From assembly GCA_965178125.1 (NCBI GenBank), contig OZ237754.1, positions 310,001 through 374,000 of the forward strand: a stretch of 64,000 bases of DNA, given 5' to 3'. Of the stretch, positions 1 through 64,000 are shown piece after piece (positions within the stretch are counted from its first letter, which is position 1; each line of letters opens with the position of its first letter). The stretch is from Bilabrum cf. latius. Its lineage: Eukaryota. Under the pieces are notes generated by a model. It worked only from the letters and a program-made list of their open reading frames with translations, ran no database searches and was not told the DNA's origin. Made by a program: the position numbers and the translations under genes.

Positions 1-894
1 TTGCTGAACCAAGCGGGTGTACACGCCAAACCGATTTAAAAATGCCTGTCTTCTCTGGTATTCGATCGCCCAGACGAGGAGGCAGGCACCGATAGTACCT
101 ACGACAAGCCACTGCCACAAGAAATCAACTACTCGCCTGCCAAGCAAGCACTCAAACAAGACAACCATGGCGCTGTCAAAGACGCAAAACACCATGGACA
201 GCTCCGTTCCCATGGAGCCAAGGCTGATTGCGGCCAATTTGAGGACCGAATTCGTGCCTATCGCAAAATTCCTCTCTGCAGATGTCGTCAGCTGGACTGA
301 ACGCATGTTTTGAGCTGCCGACAAGCAGCACCAGCACACGAGCTCCAGTACAGACCGTGCTCCCATTTGCATCTTCAATCTGTACGTGTGTAGCAACAAC
401 ATGAGCAGCAGAGACACGATGAGAATAACTCGCAGCGATATTGCTATTGCAACGTCTTCGGCGGTGGGCAGCGAGGCGTCCACTGCAGTCGATACCAGAT
501 AAAACGAGCAGACAAACAGGCCCATTACAATAGTCCAGAACACTCGAGGTGCATCTGATTGGAGCGATGCAACCCTGTAGGCGACCTCTGTAGGAAGAGG
601 GTCCAGTCGGCTGAAACTTGCGTGAGGCCACACTGCCCAGGCTGAGGTCGAGGAGCTGGAAGCCAGCCCCCATAAAGTATTTGCTGAAGCGTTTGTTTGG
701 TGATCTATTCCATGGAATGCATGGCACCGGCATTGCCTGCTTGCTTGCGCTGGGTTCATCGACGAAGTTCCCAACAGCGCCAGCACAAGCCATTCAAACA
801 CCGTCTCGTGATGAACCTCCACAGCGGCCTCGCCTGGTAGCCATCTCGCAAATAAAGCCTTGAAGTATCGCGTCAGTCGCCGGTAACGACACAT
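1..894 (-). CDS. Multi-pass membrane protein, 5' part (runs off the left edge); TM block resembles those preceding class III nucleotide cyclase domains
   Basis: Minus-strand frame is open from ATG 894 to base 1 and is absent from the ORF track because no stop is reached. It has several hydrophobic segments (VFWTIVMGLFVCSFYLV, VAIAISLRVILIVSLLLMLLL, FLWQWLVVGTIGACLLVWAI) followed by EYQRRQAFL. Family assignment is inference; start and introns uncertain. Confidence 0.55.
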   Translation of the reverse strand, partial: MCRYRRLTRYFKALFARWLPGEAAVEVHHETVFEWLVLALLGTSSMNPAQASRQCRCHAFHGIDHQTNASANTLWGLASSSSTSAWAVWPHASFSRLDPLPTEVAYRVASLQSDAPRVFWTIVMGLFVCSFYLVSTAVDASLPTAEDVAIAISLRVILIVSLLLMLLLHTYRLKMQMGARSVLELVCWCCLSAAQNMRSVQLTTSAERNFAIGTNSVLKLAAISLGSMGTELSMVFCVFDSAMVVLFECLLGRRVVDFLWQWLVVGTIGACLLVWAIEYQRRQAFLNRFGVYTRLVQQ

Positions 895-1024
895 GGCAGC
901 GCCAATCGTGGCGAATGTATTGGCGATTCGGGGCGCAAAATGTTGCGACCAACTCGATGACTTGCCGATCGCGCGGCAATAAATGCTCGCTTCGCGCTTG
1001 CACTGCCGCACCCTCTTTCCTATA

Positions 1025-2032
1025 ATGGAACCTCTCATTGCCGGTACGATTGAAAAAGTTACCACTGGTTATGTAGTTGAAAGCGCAAAGAATGCTGCTG
1101 CGAAGGCAGCTCGAGACTGGGGTGATGCTCAGCAAGAAGGGAGCAGGTTGGAGCAAGGCATCTTGAAATCGATGCAGTCTTTGTCTAAGCACCTTAAAGT
1201 CATAGCGGAAGTCAAGGCTCACGTGAAAGGTCAAATTGAGCAGAATAGATAGCTCGCCAAGCGGTTAAATTATCTCCGAGAGGCAGAAATGGAAGCTGCA
1301 GCAGCCGCGAGCGCTGCAAACGAGCAGCTGCGCTCAGTCAACCGAAAAGCAGAGCTGATGCGCAGAAAAGCAGATGAGATGGAAAAGCATATTCTATTAC
1401 AACAGCAAGACGCTGCTCGGGCTGACCAAGATGTACGGCTCGCCGAGCAGGAGGTCCTCAGGCAGCAATCGCGCTCGCACCAGGTGCAAGAACTTTGGCG
1501 ATCTCAAGGCCGTGCTGTAGCGACTCCCAAGCAGACACCCCCGCCAGTGATTTCTCAACACGATGTGTGGACTAGCCGTGTTTGGTCCAATTCCAGCAGC
1601 ATATAGAGCCGCGTCTCGGTTGCCGATGCTCGCTCGGTTGGCTACAACCCCGAGGCTGCTACTGCAGCTGGTCTAGCCACAACCCCTCGCAAGGCAGCCC
1701 ATAGGCCGGAACCCCGGAGGCATCTCGATCAAATCGGACAGAAAAGGCCGCATACTGCCATACAAGGGCGGTACAAATCGGTGCTCGGCGCGATCACCAG
1801 CAGTCCTGGTGCAGTGAAGCTCAGCCCGCAAGCCGAGCCTGCTTTGCGTGGAAGGTAGGGGCTTGGCGTAGAACCGCCGAAGCAAACAAGCACAAACAAT
1901 ACGGGGCGCATGTACTCCAGGCAGGGAGGAGGCAGCCGTCGCACGCGGGCCCGGCGCTCCGATGCCAGCTCCAGCGTCGAGAGCGCCGCGTCGTCTCAGT
2001 CGACCTCCGAGATGGCCCTCTTTGTCGGTTGA
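1025..2032 (+). CDS. Hypothetical coiled-coil protein (~335 aa, TAG=Gln)
   Basis: ORF-track pieces 983-1252 and 1289-1606 share one frame, broken only by TAG (1250, 1604, 1856), and end at TGA 2030-2032. Q/E/A-rich helical composition. Confidence 0.6.
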
Positions 2033-2214
2033 CTCTTCCAAAGCGATCGAGCAGGTTTGTTTGAACCCTACCATGAGTTGCAATGGAAGCATAGTTGACC
2101 TCACTCGGTACCTTCCCCGTTCGCCCTGAAATCAATTTTGGTGATCCGATCCCACTGATCACACTGGCTGCTCCACCACTTCTCGATGCGTCCATAAATT
2201 CGCATTTTCTATCT

Positions 2215-3810
2215 ATGCAATTGCATCGAGCGATCCGTAGGGTTCCTGGTATACTTTCTGTATTGAATCAAGGCCGATCTGCTGGATTAAGGTTAGGAAT
2301 GGCATCGTCTGCCCACTCCAGGGGCTTGCGAGTTGGTGCAACCGTAAAGGAAGTTGGCGGCGGAGCAGCAAAGCTCTGGGGCGGTCGATTCACAGGAGCA
2401 ACGGATCCACTCATGGAAAAGTTCAACGCATCGTTCGGGTACGACCAGCGGCTTTGCTACGTCGACATTCAGGGTTCGGTAGCGTATGCCAGTGCGCTGA
2501 ATCGGGCCGGAATCTTGACGGAGGATGAGACGAAGCAGCTGCATGAGGGCCTCGAGAAAGTCAAGGCAGAGTGGACTGCAGGGGAATTTGTGGCTGTGCC
2601 TTCCGACGAAGACATTCATACGGCAAACGAACGGAGGCTCACAGAGCTGATTGGTCCTCTTGGCGGCAAGCTGCACACCGGGCGCAGTCGAAACGACCAG
2701 GTGGCAACAGACGTCCGCCTGTGGCTACGAGAAGAAATTGATGCGGTTCGAAGCGACGTTGCATCCTTGGTAAAGGTTATGGCCGGCCGTGCCGAGGCAG
2801 AGGTTGACGTCCTCATGCCTGGCTACACGCACCTGCAGCCCGCCCAGCCGATCAGGTGGGCCCACTGGCTCATGGCCCACGCGACTGCCCTCGCCCGCGA
2901 CGCAGACCGTCTGCAGGACTGTCGCCGCCGCACCAACGTGATGCCTCTGGGCTCGGGCGCCCTTGCTGGCCACCCCTTCGGTATCGATCGGGAGGCACTC
3001 GCCAAGGACCTCGACTTCGAGGGCATCTCCGGGAACTCGCTGGACGCCGTCAGCGACAGGGATTTCATCGCCGAGTTCATGTTCTGCGGGAGCCTGCTGG
3101 GCACGCACCTGAGCAAGCTGGCCGAGGACCTGATCATCTATTCCAGCTCCGAGTTCGGGTACGTCAAGCTGTCGGACGCGTACGCCACGGGCTCCAGCCT
3201 CATGCCCCAGAAGAAGAACCCAGACGCCCTGGAGCTGCTTCGGGGCAAGGCCGGCCGACTGATCGGGGGCATGACAGGGCTGCTGGTGACCCTCAAGGGC
3301 CTGCCCTCGACGTACAACAAGGACCTACAGGAGGACAAGGAACCCCTCTTCGACGCGGCCGATACGCTCCGTGACCTGGTGCCCATCACCACCGGGGTCA
3401 TTTCCACCTTGGAGCCCCGCCCGGACCGCATGAGAGCCTCTTTGGCCCCCGAGATGCTGGCCACGGACCTGGCGGATTACCTGGTCCGCAAGGGCGTCCC
3501 GTTCAGGGAGACCCACCACGTGGCGGGGGAGGCCGTGCAGCTGGCGGAGAACAAGGGGTGCAAGCTGGACGAGCTCAAGGCGGGGGATCTCAAGCCGCTG
3601 CACCCGCTCTTCGGGGATGACGTGGAGGATGTGTGGTCCTTTGAGGCTTCGGTGGAATCTAGGGCCTCGGCGGGGGGCACCGCGAAGGCGCCGGTGCTGG
3701 AGCAGGCGAGGGCGCTTCAGGCATGGGCCAATGGGGTGCTGGCAGCCAAGCCCGCGGGTGATGGCGCTGGAGCGGCAGCTGGAGGTGCCGGCAGCGGGGC
3801 CTCGAGCTGA
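2215..3810 (+). CDS. ASL: Argininosuccinate lyase
   Basis: Motifs KLWGGRF, DEDIHTANERRL, KLHTGRSRNDQ, MPGYTHLQ, GSSLMPQKKNPD, STYNKDLQEDK, YLVRKGVPFRETH. Intronless, TGA stop, no TAG. Start is ATG 2215 or 2299. Confidence 0.96.
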   Translation: MQLHRAIRRVPGILSVLNQGRSAGLRLGMASSAHSRGLRVGATVKEVGGGAAKLWGGRFTGATDPLMEKFNASFGYDQRLCYVDIQGSVAYASALNRAGILTEDETKQLHEGLEKVKAEWTAGEFVAVPSDEDIHTANERRLTELIGPLGGKLHTGRSRNDQVATDVRLWLREEIDAVRSDVASLVKVMAGRAEAEVDVLMPGYTHLQPAQPIRWAHWLMAHATALARDADRLQDCRRRTNVMPLGSGALAGHPFGIDREALAKDLDFEGISGNSLDAVSDRDFIAEFMFCGSLLGTHLSKLAEDLIIYSSSEFGYVKLSDAYATGSSLMPQKKNPDALELLRGKAGRLIGGMTGLLVTLKGLPSTYNKDLQEDKEPLFDAADTLRDLVPITTGVISTLEPRPDRMRASLAPEMLATDLADYLVRKGVPFRETHHVAGEAVQLAENKGCKLDELKAGDLKPLHPLFGDDVEDVWSFEASVESRASAGGTAKAPVLEQARALQAWANGVLAAKPAGDGAGAAAGGAGSGASS

Positions 3811-4023
3811 AACTCCTCTGCCTGCGCACGAAATGCGTTCTGATGTTTCGGTTGCAGAGAGATAACCCCGAGACTTGAAGCGTGTCTTGTGAGAAAGGCT
3901 AGCAGCAGTTGGCTACTTTTTCGCACTGCAAATCGGCAAATCGGCCAAAAAGAATACGTTTATGGCACAAAGTTGAGATCGAGCCAAATCGGCCAAAGTA
4001 CGCATTAGGCAAAGAGGTCAGGC

Positions 4024-4494
4024 TTACTCCTTCGCACCGGCCTCTCGAAGCAATTGCTCGCACTCACCATGACCGCCAATTTGTGCTGCTTGCAGTGGCG
4101 TGAGCAATTCACCGTGCTTGGTGGAGATTTTGCCTCTCGTCACCAGCCCCCCGGCTCGCTTTCCCAGTCGCAGCCTCCGTTGCAGCTCCATTGGCCTGCC
4201 CTGCGCGGCTGCCTCAAATACCAAGCTGGCATCCGTCTTGGCCTCGTGCGCGCTCCTCCACAGGGCAAGATCTGCCCTTCTGAGCGGATTCAAATGCTGC
4301 ATCTCCTTGAGTTCGCCCTTCTTGCACATCCTAAATGCGAGCTCGATGCAGTGCACGGTGGACTGGCAGCTCTCCATGGCACGCAGCAGGGCGGGGTGTG
4401 GCGTCGGGTCCTGAACACCAGGCCTGTACAACTTATAAAGTATGATATAAGTAGCTCCAAGGGCCGAAATCAGCGTATAAGTGGCATTTTCCAA
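4024..4494 (-). CDS. Ankyrin-repeat-like C-terminal fragment or last exon
   Basis: LVFEAAAQG...TPLQAAQIGGHGECEQLLREAGA resembles ankyrin repeats; TAA stop. No ATG at the 5' end, so an upstream exon is missing or this is a relic. Confidence 0.45.
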   Translation of the reverse strand: MENATYTLISALGATYIILYKLYRPGVQDPTPHPALLRAMESCQSTVHCIELAFRMCKKGELKEMQHLNPLRRADLALWRSAHEAKTDASLVFEAAAQGRPMELQRRLRLGKRAGGLVTRGKISTKHGELLTPLQAAQIGGHGECEQLLREAGAKE

Positions 4495-4859
4495 CTTGAT
4501 TTTCAGGGTAACCAGGAGGTTTCGTGAGTAAATAATAGTAGAAATTCAATATTTAATAGATGAAATATTGTCTTGTGCGGTGCTTGCCCCGCAATATGGC
4601 GTGGAAGTCTCGAGAGTGAACTCCACGTAGGCGTGCTCCCGAGCCGCGCTCCCGTCACGTGCCTGGGCCCAAACTCTCTGTCACAGGCATCGTGTGCGGC
4701 ATCGAAGGCCCCCAAGTGCTTCAATTAAGAATAATTGAATCATTTCTGTCCCCCGATTTGTCTTGACTTGTATTGGTGCAGCAAAATCTTGTATCCTCCA
4801 GCGCCAGTTGGAATTCGGCGGCCGTTCATTTACACCGATGTGGGAGATGGTTACGCCAC

Positions 4860-5120
4860 AGAAGAGACTCCAATATCATTATATCGGCGTTTGTGTGCTC
4901 AGTCGTGTCACTCTCGACACGTCCGGGCTTGGCTACGGCTGGGACAGCTGATGGCTTCCGTGCCCGTGTCTACAGCTCAGGTGGAAGGGACGGTTGCACG
5001 GATTGGAAACGCTCTCGAAATGAAAGGAGCAGTATGCCATTGCACATGATTACACATGAGTGCGTGCAGAAGGCTAATGAGCGACTAAAGCTAGCAATCC
5101 TCGCCGTAGCCGACCATGGC
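4860..5120 (+). pseudogene. Possible hAT transposase C-terminal dimerisation-domain relic
   Basis: ETPISLYRRL...AWLRLGQLMASVPVSTAQVEG resembles the hAT LxxPxSxAxxERxFS motif. A plausible continuation (KRSRNERSSM...ECVQKAN) lies in another frame. Judged by eye only. Confidence 0.35.
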
Positions 5121-6447
5121 GAGAGCTCACTTACGCGAAGGCAAACATCGCCTAGACCTTCAAGGCGATGTACAGCAGCACGATAAAGGCCGCGGTTACA
5201 CACCCAAATGGTGATGATGCAAAGGGGTGCGACAGGGATGATGAGAGCAGCGACTCCGATTAGAATGAGCTTGTTCTCGGCGGCGGTCGCCCGTAACGAA
5301 GTATGTCTCTCGACACTGTGTCAAAGATAACTGGATCTGCTGATCAAGGTAACTCGGTACGAGCCTTAGGAAGCAGTAGTGTGCCTCTAGGTAGAGCTTG
5401 TCTTTCTCCGGCCAATTTCAAGCTTGGGAACAAGCGCTCCCCGCCGAAATCTACACCTTTTTGTGACCTCGGACTTGGTGATGGCAGCTGTCTACAGATT
5501 CCGGGGACGAATACGAAGACGCCGCAGCGGGGTTCAGGAAGAGCTGTGTCGACGATGAGAATGCCGACCTGTGCGTGGGTGAGGCCGAGCCACCATCATT
5601 AGATGACAACCTGAGTGGGGAACGACTGGGTGAGGGAGGCTGAGGTCGTGGGCTGGTCACAGCGCTTAGGCGAGTCGACAAGTCGTGTGGCATGATTGAG
5701 GTGAACGAACGGGGGGTGGATGGAATGGAGGAAAGGTGGACGGGGTGGACGGGGTGGATGAAGCATGGGGCACAGACAGGGCATGAATGTAAGAAGGGAC
5801 GGTGGGGACCGGAGGGGTTCCGGATTAGGATGGGGGGTAGGAGAGGATACAATCTCCCCATCCAGATGCCGTCATCGGTAGGATCGGCAGTCACAGATAA
5901 GTCGGACGCGGTGCCACAGCCATTGGCGACAAGACAGCGAGATTGAGGACTCTGAACTGCTGTACACAAAGGCGTGATGCAGAGGTGGTTACTCTCGCGC
6001 CAGAGCCGGATCGGGTGCGTCCACAGGATGGAACGATGGTGAGACCAACGAGTCTGGCTCAGTTCCTTGAGCTCCATGCCCGGAACGGAACGTGGGAAGA
6101 CACGATCCACGTCGATGCGCTCGCAACGGTAAAGGAGGGGTATTGGTCTACAAGACGGTCCGATCGTTCAGAGACGGACCTGTTGGGTCTAAGGAGGTCG
6201 GCGTCGAGTACGATGGAGGCACTACACGTCTGTTCCTGGGCGCAATTCCAGAGTGCGTGAGATGGCACGCTACATGCGAGATCGACTGGCATTCAGGGGC
6301 TATCGGTAAGACAGGTGGCGTGGTGGAGAACGTCGGCCAGGAGTCACCAGGTCGGCCTCTAAGGCGGCCACAGTGCATATATTTTTGCAATTGAATGCTA
6401 GAATACAGGTGGGCAAACACTATAGTGTACATAGAACAAGGTTTTAG

Positions 6448-7590
6448 TCACTGTAGAGCCAGGGAACAGTGTCCAAAGATATAAGTGTCCGCAGAGGCCA
6501 AAAACAGCACATAGGATGCCTTTATAAGTTTCCTACTTATATGTTCGAACTCTGTTTTGACCACATAAGGTGTACAGGCCTGCTGAACACCTTCCATCTG
6601 TTCCATGTATGTGGCGCCTTCCCGGAGCTCGTCTCGGACCATGCAGTGCTGCAACGGTGTGTGGCCTCTGTCGTCTTCGATGGACAGCGAGGCGCCTCCT
6701 GCCAGCAGGGCAACCGCCGGGGCGACCTTGCCAAAGTAGGCGGCGGCAAACAGCGGCGAGCGGCCTTGCTGCGAGAATGGCCAAACTTTGCAAAGCCAAG
6801 CCAGGACGCTCTACAGCATCACTCTAAAATTCTACAGGTTTGGGCCATCCAATTTCGCCCAGCGCTTTCTCACAATGTCCCTCGCATTCGGATTAGCCCC
6901 ATACTGGATGAGCAGCTGCACGGCGGCGTGGCTGTCGACTCCCACAGCATTGAAGAGGGGCGTCCCACCGAACTGCAGGAGCGCGTAGAGGGATAGTCGA
7001 GATGTGGGAATAGACAGGGAGGGGTGCGGGAGAGACTCGGAGCGCCTGTATTGCAGCAGCAGCAAGCCGCGCCAGGTGACAACAGCACCTGCTGCAAGAA
7101 GTAGTGCTTGATCGGAATCCTCCTCACGTAATCGCAAAGGTGCACGTCTGCCCCGTGGCGCAGGAGCGTGCTCAGACCTCCGGCTCCCACGTAGGGCACC
7201 ACGTCCACCGCGGCGTGGACCGCGCTTCGACCCCACTGCGCCGACTTGAGGTCACTACAATTCGTATTATGCTGCATACACAAGGTTTAGTAGACGAGCA
7301 GATGAATTGTTTGTCTTGAGGTGCTCACACCCTCCTCGTCGTCCTGCCCGGACACATCTGCCCCGTGCTCGAGCAGCAGCTGCGCAGTCTATAAGCCGCG
7401 CGGAAATGACATTTGGGCCTGGATTGCCTCTGCCACTGGACAACTAGCGCCTTCCTGATACCCAAGTCGCGTTGGAAAGATACCCTAGTCTAGCAGGTTT
7501 CCGCAAGCTGTCACATTGCCCCTGGCACTGGTGATCCGTAGCAGTTTGTCCTTCGAGAGTACGAGATGAAAGACAACAGCAGCAATGGAT
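6448..7590 (-). CDS. Ankyrin-repeat protein, multi-exon (5' end uncertain)
   Basis: Exons ~7590-7329, 7235-7128, 6972-6874 and 6768-6448, separated by phase-0 GTGAG...CAG introns. Product includes LLLEHGADV, GRSAVHAAV...LLRHGADV, GGTPLFNAV...LLIQYGANPNARD, GRSPLFAAAYFG, GHTPLQ. Two TAGs in the first exon; TGA stop. Confidence 0.75.
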
Positions 7591-9266
7591 TCTCAAACGA
7601 CCAATTGCTCTCTGTTGTGATCGGTGGCAGTCAAGATAAGTTCTGATTCTTACTGCGAGGGAGTACCAGACGCCCCCTGGGTTCGTGTTTCGGCTCAAAA
7701 GGCCACTGTCAGCCGACTGTATTAGAAGTTCACTAAATGTGTTAGTGTCTGATCTGTAGGCTGCTTCTACGAGGGCATCAATTTGTCTGCACCAGGAATT
7801 GCGAGGTAGCTACCCACGGGAACGACTGCGAATTCACAGTGACTAGGACGAGCCTGGCGACAAATAAGTCTCTCACACATCAACATCGGACTTCTGATGA
7901 ATAGTTTTGGGCGTGGACCGAGATTTTCTCATGTTCGAAAGCCTCTCTGTCCGGTGCTGCTGCAAGCCACATGACCGTGCAGTGCAACAGGATCGGTCTC
8001 CGGATCACTGATGAGATCCGTGTAGAGCAGGCGCCACAGGGGACCACTGCCGAGGTGGACATGCCTTCGGCAGTGGCAGATGTGCCATCAGAGGACAGGA
8101 CAGAACAGAAGCCACTACCGCCAACGAGCGGTCGCTTGGATCTCTCAGACCGGGAGGAGCGCACCGGCCAATGTCGAGGCAATGCCAACAGTTGATGAGC
8201 CCGGAGGCAGACGCAGAGGCACATAGCTAGGGCAGGATTGCGTTGGAAGCACAGCAAGAACAGCGCGGCCTGGTGGCCGGTACGATAAGACGGGCTGGTA
8301 CTGGCTAGGCATGGACAGCGGAGGTAGCAGGGGTGGGACATCGCCTGATGGCAACGGTAGGGCAAAGCGAGTCAGCATCGTCAGGCGACCTGGCCAAACC
8401 GGCGGCACACTCCAGGATGCACCCGCCGCCCTACGTCGTGATCGAGCTGAGATAGATAGACGAGGGCTGCAGGGGTGGGCTCCAGTGCACACGGGCAGCG
8501 CAGATGCCCCACGCTGCTTGCCGTGGAATTTGACCAGCAAGAACGGTCCGCCTTGGCAGTGGACGTGTCGCATCCTTCAGCATCGAGCTGGAGTACTCCC
8601 GGGACAGCTTACCAGGGAGTTTTGTGAGGAAGCATGGTCTGCCTGCTAGGTGGGAGGTCCGCGTGGAGGCTGCACTTCTTCAGAATGCTGCCCTTGCTTG
8701 GCAATGGGCTGAGCTGGTAGGGGTGCTTGGAGCGGGCAGCGACGGGGCGACTGCCAGTGGGCGCAGGCAGCGGAGACGGTCGCACCCGGAAAATTCAGGC
8801 ATGAAACAGGCGGGATGCACTTCTTAGAGGTACGGCACGTTCGCACCTGCATACAGTGCAGACGGCATGCAGCGTCGACGGACCATTGTGGGCCACCACC
8901 AGTCTTCATTGCATCAATCATGATTTGGCTTCCGATTCGGAATCGCGAGCTACGCGAAGAAAGTCAAACAATCAAAGGGCTGAGTTTAGCGGATAGGATA
9001 TTTATATTAATCTAGCCCCGAGACACTGGTTGATCCCGCCTGAATCACCAGATTTCTCGTTGAACTGGCGTTGGCACCTAGTATTGGTTCGAATTGAATC
9101 GCTCGCAATGCGGTAGACCCAAAGTTGGGCCAATAACGTGTGGCAATCCGCTAGATCATTGGACTACAATCGACTAAAATCGGTTGCAATTCCGGCAGAA
9201 AGTGAAATTTTCAAGATCATCAATTCTCGACAGACCGTAGTCTAGGCTCTATGCTCTGCCTTTTAC

Positions 9267-12260
9267 ATGTCTACTCGCTCGCTATCGTACCGCCAAGCGA
9301 CGTCCATAGGGGTACCACAGGAGAGATTAGATCATTTTTTCCGCCTGGACAAAAGTCACATCGACCCTGCCCCGTATCTCGTAGATTCTGTGGAGGAGCT
9401 AACGGAGTACGTGCAGCAATCCACCGACGATTGGGAGATGTTCCGAGGCATACCATGCCCGTCTAGTGATTATGATGATGCATTTGATATGACACCCGAA
9501 GAGGAGACAGGTCCACGGGTGGCCAAAAGCTCCAAAGGACAGCTGGTCATCACTCTAGCGGAGGCCAAGCGTAGATTCGGCGCTTGCCTTCGTCTGATCA
9601 TGCGAGCATGCGGTGGCGTCAAATCGAGATATTTCGCCCTGTCACTACACCAGGTCATCTATCGGCACCAATCGGACCGGCCGTGCGGCATCGGAATGCC
9701 TCCTCACCCCTTGCTTCTTGCCCTCGGTCGGAACCTGCCAGGCGTGCCAGAGATGATCCGCGCGATCTCCAGACAGGTGGACGGAAGCCGAGAACTGTCC
9801 CGCGACTTCTAGTCCTACTCCCTATTGTGCGATAAAACATCTGGAATGCCGTTCCTCCGCAGCGCCAGGATCCCAGGCACCGACCACGGCCTCCTTGTCC
9901 TGGCCGCTAGATCAGGGTGCGTGGAGGGCATGAAGGCCCTGAGGGCTCTGGACGTCGACATGAGGGCGGCGGGGGCGGCCCTACACGAGGCGTGCAAGTC
10001 ATCACAACCCGCTTGCATTCGGTTCTGCATCGATAACATCGGGCTGAAGCTTGGCAGCATTGGAAGCATGCGCAGGCGGCGGCTGGCGATGCTGAGCAGG
10101 CAGGCACACGGGTTCACCGGGTTCGACCTGCTCGTTGACTCTTACGGCATGGGCGAAAAGCTGACTCCGGCCTAGTGGAGAACAAAGGTCGTGCAGGCTA
10201 TTGAGGGCAAGCAGCAGATCCTGCTCTCTTTAGCAAAAAGGGGCCACAGACCAGACCGAGGAGGGCTCTAGGCGGCTGGCTTGGACCTGGCACAAGCTGG
10301 GCGTAACCTGCTCTTGATCGCCATTAAGTCTGACCTGGGATTTGATGCCGCGCTCGACATTTTCATCAGCATGAAATGGGCCTGGCAATTCATCGCGGCG
10401 GCGCTGGGCGAATTCAACCAACCGGAGTGTCCCACCCCGCTGTGGGAGAGCCCGCCTATGCCAAGTGCCCTCTAGGCCCGCAGGATCTATCGTGCTACAG
10501 AGAGCCTGCTACGACGCGGGCTGATGGATCTCAATTAGATCATTGCGCGCATTCGATCGTCTCCGGACATGCGGTAGTTTGAGCTGGTTTGCAGACACGG
10601 GTACCAGTTGGACTACGACATGTTCCAGGCGATGCTGAATCACTCTGTGAAGGAATCAAATCCCAGGGCTCGATGCCACTGGCATCGGTGCTGGAGCAAC
10701 CGATGGGGTATTCCAGGGAGCATACGGGAGCTGCTTGCATCGTATCGTGTCGAAGCCCCGGGCTAGGGCTAGGTACCGCTGGGTTCCTGTGTGGCATTCG
10801 CGATCATCTAGGCCACGGATTACGACGGCCAGTCCGAGGCAGTCAGAAGACTGAACCACTGGATCATTCCAGGGGCGGCCATGCGAGCTGCTATATCGGA
10901 CGGGCACATGCAGGCGATATTGTCCACCCCCAGGGCGATTGGTGCCGAGTTCGAGGGGCGACTGTCGCTGCTGGCCCTTGCCACTGCGCGGAACCTACCC
11001 GTAGTAGCTGCCTTCCTCCTTCTGCGAGGAGCGAAGCTACACCCAGATCACGATACAAAGGCACCGGCAAAGATTGACGCGCTATTCGAGCCGCACGGGT
11101 GGGAAGACGATATAGACAGTTATGAGACTTCCATGGGGCTGCTCGAAGAGGGGGACATGGCTGGTCTGCGACGGCACCTGTTGGATAGGCAGCAGGTGCT
11201 CAGACAAGCAATCTCTGCCATGGGTGGCAGTCTCACGAGGCGGTAGCAGCTGTCACGATGGCGCACCGCGCGTCGAGTATCGCTGGCAGTGCAGCGCGGC
11301 TGGCAGTGCGCCAGGGAGGGTGACATGGGGAGACTCAGGCTGGCGATTCGACACGGGGCGAGGGGAGGCCTGCTGCAGGAACGGCGGGGGATGTTAGTTC
11401 GGCGAGTGGAAGCAGTAGCAGCAGCCAATTGCACCGGTGGAGATGCTGCGGGGCACGAATACGCGAGCGATGGGTGCACCTTGCTGATGGCCGCTGCGGC
11501 CAGCGGCCGCACTGACATCACCAGAGCGTTGCTGGCGCTCGGCACGGACCCCAGGGAATCCAGCGATGACGGTGCTACTGCTGCAGTATGGGCACAGCGG
11601 GGGGGATCGGCAGAGAGTGCGGCCGTGCTTCGAGAGGCTGAGGGGACGTTCGCCAGGATGGCGCGACTGAGCGCCGAAGCCACCGCAGCTCTCGAGGCGC
11701 TGCAGCGAGCCAGGCTGCTGGAGCCCAGTCCGAATACCAAGCAAGCGCTGGAGATGGGTCGCATGGCGGCTGAAGACAGGATCAGCGCGGCGTGGGGGGG
11801 CCGACGAACGATGCTGGTAAGGCACGGACATGCATGCGTGCGAGTGGTTCTCGGGTGGGGGGAGGGGCCCGCGGTTGTCTGCAGCTCACAGACGTTGGGG
11901 GGCTCCCAAAGGCTGGCAGTAGCGGACCGCTTGGGTCAATCCCAGTCCACCAGCAGTGGCGCGCTGGAAGAGAGCCTGGGCAGGGTTTGCCTCCCGAACG
12001 GCGGGAGAGTTGGCTTCAATGCCGGGATGCCGCAGTGGGAGCACTCCGGGGGCGTCCTGCTGAAGAGGAAGCGCGCCAGGCACACGGCCAAGCAAAACTA
12101 GGAGGCACCGCAGGCAGTTCACCGCGCAGCGACGCAGGTGCAAGAAAGGCCCCACAGGATCGCAGCCAGGAGACCGGTTAGGCGAAGCGAGCCTGGCGTG
12201 GCTCCGCCGCGCCGTGCGATTCTGCCTTCCGTGCTACGAGCCAAGGCCCCTCCGTTCTGA
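9267..12260 (+). CDS. Large ankyrin-repeat-containing protein (~900-1000 aa, TAG=Gln)
   Basis: Five ORF-track pieces share one frame interrupted only by TAG (10 before 11816). Ankyrin-like LLVLAARSG, ALHEACKS, DGCTLLMAAAASGRTDITRALLALG. A possible intron at 11817-11884 makes the C-terminus uncertain; unspliced stop is TGA 12258-12260. Confidence 0.7.
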
Positions 12261-12599
12261 GTCAGAGTCGATCGAACTTATGCATGTACTGTTGCTACGT
12301 GGGGTTGGACTGTTGGCTCTAGCTCTTGGGCTACTGGCAAGAGTGGACTGTTGGTGAAGCGGTGCAAGGCACGGCACCACCGCCACATGCTCAGCACATT
12401 TGCTAGGTCATAGACTAGTAGTGTAGTAGCGCAATAGAGTGGACCATTAAATGGATTCGTTCGTATTGACTGACTCCACGCGCTACCGATGCCCACGGTC
12501 CGGAACCCAGCCTCAGATAGCGTGCAATTCCGGTTTTTTGCCAGTTGCCGTTGGGCAAAGATGCGTTCTTGGCCACAAACAGACGCATCAGTGCAGAAA

Positions 12600-14897
12600 A
12601 TGCCGCGAGCGAGGGCGTCGTCTCGAGCAAAGTAGAAAAAAATTGAGTCTGTTGAGAGTACTGCCGATATTTCGCGCGATGTTGCGAATAGAACGGTGTA
12701 GCAAGCACCTGAGACGACAAGGTATAGGTCTGAGAACAACTCTACGGTTCCAGGGATCGTGCTGTCCGTATGGGGTGCCACCTTTCTATATGGTGCTCTT
12801 ATTCATGCACTGACAGGCTGCGGCATCATGGTAATGCCAATTTTCTACGTTTGCACCATGCTCTGTTTCTATGTTTGGCACTGGCTGGCCCACCAGCGAT
12901 GGACTGGGACCATGCACAAGATTCACATGATTCACCACTTTGAATGGTAAGATAGTATGCCAGATGAGCGCTCATCCAGGGCATTCTGCTTCGTCTTAGT
13001 CTAGCCCTTACCCGCAAAAGTTTGTGAAGTCGTGGTTGTCCAGTCTTGTGTACTACCTGCAGGTTTCCACCGGATCGCTTCTTTGGGGATGACAAGCACA
13101 AGGTGAACTTTAACGCCGGCATGTTCTTCCCAGGTGAGGCAATTTGTACATGTTTGCGCTCGAAGCCAATACCATCCCTCCTTACAACTTGAAGAAGCAA
13201 GGATCGCGGCGTCTACCACGCTGGCAAGCATGCACACGATACGACCCACTGTCAGCAATTCCTCTGCGCAGGCTACGGCAACCTAGTGCACGAGGGCCCC
13301 CTGTACGTGCTGATTGCTGCCGTGCTTTTCATGGGATACTACGCGTTTGGCCTGAGCCTGCTTACCGTGGGCTTGCTGTCGGCATACGCGGTAGTCTTCG
13401 GGACGCTCGGAGTCGCCTTGCACACGAGCTTCCACGTTAAGGGTGAGAGAAAGAATCAAATCTGAGCCATACGTTGCAATGCCTATCTACATTGCTGCAG
13501 ACCATGACGCTGGACCGGGCGCACTCCGCCTCTTGCTGACCCGATCCACAGTTGCCTCTGGTCGATCGCACCGCCTCTCTTGACAGCCACTCCTCACTTC
13601 GCCCCGACCCGCCACCACAGGTTTCCCGCTTGAGCGGTACCAGTGGTACCGCGAGTTGCGCGCCTTGCACTACGTGCACCACCTGGGCAGCACCCAGATG
13701 AACTACGCGGTCCTGTGCATGTCGTTCGACAAGCTCTTCGGCAGCTTCGTGCCGGACTTCGAGGAGGCCCTCCGCAAGAAGAGGGCAGCGAAGCGGAAGA
13801 AGAGCGGACAGAGCGAGGACAGCGAGGACGACGAAGAGGCCACGAGCACCGACGGCAAGCCACTCGTCATCATCGACGGGATCGATCCCGAAGACGTCAA
13901 GAGAGCCCTGGGGGCAGGCGGCATCTGCGCCCACGTCGTGGGTGGGCACGCCCCGGCTGCACTGCAACCGACGAAGCAGCCTCACGACACGGCTCCTGTG
14001 GACCGCGGGTGGCTGGCAGTTCTAGTCCGTGCCGCTATCGTGGCAGCAGCCGTGGCCTTCTGGTTCGAGACGCAGGCATTCGTGGACCAGCGGCACTTCC
14101 TGTGCGACCGGGACCAGGCACGCATCCCCGAAGGAATCATGGAACAGGCGGCCGCGACGGGTCTACAGGACTTCGGGCACTGTGCCCTGGGAGGCATGCA
14201 TGCGGCTGTGCGGGCTGACACCGGTGCCACTGTCGTTGCGCGACTGTTCATCGTGCGCGTAACGGACCTGCTGGCTGTTCTGCTCGCAGCGACCGCGGTG
14301 CTCAGCACGTCCATACGCCCTGCGCTTGCGCTGCTCGTGCTGTACACCATTCGTCAACTCTGCGTGATGCTTGTGGACCTGCCCCAGCCCCCAGGGTCGC
14401 TCTGGAGTGTGTGCAACCCATCCTCTGACCCTACTGCCAGTGCCATCACGGAGGACTGCCAGGCGGAGGGCCTGTGGGGCGCTGCCGCCTTTGTTCTGCG
14501 ATCCATCCCCGCGGTGCTACAGACGGAAGGGGTCTCGCAGGACCTGTTCTTCTCGGCGCCGGCTGCCGTGATGACGCTGGCCGTGTCTGAGCTGTGCGAC
14601 AGGCTGCTCCACTGGCGGCGCGATGCGGCTCTCGGGGGCAGATAGTTCACTCGCGAGGAGGCGCTGGCATCGCCCATGGAGGCACCACTGGACGCATACA
14701 AAGGTCTATGGGTTGGGGACTGGTTGTCATGGGCTATCGTGCTGGTGGGAACCACTGCGGTGGTCGGCACCGGGCTGCTGGTGCTCGTGCTGCAGGCCAA
14801 CTGGACCATGTCGGTCGTGGTAGGCGTGCTGTGCGCAAGGTATGCGGTGCTGGTGGCGGACTACCACAATGAGTGGATTGAATCGCTGCTGCCGTGA
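12600..14897 (+). CDS. Fatty acid hydroxylase/sterol desaturase-superfamily domain fused to a degenerate sphingomyelin/IPC-synthase (PAP2_C)-like membrane domain
   Basis: join(12600-12946,13063-13133,13272-13442,13621-14897) = 622 codons with phase-consistent GT-AG introns. His boxes HWLAH, HMIHH, HTSFH, HYVHH. C-terminal QDFGH, LPQPPG, DLFFSAP, QANWTMSV. Three TAGs; TGA stop. Confidence 0.8.
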
Positions 14898-15155
14898 TGG
14901 CACGCGTTAGGCAGCGTGGGTCATTGCTGGTCTATGCGAGTTGCTTTGAGGTCCAAACCATACACTACGTTGTCCCGTTCAATCCACGAAAGAAGTCTGC
15001 CACTGCCATTGCTGTCAACAGGACCACGGAGATCTCAAGCAGCAAGTGGCCCTCATAACATACCTGCTGGCTGCCCGTGCTTGAATTTGCAACGCTGTAA
15101 TGACCAGAATTGCTCGCTCCATCTAAGCAAGCGCCCACCTCATTTTCATTTCTCA

Positions 15156-16078
15156 TTATTCCCCCGTCACGATGCCCCTCACGAATGCCTCGATGCCCTC
15201 CGGCCCATCGGAGCGCAGGGACCGGATCACGGCGCTTCCCATCACAGCCCCGTCCGCAAACCCGCTCACGCTCTTGATGTGCTCGTGCGTGCTGAGCCCG
15301 AAGCCCACTGCCAGCGGCAAATCCTCCCCTACTGCCTTCCTCACCCTGCCCATGAATGCTCCCAGGCCGGGGGGCAGCTCCGTGCGAGCGCCCGTCACTC
15401 CCGTCACAGACACGCAGTAGATGTATCCCTTGGCGCACTTGGCGACGGTTGCCAGTCTGGCATCCGTGCTGGTGGGCGCAACGAGGGGCACGTAGGCGAG
15501 CGAGTGCTTGTCGCACGCCTCGAGGAATTTCGTGGCTTCCTCGGGCGGCACGTCGACTACGATCATCCCGTCGATGCCAGCTACGAGCAAAAGCGAGTTC
15601 GAGTACGGTGAAGCTATACATAAATCCATGCTGCAAGGTGATTGTAAATGGCACCGACGCTGCTCTTCTCACCCTTTGCGCAATCCTCTCCAAGCTGGGC
15701 CTCGCCGTAACGCAGGAATGGATTCGCATACCCCATCAAAATCACTGGCTTGGTCAAACCTTTTGCCCTGGCCTCTTCCACGTACTTCAGGGTCTTTTTC
15801 AATGTGATTCCATTCTTCAGAGCGACCATGTTCGCTGCTTGGATCGTCCCGCCATCCGCCAGTGGATCAGAGAAAGGCATTCCAAGCTCAATCACATCTG
15901 CCCCGCCCTTCTCCATTCCAAGGAGCACATCTACAGTGCTGTCTAGCTTAGGGAAGCCTGCTGTCACGTACGGAATGAACGCTGTTCGTCCTTCCGCCTT
16001 GCAGTCAGCGAACTACTTCAGTACCCTCGCAGATCCTGCGAGAGCATCCTATCCTGCGGCAGCACCTGATCCTGCCAT
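15156..16078 (-). CDS. trpA: Tryptophan synthase alpha subunit (stand-alone)
   Basis: join(16078-15673,15580-15156) with a 92-nt GTGAG...TAG intron. Motifs AFIPYVTAGFP, IELGMPFSDPLADGGTIQ, LMGYANP, VVDVPPEE, YCVSVTGVTG, AVGFGLS, DGAVMGSA. Two TAGs near the N-terminus; ends TAA followed by TGA. Confidence 0.95.
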
Positions 16079-16264
16079 GCTAATTTAATTTTAAATCAAA
16101 TGAATTGCAAGGCTGACTGGATCGTATACTAGCCGCTTCCGGAGCTTCGATAAAAGGTGCTAGCGGTTGCAACCAATCGAATGGAATTTGTGATGAACGT
16201 TCTCTCAGGTTCGATCTTTCGCAGCTGTTGCGCGAAAAACCTTCAAACCCAAGCTTAGGCCACC

Positions 16265-19200
16265 ATGGAGCACGACCGCGTCCTTTCTCGTACCCAGTAT
16301 GACAAATTAGTGCAACAGTTGGCTATGGAAAACAACGTTTCTACTGAGACGTATGAGGAAGCTCTACTGGCACACGCACAGTATCTGGGTCTGATGGAAG
16401 AGTCTGATTGGCCGTACTACGGAATAGTGGCGGAGGCTTTGACTGCTCCTGTGCCAGAAGGATGGGATACACAAACCGATGGGGAGGGTAATGTCTTTTA
16501 TCTGAACTTGCACACGAATGAGACGTCTTGGTTGCACCCGATGGATAATGAGTACAAAGAACGTTGCTAGAGACTGAAGCAGATGCACGAGAATGGCGAG
16601 GTGGATATGGAATCCGATGATTCTAACGCAGGCACTGGAGGGCATGCCTCTGCAACGCACGGGAAGGCCGAGGAACCAAACCCGGCTGAAGACGACGACG
16701 ACTCGAATGGGGACAACCCTGGTTCTGCTCCTGCTAGTGGACCATTGCTGGCGGATGCACTTGGTGGACATGCAGCATCACATCCACACACAGACCCTCG
16801 CGACCAAGAATTGCGGGAAGGCGCTGGCGTGAGCCAACGGCCCGACGACGACAGGAGGGAGCACCCGCACTACCAGGCCGGCTCTCGATGGGGCAAAGCA
16901 GAGAGTCCCGTGGCGAATCAGTCCATCGAGCGTCCCTTGGGGGGAATGGACTCTAGAATCGACGGGTCTGCTCATTCCTCTGTGCCGAGCAGCCATGTGG
17001 ACTCGGGTGCCGCCATCTCCCAGGAGGCAGCACGTGCAGTGGAAGCGTCGCGACGAGAGCAGCAGCAGCAGCAGCAGGGGCAATAGGGGCGGTATCACCC
17101 GCAGCCTGGTGCAAACGATGACGATGATGCCGATAGCCTCGACGACGAAAGTTTCCCCGCGCCAGGCCAAGGACAGGGGAAGGGCCAGGGCCAGGGCAGC
17201 CGTCGTGCGCGGGAGCAGAACCAGGCGCGCAGCCGTGAGTCGGGGAGCATAGTCCAAGGAGCTCCGTCCGGCAGGACTTTTGATCGGCAGAGGGAGGCAG
17301 GTGTGGCTCCACGAGGAGGCCTGCTCAGCACCCAGGGGGGCGGGCACAATGCCCCGGATACCCCGGGCGGGCTCTCCGACATCTTGAACGGGGAGATGGA
17401 CTCTGACCTGTTCGAGTCACCCTCTCCCGCTGGGGCAGCCAAGCGTGCCCCGGGCCAAGGAGGGCAGGGTGCTCCCTTGCACGACGATGATGTTGAGGAC
17501 GGCTCCGGGTCTGACGGGGGCATGCCTCCGGCCCCCGGTCAGCCAACTGACGGTGGGGGCAAGATGGGAGGTGCTGCTCTTGCAGCGGCCATGCTGGCCA
17601 GCGTTGACGAAGATGACGAAGATGAGGGCCAGCATGCCTCAAGCGCGGACTAGCGCGATCCGCATGAAGCTGCGACAGAGGCAGGCAGTGCTGGTGGTCA
17701 TGGGAAGCAGCATGCCACTGCATCGGCCGACGAGGAGCCCTAGCAGCCGTAGTTGCCGACAAAAGACAAGGCAGGCAGTGATGCTAAGCGCAATCTTGCG
17801 CTGGATGCTAGCTTCATGGGGATCGGAGAGGAAGGGTAGAGCGAGGACGAAGACGGCGACGCGGAGTCTAGCTTTGGCACGGGGGCCGCGACTAGCCAGC
17901 CCCAGTCGACGGCGGCGACTCCAGCAGCAGTCCAACAGGCCAAGCCAGCTCAAACCGCGGAGCATGTTGAGGAGGTGCGAGCACTCGAGCAGCAGCTGCG
18001 TTCCATGCAAGATGAAGTGCGTGCATTGCGAGCGCAATCCAAAGAGGCCAAGCAGACCCGGGCCAAGCTGCGAGAGGTCGAGGCGGAGCTCAGGGACCTG
18101 AGGGCCAGCAATGCGGCCGCGTCCTAGTCTGGTGACAGGGCGGTTCAGGACCTCCGACAACAGCTGGAGGAGGTCCAGCAGCAACACCGCCGGTCGACTG
18201 AAAAACTGCGGGTGGCCGAAGAAGGGAGTAAGGAGCAGGAGGACCGCGCCAGGGAATGGGAGGCCAAGGCTTCCTCCGAGGGCCGGCGGGCCCAGCGGCT
18301 GCAGGCCGAGCTGGAGGCAGAGACGCAGAGGGGCAAAGAGGCTGACAGGGAGCTCGACGTCGCGAGGTCGCGGCTCGCAGAAGCCACGAGGGCGCAGGGA
18401 GCAGCGGCGGGCGCGGCACAGGACGAGATCGAGCGTCTCCGCGGTGAGCTCTCCTCGGTCAAGTCCGAGCTCGAGCGGTCCACCCGCCGAGCCGCAGAGG
18501 TCAAGGACCAGGCGATGGACGAGGCCCAGGCGCTGCGGCTCAAGGCAGAGGGGAGCGCGCAGGAGGCGGAGCGGCGCACGCGGGAATCAGCCACTGCCAA
18601 GCAAGAGTGCAAGGCCCTGCAGGCCAAGCTAGAGGACACCAGGCAGCAATCGTCTCAGAAGGAGCAGGAGCTCAGAGATGAGGTCGCTGCTCTGCAGAGA
18701 AACAGCGATGAGCTGAGAGCCTAGCTATCGGCGCAGAAAGTCACGTCTTCGGAAGAATCGGCCAGGGCGCAGCGGCAGACCCACGAGCTGGAGCGCCAGG
18801 TGGCGGACCTGGAGGCGCGGCTGGCCACAGAGATAGAGTCCTCCAAGCAGCAGCAGCAAACCGTCAAGGAGGCCATGCTGCGGGCGCAACAGGAGAGCGA
18901 GCACCGGGTGGCGGGGCTTGAGCGGCAGCTGAGGGACGCCCAGGCGGAATCCGACGGGCACCGACGCAAGGCGGAGGCAGCCGCTCAGGAAGCCGAGGTC
19001 GCTCTCGAGAGGGAGAAGAGGGAGCGGGCTGCTGAGGTGTCCTCTCTGCGATCCAAGGCCAACAGCAGCCTGCAGCAGGCAGTGGAAGATGCCGAGAGCC
19101 GGGCGCAGGCGTCGAGACGCACGCTTGAGGCTACCATCGAGGCGCAGGAGCAGGAACTGCGGCGGCTCCGAGACGAGTCTACCCGCACGCGGGTGCAGCT

Positions 19201-21094
19201 GGACGCCGCGAGGCAGCAGCTCGAGGACGAGAAGTCTGCCCGTGCCAAGGCAGAGCAAGCAGAGCGCCAGGCGAGGGCCAACGCCGACAAGGAGATCCGG
19301 CAGGCCGCGTCTGAGATCGACGCAGCCATGAGGGAGGTGGAGGCAGAGAAGAGCGGCAGGGAGAGAGAGTCCAGCAATCTGCAGGCTGAGCTCGCTGGGG
19401 CGCGCGAGGAGGCCGGCGCCGCCCAAGACCGCATCAAGCAGCTGCAGCAAGAGGCTGCGCAGATGGCCCAGGCCCTCCGCGAGGCGAATGCGGACGCGCG
19501 CCTGGCCCAGGCAGAGCATTCTCTCCGCGAGGAGAAGCAGAGGTCAGACAGGCTCCGTGCAGTAACAGATGGCCAGCGGGCAGAGCTGAGAAGGGTGCGG
19601 CTGGACTACGAGGCTCGTTTGAAGCAGCAGGTAGACGGGGCCAAGGATAGGGTCAGAGAGGCAGCGGACGCAGCCGCGAGCGCCGCGGAGCAGCGGACCC
19701 GCGCAGAGCTGGAGGCGCGGCTGGCTTCTGCGGAAGAGGATGCAAAGGCCGTGCGGTCTCGGCTGGCCGCACTCACCAAAGAGCTGGACGAGTCCTCTGC
19801 GGAGGCTCGCAGGAAGCTCTCGGCCGAGACAGCCCGACTCGAGGGCGAGCTGCGCGCCGCGAGGGCAGGATCAGAAAGGATGGCTTCCATGCTGCAAGCG
19901 CGGCTGGGCGAGGGGAGTGCGCTGGGCGGCGGCGGCTCAAACACGCACTCGGGCATGCTGGCGCTGCCGCCACCCCCAGTGCAAGATGGAGGCAGGCAGG
20001 TCTCCGTGGAGCCGCCGCGCGTGCCAGGCCACCAGTCCGCACCAATGCCATCTGGAGCTCAGTAGGAAGCTGCGAACGCGCGTCGAGCAGGTGAACCCGC
20101 ATTGGGAGCGACCGCGCGTGCGTATGCATGGCCAGTGCGCGCTCTGCCGCCGCGGGCCGAGTAGGCCTCGCTGCACGCCAGTGGCCTCGCAAGCAGGCTA
20201 GAGCAGTCCCTTGGCCCCTTGCGGTCGTAGCTGAGGGCGGCTATGCGAGAGGCAGCCACGCCAGGGTCCAGCTTGAAGAGATCGTCGCAGATGAGCGGCT
20301 CTCGCGGCGGCGGATTCGGCGAAAACGCAGGGGAATCGAAGGAGCAAGACCATGGGTACTATGGCCAGGGCGGAGGCTCAGGCAGCCAGGAGCTGCCACG
20401 GGAGGTACTCAGGCAGACGCAGGCCGAGCAGGGGCTGCAGCATGGCGTTCAGCCGGGATGGGCCGGCTTGGATGCAGACGGCCGCCATGCACGGTAGGAG
20501 GACTATGCCCTGATGGCCTTTCAGGAAGACAGGCGTAGGTAGGCAGAGGCCAGGGCCAGCGCAGCGAGTCAGTCGGGTGCGTGGGCTGGCAGCATGGACG
20601 GGGGTTCCGGAGCAGGGTTTGGTTACGGCGGGGGTGTGGTTCCCCTCCCCATGTCTGCGGTGCGGCAAAGGCACTCGGACGGCAGCATGGCCGGCTCCTT
20701 CATTGGACGAGCAGCCGACGCGTCTTCGCTCGGAGACGCTTCTGCAGGGGACGATGCCAGCCTCTACAGGGCGGCAGGCAGCGGTCCTGAAGTGCTCGGG
20801 CTGGCCAGAAAGCTCGAAATGTCGCAGGCCGCGGTGGACGTGATGGAATCGATGAGAGACGGGTGGATCGGAGGCTTGCGCGGCGATTCAACTGGTCGGC
20901 AACGACGGTCCAGTGCGGGTGCGCAGAGCTTCGCGGGCGCCTCTGGGATCGGACCAGCGGCTGAGTCGGGCGGGCTAGAAGCGAGCTTTGCCAGCGCAAG
21001 AAGTGGCGCAGCTGGTGGAGTCGGGCTGGTGAACGGAGCCCCCCTGTCGGCGAGGAAAGGGTACTTCGAGGGCAAGTACGGGAGGAGAGGATGA
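16265..21094 (+). CDS. CEP164: CEP164-like WW-domain plus long coiled-coil protein (1609 aa, TAG=Gln)
   Basis: One frame from ATG 16265 to TGA 21092-21094 with 13 in-frame TAG and no TAA/TGA. N-terminal AQYLGL...EALTAPVPEGW...GNVFYLNLHTNETSWLHPMD matches the CEP164-type helical-WW module; E/A/R/Q coiled coil at ~17950-19900. Orthology is inferred. Confidence 0.7.
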
Positions 21095-21219
21095 GCGTGG
21101 AAAGTGTGGTGCTATTGTATTGCGTGCGCACGTCGAATGAATGGCTTCGCTGCTTCAAGAGCATTTATTGCACCACGTGTAGCAAGCAGCAGGTACCGCG
21201 TCGATTGCCAGCCTATCTA

Positions 21220-24057
21220 TCACGTGCTGCGCTCTCCCTCCCCGCCAAGATTTGCGCCATCATCCGCACCAACACTGCCAGCGGCCCCGCTGCTGCCATC
21301 CTCGGCTGCACCTTTGCGGGCACTGCTGCACCTCGCGAGGGCGGCCGTGATGGAGGACGCCCCCTTTGCCTGCCTGCTCGATCCAAAGAGGGCCACATTG
21401 AGCACTTTGGCAACCCTTGAGCCGAACTGCACCGCGCGCTTTGGCAAAAGCGCGCTTTCGCCTAGCCCGAGCTGGACTGCGACCAAACGCAGCACCCGCT
21501 TGTCTCCCTGACCCCGCTCTAAGCCGGGGTCCAATATCCTATCCACAGGGATGCGTGACAGCGCACCCAGCACGCCCTCGTCCAGGAATGGCAGCCGGAG
21601 CTCCCTCCCGTGGTCGCTTACAATCCTGTCGTCTCTGCCGAGGTTTCGGGCCCACAGCCGATCCACATCCATAGATAGCTCTGACGCGACCGCGGCCCAG
21701 CCCCCTCTCGACACCGCAGTTGCATGCCTGCCGTACCCGCCGCACAGCTCGTCTGCCCCCAGGCCAGAGAACACAACGCGAGCCGAAGACACAAATCGAC
21801 TATCTTCTATCGCATCGCGCACAGCAGCCACGGGACATGATTCAACAAGCCCGGCCGATGAGAGGTCTGCAGCAGTTGCCAGTCTCCCTGTTCCCGAGGC
21901 GGCGTGCCATATCGCCATACCAAGAGACAGGTCCATGTTGGTACATCTTGGCCACAATAAGGTCGCCACGTGAAGCATGGTCTTCTTGACGTCGTCAGGC
22001 GAAACGTTAACAAGGACGAGTCGCCACTCTCTCTCCGGGCACGACCGTCGGAGCTGCATCCACGATTGCAGTGCGGTTTTCCTGTCCGGAGACTGATGCT
22101 CTGGATAGTCAAAGCAGGCCGACAAAAGGTCAATTGGCTCCCCCGGTGGAAGGAAATCGTGTGCAAGCCTGGCAACAATGGTGCAATCGAGGCCCCCGCT
22201 AAACAGGACGGCCAAGCGAGAGGGTGCAAGTGATCTTGCAGCTGCTGCAGCAACAGTTTCCGACTCTGCACTGGCCGCGATGGGTGCTGCAGCTCTTTCC
22301 AAAGGTGACGCGCCTCCCAGATCTGGGGATGCGGCGACAGAGTCTCTCGGCAGCTCTGGCCCAATGGGCGGCCTAGCCACTTCGGAAGCGGAGGGCTCCG
22401 TGTGACTAGGGTCGGGGCAGTGTGTGACGCGCCGCTGCACAGCCAGTCGAAGGGCTACCATCGTTGCGTCTCTAGCACGGATCCAATCACCGGCCAACGC
22501 CAGTGAGTCGTTCTCACAAGCACCTGGGCTTGGGCTGCTGGTTTCACAAGCACCTGGGCCTGTACTGCTGGCTTCACTGCTACGGCCAGACGATACCGTT
22601 GCTACATCGGTTGTGCTCACAGATGCTGGTTTGAGTGCTCTGCCTTTGCTCACTGCGGCTCCCCCCTTACCCCTTTGGTCAAGTCTCACAATGTCTGGTC
22701 TTGCCACGGATGCACGTGTAGGTCGCCACAGCGGCAGCCCGCGCCGCAGATCGACACAACAGAAGCCAAGCACAACAGCCGCGGTCTCCCTACCTACATC
22801 TGATACGCTTGAATGCTTCTGGTCCTCGAGTGACAGTGGCAATGCAACGTCCCCGGGGTCTGTCACCAAGCCAGGTTCTCTGCTTGCTGCAGGACCCAGT
22901 GCTTTACCCCAATCGATGCTCATGGCTCTGACTGAGAGCGGTGGCTTGCAAATGCTGCTGTCTCCGAGCGCAGCCCAGCAATGACCAGCGCCAGCACCAT
23001 TACCATCACCAGCACCAGCACCAGCACCAGCACCAGCACCAGCACCAGCACCAGCACCAGCACCAGCACCAGCACCAGCACCAGCACCAGCACCAGCACC
23101 AGCACCAGCACCAGCACCAGCACCAGCACCAGCACCAGCACCAGCACCAGCACCAGCACCAGCACCATCACAAGCACCTGCACCTGCACCTGCACCTGCA
23201 CCTGCACCTGCACCTGCATCTGCACCTGCACCTGCACCTGCACCCGCACCAGCATCAGCACCAGCACCAGCACCAGCACCAGCACCAGCCCACCCGCAAG
23301 CCATCACCCAACCAGCAGGGATCTCCTGCCAACGCCCCCCGCATGCCACCACATCCAAGTTGAGGTCTCTTGCATCTGTCATGAGTGGTTCTTCGATCAA
23401 TGCTGCTGTTGGTACAACATCCCCTGCCCCGCCGAGGCCCCCACATACAGAGCTTGCTGCCGGGGCGGGGTGCTGGACGCTGCTTGACTGGCGGGTTATC
23501 CTCGCGATTCCTGACAGCTCTGGAAGAACGACGCTAGATACTATGACTGGTTCGTGTGTCTCGTGACCGGCGCGTGGCAATCGAAGCAGCAGGCTCCTTC
23601 TGCCAACTGCACCCCGCCCAAACACAACGCTGCTGGTAGCGGTGTCTACCACGCAGGCTGCCCAGGGACCAATAACCGAGTCTAGAGCCTGGGCGATAGC
23701 CAAGTGCGACTCTTTCTGTGATGCTGCCTCCGTAAGGCGCAGTTCAACGCTGTCTCGAATCGCAGCAGTATCACTTGTTTCGGTTCCGAGGCCCCAGGCT
23801 TCGCCGTTCCAGGCAATTCCACCGCTACGCGACATGAACCCCAGAGGCTATGCGGATATCACCCCGGTCTTGGAACGTTGCATGGAGAGCACTGATGCTA
23901 TCATAACTACTCGGGTACCATTCGCAAGCTTCCATTCACGAAAAGACATGTTGTCCGGTCCTCGCGAGCGCAACGCGCGGCGGGCCTGCTCGCATACGTT
24001 TTTGACCAAATCGTCTGGGCAGTCCTGAGGAATAATCAATAAAGTCACTCCGCACAT
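21220..24057 (-). CDS. ASNSD1: Asparagine synthetase domain-containing protein 1 (Ntn domain plus Asn synthase domain)
   Basis: Starts MCG at 24057, with LRSRGPD. One TAG (23848-23850) joins it to WNGEAWG, GRRSLL, AVLFSGGLDC, SPDRKTA, GLGADELCGGYGRH, RNLGRDDR, RLPFLDE, GDKRVLR, PKRAVQFGSR. TGA stop. Confidence 0.9.
22985..23289. repeat. Hexanucleotide microsatellite (GCACCA)n/(GCACCT)n encoding poly-(Gly-Ala) inside ASNSD1
   Basis: About 50 tandem 6-mers seen directly; in frame on the minus strand. Confidence 0.95.
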
Positions 24058-24290
24058 GCTCGAAGCTAGTAAGGCGAGGGATTTCTGACATTCTGACACT
24101 CTGCGTTCTGGCAACTCGGAGCAGCGGCGAACTGCAACTGCGTCGTTCCAGCGCTTTAATCAGGAGTGCCTGACATAAATATGCACCCCACTCTATTCAT
24201 GGTACGTATTGCCAAAGAAAGCAAAGTTGATCACATGTCATTCGTGCGCGAGTGCCGGCTCCGGGATGCCAGCAACCCCTGCACACGCAC

Positions 24291-25497
24291 TCAGCTGCCG
24301 CCCAAGCTTACAATGTCATCAATCCCTATTCGGAGCAAAGCCATCCGAATGGCCCATGCCAGCACAAACGCCGCTACGAAGGCGACTAGCGCGTGCCCGG
24401 TCATGAGAAGCCCTCCCCGGAGCCAGCTCTGCCTCGTGCTCGTCGCCTGGAACGAGCCTAGCAAGAACATGACTCCCAGGGAGATCGCCGCCGAAAAAAT
24501 CGCGACTGCTCCCATTCCAGCAGACAGCTGCTGCCCCGCTCCATCCCCCAGCAGCGGCACGGCAGCACCCTGCGCCGCCGCGAACACCTCATCCATCCAC
24601 CCTCGCACGGTGGGGCCTCCAAAGGCATACGCCGCCGCTGGCCAGAGTGGAGCCGTGCCGAACACCAAGTATGCCAATCCAGTGACCAGTCCGTCGACTG
24701 CGGGCGTTTCTTTTCCCGAGGGCACGATCATTCGCAGTTCCACGGCCATCATGTGATCAATGAAGGCGGTGTGATATTTCTTGCTCTTCATGTACATCTT
24801 TATCAACTGCTCCGCATCGCTCCTGGAAAACCCCTTGTTCTGGTGCAGCACGACCATTTCTTCGATCTCGCCCTTTGGATTTCTGTCGAACTCCCACTTT
24901 TCCCGCGCCCGCTCCGCCAGAACGTGCGATATCCTAGCTACTCTAGCAATGTACTCGCCAAGACCCATAGAAAAAGATCCTGCAATCAGATTGCAAAAGC
25001 CTATCAACAGAAGGATGCCGAGAGGCAGCTTCCCTCCCGCGACTGCCGCCACGATGGCCAGCTGCGTTACCACCCCATCCAAACCTCCAAAAAGAATGTT
25101 TTCCAAGTACTCTCCCCCTGGGCTGCGCAAACACATAGGCTGACGACAAGTTTTCCTTCTGCTTCGGGCAAAATCATTTTGAATAGCCCCGAGGCAGGTT
25201 CTTTCTTACCTTTCATGGCCAGCCTCAATCCTTTTTGTAATCTCCTCCGCAGAGTGAGCAGCCTTCGACGCTGAAACGTCACCGCGTTTGACTGCAGTAA
25301 GCGGTAGTACAAGAAGGGCATTCTACTGATGGCATGCGCGATAGACAGAAAACCGAATGATTTTCTCGAGATCGAATACACGCACATGCTTCTCTCGGGT
25401 TGCTAGCAGACGGCGAGTTCGATTCCGTTGAGGTTTGGCGTGTTGCAGGTATCGCAGACCTTTGCCTCAGCCCGTCGGACTGGCTTGTGTCCGACAT
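24291..25497 (-). CDS. VIT1: VIT1/CCC1 family vacuolar iron transporter
   Basis: join(25497-25386,25291-25210,25122-24291) = 342 codons. Motifs ILFGGLDG, NLIAGSFSMGLGEY, ERAREKWE...NPKGEIEEM, FIDHMMAVEL. TGA stop. Confidence 0.9.
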
Positions 25498-25703
25498 GCT
25501 TGTAAATTAAGCCACGTCGCAGCAACCAGTCGTTGCGCAGTCGCCGGCGCCGGCGCCGCGACGGCGCCGGCGGCCGCCACTGGCACTGGCAGCGGCGGAA
25601 CTTCCGAGTCCTTGATGATTGCCTCCAAACAGGCACAAGTAGTCATTGTCGGGCGTCTTGGACAGCCATAGCTTGGTTCATTGTGTAATCCCAAGTTGCT
25701 CAG

Positions 25704-27595
25704 ATGTCCATTACAACGGAGGAGGTTAATTTGATGATATTTAGGTACTTGCAGGAGACGGCTCATGAGCATTCAGCTTTTACCTTTGCGCATGAAGCAA
25801 GATTAGCGAGATCGTCGGTAGCTCTGGCCAACATACCACCAGGGTTACTAGTTGAACTCCTTTAGAAGGGCCTGCAGTATGCTGAGATGGAAAGAGAGAT
25901 CGTGGCGGGAAACACAGACCCTGAAGTGCCCAAGCCGCCTGCTGGGCTCACAACGATTTTTAATGCAAGCCCTAGATCAGCGTCATACTAGGCTGAGTTG
26001 TAGTCAAAGTCACAGGCTGAATCAGGTGCGGGCGCTTCGTCGGCTGCGATGAAGGACGACGAAGACGATACCAGCGAAGCCGAGGCAAGCAAGCGAATAC
26101 AGTCGCTAAAGCTTCTAGAGACTAGTCCTGTCGTTTTGGTTCGTCGCCCAATGAGCAGTGTTGCCGCAGTCTGGTAAGTCGCGGCCACCCAAACGCGCGA
26201 GCATCGGGAGTTAGCAGCATGTGCTGTTCGATGAACCAACCACTCCCGCCACAATTGGCTTATCATGATGGCCTTTCCCCCGCCTCGCAGTGGGACCGAC
26301 GGCAGCATCGTGACTGTTGATACAGGCGCATCTGACCGCAAATCCACGATTATACGCCTGCAGCTGCCGGACCGCCCAGCCGCTGTGCAGGCCAGCGTCG
26401 ACGCCATGCGTGCCAGGGCCGTCGCAGCTGCCTCTGGCAGCACTGCCTCGAAAGCAGGCACAGCGGCAGCCTCCGGTGCCTCTTCCTCCTCTTCCGCTGC
26501 AGCCTCGTCCTCATCGACTGGCGCCGCGCAGGGTGCTCTAGATGCGGTATCGGCGACTGCATTCGACGAAGTCACTGACCTGTCTTGGAGCGTGAGACGT
26601 CCGGAACCGACTCGCTCTCGCTGGTTGCCAGCATTCGATGACACTGCCTGCGTGTAGACACTTGATCTTGCACGCTGGACTTTCGCATTGTTTTGTGATG
26701 TGCCTCTTGTCCTCTTTTTGATCTCTCGCAGCCTGACGGCAAGTACATTGCAGCTGCAGCAGCAGATGGCAGGGTGGTGGCTTGGCAGTCCGACAGCAAG
26801 GAGGCCGCGGCCACCATGATCGGACACAGCGGGCCGTGCATGGGAGCGCAATTTAGTGCAACAGGAGCGTACCTCGGCAGCTACGGCTCCGACGGGCGAG
26901 TGGTGATCTGGGACCCTGATGACTGGACGAGGCACAGCGTGGTGTCGGTGCACGGCGCAGCCGTGCTCGGCTTTGGCTGGCAGACTGACTCTGTGTTTGC
27001 GACCTGCTCGGCAGACCGCATGGTGTATCTGCACCGTCTGGGCAACAAGAAGCCGATCAGGACGTTCCAGGGGCACGGGGCGGCTGTCACCACCATGGAG
27101 TGGGACGGCGGGCGCAGCTTGCTCGCGACTGGATCGGACGACACGTCGGTGCGCATCTGGTCCCCCAAGGAGGGCCTCGTGGCCTGGCTCACGGGGCACG
27201 CGGAGGAAATAGCCGACATTTCATGGTCTCCTGTGGGCTTTGACGGGAAGAAGGCGGACAAGACGCAGCAGCCCGCCATCGCCAGCTGCTCCTTTGATGG
27301 CTCGGTGAGGCTGTGGGACGCCAAGTCAGGGAGGTGCTCGGCGCGGATTGCCGCGCATAGCTCCATGGCGTGCTCTGTCGCCTTCAGCCCGACCGGTGCA
27401 ACGATTGCGAGCGGTGGCGCGGATGGCGACCTGGTGATCTCCTCCCTTGCAGACGGGCGGATCGCGGCCAGGATCCACCTCGATGCCCCCGTGCACTCGG
27501 TTATGTGGGATGGCAGGGATGCCGACAGGGCCATTGCTGCGCTCTCGGATGGAACCATTGCATGCGTGAACTTGAGAGCAGGAAAAGCAGAATGA
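25704..27595 (+). CDS. TBL1: LisH plus WD40 protein, TBL1/SIF2-like
   Basis: join(25704-26173,26291-26591,26732-27595). MSITTEEVNLMIFRYLQE..HSAFTF...IPPGLLVELL(TAG)KGLQYAEME matches the TBL1 N-terminus. WD repeats (FATCSAD, FQGH, LATGSDDTSVRIW, IASCSFDGSVRLWD). TGA stop. Confidence 0.88.
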
Positions 27596-27720
27596 AGATA
27601 ATGCCATGCAATCAAGGTTTAAGTATGCACGCTACGGACCGACTCGGCCGCCACGTGGCGCCACAGCTAGCATGCCCTTGCGGGACGTTTCCCACCCAGA
27701 TCGGATACTCCTTGCTACGA

Positions 27721-30036
27721 TCACGAACTGCCGCTGCCAGAAGCTGCCTCGCTGGTTCCGTCATACGCGTGCACCACTCTCGCGAACACGTCCTCCAGCG
27801 TCACTTGCCCCACGCCCCAGTCCGTGATACCACCCTCCCTAGCATTGTCGTGCATCAGCCTAAACATGTTCGACAAGGGCATGCCACCCGTGGGGACCAG
27901 GAAGCTCGCATACCCTTGGTAGTCTTGGTCGATGCTAGCTGTAGGGAACAGCCTAGCGATCAGACCAACCGCTCGCTCCCTCCCCAGCGCCTTCCCACCT
28001 CGCTCGGGAACCCCTGCAGCCGCTGCACCTGCAACAACTGCGCCGCCAGAGTCGCGCTCGTAGTTCACAAAGAGTCTGTAGCCTTGTCCGAATCGGTTGC
28101 GCAGCGATTGTGGGGTGCCAATCACGCGCACCCGCCCATCGCAGACTATAGCAATCCTGTCGCTCAGCAGCTCGCACTCGTCCATCGAGTGCGACGTCAG
28201 CACCATGCTTCTAGGCCTGCCAGTGTGGGACGGGAGGCGTTTGGCCCGCTCAATGACTCTCCACAGGCGCCGCCTAGAGGCGAGATCCAGCCCCGCAGTG
28301 GGCTCGTCCAGGTAGGAAAGCACCGACCTGCCCGTGAGGCTGATGGCGGTGGAGAGCCGACGGCGCATGCCTCCGGACAGCTGGCCCGCTGCGCGTTTGC
28401 GCACAGCAGCAAGGTCAACTGCCTCCAACTGGTTGTCAACTTCCACCTGCAGTCCCTCAGGCTCCACGCCCTTGAGCCTGGCATAGAAAAACAGGTGATC
28501 CTCTACGGACAGGTCGTCCCACAGCACGCTGTGCTACGGGCAAAGCCCAAGGGACAGGTGAACGCCTGTCGGGTCGCGATCGACGTGGTGGCCACCCACC
28601 CACGCATCGCCAGCAGTGGCTGGGATTGTCGCCGAGATGCAAGCAAACGAGGTGGACTTTCCGCACCCATTAGGCCCGACCATTCCCAGCACCTCCCCAG
28701 GATTCAAGGCGTAGTTCATATCCTGCACCGCCACTTTCAGGCCCATTGGAGTGTCGAATTCTTTGCGAAGAGCCCTGACAATCAGAGGTGCGGGCGCGGC
28801 GGCAGCGTGCCGATCCAGCGCACTGCCCGTCAGGCCGTCAAGGCCGGCTCGGACAGGTGCGGTGCCATCGTCCCCAAAACCCAACAGCTTCGCGATCCGT
28901 CTCCTCTCCTCTGTGACCATCGGGTCCTCTCCCCTCGCCTGCTCGAACGCATGCTGCTCGCTGCCAGCGTGGGGAAACAATCCAAGGAGTGGACGCCTGT
29001 CGTTCACCCGCAGCGGAGCAGAGTCACCGAGACACTACGCAGGTGACGGGGGCACCAGGCCACCCTATGAGGAGGCCAGGCCTGGCATGCCCCCCAGACC
29101 CACGCTGCCAACTGAGCCATCGTTGGTGTGGCTATTGGACAGCAGAGATTTTCTCATGTCGTCGGCAGAGTCCGAGTTTCCGGCTTCCTTCTCACCCTTG
29201 GAGCCTCCCGCAGAATTTCTTGCTCCGGAAGAGCGGCAGCTGCAGGTGCAATTGTTCTCCAGCCATCCGTGAGGCAAGCACCAGCGAAAGCAGCAGCAGG
29301 GGTGGGACGGCACCTGGTGCTCACCCGGGAGCACCTGTTCCAGGTAGACAGCCGCAGCCATGTAAATCACTGCATCGATGAATAACCATGCAATCACCCA
29401 GCGCATCTCTGTGCCGGCTGCGGTCGCCTGCGCAAAGTTGTCAAGGCAGTTTCCCTTAAAGATACACGCAAAGTTCATCAGGTAGATCCCCCTGCAGAGC
29501 GCAAAAATCGGCATAACATGCAGCCACGAGGGCATCCGAGCTCCGTACGAGAACGGCGGCACGTTGCCGTAGATTCCGTCTGCCAGAACTGTTCCTATCA
29601 GCGTGCCGAGCAATGCAACAGCATATCCAACGATGGTTGCCACGCGCCTGGAGCCCAGCAGTGATGCCACAAAGGCTGCCAGCGAGGTCAGCGCCATGCC
29701 CCAGCCGACAAAGAATAGCAGAAGCAGCAGCGGACTTGTGGAGAGGAAGAAACTGAAACGCAGGATCGCTCCGACGGCCCAGAAGAACCCCACCACACAG
29801 AGGTACATGCCCATGTTCAGCAGGTAGTTCGTCCCGAAGTACTCGTAGTCCCGCATGCCCATGGCGCGCTGCAGCTGCAAGAGTCCCGTCTCGCGCTCCA
29901 GAACGGTCGTGAAGCTAAATAGAGGGAGCTGCAGGGTCAGCCCGATGGGGTACAGGAACGCGCCGAACACCTGTACCAGGCTCTCCAGGTTCTGCACGAT
30001 ACGCTCCGGCATGGTTGCAACCACCTTGACGGACAA
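27721..30036 (-). CDS. ABCA: ABCA transporter, 3' part (TMD2 plus NBD2), separated from the 5' part by a mobile element
   Basis: One frame with TAGs at 29065, 29035 and 28534. VLERETGL...AMGM, Walker A GPNGCGKST, Q-loop LGLCP(TAG)HSVLW, LSGGMRRRLS, YLDEPTAGLD, LTSHSMDECE, TLEDVF. TGA 27721-27723. Confidence 0.92.
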
Positions 30037-30189
30037 AAACTGACATTGATTTGTACGTTACATCGAATCAGTTCTAGAACCTCCGGTTAGGGTTGCTAGA
30101 AAATGCGAGGGCGTGCTGGGCCCCGGCTCCTCGGGCGGTTGACCACCCGTGGCGCCACAAGGGGACCCGGCTGCTGGTGCAGCCTGCGC
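30035..30189. repeat. Split direct repeat B2 (155 bp)
   Basis: Identical by eye to 30915-31069. Confidence 0.95.
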
Positions 30190-30744
30190 GCCTGACGCGG
30201 GTAAGCAAAGTGCCTACCCACCGGAGGTATCATTCAATCATACAATGTAAGCAGATGCGCTCGAAGATCTAAACACCCAGCCAGTGGCTGGGAAAAGTCA
30301 CCCGAGCTCGGTGCCGCCCTCTCAGTGAGGTGACGACCCCTACATCCAAATCCCTCAGAGTGTCTGCATGGCCTGGACTATAAAGACCGAAAATGTTCCG
30401 GAAGAAAACTATCCATGCCTGGGTGCCGCCCTCTCGTTGAGATGACGACCCCGTCTTCTGCTGACTGTCCCGCGGTGTGATTTGTTGGCTGAGGATGCCG
30501 ACAAACTCACGCGCGATCCTGGGTGTCGCCCTTCGGTGTCCGGTGGCGACCCCTGTACCTCTGGGTGTTGAGTCATGATCCCTGCCCTGCAAGATATGCG
30601 CTATCGTTGCGCCAAATCGCAGGCCCTGGGCTGTCCTCGCGCTCCAAATTGCTGTGGTACGCGTGGGCTCTTTGCCCCATCATTCAGGGACTTGAGTCAT
30701 GACACTCCTCTCTGCACTTCCTCTACACTTTGCGGGTGGGCGGG

Positions 30745-30842
30745 AAAACTTTTGCAAGCTGACTCAGAACTACACTACATTGTAGTACGTGTCTTCTTGA
30801 GCACTGCCGAGATCAGTATCTTCGGCGTACCCTCGGGAAGAT
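30745..30842. repeat. Split direct repeat A2 (98 bp)
   Basis: Identical by eye to 36760-36857. Confidence 0.95.
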
Positions 30843-30914
30843 GAGTCGGCCTTCACGCAAATCAATCCCAGTTTCTACAGTTCCGGTCTTACTGATTGTA
30901 ACCCCAGACCTGCT

Positions 30915-31069
30915 AAAAACTGACATTGATTTGTACGTTACATCGAATCAGTTCTAGAACCTCCGGTTAGGGTTGCTAGAAAATGCGAGGGCGTGCTGGG
31001 CCCCGGCTCCTCGGGCGGTTGACCACCCGTGGCGCCACAAGGGGACCCGGCTGCTGGTGCAGCCTGCGC
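30915..31069. repeat. Split direct repeat B1 (155 bp)
   Basis: Identical by eye to 30035-30189 (aaaaactgacattg...gcagcctgcgc). Confidence 0.95.
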
Positions 31070-31574
31070 CGTACTGACCCGCAGATTTGGCCACCTGTGG
31101 CCACTGCGGCTTGCCGCCCTACGCATACTGACCTGTGGGTCACATTAATCCGCTCCTTGGATATAGTCGCCACGATGGCTGCTGTCCGCTTTGCTTGCCA
31201 CTAGTGGTAGTCATCTGTCGGTGGTGACCACCGTGGAGCCACTTGCATCGACTGTTGTGTTGAACTGTCAGGTTATGGTGGCTGATCTGCAGCATTCACC
31301 GTACCACCGATGAGCCTAGTCGTTGATCGCAACCAGAGATGTCAATTATATACGAAATCCTCGCCGAGCTTAATACTGGTGCCTAAGATGCATTCAAGTA
31401 CACAGGTTGCTGCGGGAGTGATCATCGCTTTCGTCGTTGTTAGTGCTATCCATTCGACAGGACCTCCCAGTCTAGCTTACAAATGGTGCATATGGTGCTG
31501 CTCATTTTGTCCTGTCGTTGCTAGTGCTGTTCATCCGGAACTTACAAAACTCTGTTGTCGAGCTGCGTCCCTGC

Positions 31575-32161
31575 AAATGGTGCAATTGCTCACACAGGCT
31601 GCCTTGGGGATGGGCATCTCCTCCTTGGCAGCTAGTGCTGTTACTATGACAAGACCTCCTGGTCGAGCTGTTCAATGGTGTACATGGTGCAATTGCTCAC
31701 ACAGGCTGCCTTGGGGGTGGTCATCTCCTCCTTGGCAGCTAGTGCTGTCGCTATGACAAGACCTCCTGGTCGAGCTGTTCAATGGTGTACATGGTGCAAT
31801 TGCTCACACAGGCTGCCTTGGGGGTTGTCATCTCCTCCTTGGCAGCTAGTGCTGTCGCTATGACAAGACCTTCTGGTCGAGCTGTTCAATGGTGTACATG
31901 GTGCAATTGCTCACACAGGCTGCCTTGGGGATGGTCATCTCCTCCTTGGCAGCTAGTGCTGTCGCTATGACAAGACCTCCTGGTCGAGCTGTCCAATGGT
32001 GCACATGGTGCAATTGCTCACACAGGCTGCCTTGGGGGTGGTCATCTCCTCCTTGGCGGCTAGTGCTGTCGCTATGACAAGACCTTCTGGTCGAGCTGTT
32101 TCATGGTGCACATGGTGCAATTGCTCACACAGGCTGCCTTGGGGGTGGTCATCTCCTCCTT
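31575..32161. repeat. 107-bp tandem repeat array, block 1 (~5.5 units; more diverged copies at ~31430-31575)
   Basis: atggtgcaattgctcacacaggctgcc... recurs every 107 nt (ORF starts at 31675, 31782, 31889, 31996, 32103). Confidence 0.95.
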
Positions 32162-32163
32162 TG

Positions 32164-32978
32164 CATGTGGTCGTAGTCCCGAGAAATCCACGACGATCCT
32201 GGCCTATTCACTTGGTACTATGCGTCGCTGCATGCCCACGCCGGGGCTGAGCTTCCAAGCGTACTTCCGGACCAGCAAGGCTCTCGGCATATCTGATGTT
32301 GCTGGTGTCGATGTAACTCGAATGAATCCTGCCTCAACCTGCTTGCGAATCTCAGTAAACAGGGCTGATTGCGTTGAGGTACCTTCGTGCCAGTCGGCGT
32401 CCCCACCGTCTCGTGGAGCCTTGATCGCTGCGTCAGGCTCGAGGTACCAGTGGAAAGGCGCGCCATACTTGCGTAAGACGTGCAACACCTCCGCCACCGG
32501 ACAACACTGCGTGGTGCAGATTGAGAATGTAGCTGGCTGCATCCAATACAGTTTGTCCCCACTGTGCACTTGCATGCTCCTCAGTGCGCTGCTCTGCGAG
32601 TTCATGCCGCTACGTTGCTCCACAATAGCCCTCTCGGTGTGCTCTGCTCTGGCTCCCTGACGGGCTACGAGAGTTCGCTCCTGGGTGGCCTGCTTTACAG
32701 CGGACGACTAATTCCTCGAAGCCTCCTCCCGGGTCCCCCCAAGGCTAACTCTAGCATCAAGGGATGGTCCCGTGGATTTGACAGGCAGTATGAGTCCCCC
32801 TTCGCCGTGACCTAGTCGGACCTCTCCTTCTAGTGCGAACGTCGGAGGCACTCTGCCGCCTTGCTGCTGCTACGTCGGTGCTGATGTTCGTGCTGCTTCC
32901 TACTACCGCGGCTGCCCTGTGACCTGGCCCTTCTGCGCCTCGCGCTGGGGGTGCTGTCGTCGCGCCGCTAGTAGATGT
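32164..32978 (-). pseudogene. Truncated retroelement pol fragment ending just after the early RT motif
   Basis: About 270 codons open apart from 5 TAGs. VLHVLRKYGAPFHW...SALFTEIRKQVEAGFIRV...LLVRK...E(TAG)ARIVVDFSGL resembles the RT N-terminus (EIxxxxxxGxI; RxxxDxxxLN). No YxDD, RNase H or recombinase follows. Confidence 0.65.
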
Positions 32979-33327
32979 TCTCCTCCTTGGCCGCCAGTGC
33001 TGTCGCTATGACAAGACCTTCTGGTCGAGCTGTTCAATGGTGCATATGGTGCAATTGCTCACACAGGCTGCATTGGGGATGGTCATCTCCTCCTTGGCAG
33101 CTAGTGCTGTCGCTATGACAAGACATCCTGGTCGAGCTGTTTCATGGTGCATATGGTGCAATTGCTCACACAGGCTGCCTTGGGGGTGGTCATCGCCTCC
33201 TTGGCAGCTAGTGCTGTCGCTATGACAAGACCTCCTGGTCGAGCTGTTTCATGGTGCATATGGTGCAATTGCTCACACAGGCTGCCTTGGGGGTGGTCAT
33301 CTCCTCCTTGGCGGCTAGTGATGTCGC
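32979..33327. repeat. 107-bp tandem repeat array, block 2 (~3.2 units)
   Basis: Same unit as block 1 (ORF starts at 33037, 33144, 33251). Confidence 0.95.
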
Positions 33328-33360
33328 GGTTGAGCATCGTAACACAACCTTAAGTTATCC

Positions 33361-36300
33361 AATGGACGACTCGCAGCAACCCACCCAGGCTCGCCAAGCT
33401 GCCCACAGCAGCAAAGGCGGCCAGTGGCAGGCGCATTCAGGCGCCATCACAGACAAAGGCAAGCGGACGTCAAATGGACGACGCGCAGCAACCCACCCAG
33501 GCTCGCCAAGCTGCCCACAGCAGCAAAGGCGGCCAGTGGCAGGCGCATCAAGGCGCCATCACAGACAAAAGCAAGCGGACGTCAAATGGACGACGCGCAG
33601 CAACCCACCCAGGCTCGCCAAGCTGCCCACAGCAGCGAAGGCGGCCAGTGGCAGGCGCATCAAGGCGCCATCACAGACAAAGGCAAGCGGACGTCAAATG
33701 GACGACGCGCAGCAACCCACCCAGGCTCGCCAAGCTGCCCACAGCAGCAAAGGCGGCCAGTGGCAGGCGCATCAAGGCGCCATCACAGACAAAGGCAAGC
33801 GGACGTCAAATGGACGACGCGCAGCAACCCACCCAGGCTCGCCAAGCTGCCCACAGCAGCAAGGTGGCCAGTGGCAGGCGCATCAAGGCGCCATCACAGA
33901 CAAAGGCAAGCGGACGTCAAATGGACGATGCGCAGCAACCCACCCAGGCTCGCCAAGCTGCGCACAGCAGCGAAGGCGTCCAGTGGCAGGCGCATCAAGG
34001 CGCCATCACAGACAAAGGCAAGCGGACGTCAAATGGACGACGCGCAGCAACCCACCCAGGCTCGCCAAGCTGCGCACAGCAGCAAAGGCGGCCAGTGGCA
34101 GGCGCAGTCAGGCGCCATCACAGACAAAGGCAAGCGGACGTCAAATGGACGACGCGCAGCAACCCACCCAGGCTCGCCAAGCTGCGCACAGCAGCGAAGG
34201 CGTCCAGTGGCAGGCGCATTCAGGCGCCATCACAGACAAAGGCAAGCGGACGTCAAATGGACGATGCGCAGCAACCCACCCAGGCTCGCCAAGCTGCCCA
34301 CAGCAGCAAAGGTGGCCAGTGGCAGGCGCAGTCAGGCGCCATCACAGACAAAGGCAAGCGGACGTCATATGGACGACGCGCAGCAACCCACCCAGGCTCG
34401 CCAAGCTGCGCACAGCAGCAAAGGTGGCCAATGGCAGACGCTTCAAGGCGCCATCACAGACAAAGGCAAGCGGACGTCAAATGGACGACGCGCAGCAACC
34501 CACCCAGGCTCGCCAAGCTGCGCACAGCAGCAAAGGCGGTCTGTGGCAGGCGCAGTCAGGCGCCATCACAGACAAAGGCAAGCGGACGTCAAATGGACGA
34601 CGCGCAGCAACCCACCCAGGCTCGCCAAGCTGCCCACAGCAGCAAAGGCGTCCAGTGGCAGGCGCATTCAGGCGCCATCACAGACAAAGGCAAGCGGACG
34701 TCAAATGGACGATGCGCAGCAACCCACCCAGGCTCGCCAAGCTGCCCACAGCAGCAAAGGTGGCCAGTGGCAGGCGCAGTCAGGCGCCATCACAGACAAA
34801 GGCAAGCGGACGTCAAATGGACGACGCGCAGCAACCCACCCAGACTCGCCAAGCTGCGCACAGCAGCAAGGTGGCCAATGGCAGACGCTTCAAGGCGCCA
34901 TCACAGACAAAGGCAAGCGGACGTCAAATGGACGACGCGCAGCAACCCACCCAGGCTCGCCAAGCTGCCCACAGCAGCAAAGGCGGCCAGTGGCAGGCGC
35001 ATCAAGGCGCCATCATAGACAAAGGCAAGCGGACGCCAAATGGACGACGCGCAGCAACCCACCCAGGCTCGCCAAGCTGCCCACAGCAGCAAAGGCGGCC
35101 AATGGCAGGCGCATCAAGGCGCCATCATTGACAAAGGCAAGCGGACGTCAAATGGACGACGCGCAGCAACCCACCCAGGCTCGCCAAGCTGCGCACAGCA
35201 GCAAAGGCGTCCAGTGGCAGGCGCAGTCAGGCGCCATCCCAAACTAAGGCAAGCGGACGTCAAATGGACGACGCGCAGCAACCCACCCAGGCTCGCCAAG
35301 CTGCCCACAGCAGCAAAGGCGGCCAGTGGCAGGCGCATCAAGGCGCCATCACAGACAAAGGCAAGCGGACGTCAAATGGACGACGCGCAGCAACCCACCC
35401 AGGCTCGCCAAGCTGCCCACAGCAGCAAGGCGGCCAGCGGCAGGCGCATCAAGGCGCCATCACAGACAAAGGCAAGCGGACGCCAAATGGACAACGCGCA
35501 GCAACCCACCCAGGCTCGCCAAGCTGCCCACAGCAGCAAAGGCGGCCAGTGGCAGGCGCATCAAGGCGCCATCATAGACAAAGGCAAGCGGACGTCAAAT
35601 GGACGACGCGCAGCAACCCACCCAGGCTCGCCAAGCTGCCCACAGCAGCAAAGGCGGCCAGTGGCAGGCGCATCAAGGCGCCATCACAGACAAAGGCAAG
35701 CGGACGTCAAATGGACGACGCGCAGCAACCCACCCAGGCTCGCCAAGCTGCCCACAGCAGCAAAGGTGGCCAGTGGCAGGCGCAGTCAGGCGCCATCACA
35801 GACAAAGGCAAGCGGACGTCAAGTGGACGACGCGCAGCAACCCACCCAGGCTCGCCAAGCTGCCCACAGCAGCAAGGCGGCCAGTGGCAGGCGCATCAAG
35901 GCGCCATCACAGACAAAGGCAAGCGGACGTCAAATGGACGACGCGCAGCAACCCACCCAGGCTCGCCAAGCTGCCCACAGCAGCAAGGTGGCCAGTGGCA
36001 GGCGCATCAAGGCGCCATCACAGACAAAGGCAAGCGGACGTCAAATGGACGACGCGCAGCAACCCACCCAGGCTCGCCAAGCTGCCCACAGCAGCAAAGG
36101 CGGCCAGTGGCAGGCGCATCAAGGCGCCATCAAAGAAGAAACAAGCGGACGTCAAATGGACGACGCGCAGCAACCCACCCAGGCTCGCCAAGCTGCCCAC
36201 AGCAGCAAGGCGGCCAGCGGCAGGCGCATCAAGGCGCCATCACAGACAAAAGCAAGCGGACGTCAAATGGACAACGCGCAGCAACCCACCCAGGCTCGCC

Positions 36301-36447
36301 AAGCTGCCCACAGCAGCAAAGGCGGCCAGTGGCAGGCGCATCAAGGCGCCATCACAGACAAAGGCAAGCGGACGTCAAATGGACGACGCGCAGCAACCCA
36401 CCCAGGCTCGCCAAGCTGCCCACAGCAGCAAGGTGGCCAGTGGCAGG
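33361..36447. repeat. 111-112-bp tandem repeat array (~27-28 units)
   Basis: aatggacgacgcgcagcaacccacccaggctcgccaagctg...ggcaagcggacgtca repeated head to tail with few substitutions and no unique spacers. Confidence 0.97.
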
Positions 36448-36759
36448 CCCCGTTTGCGACACAATGTTAATAATAATCTTGATTTACGATTCACTAGCGG
36501 CCTTGCTATGGTTTTTGGGATGCAATACAAGCATAAGTCGAGTTGCGCAGTGTTGTGCCTTGACGTGCCGTGTGCGTTATGAAGCAGCGCCGGGTGAAAT
36601 GCACTCGCAGCAGACCTTTGGCAGCAACTATGCAATAAGTGCATATACCAGCGTGCGTTTGACATGGGTTATGTTTACTTTTTCCTTATAGGGATCAACC
36701 TGAGACGAACACATCCCGATTGCCCTTGGAGCCAGCCGATAGGCCTCTCGAAAACTTTT

Positions 36760-36857
36760 AAAACTTTTGCAAGCTGACTCAGAACTACACTACATTGTAG
36801 TACGTGTCTTCTTGAGCACTGCCGAGATCAGTATCTTCGGCGTACCCTCGGGAAGAT
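36760..36857. repeat. Split direct repeat A1 (98 bp)
   Basis: Identical by eye to 30745-30842 (aaaacttttgcaagctgac...ccctcgggaagat). Confidence 0.95.
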
Positions 36858-39800
36858 CGAGAGCGGTAAGGTTTCCGCCTGGGTACGGGATCGGAGTGGG
36901 TGCCGGGTGGAACCCAGTGCCGCGCTTGACGCCAGCCTACTTCTCCAGCGCAGCCGTGAGCAACTCGTGCAGTGCCACTCGTGCAGCCTCTGGCTGCACT
37001 GCCTGGTCGCGGACGAACTTCGGCATGCCGTGGAACCCAATGCGGGTGAAATTGTTGGGACGGTGGTACTTGGTGATCTGCTCATCGTTCACAGCCAGTG
37101 TCCAGCTCGCCCTGACGACCTTGTCGGAAGCCTGTAGCTCATCGATTTCCACAGTGCCATCCGGCGTGACGTAGGCGGGGCACTGGAAGGCCTGGTCGCA
37201 GGGCGGCTTGTTGTCTAGATGTATTAGCGAGGCGTTGTTCAGCACATTGAGGTCAACCATGAGCTCGCGCTGCATGGCCCGGGGACTCTCCCGCATCAGA
37301 AAGTACGGCACGGACACGTTGGTGCCGTTGCTCATCCTCCACGTAGTCTGAGGAATCTAGCCCAGAAATCCCGTGCCGTTGCCGTACTGGTCCCGCGTCC
37401 CGACGCTCTGGGCCAGATTGGATCCGGGCCCACCCGCTACGCTGATCAAGAAGAACTCAAGCCCGTCCACCTGTTGCGACCTGTTGCCCGGTGTGAGATG
37501 CCTGTGGTGGTGCTGATGCCCCCCACTGTAGTCATCATTCGTCATGTAATAGTCGTCATCTCTCATGTCGTCATCGTCTCCGTAGTCATCGTTGTCGAAA
37601 GAAGGAGCGGGCGAGGGGAACGGGCTTGCAGTTGGGGTCGCTTGCGGCCCGAATGCGGCTGCATTACCGCCTGATTCGCTGTACAATTTCTGTTCTACGC
37701 TTGGACTAAGCACCAAGATGCTGCCATCTTCCAGGTATAGCCACGGGGCGGATTCCGAATCAGAGGCTGCCTGCATTCCGACTTTTCCAGCCTCAGTAGT
37801 ATCCACGAAATCCACGAACGACTCATCACCCCAGGCTGACTGGCCGGCGCCCTCAGAGTAGTCGCTAGCAGTCTCCCACTCGGATGACTCGCCGAACCCG
37901 TGCTCCCATTCTGCCGCGAGCAGGTTCTGGTTCAGCGGGCTTAGCACGCTGGGCGCCAGCTTGCTCTGGGTGGCTCCGAATTCAGCCTTGACGATCACCT
38001 GCAGCAGCGCCAGCAGTCCCATCACGATAAGCGGCGTAATGACCTGACAGGCACACAGGCATTGCTGCCGGCCGATCAAAGTGAGGTACTTGATAGCCAG
38101 GGCTCGACAGCCGTATGAACGCACTGCGTTATCTCCCTTGGTAGCGGCATCTCGGTGCTTCGAGCCGGACATGATATCATCTTGTGAGTCGCCAGCGCCA
38201 GACATCGGCCCTTCCGAACCCAAGCTCTCGGTTTGAGATACCGCAGACGCCGATCCGGCTCCGAGCAAGGAGTCACCCAACTCGCTGTCATCCCTCTGCC
38301 TGTTGGGCTCGCCCGCTGCATCCACCGCTGCATCTGCTCGTCGCATCACCTGCAGGAACACCTCCTCCAGGGAACACATGCTCACGCCCCACTCGCGCAC
38401 TGCGCCGTGCAAGCTACCAGACTAGGCGTCTAGCTTCCCTGCAGGCAATGCAGCGGCAGCCCTAGACTGCGTCGAGGCGGTGGTGCTGGTGTCACCTTCG
38501 CTCCAGGTCTTTGTCTCTTCTCCAGAGGCGATGGATCCACCCCTAGGTCCGTTCTGAATCGCCGGAGCCCCCAACCTGCTGGTACGCCCTGCATCACCCT
38601 CTTCGTCCGTCTGCAGCTCAGTTTCAACCCAGCGCAGCAGCAGGGGCAACTCTTCAACACAACTGAACGGCACAACGAGGGAAACATTGCCGGCGTCTAG
38701 CTCTGCTACCTTCGCGGCGGCCAAGCGCTGCTGCACCGCGGCAGCTACGAGCGGGGCAGCGCTCGGCGTCGTGCTCATGGTAATGCGATAGCCGGAGCCC
38801 TCTCTTTGCTTGAGACTGAGGGCATTGCCTACTGCCCACAGCCTTCCGTGCGCCATGATCAGCACCCGATCACTGAGAGTTTCGGCCTCTAGAAGATCGT
38901 GAGAGGTAAGAATGACGCAGCGGCCGCGCTTGAGGCGCTGCAGCAAGCGCCACACGTCTCTCTTGTTGACAGGGTCAAGCCCTGCAGAGCACTCATCCGC
39001 GATCAGCACAGCCGGGTCGCCAATGCAGGCGATGGCGAGGGAGAGGCGACGCTTCATGCCCCCGCTGTAGTTGCCAGCCGGACGGTCGGCAGCACTCGTG
39101 AGGGACACCTCAGCCAGGCGCTTCTCCACCTCGCGCTCCACGTCCTCAGTGCTTCCCTTGACGCCCTTAATCCGGGCAAATATCCACATGTGCTCACGTG
39201 CCGTGAGCTCAGGCCACAGAATGTCGTGCTGCTGGCAGACGCCGAGCTACTTGCGGATATCGTCGAGGTGGTCCTCCACGTCCATCCCTGCTACCTCTGC
39301 CCTGCCTGTTGTGGGGAGGTAGAGCCCCAGCAGGATGTGAAGCAGAGATGACTTCCCCGCTCCATTGGCCCCTGCTAGAGCCACGCATTCGCCCTTGCGC
39401 GCAAGGAAAGACACTCCTTGCACTGCATGCACGTCACCACCACCACCACCAGCTCCTCCACGCTTAGAGGTCGACGAAACCTGCCTCTCGCCTTCATCTC
39501 CTCCGCCAGATCCACCCGTACCGCACCCCATCCACAGCCAGCTTCCAAGCCTGCCGCAGAGCGAGCACACGTCGTACTTCCTGTACACCTTGGTGAGCGC
39601 CAATACTCTCACAGCAACATCATGGGAGCCGCTTGCGCCGCCCAGCTCCGACCCGCCCTCCGTTGGCACGACCCACGCCTCCTCGGCTGCTTCGTCCACG
39701 CCCGGGTCACGCAGTGCCTCCACCTCCAGCTCCTCCCTCCGCTCGCGCCACCCCGCCGCTGCTCGGCCGGTGATGAGCTGCAACTCATCTCCTGTGGTCC

Positions 39801-41963
39801 CTGCGTTGATGCTTGAGGCTGACAAGAGTCCAACCGCATCCCCAGAAGCCGGCACAGCTGCAGGCAACAGCGAGGCGGGCCCGGCACGGCCCTTGCCTAG
39901 CACAGAGTCGCCGGTCGGCGCCCTGGATCGCCTGGTTGCGCGAGCCTTGGAAGATCGCCGCTTGTAATCAGCACGAGCGCGCTCAAGCGCCACGCTTGGA
40001 TCGTCTTCAGCGCAAAAACACGTTGCCGCGCGGCCGCACGATGAGGTTTGCTTTCTGCCGCAGCACCGCCCCTGCCACCCCACCCCAACGCAGCAGCAGG
40101 GGTGCTGCGGAGAACCGTGCTGCCCAGGCATGATGCTGTCAAGATAAAGGGCCAGAGACGCAAACAGGACCATGTCGCCCAGCATGAGCCATATGCTCTC
40201 GCTGGGGGGCGGGTTGTTGATGTGGAAGCCGAAAACGTTCAGCTCCCTGGACTTGTGCAGGTCGGACCAGTGGAACCCTGGGCCAGGGATGACCTTTCCT
40301 GCCCTTGCATCGATGGTGCTAGTGGCCATCTGCGCGATATCGAAGAAGCTCTTGGAAAAATTGAAGGCAGGGTACAGCTGCATCACGTACCGGATGAGCT
40401 TGATCCACGTCTTGATTGGGTGCATCCACAGGCAGTCGATGAGCCCCCCGTACCCCGCGCTAAGGATGCCCTGGAACACGAAGGACAGGAGCACGGCAGC
40501 CAGCCCGACCGTCTGTGCCAGCTTGGCCGAGTCCACGAGGGTGGAGAGCAGGAACGCCAGGGAGACCTGAGCCATCCCGAAGATGACAAACATAACAAAG
40601 TTGGCGCCGAAGCTGGACCTAGAAAAGTACTCGAAGCCCGCCGCGTACCCCGATGCAATCAGCACGAGCGATGTCAGTGCGCAGTAGGCCAGCCCCACGA
40701 ATGCCCACGATCCCCAGAATGCCGCGTTCCGCATGCCCATGGTCCTCATACCCAGCCGCAGCCTAGCCTCCTTCTCCCCGACAATCTCGACCAGCAGCAC
40801 GTAGAAAATGATGAGCGCGGGGAGGATGTACCACTGGCCACCCTGCTGCGCCACCACATTGAATGCGTGGATTCTCGGCTTTGGCTTAGGAAAGTGCCTC
40901 CACGAGAGGTCGATGGCTGCCTCTCGCTGCACCGTGCCGCTGTTCGAGGGGTCCCCCGCCACGGCCAGCTGTGCGATGTCTAGAGCCCTCTTCAGCTCTA
41001 GCGTGTGTGCAGACTCAAAGAAGGGGTATCGGGTCAGGCTGATGTTGTAGTAGATCATGTAGGTATCCAGCGGCCGCTCCAGCCAGAGGTACTCGCCTAG
41101 AAACAGCACTACCTGCGAGTTGAGTTGGAAGAGGAGCAGGGAGCGCAGAGAGAATGACAGATGCAATGCACGTGTTAGATATGACGATAGGCAAGGAAGG
41201 AAGCCGTGGGCATTATAATCGAAAGGAGCGGCCCAAATGGTGCGAGCATCATGCGCCAACTCACGTTCTGGGTCCGGTTGGGCCGGCTCAGCATGTACTC
41301 AGTCACAGTGCGGTTGTCGCGCATGAAGTCGCACGGAAGGCAGGGAACGCCCAACCCACCAGGTGAAAAGCCACTGGGGATCGCGAGCCGTAGCGGGCCT
41401 TCGCTTGGGTTGAGCTGCTTCCCGGTTTCCTGGACGTTGCTCGAGGAGCCGCTGCGGGGATCCCCCAGGATCCGGCGCGTTAGCTCCATCGCCGTCTGGC
41501 GCGGCTCGGTGGATTCCATGAGCTCGCATTTCGGCCAACTGCCATTCACTTGTGGTGCAGTAGCATTGCACCAGGACCACGGGTCCGTTTGGGATAGCAC
41601 GCCAGGGACTTGCTGTGGTGCAGTGTCGCTCAACAGGAACCCAGCGAGGGCGTCGCTATCCATCAGGGCGCGAACCCCAGGCGTAGCTGGCGCGTACACA
41701 AGGGTCTCGCATTCGCTTAAATGGGCTCCAATTGTACACTCTGGAAGCTGACCAACCTCAGATGCTGCTGGGTACGGCGTCTCCGAGTTCAGCAGCACGT
41801 CTGACAGCGCCTGAAAGCCCACTAAAAGTATTGTCACGACAACCGGGGAAAGGAGGAGCGAGCACGACTGCCTCCAATTTCGTACCTGCAATATCCAATT
41901 CTTGTATAGAAGAACGCCCAGCTACCTGCAGCAGGAGGATCCCTCCAGTGACACGTCACCCAT
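36856..41963 (-). CDS. ABCA: ABCA transporter, 5' part (TMD1, NBD1, second extracellular region)
   Basis: ATG 41963, R(TAG)LGVLLYKNW, intron 41264-41113, IVGEKEARLR..MRTMGM, GANGAGKSS, LGVCQQHDILW, YSGGMKRRLS, DECSAGLD, LTSHDLLEAE, SLEEVF. Five TAGs. Reconstructed full gene is about 2420 aa. Confidence 0.92.
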
Positions 41964-43695
41964 TGCTACACCAGCTGCAGCAGTCACCGCTTGCTGCACC
42001 CGTCAAATTTCGGTTCTATGCACGAGCAAACAGCAATGACAATTACTGTTTATATTCTGTAGTTGATAACTTCTGTAGAATAGGTTCAGAACGCGGTGCG
42101 CTGTATCCGTCGAATGTAACGGAACAATACACAATTTACTGGTTTTTGCCGGTTCCGGATCAGCAATTTGCGCGGCGCCCAGATAATTCGGAGAAGAAAT
42201 CATGATGCAATTCGATTCAGCGCGCTCTTGCGAGTCTGCTGGTGCGCCTTTCAACTCCATACGATGAGATTAAGTCTGTTAACATGCCATTCAAAGAATT
42301 GGCCTCTAGCAGGGAGCTGCAGCTTTGCGCGGCGCCAAAACTGTGTGATTAGTGTCGCACGACACCCCGACACTGCCCGCATACCCCTTTCTAGTCTACA
42401 AAATAGACCTAAAAATATACCTGTATGATAATGATGCTAAATTATACGCTGCTGTGCAGACGAATGTCTGAATAAGATTCATTTGGACACGACAGGGTCC
42501 ACGGTCATCCCTCTGGCAGCCGCAACAAACTTGCTTCGATTGGCCCTCTGAGATACTGAATTTGATTACACTCCTCATAATTCTGAGCAAATTGATGACT
42601 TTATTCAAATAACGCGCTCATATTCTGCTGTGCGGTTCATGAGTAGGGTGTTTCCCGTGAGGATGACTGAACCAGGCCGCAGAGTTAGCTATTGCACATT
42701 TACCTCACCAATCTGCAGCTTACCGCGAATTGAGACCAACCACTACATTTTTTGTATTGATCGTATTCAGAAAATCGAACAGGAGGCTACTATGGCCATC
42801 ATTAGGACACGAGCAGCACCAGCAGCTGTGCGGGTGGCCAGATCCAGAAGACCTGAAGTACGCCATGCTATTCTACACCATTGGGACTGAAAATCCGTAC
42901 ACTGCCTTTTATTAGGTATATTAATACCATGATTAGTCTCAAACTAGTACTGGCCTCATAGATTTGACACAATTGTGTTCTGAATGGTACCAAACCACTG
43001 GAAACAGCCACAACTTGCGAAATTGTAGGACCTGTACAAATACAGTACCATACACAAACAAATCGTATGTATAAATAAACTATAAGTGTATCAGGACAGT
43101 GGTGAATTGGATTCTGCCCAAAATGAATCGAGATCTGACGTCAAATGAGACCATCCTCGGTTCTAATGGACTCTCTGTGACATACTGGAGCGGTGATTTG
43201 TTTTAAATACCTATTTGATCTGTAATGAAGTCGACCAATAGCGCATTCTATTCGTCGAAATGATTGCACAATAGGGATGCAGCGTGGACTGTGGTTTCAG
43301 TGGCATTTGGATCAGCGTGCTGCTCCTCTCGTTAGCCTTACGGTGGTTGTATGGTAATTCACTAATTACACAATGAAAAAACCTCATTACATGGAAGATA
43401 CGCTATTGATGTCGCGTGATAATCGACGAGTTGTATTGTGTCGGGGATCGTTGCGGTCAAGAATTGGTGTGATGAATGTGTCGGGGTAAGTTACAACCGA
43501 CGGATTGCGGCGAAATGGAAACTACGCGTAATCGAATCAGGAATCTAGCACGATACTACACGTTACAATTTGCTTGCCGGCCTGGGGCTGGCCGAGCATG
43601 TCGAACAAAATCATGCAGTATAGAGGTGCTTTCATAAGGCCGGGTGCCGGCTATCTGCTCATCAGCGGCCAAGATTCTCCCTCATGCTCTCTGCA

Positions 43696-45210
43696 TCACT
43701 CCTGCTCCATCCAGGTGATACCGCAGCTGGTGCACTTGAACTTCCTGACGGCCTCTGGCCTGTCCTTGCTCCCCCACGTCTCGTTCTTGCCGATATCTCT
43801 CGCCTGGTGCACCATGAGACACAGCACGCTGTCGCTCCCGCAGCTGCTGCAGCTCGCCCCCGGTGCCTCCCTCCAGTCTCCGCCGTCATCTCCGGAGGAC
43901 ATCTGCCTGATGAACGTGCTCCTTTCCCTCTGCTTTGCCTCTGCCACCTGTGGGGCGGCCAGCTCCATGGTGGTCATGCGAGCCAGGTTCGCCGGGGGGA
44001 TATCCCCTCGAAGAACCTTCCTTCTGAATTCATCGTTGCCCTCCGCGGCCAGCGCAAACACGATCGCTTGCGCCTGACGCCTGTAAAGGCTGCGCCCGTC
44101 TGCTGGCGCACTGGCAGCCGCACTGGCACTGCTGCTGCTGCTGCTGCTGCTGGCAGATGTCCCTGCCAGTTCCGGTTTTGACGATAGGGAACCTGCATGA
44201 TCTGATGGGCCATTCGACGGCAAAGAGGGAGCTGGGACCGCTCCAGGCCCGCCGTCAGGATGCTGGCCCAGGGCCGCAGCAGCAGCGAGGGCGGATTCGA
44301 TCTGCTCCGCAAGCCTGGCTGCACCCTCCCCGGTGAGAACGTCTTGACGCCTCGTCTCGGCGTCTGCGCGGCGCTCCAGGAGAGCATCATCGCTGATGGT
44401 TTCAGCTGCAGCAGTTGCACGGGGCGATGGAGCGGAAGAAGCCAAAGGGGCAGATTCAGGAGCTGCCGATGTGCCGTCTGATCGGAGCCCTGCACCGCCA
44501 GAAACGGGAGTCGCACCCCCTGAACTCGGTCCAACGACCATACTTGATGCTCGCAGTAGCGACTAGGCGAGCACACGCGCTGCAGATCGCCTATGTGGTG
44601 GCAGCGTAGAGCCGCACGTCGCCGGAACAGCAACTGTTCGAGCTCGCCCGGGGAGAACGCCCAGCCGCGTCTAGCGGTCAACAGGCCCCTCTCCATCTGA
44701 ATCACTGCTACTTTCTACAAGATCTATTGTGAGAGAGTCTTTGGCGGCGTTCTTTTGGCGCTCAAGCGAGCGTTGCCTCGCCTTCTCGATTGCCAAGTCT
44801 CGCTCCTCCTGCATCTTTTCTAGCCTCCGAATCTTCTCTTGTCTCTGCGTATTGCTGTCCGATTTACTACCAAGTTCTCGCTGTCGCTTCAACTTTCGAC
44901 GGGCCGCTATCTCGGAGCCAGTTGGTAACCTCGGCCTCTCTGGAGCAACGACGCTCCCGTCTATTTTGGCCTGCTCCGAGCTTAGTTCAGCTGCTAGCTC
45001 GGTTTTTATTTGAGTGAGAAGCGGGGTTATTTGTTTCTCTTGCAAACCCATTTCCTTCTTGTCAATCACTTCCCATTTTGCACGGAATCGCGCAGCCTTC
45101 GAGCACGACGCATGCAGCACGCAGAACAAGTGCCCTTCAAACCGAATCGTGGCCTTCCGGGCCCCACAATCTTCGCAGTACAGTGGAGTATGTCTACGTC
45201 TCGCAAGCAT
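43696..45210 (-). CDS. TFIIS-like protein (N-terminal Cys/His finger, TFS2M-like central domain, C-terminal zinc ribbon)
   Basis: ORFs 44671-45321 and 43696-44541 join through TAGs at 44671 and 44563. LYRRQAQAIVFAL...NDEFRRKVLRGDIPPANLARMTTMELA; CSSC...FKCTSCGITW. TGA stop. Confidence 0.75.
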
Positions 45211-45381
45211 GCTGGGTGCTAGCTGGGTATTATCAGAGAATGCAGCTTCTGAATTTGCGCACGAGCAGCACTGTCGTGACGAGTGGCAGGCCGGCCGAGG
45301 GTGGGGCTGGAAGGCTGGCACGGCTGGCAGGCATGCAGAATCCGATGCATGCAGACACCCGCAGCACGAAAGCCCAGGGCC

Positions 45382-46527
45382 TCATCGCTGCCTTGGCTCG
45401 TTCTGGCCCATTCCCTCCAGCCTCAGCATGCGAATGTAGGGCATGGGTGGAGCGGCATCCAGCAGGAGACAGTCGCCAGTGTACAGCTCCGCAGGCCGCC
45501 CGTCCAGCGTAAATGTGAGCCGCCTGTCGGGTCTCTTGCTCTGAAACGTAAAGGCCAGCTTGGTCTTTCCGGGAAGGACCATGGGACGGAATGCCAGCGA
45601 GTTGGGGTTGATGGGGCAGATTTGCACTGCCGACATGCCGGCATCTACGGCCGATGCACCCAGCGTGCGAGCGTATCCCGAAGACCCGCTTGGCGTAGCA
45701 AAGCACATCCCATCGCTCCGAATGGTCGCAACCGAGTGTCCCTCCACGTGCAGCAGCGCCTGCACGGTGGTGGGCGAAGGCGCCCTGTGGACGAGCAGGT
45801 CATGCAGCACGGGTGCCCGCCACACAGCCGAGGACCAGCCCTGCGTCGTGAGCGTCACCGCCGGGGTGAAACCGTGGGGCAGCCTTCCAGAAATGTCTTG
45901 GGCAATTGCTGCTGCAGGCGCAGGCGCTTGCTGAATGCCCCCGTTCCGAGGCAGGTGCTCCGCGATGCTCGCTTCGTTCGCAAAGGGAGAATCCGCGCCC
46001 CTAACGACGGTGCATGCCAGTCTGTGCCTATGTATCACGTAAAAACTCCCCTCAAATACCTTCTCGAGTGCGTAGGCGACCCAGGGCTGCAGCTGACCAT
46101 CAGAATCGCCACACTCCCGAACGTCCAGTGAGATGGAGAGAGGCACCTATCTCGGGTACAAACGCGAAATCTCGGCGCGACCAGCGTGCAATGAAAAACT
46201 TATGCACATATCTACGCTACGCAGTGTGGCTTTATTGTCCGCATCGATTGGCTCTGTCCCGATTCTCGCCAAGTACTCGCTCCCAGCCAGGCCGCTCGGG
46301 TCCACCCCAATTACTCTCAAGCCTAAATTCTGCCTGAGAAAGCTTACGACATTGGAAGGACCAGTATCAGATTGCCTAGCTGTAATGGGGTCGATTACGA
46401 GAGCACAAAGCTGTGGCGACTAGTCCCAGCTCCAAAGAGTGTCCGTGCTGTTGGCAGCCGCAGCCACAAGGGTTCTGGTTTGCGGCCTGCGCGGAACAGC
46501 TACCCGCGAAACGAGCCGGCGAAACAT
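45382..46527 (-). CDS. Divergent NAD kinase-like protein with a predicted mitochondrial presequence
   Basis: One frame from ATG 46527 (MFRRLVSRVAVPRRPQTRTL) with TAGs at 46420 and 46147. C-domain IRSDGMCFATPSGSSGY, ICPINPNSLAFRPMVLP, TLDGR. TGA stop. Confidence 0.75.
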
Positions 46528-46837
46528 GCGACTCTGTACCGTCAGTTGTTGCTTTGACGCATTCTGAGCAAGGAATATGCATCAAGCAACCGGCGGCAAG
46601 TATGTGTACTGGTTGCGACCGCTTGCATTGAACTTTCAAGAAGAAGATTAAAACCGCTTGCACCTAGTGCCTGTCTTTGCGACGCCCGGGCATCAATTAT
46701 TGTTCGGAATATCTGGGTTGATCGTTACTTTTTTGATTGCCGATCTATTTATATTCGGATCCGAGCGGGCAGCATCAGCCTGGGCTAGCTTGCTGCTACG
46801 CACTTCGTGGAGCCTCCAACGGATTGATCACGTCGTC

Positions 46838-49800
46838 ATGGTTGCTGCATCTCTCGAGAAGGCGGAGGCCGAGATCGATATGCTACAGAAACGAATAATG
46901 AATGCAACGCAGGTTTTGTTCGAGACGAAGAAGGCAAGGGACGAGCTAGAGCAGAAGCTCGTTGCGACTGCGACACGGGAGCGTGGGAAGGACTTGGCTG
47001 CTGCCAAGTCACAGGGAGGAGGAGAAGCTGGCGAGGGAGGTGCTCGAGCTGCAGCAAAGCTACTAATGGAACGCTAGAGAGATCTGCTCAAGCAGGAGGC
47101 GAGTAGCAAACCCGTAAAGACGGAATAGAAGAGAATACACCCCTCAGCCGCAAGCCGGTCTGGCACGAATGGAAACCTTCCCACGTCCCCTGGACGCTCA
47201 TCCATGCGCCCGTCACGGCGAGCAATTGAGTCCGGCATGGCATATCTTCGCAAGAAGGAAGCATCGCGTGTTGTAGAGCGGGAAAAGGTCACGAAGCGAG
47301 CAGCGCTTATCCAGAAGTAGCTCCTGCGCGGAATCGAAGACTTGGCTCGCGAGATTGCCGCAGCCAAGGAAGCCAAGAACGCTATTTTGTAGCACATAGA
47401 GGAGCGCCGCAAGTCGGACGTTACCTATCATCAGGTTGCGGTCGACATGAACGTTGCGACTGACAGTGTCAAGGCTGCCAACCGGCGGGTGGTAGCGCTC
47501 AGGGGCACCGTGGCGTCGCTTCGGGGTGCCAAGGAACAGCTAGCGCACGAGGTTCGGTCTCTCAGCAAGCAGACCAGGAAGCTCGAGCGCGAGTTTGCCC
47601 AGGCCGGAAACGCCGACGGTTCCCTGGTCGCTCTCCAGGCGGTGCAGGGCATCGCATAGCAAGCCGGTGTGCCGCTGCTGAACCCTTACGCCGAGGAGAG
47701 GAAGAGGCAGGACATCCTGAAGAAGAAGCAAGAAGAACGCAAGAAATTGGAGGACGAGGCGGAGCGGCTAGCGCAGGAGGCCAAGGAGAACCCCAGGGCT
47801 GCCCTCGGAGGTGGAGGCAGCGGAGTCTTCATCACGCAGTACCCTTTGCACATGGACGGGGGGAGGTACGTCCCGGACGAACCCCTGGATTCGGAAGAGG
47901 AGCTGAGCGACGACGGAAGCGAGGCGATGGGGGCACCTACCATGATGAAGAGGAAACCTGGTGGATCTCGGGGAGCCACGCGAGGCGGCGGGCCATCCGG
48001 GCTGCAGCAGGCCCCTGTGCAGCCGCAGGCATCCAGAACGGACGTTGGCTTCGAGCTGGAGTCAACGGACAGCGACGAGTCCTCGGACACAGAGGACGAG
48101 GACTACCGCAAGCGTCAGAGGCGCAAGTCGAGCTACCGCCCCCCGTCCAGGAACTTGGGTGGCTCTCTGCCTGGAGGCGAAGAGGTGGACGAGGCGTTGG
48201 ACCATTCCGTGGTGCAGGCGCCCATCGTGCCTGCCATCGGCCTGGGGTCGGAGGAGGAAGAGGGGGTGGCGGCGGGGGTGGGTGGCATGATGGGGAGCTC
48301 TTTGGTTTCGATCCCGGACGGCTCTGTCGTTTCCCTGGTTCCCTCGCATTCCGCGGCCTTCGGCCACTCGTCGGAGGTGCATTCGCCTCCGCCGCGCACA
48401 CCCAACGCGAGGGGTGCAGAAAGCGGCTGGAACGAAGGCAGCCGGGGCAACTCGAGGCAGTCAGCGCGCGGGTCTAAGGCAAAGACTGGCGGTGGTGGCA
48501 CTGGCGCTCTTCCACCGGTGCGAGGCACGCACAGGCGAGGTGGCCGCGGATCGAGGGCCGGCGCCAGGCACCAGCGAGATGATGGCGTTCTGAAGGTCGT
48601 CACAAGCTCTGCCTCGCTTATGAGCCTGCATGGGGCACACGGGGGAAGCATGGTGCCGACGCCCACGTCTACGACCGCCTCGAAGGGTATTGCAGCTAGA
48701 AACGACGCGTCGTCCACCGTGCGGCGGGGCAGGCGCGCATCTGGCCTGGCCGGGGGCTCTGTGCAGCTGGGCACTCGCAGCACGAGTGCCCTGCCCGCAG
48801 CCGGAGGGATGGGCATCAAGGCACCTCTGGGCTCTATTCATGCGCAGAGCGTGGCTGCTTTGGGCGCGGCGGGTGCTCTGGCTCGAGCAAGCGCAGTCGG
48901 CGGAGCCCCTGGTCCCAAGTGGGCGGGCAATCGCGGTCTGCAGCCGCTTGGCTCTAGCAACAGCGTGCACGAGGAGCCGCGTCCTAGGCTGAACCCTGAC
49001 GGCAGCACGTTCCGCCAAAGTACTGATCCCTACCACGAGGACGACGAGGAGCTTCAGCGGGCTGCGCTTCGGCAGCAGGCGGTGGGCGGGGAGCTTCTCC
49101 CGTTCGAGAAAGAGAAATAGAAGATTCAAAGAAGAAAGAGAAGGCTGGATCGAATCGAACGGAAGGAGCATAGGCAGCAGCAGGACAAGGCGAGGCGAAG
49201 GGGCTCAGTGCTCGAGCTGGCGGGGCTGGCGCCCGTGAATTAGTCCCGCATGGGCAGGCGCGGCTCAACGGCAAAGGGGGCTAGGAGGAACAGCGTGTCG
49301 CAAGGCAAGCAAAAATCAAGAGCGCAGCTTCGAGACGAGAAACGGAAGGCGATGAAATTCGCGCTGTCCATCCAGATCCAAACTCTCGCAGAGGAGATGG
49401 GCCAGGGTGTGAACACGAGCCAGGTGGGGGCAGACGCCACAGAAGGCATCCTGAGCTCGCTGCCGACCGTGTTCGGAGGCATTCGGGAGCCGCCGGCGGA
49501 TAAGAGCTCTACCGAGGACACGTAGGCATGGCGCGCATTCGAGAATCAGCTCAAGCAGCACCAGAATGAGCAGAGCAAGGTCGACACTTGGAAGGGCATC
49601 GCAGGTCTCGTGGACGCTGCGTCAAAGGGCAAGGACCAGGGCGAGGAGGAGCAGGGACAGAACAGGCCTGGCGGCGCCTCAGCCTTCATGCGTATGCTGG
49701 AACAGAGAGCCATGGAAGCTGAGCGGAGAGCCGCGGCCGAGCAAACCTGGCGCAACGCGCAGTCCGAGCACCTGCAGTGGGAGCTGGACGGACTCGAGAA

Positions 49801-52342
49801 CCGCAGGCACGAGATCCACATGTCAAGCGCAGTGCTAGGCATGATCAAGCAGCAGTCCGAGTCCGAGAACCTAAAGGAAACCATCTCGAAAATCGAGGGC
49901 AAGGAGGCGGAGGTGTTGGGGGCCATGGAGTCGGCGCAGACCATCGCAGCGGAGACGTCCCAGCTGGAGGCCGAGCGCGCCAGGCTGCTGGAGCAGGTCG
50001 CAGCCAAGCGCCGGAAGGTAGCCTCTCTATCTCTGCCCGGTGGCAGCGAGTTCAAGAGGCAGCAGCTGCAGCAGATCGCAGATTTTTAGAAGAAGAGGAG
50101 GGAGGATGCCGAGGCCGAGTACGGCAAGGTGAATGCACTTCTTCTTGACCTGCTGACACAGCTCCGGGACGGGTTTGGGGCCGTGGATGCAGACGAGGAG
50201 GAGGCCATGGTGCACCAGGTTCGCCACCGAGGTTCCTTCCGCGAGGCAGGCGGCGTCCACGGCGTGTCCCCTGTTACTGGCCACAATAGCGAGTCGCCTT
50301 GGCAGCGCGATCTGACAGAGGGCGTCGGTCTCGCTCCGCAGTCCGAAGGGGGTTATCCCTTTGGGCAGACACCCACTGCGGCGGGAGCCGCCGCGACGCT
50401 CAACGGGGGTTCCTGGGCCACTGGGGCAGGTAATCCGCCCACCATGCAGAAGCGCCTGGCTCGCAAGGTTAGCTTGCTTGCTCTCACGAACCACATGTCC
50501 CAGGTAGCCCAGCAGGCGTCAATGCGCCGATCTCCGTCCTTCGCGAGAGGCCTCTCCAGCCGTGCGTCCGTGTCGAGCATGAGCAGGTCGAGGTCGAAGC
50601 GAATGGGCAGGAAGGCTTCGTCTAGGATGAGGACCAGCAGCGTGGAGTCCGTTGGGATGGGAGAACGCGTGTCACCTGGGTCAACCAGGAACGTGCGTGG
50701 TGTGCCCCGCCGCGGAAGTCCGTTGCGGAACCAGTCAACCGCGTCCCCATCTGAATTCTCGGGCGGTGCTCGGACCCCTTCTCCTGCCGCCATCGGCGGG
50801 CAGCGCTTCCACTTTGACGGTGGCAGTCAGCACAAGTCAAAGGAGGAGCCCCGCGCCGGCGGTCGGAATCCGAGGCACGCGGGCACGAGTCCTGCCATCA
50901 AGGCGCACCGGGACTACACTGTGGGTGGCTCCAGTGCCCGTGACGATGAGCATGGGTTGCAGCACGTCGCCATGGTGGCCGGCGTGTCGCTGGCGTCGAG
51001 CGATGGCGACGATGCCATCGTTGCAGATGGCACGGCCGACCTCGGCATAGGAGGCGGCAGCAAAGCCAGTTCCAACGGGTCGGTGCACAGCGATGCGCAC
51101 GACGCTGGAACGGGCAGAAGCAGCAGCAACAGGGCTCGTAGGCGTGGCAGCAAGAGCAGCGATGAGGCGTCGATCGACCGCCTACTCTCCAAGGTCAAGG
51201 CAGGGTCTGAGTCGTTCCGGGAGAAGCCGCCCAAGAACCGACCGTCTGTGCTGGACACGGCACCCAAGCCAAGGAGGAAGCGCATGTCTCTGGACGCGGG
51301 CATGCTTGGTGCTCGATCGTCTCTGCTCTCCATCGCTGAGGAGGACGAAGACGAGGAGGCGGAGGAAAGCGGGGACAGCGGGGGGAGAGCTCATGCAGCG
51401 GGTGGCAGCGAGCCTTCCAAGGGCACGGAGATGAAGAGGAAGAAGAAGAACAGCAAGAAACCGATCGCTAAACCAGAGGCACCTGCAGATGGAAGTGCAG
51501 CAGCGAGCCGGCGCAAGCGCAGGCGATCCATCGGAGCACCGGGTGCGGGAGCCGAGATGTGCATGCTGCGCACGGGTGACATCTCTTCTGTCGAGGCCAA
51601 GAAACTAGACGCTCAGGCCGCTGCGCGAGATGCTGATATTCGACGCAGCCCGCAGAACAGGAAGCGCGGTGCGCGGAATCGCCGGCGGTCGATCGAGCGC
51701 GCCGTGGTGGACTCGGCCAAGGGTTCTGACGCTCCTAAGGGGCTCTTGGGGCTGGGGCTGCAGATCACCGCGGATCAGATCGCGCAGCACGAGCACACCA
51801 GTCCCAGGGAGGGGCAGCATCACCATCACCAGCACCAGGGCAAGCACAAGCATCACCACAAGAATAAGAAGGCCGGCAAGGACGGGAAAGGAGGCGCCGA
51901 CAAGGGCAAGGGCAAGCGCAGGAGATCGAGCCACCAGGGCCAGCCCGATATCATGCCCACCGCAAGGGGTCCTGGCAACGATAACGACGACGAAGACATG
52001 GGCCTTGGTGCACTGGGTGCCGTGATGATCGGGACGTCGTCGGCAGAGAGCGAGCAGTACCTGGCCGAGGGCAGCTCGTACTACACGGACGGTGCGGGGG
52101 ACGATTCGGACGATTCGGACGGCGGCGAATCGAGCGGAGACAGCGTGCGAACGGCCAACAGTGGCGGGGCGAGCGGGCTGGCCGGAGTGTTCCAGCCGGA
52201 CATGCTTGATCTGGCGCAGAGCAAAGGTGTCGAGCCGAAGACTCTGCGAGCGTGGCTCGGGCAGATGGAGAGTCTGCTCACCGAGGTCACGACCATGGAG
52301 ACCCTCGTCCAGAACAAAGAGCAAGGCATTGGGTATCAATGA
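46838..52342 (+). CDS. Large coiled-coil/low-complexity hypothetical protein (~1834 aa, TAG=Gln)
   Basis: Six ORF-track pieces lie in one 5.5-kb frame interrupted only by 9 TAGs; TGA stop. No recognisable domain. Confidence 0.75.
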
Positions 52343-52365
52343 TTGGATGCCAGCGAAACTAAGTG

Positions 52366-52641
52366 TCAATAGTCAACGCTGGAGCTCAAACCTGCGACCG
52401 CAAGCCGCGTATCCAGGCCTTTCAGCAAGTCGTTGATCTTGGGGTGGCCAAGCGACCTAAACGACTCAACAATTCGGGCTGTCAGCCTCAACCTACCGGC
52501 CAGTGCTCTCAGTATAATCTCGCAGGAAACCTCATCAACACCAGACAAATCTGTCTCCTCGTTGAAGTGCGCCAGTACCTTCTCGAGGCACATGTAGTAC
52601 AGGCTGGGCACAGTGAATCGCTCCTTTGAGTCAGCACTCAT
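52366..52641 (-). CDS. Small hypothetical protein with a BC-box-like N-terminal motif
   Basis: MSADSKERFTVPSLYYMCLEKVLAHF; VPSLxxxCxxxV resembles Elongin-C-binding boxes. 91 aa, TGA stop. Confidence 0.5.
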   Translation of the reverse strand: MSADSKERFTVPSLYYMCLEKVLAHFNEETDLSGVDEVSCEIILRALAGRLRLTARIVESFRSLGHPKINDLLKGLDTRLAVAGLSSSVDY

Positions 52642-52855
52642 CGTTCCAGTGGCGGCATCTACACGGTCAAGCAAATCGATGCATGAAGGACTCCAGCATT
52701 GGGTCGTGTGTCCACTTCTAATTCTTGCCGAGGCGGCTGCCCGGAGATGGCCGGTTTTAATCTTCTTCTTGAAAGTTCAACACGGGAGATGGCCGGTCGC
52801 AACCAACAGCCGAAACGTTTGCAGCTTGCAACGCACCAAAAATCGAAGACCAGCA

Positions 52856-54212
52856 ATGGATTCCAAGAGAATGTTGTCAGGATCGTCTGTTGCAGCGATG
52901 ATGAACCCTCGAAGAGCTGAGCAGCAGAGGCGACGCAAGGCTCGTGAGAAATCGGCACAGTTTCACTTGGCGGCCGTTTACACAATTTCGTTGTGGGAAG
53001 CGCTTGAATTAGTCGTTATTGAAGCATACATGCCGTACACACCGATACAATTACCATGCAGGTCTTGGGAAGGATGATGGAAGCCGCGACTTTGTTCGAT
53101 CGAACGCAAGGGCCGCTCAAGAGATTGCTCGCCGCCGTGAAGAGGCGTTGCGTGCCCGCGCTGCGGCTAAAGAGCGCGAAGAACACTCAGGCAGATGGAA
53201 GATGGATAAATTCAAAGACGTCCAGCCCAAGTTGGGACGCAAAGGCCTTAAGTCTGGGGCTAGCAGACATTCCCCAGCAGAGGCGAGAGACTAGCAGTCG
53301 CCCAAGCCCTTCCTTCACCGCGCCTCAAAGTCTGGAGCCGAGATCGAAAGCTCCCCACCCCCTGCCAGGTATGAAAGACCCGTGTCATCTCCCAGAAAGC
53401 CCGGCGTTCCTCGGGCGGGCGACGCGCTCCCTGCCCCGAAGAGGCCGCAGCGAGACATCATCCGTGAGAACGCGGTCGGGACCATCCGCGGGGAAGCAGC
53501 AGCGCTGGCTCCCTCGGCACGGGCGCGCGCGGCCGCAGCCCGCAGGACAGCACCAAATCAGTCCCGCGGTGGATTCGGAGAGGTGCCCGAGTACCTCAAG
53601 GCGAGGCAGCACCGGTGGGCGAGGGAGTAGGCCGAGGCCGAGATGGCGCTGGGTGACCCTGGGTGCCCCGAGGGGATGAGGAAGGTGCCCGACGGTGAGA
53701 GGAGAGAGACCCTGGAGCTGCTGCGGGTGCGCCTTGGAGAAGCGCAGGGAGACCTGGCCAGGGCGCCGCGCGGCGCCGACTCGATCTCGGCTCGGAGGTT
53801 CCGCAAGGGGCTCGAGGATCGGATCGAGGAGCTGGAGGAGGCCATCGCCGTGTTCTCCAAGAAGGACGTGCTGGTGGAAGACCCGGAATCGAAAGGAAGG
53901 GAGGGGGAGGAAGCGCGCCGCCGGCCGCTGGAAGCGGTCAGGAAGGGGGCAAGAGGCGCGCGAGGATCCGGTGGTGCCGGTGCCGGGGGCCGCACGGCAG
54001 GGAAGGGTGGGCGGGAGGTGCAGCCGCGGGTTCCCTCCCACCGGGTCGGTGCAGTCGGCCGGCGGGCGGGCGCAGGTGGCGCCAGTGGCCCCGCGCGAGG
54101 GGTTCGGCGGGGTGCTCGCGGCGGGCGGTCGCGAGCCGCCGAGGATAAAGAGGAAGAAGAGGAGGAAGATTTTGGGCCTGTGATCTCCAACGTTCCGGCG
54201 GGGGTGTTTTAA
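52856..54212 (+). CDS. ENKD1: Enkurin domain-containing protein
   Basis: join(52856-52943,53062-54212). RDFVRSN, WKMDKFKDV, GEVPEYL...DPGCPEGMRKVPDGERRETL...LEDRIEELEEAIAVFSKKDVLV. TAGs at 53292 and 53628; TAA stop. Confidence 0.8.
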
Positions 54213-54344
54213 TTGTCTTGCAACTCGCATAATGTTGATCGGCGGAGCAGCTTAGCTGCAGTTGCACTTCGAATCACAAGATCCGAGTCGATCGCTGCGA
54301 CATCGAATGATGAAAACACATTGCCACACGCTTCCGACGCAGTC

Positions 54345-57071
54345 ATGAAGCCATTTTACATTATCAGTGTCGTATTGTTCGCTATGCTTGCACTGCCTCG
54401 CACGGCAGTGTCTATTTCGCCATCTGATGCTCCGCGGTACTTGGCGGTCAAGCGGCGCGGCTTTGTATTTGGAGCTGGAGAATTTGGGCCCGCGTCTATA
54501 AGCCTTGATGGCCCAACCTCACGCGATGCCATGGAGGCATTTGTAAATGCTACGAGCGCGACTCATGTTCGACTCCTTTTTAGTGTCTACATGTCCAACG
54601 AGTCTTCAACGGACGTGTACGCAAAGCCTGCCGGTTCTACCAGGCTGCTGCCCGGATCACCTTTTCGGACCGCATCCCCCGACGAACTTCAGTAGGTCGT
54701 ATCACATGCGGTAAACAAGGGCGTGGAAGTGACTGTTTCCCCGGTGATGGACTACGACTGGGACCTGCTCCAGTCGCGATACAGCGATCCAGCTCTCAGT
54801 ACACAGCGCATCGGCAGTCTTTTTTCGGCAGATGAATGGAAGACATGGTTTGAGAGTTACACGGCCGCAATTACCCCGTTCCTAACTCAAGCGGCAGCGG
54901 CTGGCGCAACTGCCGCGGTGGTGGGATCAGGCCTCGACGCTGCGTTCACCGCGCAGCCGAAGGCCTGGCTGCAGCTGTGCGACCAGATGCAGCAGCACTT
55001 CGAGCAGGTGTCGATTGCCGCAGGCCCTGAATCGTTTGGAATCCTTCCTGCCTCCTTCTGGGACAACGAGGCCATCAGCTACGTGGGACTGGCGGCGTGG
55101 TACGGCTTCCCCAACGTGACCAAGAGCAGCTCACTTGCGGACGAGCTGAGGGACGGCTGGAACGCCCAGGTCATTCCGCAGGTGGAAAAGGTGCTTCAGA
55201 GCATGCAGTCGAACAAGCAGGTAGTCGTTCTGGAGTACGGGGTGCAGTCGCGGCCGAACGCGTTCCAGACCCCCCGCGGCTCCAGGCGCCCGGACGAGCC
55301 AGACTGTTCAGGGTGGCTAGAATGCTACGACATGGACGCACAGGCCGCGGCATACGAGGGATTCTTCCGCGCACTCGCGCCGAAGGAGTGGTTTGGTGGC
55401 GTGTACTGGTGGCTAGTCAGGGCGGATCCATCGGCAGGAGGTACCAGCGACGCCAGCTACACCCCCATGGGCAAGCCAGCCGCTGCCGTGCTGCGCAGAT
55501 GGTACGGCATGGGCAGCAGCGTGGGGCTCAGGCGAGGAGACGCGAGTGCTCTTCCTGGGGGCATGGAGCTGGTGAATTGGCAGGGCACCCGGGCCAACAC
55601 GAGCGGGGTCGAAGCTGAAGCACGGCCAGGTGCGGATGACGCAGGGGCCGGTCAATTCCCAACGCTTCTAGACGAAGCAGCACCAGGCACCACGTCCATT
55701 GTGCGCGCCCACCAGAGGGCTATCTCAGCCGCAGCTGCCGGCCGGGACGACGCCCGCCTGCCTGCCGGCTTGAGGATGCGCAACGACAGCATCAACGGGT
55801 TCGTGTTCGGAGGGGCCGCCGAGTGGTCCTCGCCTGCGTGGAGGTATGACAGCGCGGGGACTGCGGAGAGCCTCCAGATGGCACGAGCCACGGGCGCGAA
55901 CGCCGTGGAGATCATCGTCCAGTGATTCTGTGAGCAGCGTAGATCCAGTGCTTGTTGACCCGCCCTTGACTGCCTAGACCTCCCAGCTAGCGAGAGGCGA
56001 GAGCAGCCGCGTGCGCACTCCCATGCCTCGCTGGAACGCAACGATGCATGCCACGGCCCTCCTTTTCAGCTCTAATGCAATTGCTCCGAACCCCTCGCAG
56101 ACAGGAACAACAACGACACGCTCCTGTACCGAGTTGACAGGCAGGGCTCTACACTCAGGACGGCCACAGCCGCGGAGCTGATCGTTGCTATCCGGGCAGC
56201 CAAGCAGGCGGGACTCCGGGTCACGCTCACTCCGATGATCGACCCGGACTACGACCAGCCGGGCAACTGCAGGCAGTGCAAGTCTCCGCCGGGCCCGGGG
56301 TGGAGGGGGACAGTGGGCGTGTCCTGGGGGACGGATTGCGGCGCTGGCACGCCTTGGGCGCAGTGGTGGAGCACGTACGCTCACGACGTGATATTGCCGT
56401 ATGCCCGGCTGTGCGAGTCGGCGGGGTGCGACGGGTACGTGCTTAGCCACGAGCTGCAGCAGGCGGTGCAGGTGTGTCCTGAGCGGTGGGGCCAGTTGAC
56501 AAAGGACGTGAGGTCGGTGTTCAGCGGAGAGCTCACACACGCGTTCAACGGGCCGATCATCACAGAGTACGATCCCAAGACGATGCAGTGGGTTAAAGAG
56601 CTCGACTACGTGGGGGTCGACTGCTACTATGGTCTGAACCTGGACAAGAAGGGCATCCCCGACCTGCCGTGGCAGAACTACAGCACGGCGCTCGTGAGAG
56701 ATGCCTGGAAAGAATGGGCCGTCAAGCTGGGAGATCTTGCGGCGTCCACGGGTCTGCCGATCGTGTGCACGGAGATCGGCGGGCAGTCCAGGGGTTGGGG
56801 GTACATCGGGCCCGCCTCTAAGCTCGGGATCGATCAGCAGCCTGGCAGACTGGACTGCTCCCGGTGGGCGGAGTGCTTCTCGGAGGGCCTTCAGGCCATC
56901 TATTACCGCGGGATGTTCGAGGAGCTGTACTCGCACGACTGGTTCAGGGGCTTCTTCCTGTGGCTGTGGAGGGCCGACCCCACGGCGGGGGGCCTCAGCG
57001 ACGAGTCCTTCGTGCCGCAGGGGAAACCGGCCACTCTGCAAGTGCTTGCTGATTTCTGGAAACAAGCGTGA
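54345..57071 (+). CDS. Secreted tandem two-domain GH113-like (TIM-barrel) glycoside hydrolase with one in-frame TGA
   Basis: Signal peptide MKPFYIISVVLFAMLAL. Two homologous domains (SPVMD/TPMID; VGLAAWY/VGVDCYY; VLEYG/CTEIG; WFGGVYWW..RADPSAGGTSD/WFRGFFLWLWRADPTAGGLSD). Intron 55930-56100, TAG 54693, TGA 55923-55925. Family assignment by eye. Confidence 0.7.
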
Positions 57072-57974
57072 TTGGTCTGCATCATAGATCGCTTCGCTGC
57101 CACACAACATCAAGAAGTGCTATGCTTCCAAACCGATACGCTGCCGCACTCCAGCAGCACACCACCAATCGGCGCACTGCTTGAGCTCCAGTACGGGCGT
57201 GATACTTGTTAGCTATTCGGATGCAAGCGGTGGTTGGAACTGAACTCAATCACCACTTTTGTCCGGTATCTGCTAAATGCCGTCCGGTATGCGATGGCTG
57301 CCAATCGCAGACTACCTGGTGCACTAAGGTTCGTCTGAGCCGCTCTCCCTCGAATCAACCGATGATACTACCTGCGTGCAATTGATGACGAACTGCTCGA
57401 ATGTAGCAGCCGCCAGCTACCCATACCACGCATGCAATCGCAAGCGGTCAGTCTTTGCCGAAGTATTCCTTTGCAGCAGCCTATACATCGTCCGGGCGTT
57501 TCTCCAGCAGATACTTGGTAAACCCCTGCATCATTGCAGCAACTTCTGGATGATTTCTCAGATATTTCTCATTCGAGATCGATAATTCTACCTGCAGCGC
57601 TGACTGAAACGGCTAGATTTAAAATAGTCTTCCAAGTGTACCAAAAATGACCACAAGCGTGGCTTGATTGACCCACTTTCTTCTTATTCAACAGATCTTG
57701 CTAATCCTTCGACAGTACGGTCTCCCGCACATCCATGTTGCGATAGTTTGGCTCCGACTTCCGCAGAGACGCATTGCGTGGTGTGACTACTACAGGCTAG
57801 CCGGTTGGGGTGTGTCCCTCTGTTAGCCGCTTGCTGGACCTCTTTGGTTATCCAGCGGGCTGTACTAGGGGTTGCACATAGCTTCTTAGCAACAGTTAAC
57901 CCATAACTGTGCCCCGTTCTTCCCACGGTGGCTACTTATGTGCTAGTAGCGGCCTCTGCGACCACGGCGCCTCG

Positions 57975-60900
57975 ATGCTGCGATCCGTTCGGCGCCCGGT
58001 TCCGTTGCTGCAACTGTTGGGACTCCTCGAGCAGCTGGTGCCACAGCACCAGTGCGCCAGGTAGTGCAAGCCAAGTATGAGCACTCGCATTTATTTCCGA
58101 TCCGCTGCGAGCGAGACAGTAGTCTCTGGAACTCACCAGTCGAAGTGGCAAGGTGAAGCTGCATGTGTAGGTGCAGACGCCCGTCAAGGGTAGGAGCTGG
58201 CCAGGACTGGCGATGGGACAGTCGAGGCCATAACTGCAGAAATGCAAGGGCAAGGATCTATATACGTCCAGCCCAAGTCCCACGCGACCATTCAGCAAGT
58301 GGCACGCAGGCTAACTCGATTGCAGCCAACGGAAGCTGCAGCTGAGGCTCGCCGAACTGCAAGGGCGTCAGCTTCAGCGCACCAAGACAGCCGGGAAGCA
58401 CCAGCTGATTATTTATTTCCGGCAACGGCTACTATTGCGAGGCGAAATCAGCTGGGTCGATAGGTTTAGTCTCCGGTAGCAGCACCGCAGCTGCCCCGGC
58501 ACTCGTAGCATTCTGAACGTGGGTTTGTTGCTGTTGGAGCGTTTGGTAGGGCAGGAGATGAGGCATTCAGGCGGGGTATCTGGAATAAATTTGTTCACAG
58601 CGGGCGGAGGTCAGGTTACGCCTCTGACGCTAATATCGGGCATGGCGCCGGCGTAATCTTGGGTGCTTGGAGCTGCTGCCGAAACGTGAATCCAGGTGCG
58701 GTTGGGTGCGTTGAACTGCCAGCAAAACGGGCAAAGTAGTTGGCCGGATTGCTGCAGTGTCGCCGATGCGGGCTCTGGTACGATCCGATGGATGCCACGT
58801 CTGGAAAGCGAGCAGTTTGCATGTACCACCCCCGCGAGCCCGTCTCGAGGCGGTCCCACGGAGCCCCTTTCGGGGACGCTCGATTCCCTTGCTGCGGAGC
58901 AGTCGGCTTTGCGCATTCCAAGTACGCGAGCGAAACCGGGGGCAAGCCCTCTGCCTGGCTGGGTGTGCCTCTCACACCCGCGATGTGGGGCTGCAGGCAG
59001 GCCCCAGCTCACGTACCAGTAGCACCTCTGATGGAGGCTGGGGGCCCGCTGGATCCAATGAAAGGGCCATCCTCCCGCGCAAAAGCATCGAACGGCAGCG
59101 AAACCTGGGCGCTTGCGCAGGTAGTGACCTCCAGCCAGCTCTTTGCGATGGCAAAGCGCAGCCCTAGCAGTGGAAACGAGGCCCCCGCTGCTGGCAGCAA
59201 CAGGAGTCCTCTGGTCAAGCGCGGCAAGAAGCAACCACGTGGCTCGAATCAAGTCATTATTGACCCAGAAGCACGAAAACAGCGCCCGCCTAACAGCAAT
59301 GCAGCTCGCAGCACCGCTGTGGCGGACAAGGACGCACTCAGGAGGCTCTGCAGGGTGACGCTGTCGGCCCGTGCCATGGAGGAGTCATCTTCTCCGGAGG
59401 AGGCCAGGGCGGCTGCGTGGCACGGAGTGCTAGACGTATGTGGTGAAGGTTCTGTCGTGGCGGTCTGGCGAGAACCCAGTGCGGAATATGTACCGGACGT
59501 GCTAGGTGCAGCTGTGGATGGGCTGGGCGGCGGGCTGTTCGGGTTCGGTGGAGACACTGCAGGGGGCCCAGCTGCAGGCGGGCTGTCAGGGGCTGGCCTG
59601 GTGTCGTCGTGTCTCTCTGATTTGCTGCCCTCGCTGGGTGACCGTGTTTCCAGGGAGGACCGCACATTGCTAGAGAGTGCAAAGGAACAAGACAGCATGG
59701 ATGCCGGTGAAGTCGGCATGGCCAGCGGTGGAGCAGTCAGCGAATAGCCTTCAGAACACACTGACACGGCTGATTCTGCAGATCTGAGCTTGTCCCAAAG
59801 CCATGCTGGACGCACACCCTTGCCAAGTGCAGCCCAGAGCGACTCTGAGGCGTGGAGGGCGCAGGTCAGGAGAAGGTGCAAGCCGAGTTGGGACCCGAGC
59901 AGCGAGCCCTCGCAGCGCAACCGGGGACAGGAAGCGTCGCACGGTGCTTTGAGCCTGGAGACTAGCGGCAATGCGGGGACATCTTCGCCCGCCGTGAATG
60001 CCATCGTGTCATCCCCTGCGTGTTGGCTCGTGGAGCTGTCCAAGGGGGAGCACTTGGACCTTCTGCTGGATGCGTGTGAAGCGGACGCAGGGAGAGATGG
60101 ACCAATCGCAAGCGTTGAAGTAGCTACGAGGGCAACGGATGCGGCGGTGTTCGTGCGTTTGGTGCAGCGAAACCGACCAAAATCGGATCGTTCCGACGAA
60201 ATCGACATCAAGCCCACTGCGGTGGGTGGGTGGCTCGTGGCCAGCGAGGTCACAACGGTAGACGATCTAGCGGCGCAACTGTGCGACCGCTTGGCATGGG
60301 GCGGCTCTAGGTCGAAACGAGGCGGTGCTGCTTTCGTTGGTGCTGGAGACATGGCCAGAATTCGCCAATCATCGGCCTCGTTCAGTCTGCCCGGTGAGAT
60401 CGTGGAGCGGGTAGCGTTTGCTGGGGTGCAGCCGCCGCGAGGAGCACCAGTGATAAACAAGGAATCTAGCAGCCTTGGGCCCATTGGGGGGAGGCCGGAG
60501 CAGAATGCAGACGATGAGCGCGGCGCCGCCCCAGTTGACCCTGTTGCCGAGTCGGGGAGCAGCAGCACCGTTCGATTTCATCCGGGAATGTGGAATGCAG
60601 CCGCACGTATACGGCAAGTGCTTAAGGTTGGCACGGCAGAGGTGCCTCAGGTCACCAGGGGAATCAAGCCGTTCGCTTCACCGGCCATGGCAGCTCTCGC
60701 AGCAGAGCCTGCCATCCCGGCAGATCGCCCGGACGCTGCCGTTGCTGCCGGTGTAGACGGCATTGGGTTGCTGCACGAAGACGACCACATTCGAGGGACG
60801 GCAGCTCACATTGCAGCGCGCATGATGGGCGTGCCTGCCAAGCCCGCACCGGTACCCACGCCGGAGGCTCCGGCCCGCCCGGGCTCCCCGCGATACGTGC

Positions 60901-63900
60901 CCAGTCCCAGAGCGCCTGCGCCCAGACTGTCGAAGGACCCCAAAGTGCCGGTGTTGCGCGCAGCTCGGCCAGCCGCACCGCCAGGTGGTCCGCAACGGCT
61001 CGTCACACCCCGTGTGCCGGCTCTCCCATCCAGCAAGGCGCAGACGCCGCGTCGCGCAGCACCGAAGTCCTCACCAAGGCCAGAAGTTGCTGCAGAGATC
61101 GTGTTTCCTGCGACGTTCCGCCCCCCTGGTGTAGTTGCAGGCATCGGCAATGGATTTGGAGACTGGCGTGAGTTTCTTCCTTTGCCATCTGAGCTGGTCA
61201 ATGCTGCTGCACTAGCACCCGATCCATCAGAGCTCGGGCACGAGGTGATACAGGTGCCCAAACCACTATGTGAGGCCACAGCACCAACAGCGCAGCCGCG
61301 GGGCGTACCCATGGAGTGGCTCGCTGCGAAAACCATGGCAATTTCCAGGCAGCTGCCGCCGCCTCCTCTGCCGATCGCGCCGTTCATGACCTCAAAGTCG
61401 CAATCAGTTGTGGGCAAGGCGGCCGCAGCGCCGCGATTCGCTGGCCCTGGCAGCGGGGGAACTGACGGGTCCCGGATGCTGGATGCTGGGGCCGCCAGGC
61501 TGGAGCTGACTGTGCGTGATTTGGCCACTGCCACGCTGCCCCGTATGCAGCCGAAGCAAGCGCCACCATTGCTGGCTCGGAGTGTGATTGCAGCGGGCCC
61601 CACGGTGCTGCGAGAGGTGCTCATGGTAATGCAGCAGCACGCCGGGAGTGGGCCGCGAGTGGCGGCAGTGCAGTCCATGGCAACCGCAAGCACTCTCAGC
61701 AGTGGCAGTCACTTGAGCCCTAGGGTAGCCAAACCACGAAATTCTCTTGAAAACAAGGAAATCACGGGAAAGAACTAGTCGATTGAGAGCAAGAAGATCG
61801 CCCAGCAGCTCCTACCAGTGGCTGGAAACCCCGCAGCCCAAGAGGCTGTCGCCAATGCGCTGCTCCTGCTGGAACAAGGAGACGTGCCCGGCACTCGACG
61901 CGTCCTCCTCGGACTCGCAGGCGCCATTCACCAGCTGACTAGGGGCAGGCGGGACCTGCAGTTTGGCGAGGCGGGCCTGGCTGACGCGATCCAGCGAGGA
62001 TCCAAGAGCCGAGGTGGGCGCACTGCTGGGCTGCAAGTACCGTTCGGACGGTCTGGTCGGATGGAGCTCAGGGGTCCTCTGCCACGATGGGTGGGCGCGC
62101 CGCATCGTGCCGGACTCAACGATCTGCCGTGCGTGCTGTGGCTATCGGGTGCCAGGGTGGCTCCGATGATCATGCCGCTCGGTGCGCGGCCCGCAGCAGA
62201 GGCGAGGAAAGCCACAAGTCTGATGGCGCTGCCTGCGAGACTCCCTGTCGACGATGGTCACAGGCTGCGGCGGGTCTATCCGGCACTCGAGTTTGACGTT
62301 GTCAACACGGCCTCCAAGCCTGTCAAGCTGAGTGCACTGCAGCACCTGGCGGAGGCAGACCAGGCACTTGACTTGCATCGGCGCAGAGCCTACGGATATA
62401 GGCTGTATCTGCCGCCCCGATTTGGCACTAGCATCGATCTGCCCCCTCGCAGCATTACCACGATCACAGCCATTACGGCTGATCCGAACTTCTACAGCAA
62501 GTGCATGATGGCGCGTGTGTCATTGCATTGGCGAGATCCCTCAGGGGACGAGATGGACGCCCTGTACAGCGGGCCCAGGAAGAAATGGTTCCCGCACGAT
62601 CCTCCTGGCCTCCCAAAGCCGGGATCATCGCGAGCGGAGCCGTTCAGGAGAGTAGCCACGCTGCCGCCGCCCCCACCAGAGGCCTAGCCCTGGGCCACGA
62701 GCACGGCGGGTCGACGAACTGCCCAGTGGGCGCGCGACTCGGAGAACGCGCTGGCGACAGGGACCCCTGCCAGCCTTGACCCCACCTCTGGGGTTCGAGA
62801 GGCCGCCAGCGCACCCGGCAGTAGCGGTGATTGGGGTGCTCCCCGGTTCACGAACGGCAGGGCGACGGGTCGCACGCATGAACCGGTCGGCCTTCGTGTG
62901 ACTGCCAAGGACAGGTCGGCAGCATACCGGCCTCGCATGTCCGCAGCCGAGAGAGAAGAAGCCGAAGAGGCTGCTCGTGCGCAGAAGAAGAGAGAGACGC
63001 AGCGGTTAGCACATCATGGGGATGGTGTCTTTGCAGCTGCGGCTGCGGCATCAAGGGGGGCATCCGACCGGATCCTGGCTCCAACGCCTTTCCAAGCGCC
63101 CTGGCAGTCCAGAAGCAAGCGAGCCTCCTCCATGCGAGCACGGTCTGCCGGCAGGTTACGAGCAGTGGACGCCACCTCGCAGTCGAGTCGGCATCGACCA
63201 GGCAGCCCGATCCGTGCTGTGCGTCAGTTTGGTTACGGCAGCACAGAGAGTGAAGAAGATGACCATGACATGGTGGCTGCCACGCAACGGCCGTTCTCAT
63301 AGACGCAGTCTGGGTCAGCCGCGCGAAACGCTCTCGTAGGCAGCGATGGAATCAGCAGTGGGGGCTCGGGCGAAGCATCGTCTGGGTCGAATCGTTCAAG
63401 GCCTCGGCCGCAGAGTGCGCGGATCAGGAGGGGCCGAGACCGGCATGCCTCCCATGCGCAGCCTGCGCAGTCACGTGGTCGACAGAGGCCGCAGTCTGCT
63501 GCGGTGGCACGGCGGCAGCGACACGATTTGCCCCCCACGGATGCAGCATGGGCTGCAGACGCTGGTGATGCTACCTTTGGAGGCCTGGTGGAAGAGGAGA
63601 GCGGCAGCTTGCCAGAAGTAGTCGGTGCCCATGAGTTGGGCAGTCACCAAGATGGCCGATTCGAGGAAGCCATGGCCATCGCGATCCTGGCAGGGAAGGG
63701 CAAGGACGGAGCGGGGGGCAGGCCACCGAGTGCTTCCACCAAGACAATCACCACGGCGGGGGGTGGAAGGCACCGCGGGCGCACACCAGCCGCAAGTCCG
63801 ATGGTGCCGCCATCAACAGCCGCTCAAAGACGTCGCCCCTAGTCTGCCCGAGTGCGATCTCGCCGCCTGGTGGATTCGCACGAGTCCAACGCTGCGGGCA

Positions 63901-64000
63901 GAGATGCAGGGAACGAGTTCACAGCACGAGGTGGTTATCCAACCAGCAGAGGGGCTAGATCTAGTGGCCGTCGTCCAAGGAGCAGCATGTCTGGCCCGTC
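57975..64000 (+). CDS. Very large low-complexity protein with Cys/His zinc-binding-like motifs (partial, runs off the right edge)
   Basis: One frame free of TAA/TGA from 57900 to 64000 with about 11 TAGs. WSCC...GC and CRRCG..Y...CMYHP...FPCC motifs near 58670-58890. Start uncertain. Confidence 0.7.

What the first reader, a model, noticed from the sequence alone, without database searches (positions are those of the whole stretch)
16265..21094. Nuclear genetic code with UAG reassigned to a sense codon while UAA/UGA stay stops (applies to the whole window)
Seen: kilobase-long frames are broken only by TAG and never by TAA (13 TAGs here, 9 in 46838-52342, about 11 in 57900-64000, 10 in 9267-11816, 8 in ABCA; more than 60 in total). 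Recognisable genes end in TGA or TAA, with TAA at the expected C-terminus of trpA and ENKD1. TAG also occurs next to Gln codons (CAGx6 GGG CAA TAG at 17084; CAG TAG at 20063 and 54693). Established: UAA and UAG almost always change meaning together in nuclear codes; UAG-only reassignment (table-15-like) is rare, e.g. Iotanema spirale and a few ciliates. Inference: in a GC-rich, Cafeteria-like flagellate this would be an independent and possibly undescribed origin; I cannot confirm taxonomy or novelty from the sequence.
Basis: partly seen in the sequence, partly recalled or inferred. Interest (0 to 1): 0.95.

Follow-up and report, generated by a model that had tools for sequence, protein, structure and literature searches.

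The report
UAG read as glutamine, nuclear genome
This GC-rich protist chromosome piece reads the stop codon UAG as the amino acid glutamine while still ending genes at UGA and UAA, a rare kind of genetic-code change that a related organism from a metagenome shares.

Summary
Twenty gene frames hold 14,513 codons with 74 in-frame TAG and no internal TAA or TGA. TAG stands at conserved glutamine positions in four proteins: the ABCA Q-loop (156 of 158 homologue residues are Q), the ABCA N-terminus (30 of 30), an ASNSD1-like amidotransferase (72 of 95) and Q54 of TBL1. Spliced transcript contigs from three runs keep four of these TAGs unchanged, so they are neither edited nor spliced out. TAA is not a sense codon: about 20 would be expected from CAA/CAG usage and none is internal. 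Genes end in TGA (12) or TAA (2: trpA, ENKD1). A syntenic relative from a metagenome (L001) shows the same pattern. Opposite a TAG its orthologue carries Gln in 10 of 18 well-aligned columns, and Gln is the best-fitting amino acid by more than 12 log units. This is the table-15-type code (UAG=Gln). It is published for Iotanema spirale and a few ciliates, but here it sits in a GC-rich, UGA-terminating, apparently non-ciliate lineage. The suppressor tRNA, eRF1, taxonomy and peptide proof could not be tested.

The parts
16265..21094 (+). The finding's own gene: a 1609-codon ORF with a WW-like N-terminus and long coiled coils (the CEP164-like label is my reading). It runs from ATG to TGA with 13 in-frame TAG.
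   Evidence: No homologue was found in the large protein search. A 45%-identical syntenic orthologue lies in L001.
8805..12260 (+). Ankyrin-repeat protein frame: 1151 codons, 14 in-frame TAG (10 within 9267-11816), ends TGA.
15156..16078 (-). Stand-alone trpA in two exons, with a candidate 92-nt GT..AG intron at about 15581-15672. There are 2 TAG in the N-terminal coding part, and the gene ends in TAA at 15156-15158.
   Evidence: Pfam Trp_syntA matches profile positions 1-114 and 114-235. Intron candidates and stop codon. The X22 column is variable (A, A, V, T, T).
21220..24057 (-). ASNSD1-like glutamine amidotransferase / Asn-synthase-domain gene, ending in TGA. Its single TAG (23848-23850) lies at the conserved Gln-Pro site.
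   Evidence: Pfam. 72 of 95 aligned homologue residues are Q. The RNA-type contig X5 record 8 covers the codon unchanged. The site is also TAG in L001.
25704..27595 (+). TBL1-like LisH + WD40 gene: three exons, with GT..AG introns at 26173-26289 and 26592-26731, ending in TGA. TAGs lie at 25863-25865, 25989-25991 and 26001-26003.
   Evidence: Spliced contigs in runs X5, X6 and X7 carry 0 other letters. X54 aligns with Q of human TBL1X and with CAG in L001. Spliced translation.
27721..30057 (-). ABCA transporter, second half (TMD2-NBD2), ending in TGA at the homologous C-terminus. It holds 3 TAG, one of them at the Q-loop glutamine (28534-28536).
   Evidence: Pfam. The ABCA3 alignment has Q opposite X in both NBD alignments and reaches residue 1728 of 1748. 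156 of 158 homologue residues are Q.
36577..41298 (-). ABCA transporter, first half (TMD1-NBD1 and luminal region): a 1573-codon frame with 6 TAG.
   Evidence: Pfam, PDB. X684 falls in a variable column (M42, I26, S24, L15, N10, T7, Q7 of 158).
41178..41963 (-). ABCA N-terminal exon. The TAG at 41922-41924 lies in the conserved 'Q-L-x-x-L-L-x-K-N' start of ABCA proteins.
   Evidence: 30 of 30 aligned homologue residues are Q, with 11 gaps. phmmer against the PDB found nothing for this exon.
43696..46527 (-). TFIIS-like gene (43696-45381, 2 TAG, ends TGA) and NAD kinase gene (45382-46527, 2 TAG, ends TGA).
   Evidence: The TAGs lie outside the aligned regions.
46652..52342 (+). 1896-codon low-complexity / coiled-coil frame with 9 in-frame TAG, ending in TGA.
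52905..54212 (+). Enkurin-domain (ENKD1-like) gene with 3 TAG, ending in TAA at 54210-54212.
   Evidence: Pfam. The alignment reaches residue 343 of 346 of human ENKD1. X240 stands opposite A, Q and Q in three printed alignments.
54342..57071 (+). Two GH113 glycoside-hydrolase frames (54342-55925 with 1 TAG, and 56076-57071). The first opens with a signal-peptide-like N-terminus directly after the ENKD1 TAA.
57900..64000 (+). 2033-codon frame that runs off the window, with 11 in-frame TAG.

Best explanation
The window is nuclear DNA of a GC-rich (59.8%), intron-containing, flagellum-bearing eukaryote. Its translation system reads UAG as glutamine throughout, while UGA (most genes) and UAA (some genes) still terminate. 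This is the NCBI table-15-type code.

Shown: UAG lies inside real coding sequence, it survives into spliced mRNA, it sits at conserved Gln positions, it exchanges with CAG/CAA between orthologues of two related organisms, and UAA is absent from gene interiors but present at gene ends.

Inferred from established knowledge (Panek et al. 2017, PMC5304391; McGowan et al. 2024, PMC11687900): decoding is by a tRNA-Gln with anticodon CUA, one mutation away from tRNA-Gln(CUG). Such a tRNA pairs with UAG but not UAA. It would work together with an eRF1 that has lost efficient recognition of UAG but keeps UAA and UGA. Neither molecule could be examined here.
For: 1. Frames. 74 in-frame TAG lie in 14,513 codons of 20 gene frames, where 293 TAA+TGA would be expected at off-frame rates. 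Single frames of 1573-2033 codons are interrupted only by TAG.

2. Conserved columns. ABCA Q-loop: 156 of 158 Q. ABCA N-terminus: 30 of 30 Q. ASNSD1-like site: 72 of 95 Q. TBL1 X54 aligns with Q in both printed TBL1X alignments. ABCA3 has Q opposite X in both NBD alignments.

3. Transcripts. Runs X5, X6 and X7 carry intron-less joints (GT..AG, 87-140 nt) that DNA run X4 lacks. Their contigs cover the three TBL1 TAGs with 0 differences, and X5 also covers the ASNSD1 TAG.

4. Second organism. L001 is an 11.4-kb metagenome contig, syntenic with the window (CEP164-like, ASNSD1, VIT1, TBL1; 45-78% identity). It has frames of 1341 codons with 15 TAG and 1094 codons with 8 TAG, and no TAA or TGA in them. 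The residue opposite a TAG is Gln in 12 of 33 columns overall, 10 of 18 at local identity >=0.5, and 7 of 11 at >=0.75. These rates match or exceed ordinary Q-Q conservation in the same alignments (0.23, 0.36, 0.59). Gln beats the next amino acid (Lys) by 12.5, 14.6 and 9.4 log-likelihood units at thresholds 0.5, 0 and 0.75.

5. TAA. CAA is 21.5% of CAR codons, so about 20 TAA would accompany 74 TAG if UAR=Gln, and none is internal (binomial 1.7e-8). TAA ends trpA and ENKD1 and the ASNSD1 orthologue in L001.

6. TGA. TGA ends 12 genes. In ABCA it does so 20 residues from the end of human ABCA3 in the alignment.
Against: No tRNA gene lies in the window or in L001, no genome is held, and eRF1 is not in the window. 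The mechanism is therefore inferred, not shown. There is no peptide evidence.

Several TAGs fall in variable columns that say nothing, or do not show Q: ABCA NBD1 X684 (7 of 158 Q), trpA X22 (0 of 5 printed alignments), ENKD1 X130 (0 of 3) and ENKD1 X240 (2 of 3).

In the orthologue comparison 8 of 18 well-aligned partners are not Gln (K3, L2, S2, E1).

TAG is not enriched beside Gln codons.

The zero count of internal TAA/TGA is partly circular, because the frames were delimited by those codons.

RNA status of X5-X7 is my reading from their spliced joints and from missing cover over the ABCA gene. The tool labels them 'RNA?' and labels X5 'probably DNA'.

Only 64 kb plus 11 kb were examined. 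Rare use of UAG as a terminator, or of UAA as a sense codon elsewhere in the genome, is not excluded.
Confidence: 0.9

Rival explanations
1. Both UAA and UAG encode glutamine (the common table-6 code), and UAA is merely rare because the genome is GC-rich.
For: GC3 of the frames is 0.6-0.8, so A-ending codons are disfavoured. UAR codons change meaning together in most known variant codes (PMC11687900 Introduction).
Against: CAA still makes up 21.5% of CAR codons, which predicts about 20 in-frame TAA against 0 seen. TAA sits at the ends of trpA, ENKD1 and the L001 ASNSD1 orthologue. Frames read with TGA as the only stop gain just 28-76 codons past a TAA. The one long join, ENKD1+GH113, links two unrelated proteins, and the second has its own signal-peptide-like start.
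Confidence: 0.04
2. UAG has a double, context-dependent meaning: Gln inside genes and stop near the 3' end, as in Condylostoma or karyorelict ciliates.
For: Such codes exist (abstracts of PMC4967479 and 10.1101/2022.04.12.488043 in the listing). With only about 14 gene ends in the window, a minority of UAG terminators could be missed. The last TAG of the ankyrin frame lies about 50 codons before its TGA.
Against: No gene in the window needs UAG as its terminator: 12 end in TGA and 2 in TAA. Wherever homology is available it continues downstream of the TAGs, as in ABCA, ASNSD1, TBL1, ENKD1, NADK and TFIIS-like.
Confidence: 0.04
3. The TAGs are not translated. They would be assembly or sequencing errors, sites edited back to CAG in the mRNA, intron-borne, or nonsense mutations in pseudogenes.
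For: C-to-T errors or deamination would turn CAG into TAG. The ABCA second half has no transcript cover in the runs laid. The ABCA halves are separated by 6.5 kb of satellite and high-copy repeats.
Against: Contigs from four runs in three studies agree with the window at the TAGs they cover, with no differences listed there. Spliced transcript contigs keep four TAGs. The introns that exist are removed, and they do not contain those TAGs. Decay would produce TAA and TGA too, yet there are none in 14,513 codons. An independent metagenome contig from a relative shows the same pattern, with TAGs at different positions.
Confidence: 0.01
4. UAG is a sense codon for an amino acid other than glutamine (Leu, Ser, Glu, Lys or Tyr, as in other variant nuclear codes).
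For: UAG=Leu and UAG=Ser nuclear codes exist (PMC11687900 Discussion). Some partners opposite TAG in L001 are K, L, S or E. The NBD1 column is mostly M, I, S or L.
Against: All four conserved columns are Gln. In the likelihood ranking Q leads K by 9-15 log units, and leads every other residue by more.
Confidence: 0.01

Closest known systems
Iotanema spirale (Fornicata), nuclear code UAG=Gln with UAA kept as stop (Panek et al. 2017, PMC5304391; passages read)
   Same: The codon change is the same: UAG alone becomes Gln while UAA and UGA stay terminators, in a non-ciliate flagellate. The predicted mechanism is also the same, tRNA-Gln(CUA) plus an altered eRF1.
   Different: In Iotanema UAA is described as the dominant stop codon. 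Here TGA ends 12 of 14 genes and the DNA is 60% GC. Named best protein hits here are stramenopiles, a green alga and an amoebozoan, not metamonads. The eRF1 T32G change reported for Iotanema could not be looked for.
Ciliates with UAG=Gln only: Hartmannula sinica, Trochilia petrani, Protocruzia tuzeti (McGowan et al. 2024, PMC11687900; Introduction and Discussion read)
   Same: Same code, with widespread in-frame UAG at conserved Gln positions and no sign of a double meaning.
   Different: In those ciliates 86.9-98.3% of genes end in UAA and UGA is the rarest stop. Phyllopharyngean GC content is 27-54%. Here UGA dominates. The locus is a 64-kb multi-gene stretch with 87-140-nt GT..AG introns, a satellite array and high-copy repeats. 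No named hit in the listings I read is a ciliate.
UAR=Gln codes (NCBI table 6: many ciliates, Ulvophyceae, Hexamita, Streblomastix, Amoeboaphelidium; list from PMC11687900 Discussion)
   Same: UAG is read as Gln, presumably through tRNA-Gln derived suppressors.
   Different: UAA is also Gln in those codes. Here it is absent from gene interiors and ends genes.
UAG=Leu (rhizarian exLh, TARA phyllopharyngean MAGs) and UAG=Ser (Scotinosphaera), as listed in PMC11687900 Discussion
   Same: UAG is uncoupled from UAA.
   Different: The amino acid differs. The conserved columns here are Gln, not Leu or Ser.
Phage 'code 15' (TAG=Gln in crAss-like and Lak phages; abstracts only)
   Same: Same codon table.
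   Different: Those are low-GC phage genomes with late-gene regulation. This is a eukaryotic nuclear locus with spliceosomal introns and flagellar genes.

Membership tests
Nuclear code with UAG=Gln and UAA/UGA=stop (NCBI table 15 type) | In-frame UAG is frequent inside bona fide protein-coding genes | tested here: met
   74 TAG in 14,513 codons. 15 of 20 frames hold at least one, and 9 of those 15 have a Pfam match.
Nuclear code with UAG=Gln and UAA/UGA=stop (NCBI table 15 type) | UAG positions coincide with conserved Gln in homologues | tested here: met
   156 of 158, 30 of 30 and 72 of 95 Q, plus TBL1X Q54. Orthologue partners are Gln in 10 of 18 columns, and Q ranks best in log-likelihood. 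Four other TAG columns are variable and uninformative.
Nuclear code with UAG=Gln and UAA/UGA=stop (NCBI table 15 type) | UAA is not a sense codon and terminates genes | tested here: met
   0 internal TAA against about 20 expected. TAA ends trpA, ENKD1 and the L001 ASNSD1 orthologue. The test is limited to 75 kb of sequence.
Nuclear code with UAG=Gln and UAA/UGA=stop (NCBI table 15 type) | UGA terminates genes | tested here: met
   12 of 14 gene ends are TGA. The ABCA end aligns to residue 1728 of 1748 of ABCA3.
Nuclear code with UAG=Gln and UAA/UGA=stop (NCBI table 15 type) | UAG is present in the mature mRNA (not edited, not spliced out) | tested here: met
   Four TAGs are covered by spliced-run contigs with 0 differences. 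These are contigs, not raw reads, and the RNA status of the runs is inferred from their joints.
Nuclear code with UAG=Gln and UAA/UGA=stop (NCBI table 15 type) | A cognate suppressor tRNA-Gln(CUA) is encoded | not testable with these tools
   No tRNA in the window or in L001, and no genome is held.
Nuclear code with UAG=Gln and UAA/UGA=stop (NCBI table 15 type) | The eRF1 N-domain is altered so that UAG is poorly recognised | not testable with these tools
   eRF1 is not encoded in the window, and no genome or transcriptome can be searched.
Nuclear code with UAG=Gln and UAA/UGA=stop (NCBI table 15 type) | Peptides carry Gln at UAG positions | not testable with these tools
   No proteomic data.
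UAR=Gln code (table 6) | In-frame UAA at Gln positions | tested here: not met
   None in 14,513 + 3,390 codons of window and L001 frames. TAA stands at gene ends.
Context-dependent stop/sense codes (Condylostoma type) | The reassigned codon also terminates genes at their 3' ends | tested here: inconclusive
   0 of 14 gene ends need TAG, but the sample is small and transcript 3' ends were not seen.
UAG=Leu nuclear code | UAG at conserved Leu columns | tested here: not met
   No Leu at the ABCA Q-loop or N-terminal columns, and L is absent from the residues listed for the ASNSD1 column. L is not among the six best in the likelihood ranking.

The most novel reading that the evidence does not exclude
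A clade of GC-rich, non-ciliate flagellates, possibly heterotrophic stramenopiles, has reassigned UAG to glutamine independently of Iotanema and the ciliates, with UGA rather than UAA as the main terminator. Two members are sampled here: the window's organism and the metagenome relative L001, 78% identical in the TBL1 WD40 domain. This origin would not yet be described in print. It would be a UAG-only reassignment in a genome whose composition does not deplete UAG. That is hard to fit to codon capture under AT pressure. It points instead to a tRNA-Gln(CUA)/eRF1 competition route. The shared TAG at the ASNSD1 Gln-Pro site suggests the change predates the split of the two organisms.
Probability: 0.45. 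Interest if true: 0.8.

Novelty: new member of a known kind. Interest (0 to 1): 0.7.

Why it matters
Nuclear codes in which UAG and UAA mean different things are few. The 2024 review of cases that I read (PMC11687900 Discussion) lists UAG=Gln only for one fornicate and three ciliate lineages, all with UAA as the main terminator.

A further origin in a GC-rich, UGA-terminating, intron-bearing flagellate would add an independent replicate. That replicate would help test how UAG escapes its coupling to UAA, and whether codon capture or an ambiguous intermediate drives such changes.

There is also a practical consequence. Any standard-code annotation of this genome, and of relatives in metagenomes, will truncate most genes, since 15 of 20 frames here carry a TAG. 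Protein databases built that way will hold only fragments. This may be why the large protein search found no full-length relative of the finding's gene.

Tried and rejected
- **Whole genome.** None is held, so there was no genome-wide Codetta-type inference and no tRNA, eRF1 or rRNA search.
- **RNA families and tRNAs.** Rfam found nothing and ARAGORN found no tRNA in the window.
- **Homologues of the finding's own ORF.** None at E<=1e-5 among near-length proteins, and none in metagenome contigs.
- **PDB sequence searches that missed the TAGs.** The ASNSD1 N-terminus and the ABCA N-terminal exon found nothing useful. The NADK and GH113 alignments did not reach their TAGs.
- **Taxonomy.** The ESM Atlas look-up returned only generic WD40 clusters. 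Cluster names gave Nolandella (ABCA, 43%), Mucochytrium quahogii, Hondaea fermentalgiana, Achlya hypogyna and Auxenochlorella (ASNSD1, 42-49%). The ASL search added Aplanochytrium (65%) among mostly Chloroflexi-like hits. This is suggestive of stramenopile affinity and no more. A search for the TSA prefix of one hit found no paper.
- **Sequencing runs.** No RNA holder is listed on record. Transcript cover over the ABCA second half (27918-29939) was absent in X5-X7.
- **First read-laying request.** The part beside it was laid instead, so the finding's own 13 TAGs were not checked against transcripts.
- **'TAG next to Gln' enrichment.** Not supported. In that script one 135-codon trpA segment was out of frame.
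- **Codon table.** It had one training segment out of frame and is superseded. One search failed on a coordinate slip of mine.
- **Literature.** Searches found no report of UAG-only reassignment to Gln outside Iotanema and ciliates. PMC6733595 and PMC13768787 proved irrelevant on reading the matching passages.

Full report
**1. The observation**

The window is 64 kb at 59.8% GC. Stop-to-stop frames of at least 300 codons total 13,782 codons under the standard code. They total 27,120 if TAG alone is read through, and only 16,067 if TAA alone is.

Reading TGA through gives still more, 38,191 codons. Those frames are mostly overlapping, antisense or low-GC3 frames with 7-27 TGAs each. That is what a GC-rich sequence gives by chance. 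No frame with a Pfam match needs it.

| Frame | Codons | In-frame TAG |
|---|---|---|
| 16154-21091 | 1646 | 14 |
| 46652-52339 | 1896 | 9 |
| 57900-64000 | 2033 | 11 |
| 8805-12257 | 1151 | 14 |
| 36580-41298, minus strand | 1573 | 6 |

The quoted sequence contexts and the TAA ends of trpA and ENKD1 are also as stated.

**2. What the genes are**

Pfam and PDB sequence searches identify the following:
- Argininosuccinate lyase, and an ankyrin-repeat protein.
- A two-exon stand-alone trpA.
- An ASNSD1-like amidotransferase.
- A VIT1 iron transporter.
- A TBL1-like LisH/WD40 protein.
- An ABCA transporter in at least three frames.
- A TFIIS-like protein, NAD kinase and an enkurin-domain protein.
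- Two GH113 frames.

The finding's own ORF has a WW-like N-terminus and about 1000 residues of coiled coil. 'CEP164-like' is my reading, not a tool result. The large protein search found no relative of it.

This is a eukaryotic nuclear locus with genes on both strands and flagellum-associated genes.

**3. Frame statistics**

Twenty gene frames hold 14,513 codons with 74 in-frame TAG, and 15 of the 20 frames have at least one. The frames were delimited by TAA and TGA, so their absence inside is by construction. The informative figure is that 293 TAA+TGA would be expected in that many codons at the off-frame rates of the same DNA.

TAG makes up 11.2% of the putative Gln codons (74 TAG, 126 CAA, 460 CAG).

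**4. Which amino acid**

Four TAGs fall in strongly conserved columns, and all four are glutamine:
- **ABCA NBD2 Q-loop.** 156 of 158 aligned residues from the homologues are Q. Human ABCA3 has Q there in both of its NBD alignments.
- **ABCA N-terminal exon.** 30 of 30 aligned residues are Q, with 11 gaps.
- **ASNSD1-like Gln-Pro site.** 72 of 95 aligned residues are Q, among the 150 best representatives of an all-against-library HMMER search.
- **TBL1 X54.** It aligns with Q in both printed human TBL1X alignments.

Other TAGs lie in variable columns and say nothing:
- ABCA NBD1 X684: M42, I26, S24, L15, N10, T7 and Q7 of 158.
- trpA X22: A, A, V, T, T.
- ENKD1 X240: A, Q, Q. ENKD1 X130 stands opposite no Gln in the same three alignments.

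Gln codons are no more frequent around TAG than around random codons.

**5. Transcripts**

One read-laying run was possible.

Run X4 covers the single-copy part of the stretch (23300-30064) with one contig that has no joints and no differences, and behaves as DNA. Runs X5, X6 and X7, from two other studies, carry contigs with four intron-sized joints absent from X4:
- 26173-26289 and 26592-26731, GT..AG on the plus strand.
- 25123-25209 and 25292-25385, CT..AC, that is GT..AG on the minus strand.

These three runs also give almost no cover over the ABCA second half. I therefore read them as transcript data, although the tool labels them 'RNA?' and labels X5 'probably DNA'.

Joining the exons gives an uninterrupted TBL1-like protein and a VIT1 protein. 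The three TBL1 TAGs (25863, 25989, 26001) are covered in all three runs with 0 differences. The ASNSD1 TAG (23848-23850) is covered in X5 with 0 differences. So these TAGs are in the mature mRNA. They are neither edited, nor spliced out, nor assembly errors.

**6. UAA and UGA**

CAA is 21.5% of CAR codons. If UAA were Gln too, about 20 in-frame TAA should accompany 74 TAG, and none is internal.

To guard against circularity I re-drew the frames with TGA as the only stop. The frames gain only 28-76 codons beyond a TAA at their 5' or exon ends. The single long join fuses ENKD1 to a GH113 protein that begins with its own signal-peptide-like sequence.

Gene ends in the window are TGA 12 times and TAA twice (trpA, ENKD1). 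Where homology reaches the C-terminus it agrees: ABCA aligns to residue 1728 of 1748 of ABCA3, and ENKD1 to 343 of 346.

**7. A second organism**

A metagenome scan with the TBL1 WD40 exon found L001, an 11.4-kb contig at 57% GC that is 78% identical over 285 residues.

L001 is syntenic with window 16-27.6 kb:

| Orthologue | Identity |
|---|---|
| CEP164-like | 45% |
| ASNSD1-like | 51% |
| VIT1 | 68% |
| TBL1 | 68-78% |

L001 also has long frames broken only by TAG: 1341 codons with 15 TAG, and 1094 codons with 8 TAG. The first ends in TGA and the second in TAA.

Its TAGs are mostly at other positions than the window's, which allows a direct test. The residue opposite a TAG in the other organism is Gln at these rates:

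| Columns counted | Partner is Gln | Q-Q conservation in the same alignments |
|---|---|---|
| All | 12 of 33 | 0.23 |
| Local identity >=0.5 | 10 of 18 | 0.36 |
| Local identity >=0.75 | 7 of 11 | 0.59 |

With substitution frequencies taken from these same alignments, Gln is the most likely meaning. It leads Lys by 14.6, 12.5 and 9.4 log units at the three thresholds. The non-Gln partners at >=0.5 are K3, L2, S2 and E1. The ASNSD1 Gln-Pro site is TAG in both organisms.

The trait therefore belongs to a lineage, not to one assembly.

**8. Mechanism**

Shown: UAG is decoded as Gln in coding sequence, and UAA and UGA are not.

Inferred from published work: a tRNA-Gln with anticodon CUA reads UAG but not UAA, and is one mutation from tRNA-Gln(CUG). 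It would act with an eRF1 of reduced affinity for UAG (PMC5304391, passages of section 9; PMC11687900 Introduction and Discussion).

Neither component is in the window or in L001, and no genome is held.

**9. Comparison and novelty**

The code itself is known as NCBI table 15. According to the Discussion of PMC11687900, nuclear UAG-only reassignment to Gln has been reported in Iotanema spirale, Hartmannula sinica, Trochilia petrani and Protocruzia tuzeti. In the phyllopharyngeans 86.9-98.3% of genes end in UAA. PMC5304391 calls UAA the dominant stop in Iotanema.

The present locus differs in three ways:
- It is 57-60% GC.
- It uses UGA for 12 of 14 gene ends.
- It has ordinary 87-140-nt GT..AG introns, a 112-bp satellite and high-copy repeats within a long multi-gene stretch.

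Named best hits are labyrinthulomycetes, an oomycete, a green alga and an amoebozoan at 43-65% identity. This argues against a ciliate or a metamonad but does not place the organism.

Seven full-text searches found no report of this code outside those lineages. Supplements were closed, and many journals are not in the library.

I therefore file it as a new member of a known kind, with about even odds that the lineage's code is undescribed.

**10. Verdict**

Taxonomy, the tRNA and eRF1 basis, and peptide proof remain open.

Noticed in passing
window 33361-36448; also 31577-32165 and 32979-33327: A 112-bp satellite of 27.6 copies (95% matches) is open in several frames and strongly A-over-T skewed. 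It is flanked by two arrays of a 107-bp repeat. It lies between the two halves of the ABCA transporter gene.
   Followed up: partly
window 29940-33300: Contig depth in the DNA run is 6-29 times that of the neighbouring single-copy DNA (289-1355 against 46.5), with many loose ends. The T at 30526 reads C in all four runs. This looks like a dispersed high-copy element. The two frames I scanned there have no Pfam match.
   Followed up: partly
window 27721-42002, minus strand: The ABCA transporter is spread over at least three frames. Its TMD1-NBD1 and TMD2-NBD2 halves are separated by about 6.5 kb of satellite and repeats, and the second half has no transcript cover in the three RNA-type runs. 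Whether it is one gene with a giant intron, two genes, or a disrupted gene is open.
   Followed up: no
window 23007-23167, minus strand: A GA/GC microsatellite is translated in frame as a run of about 100 Gly-Ala residues inside the ASNSD1-like protein, between its amidotransferase and synthase domains.
   Followed up: no
window 2215-3810: The argininosuccinate lyase is 67-70% identical to proteins named as Chloroflexi/Chloroflexota enzymes and to a few protist transcripts (Aplanochytrium 65%). One Logan-derived protein is 98% identical, a close strain or species. A TAG lies 41 codons upstream of the likely start.
   Followed up: partly
window 15156-16078, minus strand: trpA stands alone, with no trpB found in the window, and carries one short intron. 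Two candidate GT..AG introns, of 92 or 74 nt, fit the frames.
   Followed up: partly
window 54342-57071: Two GH113 (beta-mannanase-type) frames lie in tandem, separated by 150 nt. The first has a signal-peptide-like start. They may be one two-domain gene with an intron, or two paralogues.
   Followed up: no
L001 1-11365 against window 16154-27595: Gene order and orientation (CEP164-like, ASNSD1-like, VIT1, TBL1) are conserved between the window and a metagenome contig whose proteins are only 45-78% identical.
   Followed up: yes
window 42001-44000: The lowest GC content in the window (0.479 against about 0.60 elsewhere), lying between the ABCA start and the TFIIS-like gene. No gene was assigned there.
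   Followed up: no

What the first reader, a model, noticed from the sequence alone, without database searches (positions are those of the whole stretch)
28534..28536. TAG occupies the invariant Q-loop glutamine of ABCA NBD2
The minus strand reads LGLCP-TAG-HSVLW. The ABCA consensus is GxCPQxxxLW, and NBD1 of the same gene reads LGVCQQHDILW. This functionally constrained site identifies the amino acid as Gln rather than Leu or Glu.
Basis: partly seen in the sequence, partly recalled or inferred. Interest (0 to 1): 0.85.

Follow-up and report, generated by a model that had tools for sequence, protein, structure and literature searches.

The report
TAG read as glutamine, genome-wide
The stop-like TAG inside this lipid-transporter gene is real and is one of dozens in the window that this GC-rich protist evidently reads as glutamine, while TAA and TGA appear to remain stops, a rare kind of genetic code.

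Summary
On the minus strand, 28536..28534 is TAG inside LGLCP-TAG-HSVLW. It falls on the Q-loop glutamine of the second ATP-binding domain of a full-length ABCA-type transporter.

It is not an error or a pseudogene. Across 18 coding segments (13,328 codons) I counted 65 in-frame TAG, 0 TAA and 0 TGA.

Three lines of evidence point to glutamine:
- The Q-loop column holds Q in 12 of 15 aligned homologues.
- A second TAG, in an ASNSD1-like amidotransferase, falls on a column with Q in 101 of 102 homologues.
- A 74%-identical metagenomic relative has CAG at this exact site. It carries TAG at the NBD1 Q-loop, where the window has CAG. Of 16 orthologous TAG pairs, 6 pair with Gln.

TAA is probably still a stop. 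It is absent from coding interiors although CAA makes up 21% of Gln codons. It ends two genes, one of them followed directly by TGA. TGA ends 11.

The code is therefore the rare "UAG=Gln only" type, known from Iotanema spirale and two ciliates. Here it occurs in a GC-rich, intron-bearing lineage whose TrpA groups with stramenopiles (weak evidence).

No suppressor tRNA, eRF1, RNA or peptide evidence could be obtained.

The parts
28534..28536 (-). In-frame TAG at the Q-loop glutamine of ABCA NBD2 (the finding)
   Evidence: The relative L001 has CAG here.
27724..30033 (-). ABCA exon 3 (TMD2 helices and NBD2). The 5' boundary is approximate.
   Evidence: Pfam ABC2_membrane_3 and ABC_tran. 73% identical to L001 residues 1681-2413. 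Walker A GPNGCGKS, signature LSGGMRRRLS, Walker B SYLDEPTAGLD and H-loop TSHSMDE are visible.
27721..27723 (-). TGA stop of the ABCA gene
   Evidence: Homology to ABCA3 and to L001 runs to within a few residues of it.
30034..36855 (-). Large ABCA intron of about 6.8 kb, both boundaries approximate. It is filled with 107-bp and 112-bp satellites and high-copy repeats.
   Evidence: The relative and P0001 join ...GGNLTALDGSVKVVATMP across it. Satellites. Contig depth over 30.0-31.5 kb is 10-60 times that of the flanks. The splice sites were not confirmed by RNA.
36856..41112 (-). ABCA exon 2 (TMD1 helices, NBD1, TM7 and the extracellular domain 2 region). The 3' boundary is approximate.
   Evidence: Pfam ABC2_membrane_3 and ABC_tran. 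67% identical to L001 residues 292-1679. Acceptor ...cgcag|GTAGTG at 41113/41112.
41113..41264 (-). ABCA intron 1 (152 nt, GTGAGT...CAG)
   Evidence: The alignment to L001 breaks here.
41265..41963 (-). ABCA exon 1, starting at ATG 41963..41961
   Evidence: 58% identical to L001 residues 18-238.
39229..39231 (-). CAG at the NBD1 Q-loop glutamine. The relative has TAG here.
   Evidence: window CAG at 39231, L001 TAG at 7781. (LGVCQ-TAG-HDILW in L001).
41922..41924 (-). In-frame TAG in ABCA exon 1; the relative has CAA (Gln)
39247..39249 (-). In-frame TAG in NBD1 (IRK-TAG-LGVCQQ); the relative has CAG (Gln)
38422..38424 (-). In-frame TAG in ABCA exon 2; opposite a gap in the relative
37357..37359 (-). 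In-frame TAG in ABCA exon 2; the relative has CAC (His)
36937..36939 (-). In-frame TAG in ABCA exon 2; the relative has GAA (Glu)
29065..29067 (-). In-frame TAG in the linker before NBD2; opposite a gap in the relative
29035..29037 (-). In-frame TAG in the linker before NBD2; the relative has ATG (Met)
23848..23850 (-). In-frame TAG in an ASNSD1-like glutamine amidotransferase, at the near-invariant Q of its Q-P motif
   Evidence: Q in 101 of 102 homologues and P in 102 of 102 at the next column
16013..16051 (-). Two in-frame TAGs (16051 and 16015) between the TrpA start codon (16078) and the start of the conserved TrpA domain
15153..15158 (-). TrpA ends ...VTGE TAA TGA (tandem stops)
54210..54212 (+). 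TAA that ends the enkurin-domain ORF, 135 nt before the ATG and signal peptide of the next gene (GH113)

Best explanation
[quoted passage not shown] UGA is the main stop, and UAA very probably remains a stop. This is the NCBI table 15 pattern. The TAG at 28534-28536 is therefore simply the codon for the catalytic Q-loop glutamine of NBD2 in an intact, full-length ABCA transporter.

Shown: TAG is frequent and evenly spread inside conserved coding sequence. At constrained sites it aligns with Gln. A related species shares the trait.

Inferred, not shown: decoding by a tRNA-Gln with anticodon CUA, derived from tRNA-Gln(CUG) by one anticodon change. That anticodon pairs with UAG but not UAA. It would work together with an eRF1 that has lost UAG recognition.
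For: 1. The TAG and its frame are in the sequence. They are unchanged in contigs of 3 runs of one sample, which may be the assembly's own source.

2. Treating TAG as sense raises the longest ORFs from 875 to 2033, 1896, 1646 and 1573 codons. Treating TAA as sense does not, although TAG is rarer in the window than TGA.

3. In 18 coding segments of 14 genes (13,328 codons) I counted 65 TAG, 0 TAA and 0 TGA. The six-frame background is 7.4 TAG, 3.5 TAA and 12.6 TGA per 1000 codons.

4. The Q-loop column holds Q in 12 of 15 homologues. The site aligns to the ABCA3 Q-loop in both NBDs.

5. The TAG at 23850 aligns to Q in 101 of 102 homologues.

6. Relative L001 has an ABCA ORF of 2413 codons with 12 TAG and 0 TAA. 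Its neighbouring gene has 1598 codons with 21 TAG and 0 TAA.

7. L001 has CAG where the window has the Q-loop TAG, and TAG at the NBD1 Q-loop where the window has CAG. Of 16 non-gap orthologous TAG pairs, 6 pair with Gln codons.

8. A public gene call on the relative (P0001) stops exactly at one of its in-frame TAGs.

9. On TAA: there are 0 among 65 reassigned codons although CAA is 21% of Gln codons. P is about 2e-7 if TAA were used as CAA is. In the relative it is 0 of 33 with CAA at 38%, P about 1.6e-7. All 8 TAAs in the long TGA-bounded ORFs lie at ORF margins, in introns, or between two genes.
Against: There is no direct evidence of translation: no RNA reads over the site and no peptides.

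- Run X5, which behaves like RNA, does not genuinely cover 28534-28536.
- No tRNA gene of any kind was found in the window or in L001.
- No whole genome is held, so a tRNA(CUA) and eRF1 could not be examined.
- Ten of the 16 orthologous TAG pairs have non-Gln partners (E x3, R x3, H, M, I, T).
- The coding models are ORFs bounded by TGA, and some also by TAA. The zero TGA count is therefore by construction, and the zero TAA count is partly so. Only for the 8 long TGA-bounded ORFs was TAA free to appear.
- TAA as a terminator rests on two gene ends, and one of these is followed directly by TGA.
- Whether TAG also terminates some genes cannot be seen from ORFs.
Confidence: 0.92

Rival explanations
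1. Both TAA and TAG encode Gln, as in the classical ciliate/dasycladacean/hexamitid code (NCBI table 6). TAA is simply rare because the genome is GC-rich.
For: The UAR=Gln code is by far the commonest variant (PMC5304391 and PMC11687900, passages read). GC3 is 67% in the long ORFs. TrpA's TAA is followed immediately by TGA, so that gene end does not discriminate.
Against: There are 0 TAA against 65 TAG in coding sequence, while CAA is 21% of CAA+CAG (P about 2e-7). In the relative it is 0 against 33 with CAA at 38%. The TAA at 54210 closes the enkurin ORF 135 nt before the next gene's ATG and signal peptide. Reading it as sense would fuse two unrelated genes.
Confidence: 0.06
2. The TAG is a nonsense mutation, a sequencing error or an assembly error in a dead or dying ABCA gene.
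For: The gene carries a 6.8-kb repeat-filled interruption. Under the standard code it has 8 in-frame stops.
Against: The same thing occurs in 12 of the 14 genes modelled, with 65 TAGs but no TGA or TAA. The ABCA halves stay 67-73% identical to the relative, with all ATPase motifs intact. The relative has its own, different set of in-frame TAGs. Contigs of 3 runs agree at every base of 26500-30064.
Confidence: 0.01
3. UAG has another or an ambiguous meaning: Glu or Leu, context-dependent stop and sense, or the genomic TAGs are edited to CAG in the mRNA.
For: UAG=Leu and UAR=Glu codes exist, as do codes in which a stop codon is both stop and sense (PMC5304391 and PMC11687900, passages read). Three of 16 ortholog partners are Glu. 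Two of 15 Q-loop rows have E. No RNA covers a TAG site.
Against: At the ASNSD1-like site, 0 of 102 homologues have E or L, against 101 Q. No ortholog partner is Leu. The two E rows are bacterial hydrolase fusions at 27% identity. From my own knowledge, not from any call, editing of about 5 sites per 1000 codons in nuclear mRNAs has no precedent I know of. Dual stop/sense use of TAG is not excluded.
Confidence: 0.04

Closest known systems
Iotanema spirale (Fornicata) nuclear code: UAG=Gln, UAA and UGA stops (PMC5304391, passages read; PMC9161772, passages read)
   Same: UAG alone is reassigned to glutamine and UAA is kept as a stop. This corresponds to NCBI table 15. The expected mechanism is a tRNA-Gln(CUA) plus an altered eRF1.
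   Different: Iotanema is an anaerobic metamonad known from a transcriptome, and UAA is its predominant stop. In the window TGA dominates: 11 of 13 gene ends. The genome is 60% GC. It encodes argininosuccinate lyase and TrpA. Its TrpA groups with stramenopile sequences.
Hartmannula sinica and Trochilia petrani (phyllopharyngean ciliates): UAG=Gln, UAA the preferred stop (PMC11687900, abstract and introduction read)
   Same: A UAG-only reassignment to Gln with widespread sense usage. The meanings of UAA and UAG are uncoupled.
   Different: These are ciliates with UAA as the preferred stop. The window prefers TGA, has a 6.8-kb repeat-filled intron and is GC-rich. From my own knowledge, not from any call, these features are unlike a ciliate macronuclear genome.
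UAR=Gln codes (NCBI table 6) of many ciliates, hexamitid diplomonads, oxymonads, some ulvophycean green algae and Amoeboaphelidium (PMC5304391 and PMC2984419, passages or abstract read)
   Same: A stop codon is reassigned to glutamine. In-frame TAG falls at conserved Gln sites.
   Different: In those codes TAA is also Gln. Here there are 0 TAA against 65 TAG in coding sequence.
Human ABCA3, ABCA7, ABCA4 and ABCA1 lipid transporters (PDB 7w01, 8edw, 7lkp, 7tdt)
   Same: Best structural-database matches (E 1e-108 to 1e-94). Same TMD-NBD-TMD-NBD layout, and the same Q-loop context (C-P-Q).
   Different: Identity was not tabulated for these. The nearest named eukaryotic homologue is only 34% identical (Mastigella eilhardi). 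The substrate is unknown. NBD1 has C-Q-Q instead of C-P-Q.

Membership tests
Nuclear code with UAG=Gln only (NCBI table 15 type; Iotanema type) | In-frame UAG is common inside conserved coding sequences of many genes | tested here: met
   65 TAG in 13,328 codons, in 12 of the 14 genes modelled. 33 TAG in two genes of the relative.
Nuclear code with UAG=Gln only (NCBI table 15 type; Iotanema type) | UAG aligns with glutamine at conserved positions | tested here: met
   Q-loop: Q in 12 of 15. ASNSD1-like site: Q in 101 of 102. Orthologous pairs: Gln in 6 of 16, the commonest partner. Only two strongly constrained sites were available.
Nuclear code with UAG=Gln only (NCBI table 15 type; Iotanema type) | UAA is not used as a sense codon | tested here: met
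   0 TAA against 65 TAG, with CAA at 21% of Gln codons. 0 against 33 in the relative. All 8 TAAs in the long TGA-bounded ORFs are marginal, intronic or intergenic. The sample is one 64-kb window plus 12.9 kb.
Nuclear code with UAG=Gln only (NCBI table 15 type; Iotanema type) | UAA functions as a terminator | tested here: inconclusive
   2 of 13 gene ends are TAA. One is enkurin at 54210. The other is TrpA at 15158, which is followed directly by TGA. There are no transcript ends to confirm.
Nuclear code with UAG=Gln only (NCBI table 15 type; Iotanema type) | UAG is not used as a terminator | not testable with these tools
   ORF-based models cannot reveal a terminal TAG. This needs transcript 3' ends or ribosome profiling.
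Nuclear code with UAG=Gln only (NCBI table 15 type; Iotanema type) | A tRNA with anticodon CUA and glutamine identity | tested here: inconclusive
   ARAGORN found 0 tRNA genes of any kind in the window and in L001. Rfam gave 0 hits. No whole genome is held.
Nuclear code with UAG=Gln only (NCBI table 15 type; Iotanema type) | eRF1 altered in its stop-codon recognition motifs | not testable with these tools
   eRF1 is not in the window, and no genome is held.
UAR=Gln code (NCBI table 6) | TAA as well as TAG encodes Gln | tested here: not met
   0 in-frame TAA in 13,328 codons and 0 in 4,007 codons of the relative.
ABCA subfamily full transporter | One polypeptide with TMD1-NBD1-TMD2-NBD2, and ABCA proteins as the best matches | tested here: met
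   ABC2_membrane_3 plus ABC_tran twice. Top PDB matches are ABCA3, ABCA7, ABCA4 and ABCA1. The relative encodes all four parts in one 2413-codon ORF. In the window, the join across the 6.8-kb intron is inferred, not shown by RNA.
ABCA subfamily full transporter | Intact ATPase motifs in NBD2 (Walker A, Q-loop, signature, Walker B, H-loop) | tested here: met
   GPNGCGKS, CP-(TAG)-H, LSGGMRRRLS, SYLDEPTAGLD and TSHSMDE are visible. The motif names are recalled; the alignment to ABCA3 is.

The most novel reading that the evidence does not exclude
This window comes from a GC-rich, stramenopile-like protist lineage, represented by at least two species about 25% divergent in protein sequence. That lineage independently evolved a nuclear code in which UAG alone means glutamine, UAA is kept as a stop, and UGA is the preferred terminator. 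It would be the first variant nuclear code in that part of the eukaryote tree. It would also be a further, non-ciliate break of the usual UAA/UAG coupling.
Probability: 0.4. Interest if true: 0.78.

Novelty: new member of a known kind. Interest (0 to 1): 0.68.

Why it matters
Codes in which UAG and UAA mean different things are rare. The papers I read list Iotanema spirale, Rhizaria sp. exLh and a few ciliates. Such codes are of special interest because they require a release factor that tells UAG from UAA.

A further case would be useful for three reasons:
- It lies in a GC-rich lineage that prefers UGA as its stop.
- It has a long-read genome assembly and a sequenced relative.
- The suppressor tRNA and eRF1 changes could therefore be tested directly, and the reassignment dated.

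There is also a practical point. Any annotation of this genome or its relatives under the standard code will truncate most long genes. Public gene calls already stop at in-frame TAGs (P0001).

Tried and rejected
- tRNA and Rfam scans of the window and L001 found nothing.
- Sequencing runs: no listed holder is on record as RNA. X5 behaves like RNA: it shows a GT..AG joint 26591->26732 and has no cover over most of ABCA. Its only cover near the site is a 37-nt piece (28499-28535) with unlike flanks, probably a paralogue. It gives no RNA evidence at the TAG.
- The N-terminus of the ASNSD1-like protein gave no PDB hit and no Pfam hit. The exhaustive HMMER search was needed.
For argininosuccinate lyase it returned only bacterial clusters, which says nothing on taxonomy.
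- Argininosuccinate lyase homologues were mostly unnamed or bacterial, so uninformative on taxonomy.
- Exact splice sites of the 6.8-kb intron could not be fixed from sequence alone.
- There is no synteny between the window and L001 outside ABCA.
- Literature searches for a stramenopile or labyrinthulomycete nuclear UAG reassignment found no report. Of the 4 papers holding the terms, none has a title or abstract opening on that subject; I did not open them. One search found 0 papers. Subscription journals are not covered, and supplements were not seen.
Full report
**1. The observation**

On the minus strand the window reads ctt ggg ctt tgc ccg TAG cac agc gtg ctg tgg. That is L G L C P * H S V L W, with TAG at 28536..28534. 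The ORFs on either side, 28534..29034 and 27721..28533, are in one frame and touch at this codon.

Read through, the 437-residue stretch matches Pfam ABC_tran (E 2.9e-24). Its best matches among solved structures are human ABCA3, ABCA7, ABCA4 and ABCA1 (E 1e-108 to 1e-94). In the printed alignments the codon lies opposite the Q of 'slglcpQhdilf' (ABCA3 NBD1) and of 'rigycpQfdall' (ABCA3 NBD2).

I aligned 15 homologues with the codon written as X. Twelve have Q in that column. Two have E; these are bacterial hydrolase-ABC fusions at 27% identity. One gene call (P0004) ends immediately before the column.

Logan contigs of three runs from one sample cover 26500-30064 without a single differing letter. 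These runs may be the source of the assembly, so this excludes an assembly slip but is not independent support.

**2. It is not a lesion in one gene**

The window is about 60% G+C and carries eukaryotic genes:
- an enkurin-domain protein, WW and ankyrin proteins
- argininosuccinate lyase and tryptophan synthase alpha (TrpA)
- VIT1, NAD kinase, a TFIIS-like protein, a WD40 protein and two GH113 domains
- an ASNSD1-like asparagine-synthase-domain protein

GT..AG introns are visible.

Making TAG a sense codon raises the longest ORFs from 875 codons to 2033, 1896, 1646 and 1573. Making TAA sense changes almost nothing. This holds even though TAG (942 occurrences on both strands) is rarer than TGA (1606).

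In eight long TGA-bounded ORFs there are 67 TAGs spread along their whole length and 8 TAAs. Every TAA lies in the first 76 codons, in what homology shows to be intron, or between two genes.

I then modelled 18 coding segments of 14 genes, 13,328 codons in all. They hold 65 TAG, 0 TAA and 0 TGA. The six-frame background is 7.4, 3.5 and 12.6 per 1000 codons. One caveat applies. The segments are ORFs bounded by TGA, and the smaller ones also by TAA. The TGA zero is therefore by construction, and the TAA zero is partly so.

**3. Which amino acid**

Three independent lines point to glutamine.

(a) The Q-loop site itself, described in section 1.

(b) A second constrained site. The ASNSD1-like gene (MCG... 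start at 24057, minus strand) has its only TAG at 23850. An exhaustive HMMER search of 1.84 billion representatives found 332 homologues of the N-terminal 219 residues. I aligned 102 of the best 150 listed, leaving out P0154 and the rows that do not span the site. At the TAG column, 101 have Q and 1 has V. The next column is P in all 102.

(c) A close relative. A metagenome contig (L001, 12,889 nt) encodes an ABCA that is 74% identical. Its ORF of 2413 codons has 12 TAG and no TAA. A divergently oriented 1598-codon LRR-containing ORF has 21 TAG and no TAA. The contig is therefore genomic DNA from a second species with the same habit.
- At the window's Q-loop TAG the relative has CAG.
- At the NBD1 Q-loop the relative has TAG (LGVCQ-TAG-HDILW) where the window has CAG.
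- There are 20 in-frame TAGs in the two orthologues (8 in the window, 12 in the relative). Sixteen pair with a residue and 3 lie opposite gaps. The relative's first TAG (codon 15) lies upstream of the aligned block.
- The 16 partners are Gln x6, Glu x3, Arg x3, His, Met, Ile and Thr. Gln is the commonest partner. Most of the rest are one-step neighbours of CAG. None is Leu.
- A public gene call on the relative (P0001) ends exactly at one of its TAGs.

**4. TAA and TGA**

If TAA were glutamine too, it should appear roughly as often relative to TAG as CAA does relative to CAG.
- In the window CAA is 116 of 551 Gln codons (21%), yet TAA is 0 of 65. That gives P about 2e-7.
- In the relative CAA is 38%, yet TAA is 0 of 33. 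That gives P about 1.6e-7.

The TAA at 54210 closes the enkurin-domain ORF 135 nt before the ATG and signal-peptide-like start (MKPFYIISVVLFAMLALP...) of the next gene. Reading it as sense would fuse the two genes. TrpA ends ...VTGE TAA TGA, which does not discriminate.

Of 13 gene ends, 11 are TGA and 2 are TAA. Whether any gene ends in TAG cannot be seen from ORFs.

I conclude that TAG is Gln and that TGA is the main stop. TAA is very probably a stop. This is the pattern of NCBI table 15.

**5. The gene**

Homology to the relative gives this model:

| Part | Coordinates (minus strand) |
|---|---|
| Start codon ATG | 41963 |
| Exon 1 | to 41265 |
| Intron 1 (152 nt, GTGAGT...CAG) | 41264-41113 |
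| Exon 2 | 41112 to about 36856 |
| Intron 2 (about 6.8 kb) | about 36855 to 30034 |
| Exon 3 | about 30033 to 27724 |
| Stop TGA | 27723-27721 |

The large interval holds a 112-bp satellite (27.6 copies, 33361-36448) and two arrays of a 107-bp unit. It also holds sequence with 10-60 times the contig depth of its flanks. Its exact splice sites could not be fixed, and no RNA shows the join.

Both halves keep 67-73% identity to the relative. NBD2 shows intact Walker A, signature, Walker B and H-loop motifs (the motif names are recalled). The coding sequence holds 8 in-frame TAGs.

**6. Mechanism (inferred)**

The papers read argue that reading UAG while sparing UAA leaves one possible anticodon, CUA. 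It is one mutation away from tRNA-Gln(CUG). This change is expected to be accompanied by changes in eRF1 (PMC5304391 and PMC9161772, passages read; PMC11687900, abstract and introduction read).

I could not test either part. No tRNA gene of any kind lies in the window or in L001. Rfam gave no hit, and no whole genome is held.

**7. Who is it**

TrpA here is a stand-alone protein. The top 120 hits to its second exon are mostly unnamed or bacterial. Among them the named eukaryotic rows are all stramenopiles:
- Thraustochytrium sp. LLF1b (60% identity)
- Cafeteria roenbergensis (61%)
- two oomycetes
- a diatom record, plus a fused form whose cluster includes Pseudo-nitzschia australis

I built a quick tree of 28 rows, chosen by me from those hits. 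The window falls in the 16-row clade that holds all of these (SH-aLRT 92), apart from the 12-row clade that holds all ten named bacterial rows. No plants, green algae or fungi were in the hit list to compete, so this is a weak pointer to a stramenopile-like organism.

The nearest named ABCA homologue is only 34% identical (Mastigella). The argininosuccinate lyase is closest to bacterial and unnamed sequences. The organism is not an anaerobic metamonad like Iotanema. From my own knowledge, not from any call, its GC content, large repeat-filled intron and preference for TGA are also unlike a ciliate macronuclear genome.

**8. Comparison and novelty**

UAG=Gln with UAA kept as a stop is known from three sources I read. 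These are Iotanema spirale (PMC5304391) and the ciliates Hartmannula sinica and Trochilia petrani (PMC11687900). UAA is the main stop in all three.

The present case is the same kind of code in a different setting. It is GC-rich, prefers TGA, and is shared by at least two species.

Two full-text searches for a stramenopile or labyrinthulomycete nuclear UAG reassignment found no report. One search listed 4 papers holding the terms; none has a title or abstract opening on the subject, and I did not open them. One search found 0 papers. The library omits most subscription journals, and I saw no supplements.

I therefore rate it a new member of a known kind. I put the odds that the lineage-level claim is unpublished at roughly 40%.

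**9. Verdict**

The single codon matters as a clean diagnostic. It is an invariant catalytic glutamine written as TAG, with the reciprocal pattern in a relative. It points to a genome-wide and rare genetic code.

Noticed in passing
window 31577-32165, 32979-33327, 33361-36448: The large ABCA intron holds two arrays of a 107-bp repeat (5.5 and 3.3 copies) and a 112-bp satellite of 27.6 copies, which also reads as a 447-bp higher-order unit. On the plus strand this gives a spurious 1156-codon 'ORF'.
   Followed up: partly
window 30007-31500: Contig depth in all four runs is 10-60 times that of the neighbouring single-copy sequence, with variant copies and many loose ends. This looks like dispersed high-copy repeats, possibly a mobile element, inside the intron.
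   Followed up: no
window 26591-26732: A 1692-nt contig of run X5 (a different organism label and study) skips 140 nt with GT..AG ends, just upstream of the WD40 ORF 26699-27592 and overlapping its first codons. X5 also leaves most of the ABCA gene uncovered. X5 therefore behaves like RNA, and this looks like a spliced intron.
   Followed up: partly
protein P0004 (Logan contig, 2007 nt): An ABCA-like gene call from an unrelated, lysine/asparagine-rich organism (41% identity) ends exactly at ...GVCP, one residue before the Q-loop glutamine. This suggests the same site is written with a stop-like codon there too. Its DNA could not be fetched.
   Followed up: no
window about 23005-23292 (minus strand): The ASNSD1-like gene carries an in-frame run of about 95 residues of alternating Ala-Gly, with a few Asp, Cys and Asn, encoded by a microsatellite between its amidotransferase and synthase domains.
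   Followed up: no
window 15153-15158; 27715-27723; 21217-21222: Stop contexts: TrpA ends TAA TGA. The ABCA stop reads TGA TCG TAG. The ASNSD1-like stop reads TGA TAG. With TAG as sense, only the TrpA pair is a true tandem stop.
   Followed up: no
window 54345-55922 and 56076-57068: Two consecutive GH113-family (mannanase-like) ORFs lie on the plus strand, the first with a signal-peptide-like start. They may be one two-domain gene or a tandem duplicate.
   Followed up: no
window 2077-3807 and 15159-16078: Argininosuccinate lyase is 65-70% identical to bacterial sequences (Chloroflexota named among them) and to unnamed sequences. It has an N-terminal extension of about 55-100 residues rich in Arg, Ser and Ala. 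TrpA is stand-alone, not fused to TrpB.
   Followed up: partly
L001 3-4796 (minus strand): The relative's contig carries a divergently oriented 1598-codon ORF with leucine-rich repeats and long Ser/Arg-rich tracts. It has 21 in-frame TAGs, and it has no counterpart beside the window's ABCA gene.
   Followed up: no

Follow-up and report, generated by a model that had tools for sequence, protein, structure and literature searches.

Results

The split direct repeats and the interrupted host gene

Within the 64-kb window (the whole stretch of DNA that was analysed), the minus strand carries a 6.8-kb, gene-less element at 30035..36857, the parts of which follow one another in the order A1-interior-B1-A2-B2. 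The element separates two halves of a gene encoding an ABCA-type transporter, which lies in the same orientation as the element. The upstream half (36859..41298, minus strand; TMD1-NBD1-ECD2) reaches the element start, where the coding sequence adjoins the outer end of A1, and in the downstream half (27724..30033, minus strand; TMD2-NBD2) the homology begins at the element end.

The 5′ split direct repeat A1 (36760..36857, 98 nt) was 100% identical to A2 (30745..30842, 98 nt), and the internal copy of the 3′ repeat, B1 (30915..31069, 155 nt), was 100% identical to the 3′ terminal repeat B2 (30035..30189, 155 nt), whose outer end is the true terminus of the element. The original prediction had described exactly these duplications, ordered A1...B1-A2-B2 on the minus strand, and in this respect it was fully borne out. 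No further copies of A or B were found within the 64-kb window, and a search for inverted pairs of at least 40 nt returned none. The prediction had also taken B1, A2 and B2 to be contiguous, which proved incorrect: the 3′ block reads B1-72 bp-A2-555 bp-B2, all on the minus strand. Spacer y (30843..30914, 72 bp), which parts B1 from A2, is unlike the flanks and the interior, and spacer x (30190..30744, 555 bp), which lies between A2 and B2, belongs to repeat family D7 and contains three degenerate repeats at a spacing of about 112 bp. When x and y were compared with the interior segments int1 and int2 (see below), the satellites and the flanks, no similarity score exceeded the highest shuffled control. 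Since A1 lacks y, a longer A does not account for this spacer. Two candidate readings of y were tried and rejected: it contains an open frame of 24 codons that might have been a host exon, but other contigs run from y into non-ABCA sequence, and a relic of a tRNA primer was not supported either, as no tRNA was found and Rfam gave only sub-threshold noise. In the literature, we found no earlier case in which B1 and A2 are spaced apart.

The orthologous proteins P0154 and P0155 run uninterrupted across the insertion site. When the insert was removed, leaving one ambiguous base, the two halves joined in frame as L-(E/V)-S, similar to the L-E/D-A-S of the orthologues. Because the orthologues are continuous and the frame is restored on removal, we conclude that the element sits in a coding exon of the ABCA gene and that its insertion was probably recent. 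This interruption of an exon had escaped the first reading of the DNA. No direct duplication of 2–10 bp flanks the insert and the host frame closes up again with one ambiguous base at most, just as expected from the earlier claim that a target-site duplication (TSD) is missing. The ABCA protein of the host shares 44% identity with a Cafeteria protein, and the host appears as a Cafeteria-related protist in which TAG serves as a sense codon; TAA and TGA are absent from both halves of the host frame. Inspection of splice sites by eye revealed no strong in-frame GT...AG pair at the element ends. A reading of the insert as an intron would use an acceptor-like CAG 5 nt inside B2 and requires a phase-0 donor, for which the sole candidates are poor, so that this reading is so far unsupported.

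Satellites and unique segments of the interior

Proceeding inwards from A1, a unique leader (int2, 36449..36759, minus strand), which is present in a single copy in the window and has no match in Pfam, is followed by an array of 27.6 copies of a 112-bp satellite (33361..36448, unstranded), detected by tandem-repeat search. Its units (n = 27) showed a mean pairwise identity of 95.5%, with only 5 of the 351 pairs identical. A second, 107-bp satellite forms an upstream array of 3.3 copies (32979..33327) and a downstream tandem array of 5.5 copies (31577..32165), likewise unstranded and 94% identical to each other. Together the two satellites amount to 4.03 kb, or 59% of the element, in line with the predicted 4 kb or so of tandem repeats, and neither array recurs elsewhere in the 64-kb window. 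The 107-bp arrays enclose a unique middle segment (32162..32978, minus strand), the 3′ part of which is a pol remnant. Last comes int1 (31070..31576, minus strand), composed of degenerate 107-bp units (family D4; similarity score to the 107-bp satellite 54, shuffle maximum 31) and of about 80 bp beside B1 that are common to sibling elements. The interior frames read with the standard code gave nothing in Pfam.

Related copies in read contigs

To look at the family at large, we used contigs (k = 31) from four public runs (X1, X5, X7 and X8). The stretch compared lay outside the arrays of satellites and the side of A1, and therefore none of the contigs could bridge the insert. The results showed B, x, A, y and int1 in all four runs at 99–100% identity. 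At the outer end of B (30035/30036), two further flanks were seen in X1 and X8, unrelated to each other, and one X5 contig continues from A into the window's own flank; beyond A, the run contigs showed no other flank. In all four runs, the junction between int2 and A was visible as a loose end at position 30745. In X1, one contig passes from the inner end of B straight into the 112-bp repeat, and contigs of X5, X7 and X8 leave the window sequence at 31148 for a different interior. Since B is bordered on its outer side by unrelated flanks and the siblings vary in their interiors, the element belongs to a multi-copy family. The depth of the X1 contig was 484 over x and about 110 over the flank, where depth is not to be equated with copy number; a solo unit (A2, spacer and B2) with both flanks was not seen in the run contigs. 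The flank at 29300-29983 was uncovered in X5, X7 and X8, although such a hole proves nothing.

Record 19 of X7 covers A2, y and 32 nt of B1. In X1 and X8, y is followed from exactly 30916 by other sequences, which resemble each other, with 19 of 30 letters agreeing on inspection by eye. Judged from their letters, they seem to be variant B repeats of sibling elements, so that B-y-A would be a feature of the family.

The junctions present in the contigs are flank/B, B/x, x/A, A/y, y/B, B/int1, int2/A and A/flank. They could be paired in another way, namely as flank-B-int1...int2-A-flank plus a cyclic y-B-x-A unit, in which case two members of the family would be at hand: a 5.9-kb A-interior-B element and a short, 880-bp y-A-x-B one resembling SIRE or a solo AB repeat. 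The latter would have been integrated beside the long one, or would exist elsewhere as a tandem array or circle, its short repeats being misassembled and threaded in here. Such an arrangement would account for the confinement of x and y to the 3′ block and for the fact that x has a diverged variant of its own in X5 and X8 (about 10% divergence and a 245-bp deletion), and tandem copies are on record for TATE in the account given in PMC6681497. The contigs reach at most 30–32 nt across A or B; as k = 31 contigs cannot link each B to its neighbour, the long-range order is that of the assembly. On the other hand, the 6.8 kb lie between the halves of one frame that join in phase, such that two insertions at one and the same nucleotide would be needed. 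Next to y, other contigs carry sequences that are alike, as variant B repeats would be, and B-y-A therefore appears to be a conserved internal junction. Moreover, the split direct repeat as published already consists of a complete unit with an A-B unit behind it. We thus regard two members as rather unlikely and prefer to treat A1 through B2 as one element.

The pol remnant and the class of its reverse transcriptase

The pol remnant (32162-32569, minus strand) lies between A1 and B1 in the orientation of the repeats. It comprises 136 codons and corresponds to the segment immediately upstream of the reverse transcriptase (RT) catalytic core; it was recognised solely by its match to residues 1-136 of the protein P0001 (100 of 136 residues identical, 74%) with TAG read as Gln. 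The frame is open only under this reading, and the in-frame TAG inside it means that the remnant is read with the code of the host. The match to P0001 stops at the RT domain-1 motif, where the satellite starts, and the remnant ends 16 residues short of the region of P0001 matched by Pfam RVT_1. The "RT stub" of the original prediction is therefore real, but it consists of just the N-terminal, TAG-dependent segment that precedes the RT core.

P0001 itself (369 aa) was derived from a 1861-nt contig and ends after RT; it scored 27.9 bits against RVT_1, slightly below the cut-off of 29.6 bits. Among its best 90 relatives out of 1.84 billion representatives, 86 had RVT_1, 8 RT_RNaseH and 6 a Dam methyltransferase, the last six combining RT with the Dam-type domain, whereas the rve integrase, protease and endonuclease were found in 0 of these 90. 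An RT-RH-methyltransferase order is described as the DIRS/PAT architecture in PMC4157794. Because Dam occurs in 6 of the 90 relatives and rve in none, the make-up of the RT relatives points to the DIRS order, a label which depends on the domains of distant relatives (23–41% identity), the remnant itself being devoid of the catalytic core.

None of the 57 open frames in the non-satellite parts had a relevant Pfam match at E ≤ 1 to a tyrosine recombinase (PF00589) or gag, and no tyrosine recombinase was found in the remainder of the 64-kb window. A profile of P0001-P0003 found no confirmed relative in metagenome and viral contigs, an exact 42-nt pattern from B had 0 matches in the same contigs, and a word-indexed search for longer relatives of P0001 returned none. 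A missing PF00589 in the element is what would be expected for a non-autonomous copy.

The absence of a visible recombinase, together with the RVT_1 score of P0001 and the distance of the relatives that supply the DIRS label, would also suit an origin outside the tyrosine-recombinase elements, i.e., an element derived from an LTR or another kind of retroelement, or simply a segmental duplication within satellite-rich DNA in which a pol fragment happened to be included. The ends speak against it. A non-autonomous LTR element would show identical terminal repeats and a TSD of 4–6 bp, whereas here the 5′ end is A, the 3′ end is a different repeat, B, and a TSD is missing. The terminus at B is sharp, other contigs continuing there into unrelated flanks, and rve and protease are missing from all 90 best relatives of P0001. 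We consider this origin highly improbable, and membership in the DIRS order is retained in what follows.

Timing of the insertion

Comparison of A1 with A2 and of B1 with B2 gave 0 differences in 253 nt, whereas the satellite units diverge by about 4.5%; at 4% divergence, the probability of finding no difference in 253 nt is about 4e-5. This contrast fits the insertion of an element already bearing satellites. Gene conversion could, however, keep A and B identical, and the arrays may gather changes faster than unique DNA.

The contrast also bears on the possibility that a complete autonomous element decayed on site, its genes being deleted and the satellites expanded locally, so that the satellite-bearing form was never mobile. 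Two features of the interior would agree with such a history: the degenerate 107-bp units grade into int1 by B1, as if the array had arisen from the 3′ region of the element, and a 14-nt duplication of the 107-bp unit register flanks the middle segment, which suggests a local rearrangement. Decay in place is nevertheless difficult to reconcile with satellites that have diverged beside unchanged A and B repeats, with host frame halves that have remained free of TAA and TGA, and with the second form in X1, where B meets the 112-bp repeat directly. Taken together, these data make decay on site improbable and leave the arrival of a satellite-bearing element as the reading that we follow below.

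Discussion

In this work, we examined a satellite-filled insert in a protist gene, and we consider it probable that it is a non-autonomous member of a DIRS-order retrotransposon family of the split-direct-repeat type (Ngaro/PAT/VIPER-like). Such a copy would have retained the cis-acting ends, with A1 at the 5′ end and the B1-y-A2-x-B2 block at the 3′ end, and would have lost the gag, RT/RNase H and recombinase genes, 4 kb of 107- and 112-bp satellites standing in their stead. Transcription would run from A1 through B2, and the transcript would be reverse-transcribed by proteins from autonomous relatives, with the duplicated A and B used for template switches that render A1 and A2, as well as B1 and B2, identical in each cycle. 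A tyrosine recombinase would then integrate the element without a TSD, and in this way the present copy may have recently entered the coding sequence of the ABCA-type transporter in the same orientation. The use of a tyrosine recombinase, the supply of proteins in trans and the route of reverse transcription are inferred. A role for the satellite DNA in maintaining the full length of the element is speculative.

Tyrosine-recombinase retrotransposons are rare, and to our knowledge few non-autonomous derivatives of them have been described, mainly SIRE. By description, the element resembles the Ngaro elements of Cafeteria burkhardae (types 1-4), outlined in PMC8547959 as A1-[ORFs]-B1A2B2 with 5′-deleted variants and solo AB repeats. 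The order A1...B1 A2 B2, the size of about 6–7 kb and a host of the same broad lineage are shared. Unlike these elements, the one studied here is devoid of genes for gag, RT/RH and recombinase, and satellite makes up 59% of it; its repeats are separated by spacers of 72 and 555 bp, whereas those in the published outline adjoin, and it lies in a host coding exon, whereas the Cafeteria elements in that outline lie in a virophage.

SIRE, as characterised in PMC6681497, is a non-autonomous derivative of VIPER from Trypanosoma cruzi that consists of A2, an exclusive spacer and B2. That layout recurs in the 880-bp y-A2-x-B2 block, which has variants of its own in other contigs. Against this, the spacer of the block measures 555 bp rather than the roughly 30 bp given for SIRE, just a few copies are suggested here whereas SIRE is depicted as highly repeated, and a long satellite-filled body precedes the block, which is not part of the SIRE plan in that account. 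Split direct repeats are shared with the PAT-like elements as presented in PMC4157794, and the Dam-type methyltransferase placed after RT/RNase H in the six RT relatives is a likeness to the PAT/DIRS1-like elements. Lack of a methyltransferase sets Ngaro apart from PAT and DIRS1, and in the present copy the region concerned is deleted. From DIRS1 the element differs in having neither inverted terminal repeats nor an internal complementary region.

A parallel can also be drawn outside the order. LARD and TRIM LTR elements and satellite-carrying transposon derivatives have lost the coding interior, have kept the ends and are presumed to be mobilised in trans. The loss of the coding interior, the retained ends and the tandem-repeat filling are found here as well; unlike LARD and TRIM, the two ends are different repeats without a TSD, and the RT has its kin in the DIRS order.

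The implication of these findings is that a derivative of a tyrosine-recombinase element may shed every gene and bear 4 kb of satellite instead, and yet retain the two pairs of repeats, the spacers and some 80 bp on the inner side of B1. The interruption of an otherwise intact ABCA frame would make its insertion a datable, recent event. If siblings elsewhere bear the same arrays, the satellite would have spread via reverse transcription. In a broader and quite doubtful extension of this idea, satellites would be cargo of tyrosine-recombinase retroelements, copied in trans and seeded at new sites, including coding exons, and the insert would be spliced as a new intron where the host gene survives.

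Results

The element (30035..36857) interrupts a minus-strand gene (41298 to 27724) that encodes a full transporter of the ABCA type. The transporter homology reaches ...GGNLTAL at 36859 and restarts with SVKVV at 30033, two points that adjoin the outer edges of A1 and B2, the outermost copies of two repeats, A and B. In two orthologues, one of them a Cafeteria protein, the sequence runs unbroken through the insertion point. Excising the insert, one base being ambiguous, recovers the frame as L-(E/V)-S, which resembles L-E-A-S and L-D-A-S of the orthologues. The lack of a target-site duplication stated in the original prediction was confirmed, no duplication of 2-10 bp being found at the insert flanks. 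Since the orthologues are continuous and the frame rejoins without a flanking duplication, the element interrupts a coding exon and is oriented like the ABCA gene. Neither half of the ABCA frame has so far acquired TAA or TGA, and no strong in-frame pair of splice sites for removing the insert from the mRNA is visible in the sequence.

The ABCA gene contains seven in-frame stops, all TAG, one of them at the invariant Q-loop glutamine, which is Q in all five orthologues; with TAG read as Gln, the gene forms two long frames. Therefore, this organism reads TAG as sense, most likely as Gln. The frame is terminated by TGA, and TAA is absent in frame from seven Pfam-supported frames. A literature search gave no report of a TAG-sense code for stramenopiles. 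The best named ABCA orthologue is a Cafeteria roenbergensis protein (44% identity); the host is related to Cafeteria but does not belong to that genus. The surrounding region is eukaryotic nuclear, with Pfam matches to WD40, TFIIS and enkurin and a GT-AG intron in the TrpA (tryptophan synthase alpha) gene. This 92-nt intron (15581-15672, minus strand), deduced from contiguous Pfam profile positions of two frames together with the sequence, indicates that canonical spliceosomal introns occur in this organism. An 875-codon frame with an asparagine-synthase domain (21223-23847, minus strand) harbors 51 copies of the hexamer ACCAGC (22984-23289), predicted to yield an Ala-Gly dipeptide repeat of about 100 residues.

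Repeat finding and self-BLAST bore out the predicted exact duplications on the minus strand, namely the 155-nt B (B2, 30035-30189; B1, 30915-31069) and the 98-nt A (A2, 30745-30842; A1, 36760-36857), in the minus-strand order A1, interior, B1, A2, B2; no further copies of either were found in the 64-kb window. The original prediction had treated B1-A2-B2 as a block of adjoining copies. Its order holds but the contiguity does not, since a 72-bp spacer y (30843-30914) separates B1 from A2, and a 555-bp spacer x (30190-30744) separates A2 from B2. In local alignments, neither spacer resembled the flanks, the interior or the arrays beyond the level of shuffled controls. Within x, three degenerate repeats (30292-30560) are spaced by about 112 bp, the period of the big satellite, but do not resemble it in sequence. 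A short inverted repeat is present in the first (GTCACC...GGTGAC) and in the third (GTCGCC...GGCGAC).

Tandem Repeats Finder detected a 112-bp array (33361-36448, 27.6 copies) and two 107-bp arrays (31577-32165, 5.5 copies; 32979-33327, 3.3 copies), which total 4.03 kb, in agreement with the roughly 4 kb expected, and are absent from the rest of the 64 kb. The int1 segment beside B1 (31070..31576) contains degenerate 107-bp units (local alignment score 54, with 31 as the highest score of shuffled sequence). Among the 27 units of the 112-bp array, identity averages 95.5% and 5 of 351 pairs are identical; the two 107-bp arrays match each other at 94%. By contrast, no difference separates the copies of A and B over a combined 253 nt, an outcome with a chance of about 4e-5 at 4% divergence. 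If substitution rates were comparable, the arrays would be older than the last event that made A1=A2 and B1=B2, and the element would therefore have been satellite-filled already at its last copying, an argument weakened if gene conversion acted on A and B. In-place decay of a once complete copy, which has to be weighed against this timing, appears improbable.

Several further features of the arrays were observed. The unique middle segment, which contains the pol remnant, is bracketed by an identical 14 nt of the 107-bp unit (32152-32165 and 32979-32992), the downstream array stopping at phase 14 and the upstream one beginning at phase 0, which looks like insertion into the array or a template switch at microhomology. 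In public run X1 (organism A), the summed contig depth over the degenerate units at 31428-31576 is 15757 and 4400 vs. about 110 in the flank, and it is not raised in runs X5, X7 and X8; organism A may carry the 107-bp repeat as an abundant satellite. On the plus strand (33212-36691), each of the three frames has an open stretch of 1.4-1.9 kb over the 112-bp array, since its unit is poor in T and lacks stop triplets; with a single weak Pfam match (E 0.0049), these frames were rejected as a gene and read as a base-composition effect.

The anticipated RT stub is present in the interior. When the minus-strand frame from the unique middle segment (32162..32978) was used as query in a word-indexed protein search, one protein was obtained, P0001 (369 aa, Pfam RVT_1). 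With TAG=Q, the frame (32162-32569) is 74% identical (100/136) to residues 1-136 of P0001. The match stops in the RT domain-1 motif, exactly at the start of the 107-bp array, and its orientation is that expected from A1...B1A2B2. An exhaustive HMMER search with P0001 yielded 478 proteins at E<=0.001, only two at E<=1e-30; among the best 90 of the 150 listed, which were scanned with Pfam, RVT_1 occurred in 86, RT_RNaseH in 8 and Dam methyltransferase in 6, and rve, protease and endonuclease in none. The combination RT-RNase H-methyltransferase is given as the DIRS/PAT architecture in PMC4157794. The RT kinship therefore points to the DIRS order, without separating Ngaro from PAT or VIPER; the region in which a methyltransferase would show is absent from this copy. 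A non-DIRS origin seems very improbable. In the non-satellite parts, none of 57 frames had a Pfam match (E<=1) relevant to a recombinase or gag remnant, and no recombinase-bearing partner was found in public collections.

The locus is partly present in 12 of the 13 listed public runs (six studies), and contigs of four of them (X1, X5, X7 and X8; organisms A-D) were placed on 29300-31576. B, x, A, y and int1 are present in all four at 99-100% identity, and one X7 contig (record 19) runs across A2, y and 32 nt of B1. X5 and X8 also contain a diverged variant of x with a 245-bp deletion. At the outer end of B (30035/30036), two additional, mutually unrelated flanks follow, one common to X1 and X8, so that this end is a true mobile terminus. 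On the A1 side, all four runs have the junction of A with int2 (36449..36759), and X5 continues from A into the window's own ABCA flank. Beyond 31148, X5, X7 and X8 show a different interior; in X1, the 112-bp repeat follows immediately on the inner end of B, a second satellite-bearing form. Contig depth in X1 (about 110 in the flank, 484 to 1416 in the element), which is not copy number, hints at several copies. At the outer end of y (30916), X1 and X8 run into other sequences, alike in 19 of 30 letters by eye and sharing a final GCAAAG motif. A 599-nt X1 contig matches the ABCA exon over 29300-29767 and is extended by 131 nt of unrelated sequence, in which GCAAAG lies at the same offset as in the sequences next to y; this junction may mark another insertion, by a sibling element and polymorphic, at a distance of 267 bp.

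Discussion

The element is real and was correctly spotted in the original prediction. Published schemes include A1-[ORFs]-B1A2B2 plus solo AB repeats in Cafeteria (PMC8547959) and SIRE, described as A2 + spacer + B2 of VIPER (PMC6681497). The latter spacer provides a precedent for x; none was found in published schemes for the 72-bp y between B1 and A2. The main rival, which we consider unlikely though less so than decay in place, posits two independent entities, a simple A...B element and an 880-bp y-A-x-B unit, which a further integration event or the assembler would have brought together. Contigs (k=31) cannot link across the 98- and 155-nt repeats.

On balance, we favor a non-autonomous DIRS-order element with split direct repeats, which would have been mobilized by its relatives and then recently inserted into the ABCA exon. 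The sequences following y in X1 and X8 are read as variant B repeats of sibling elements, and the B|y|A arrangement would therefore be a feature of the family.
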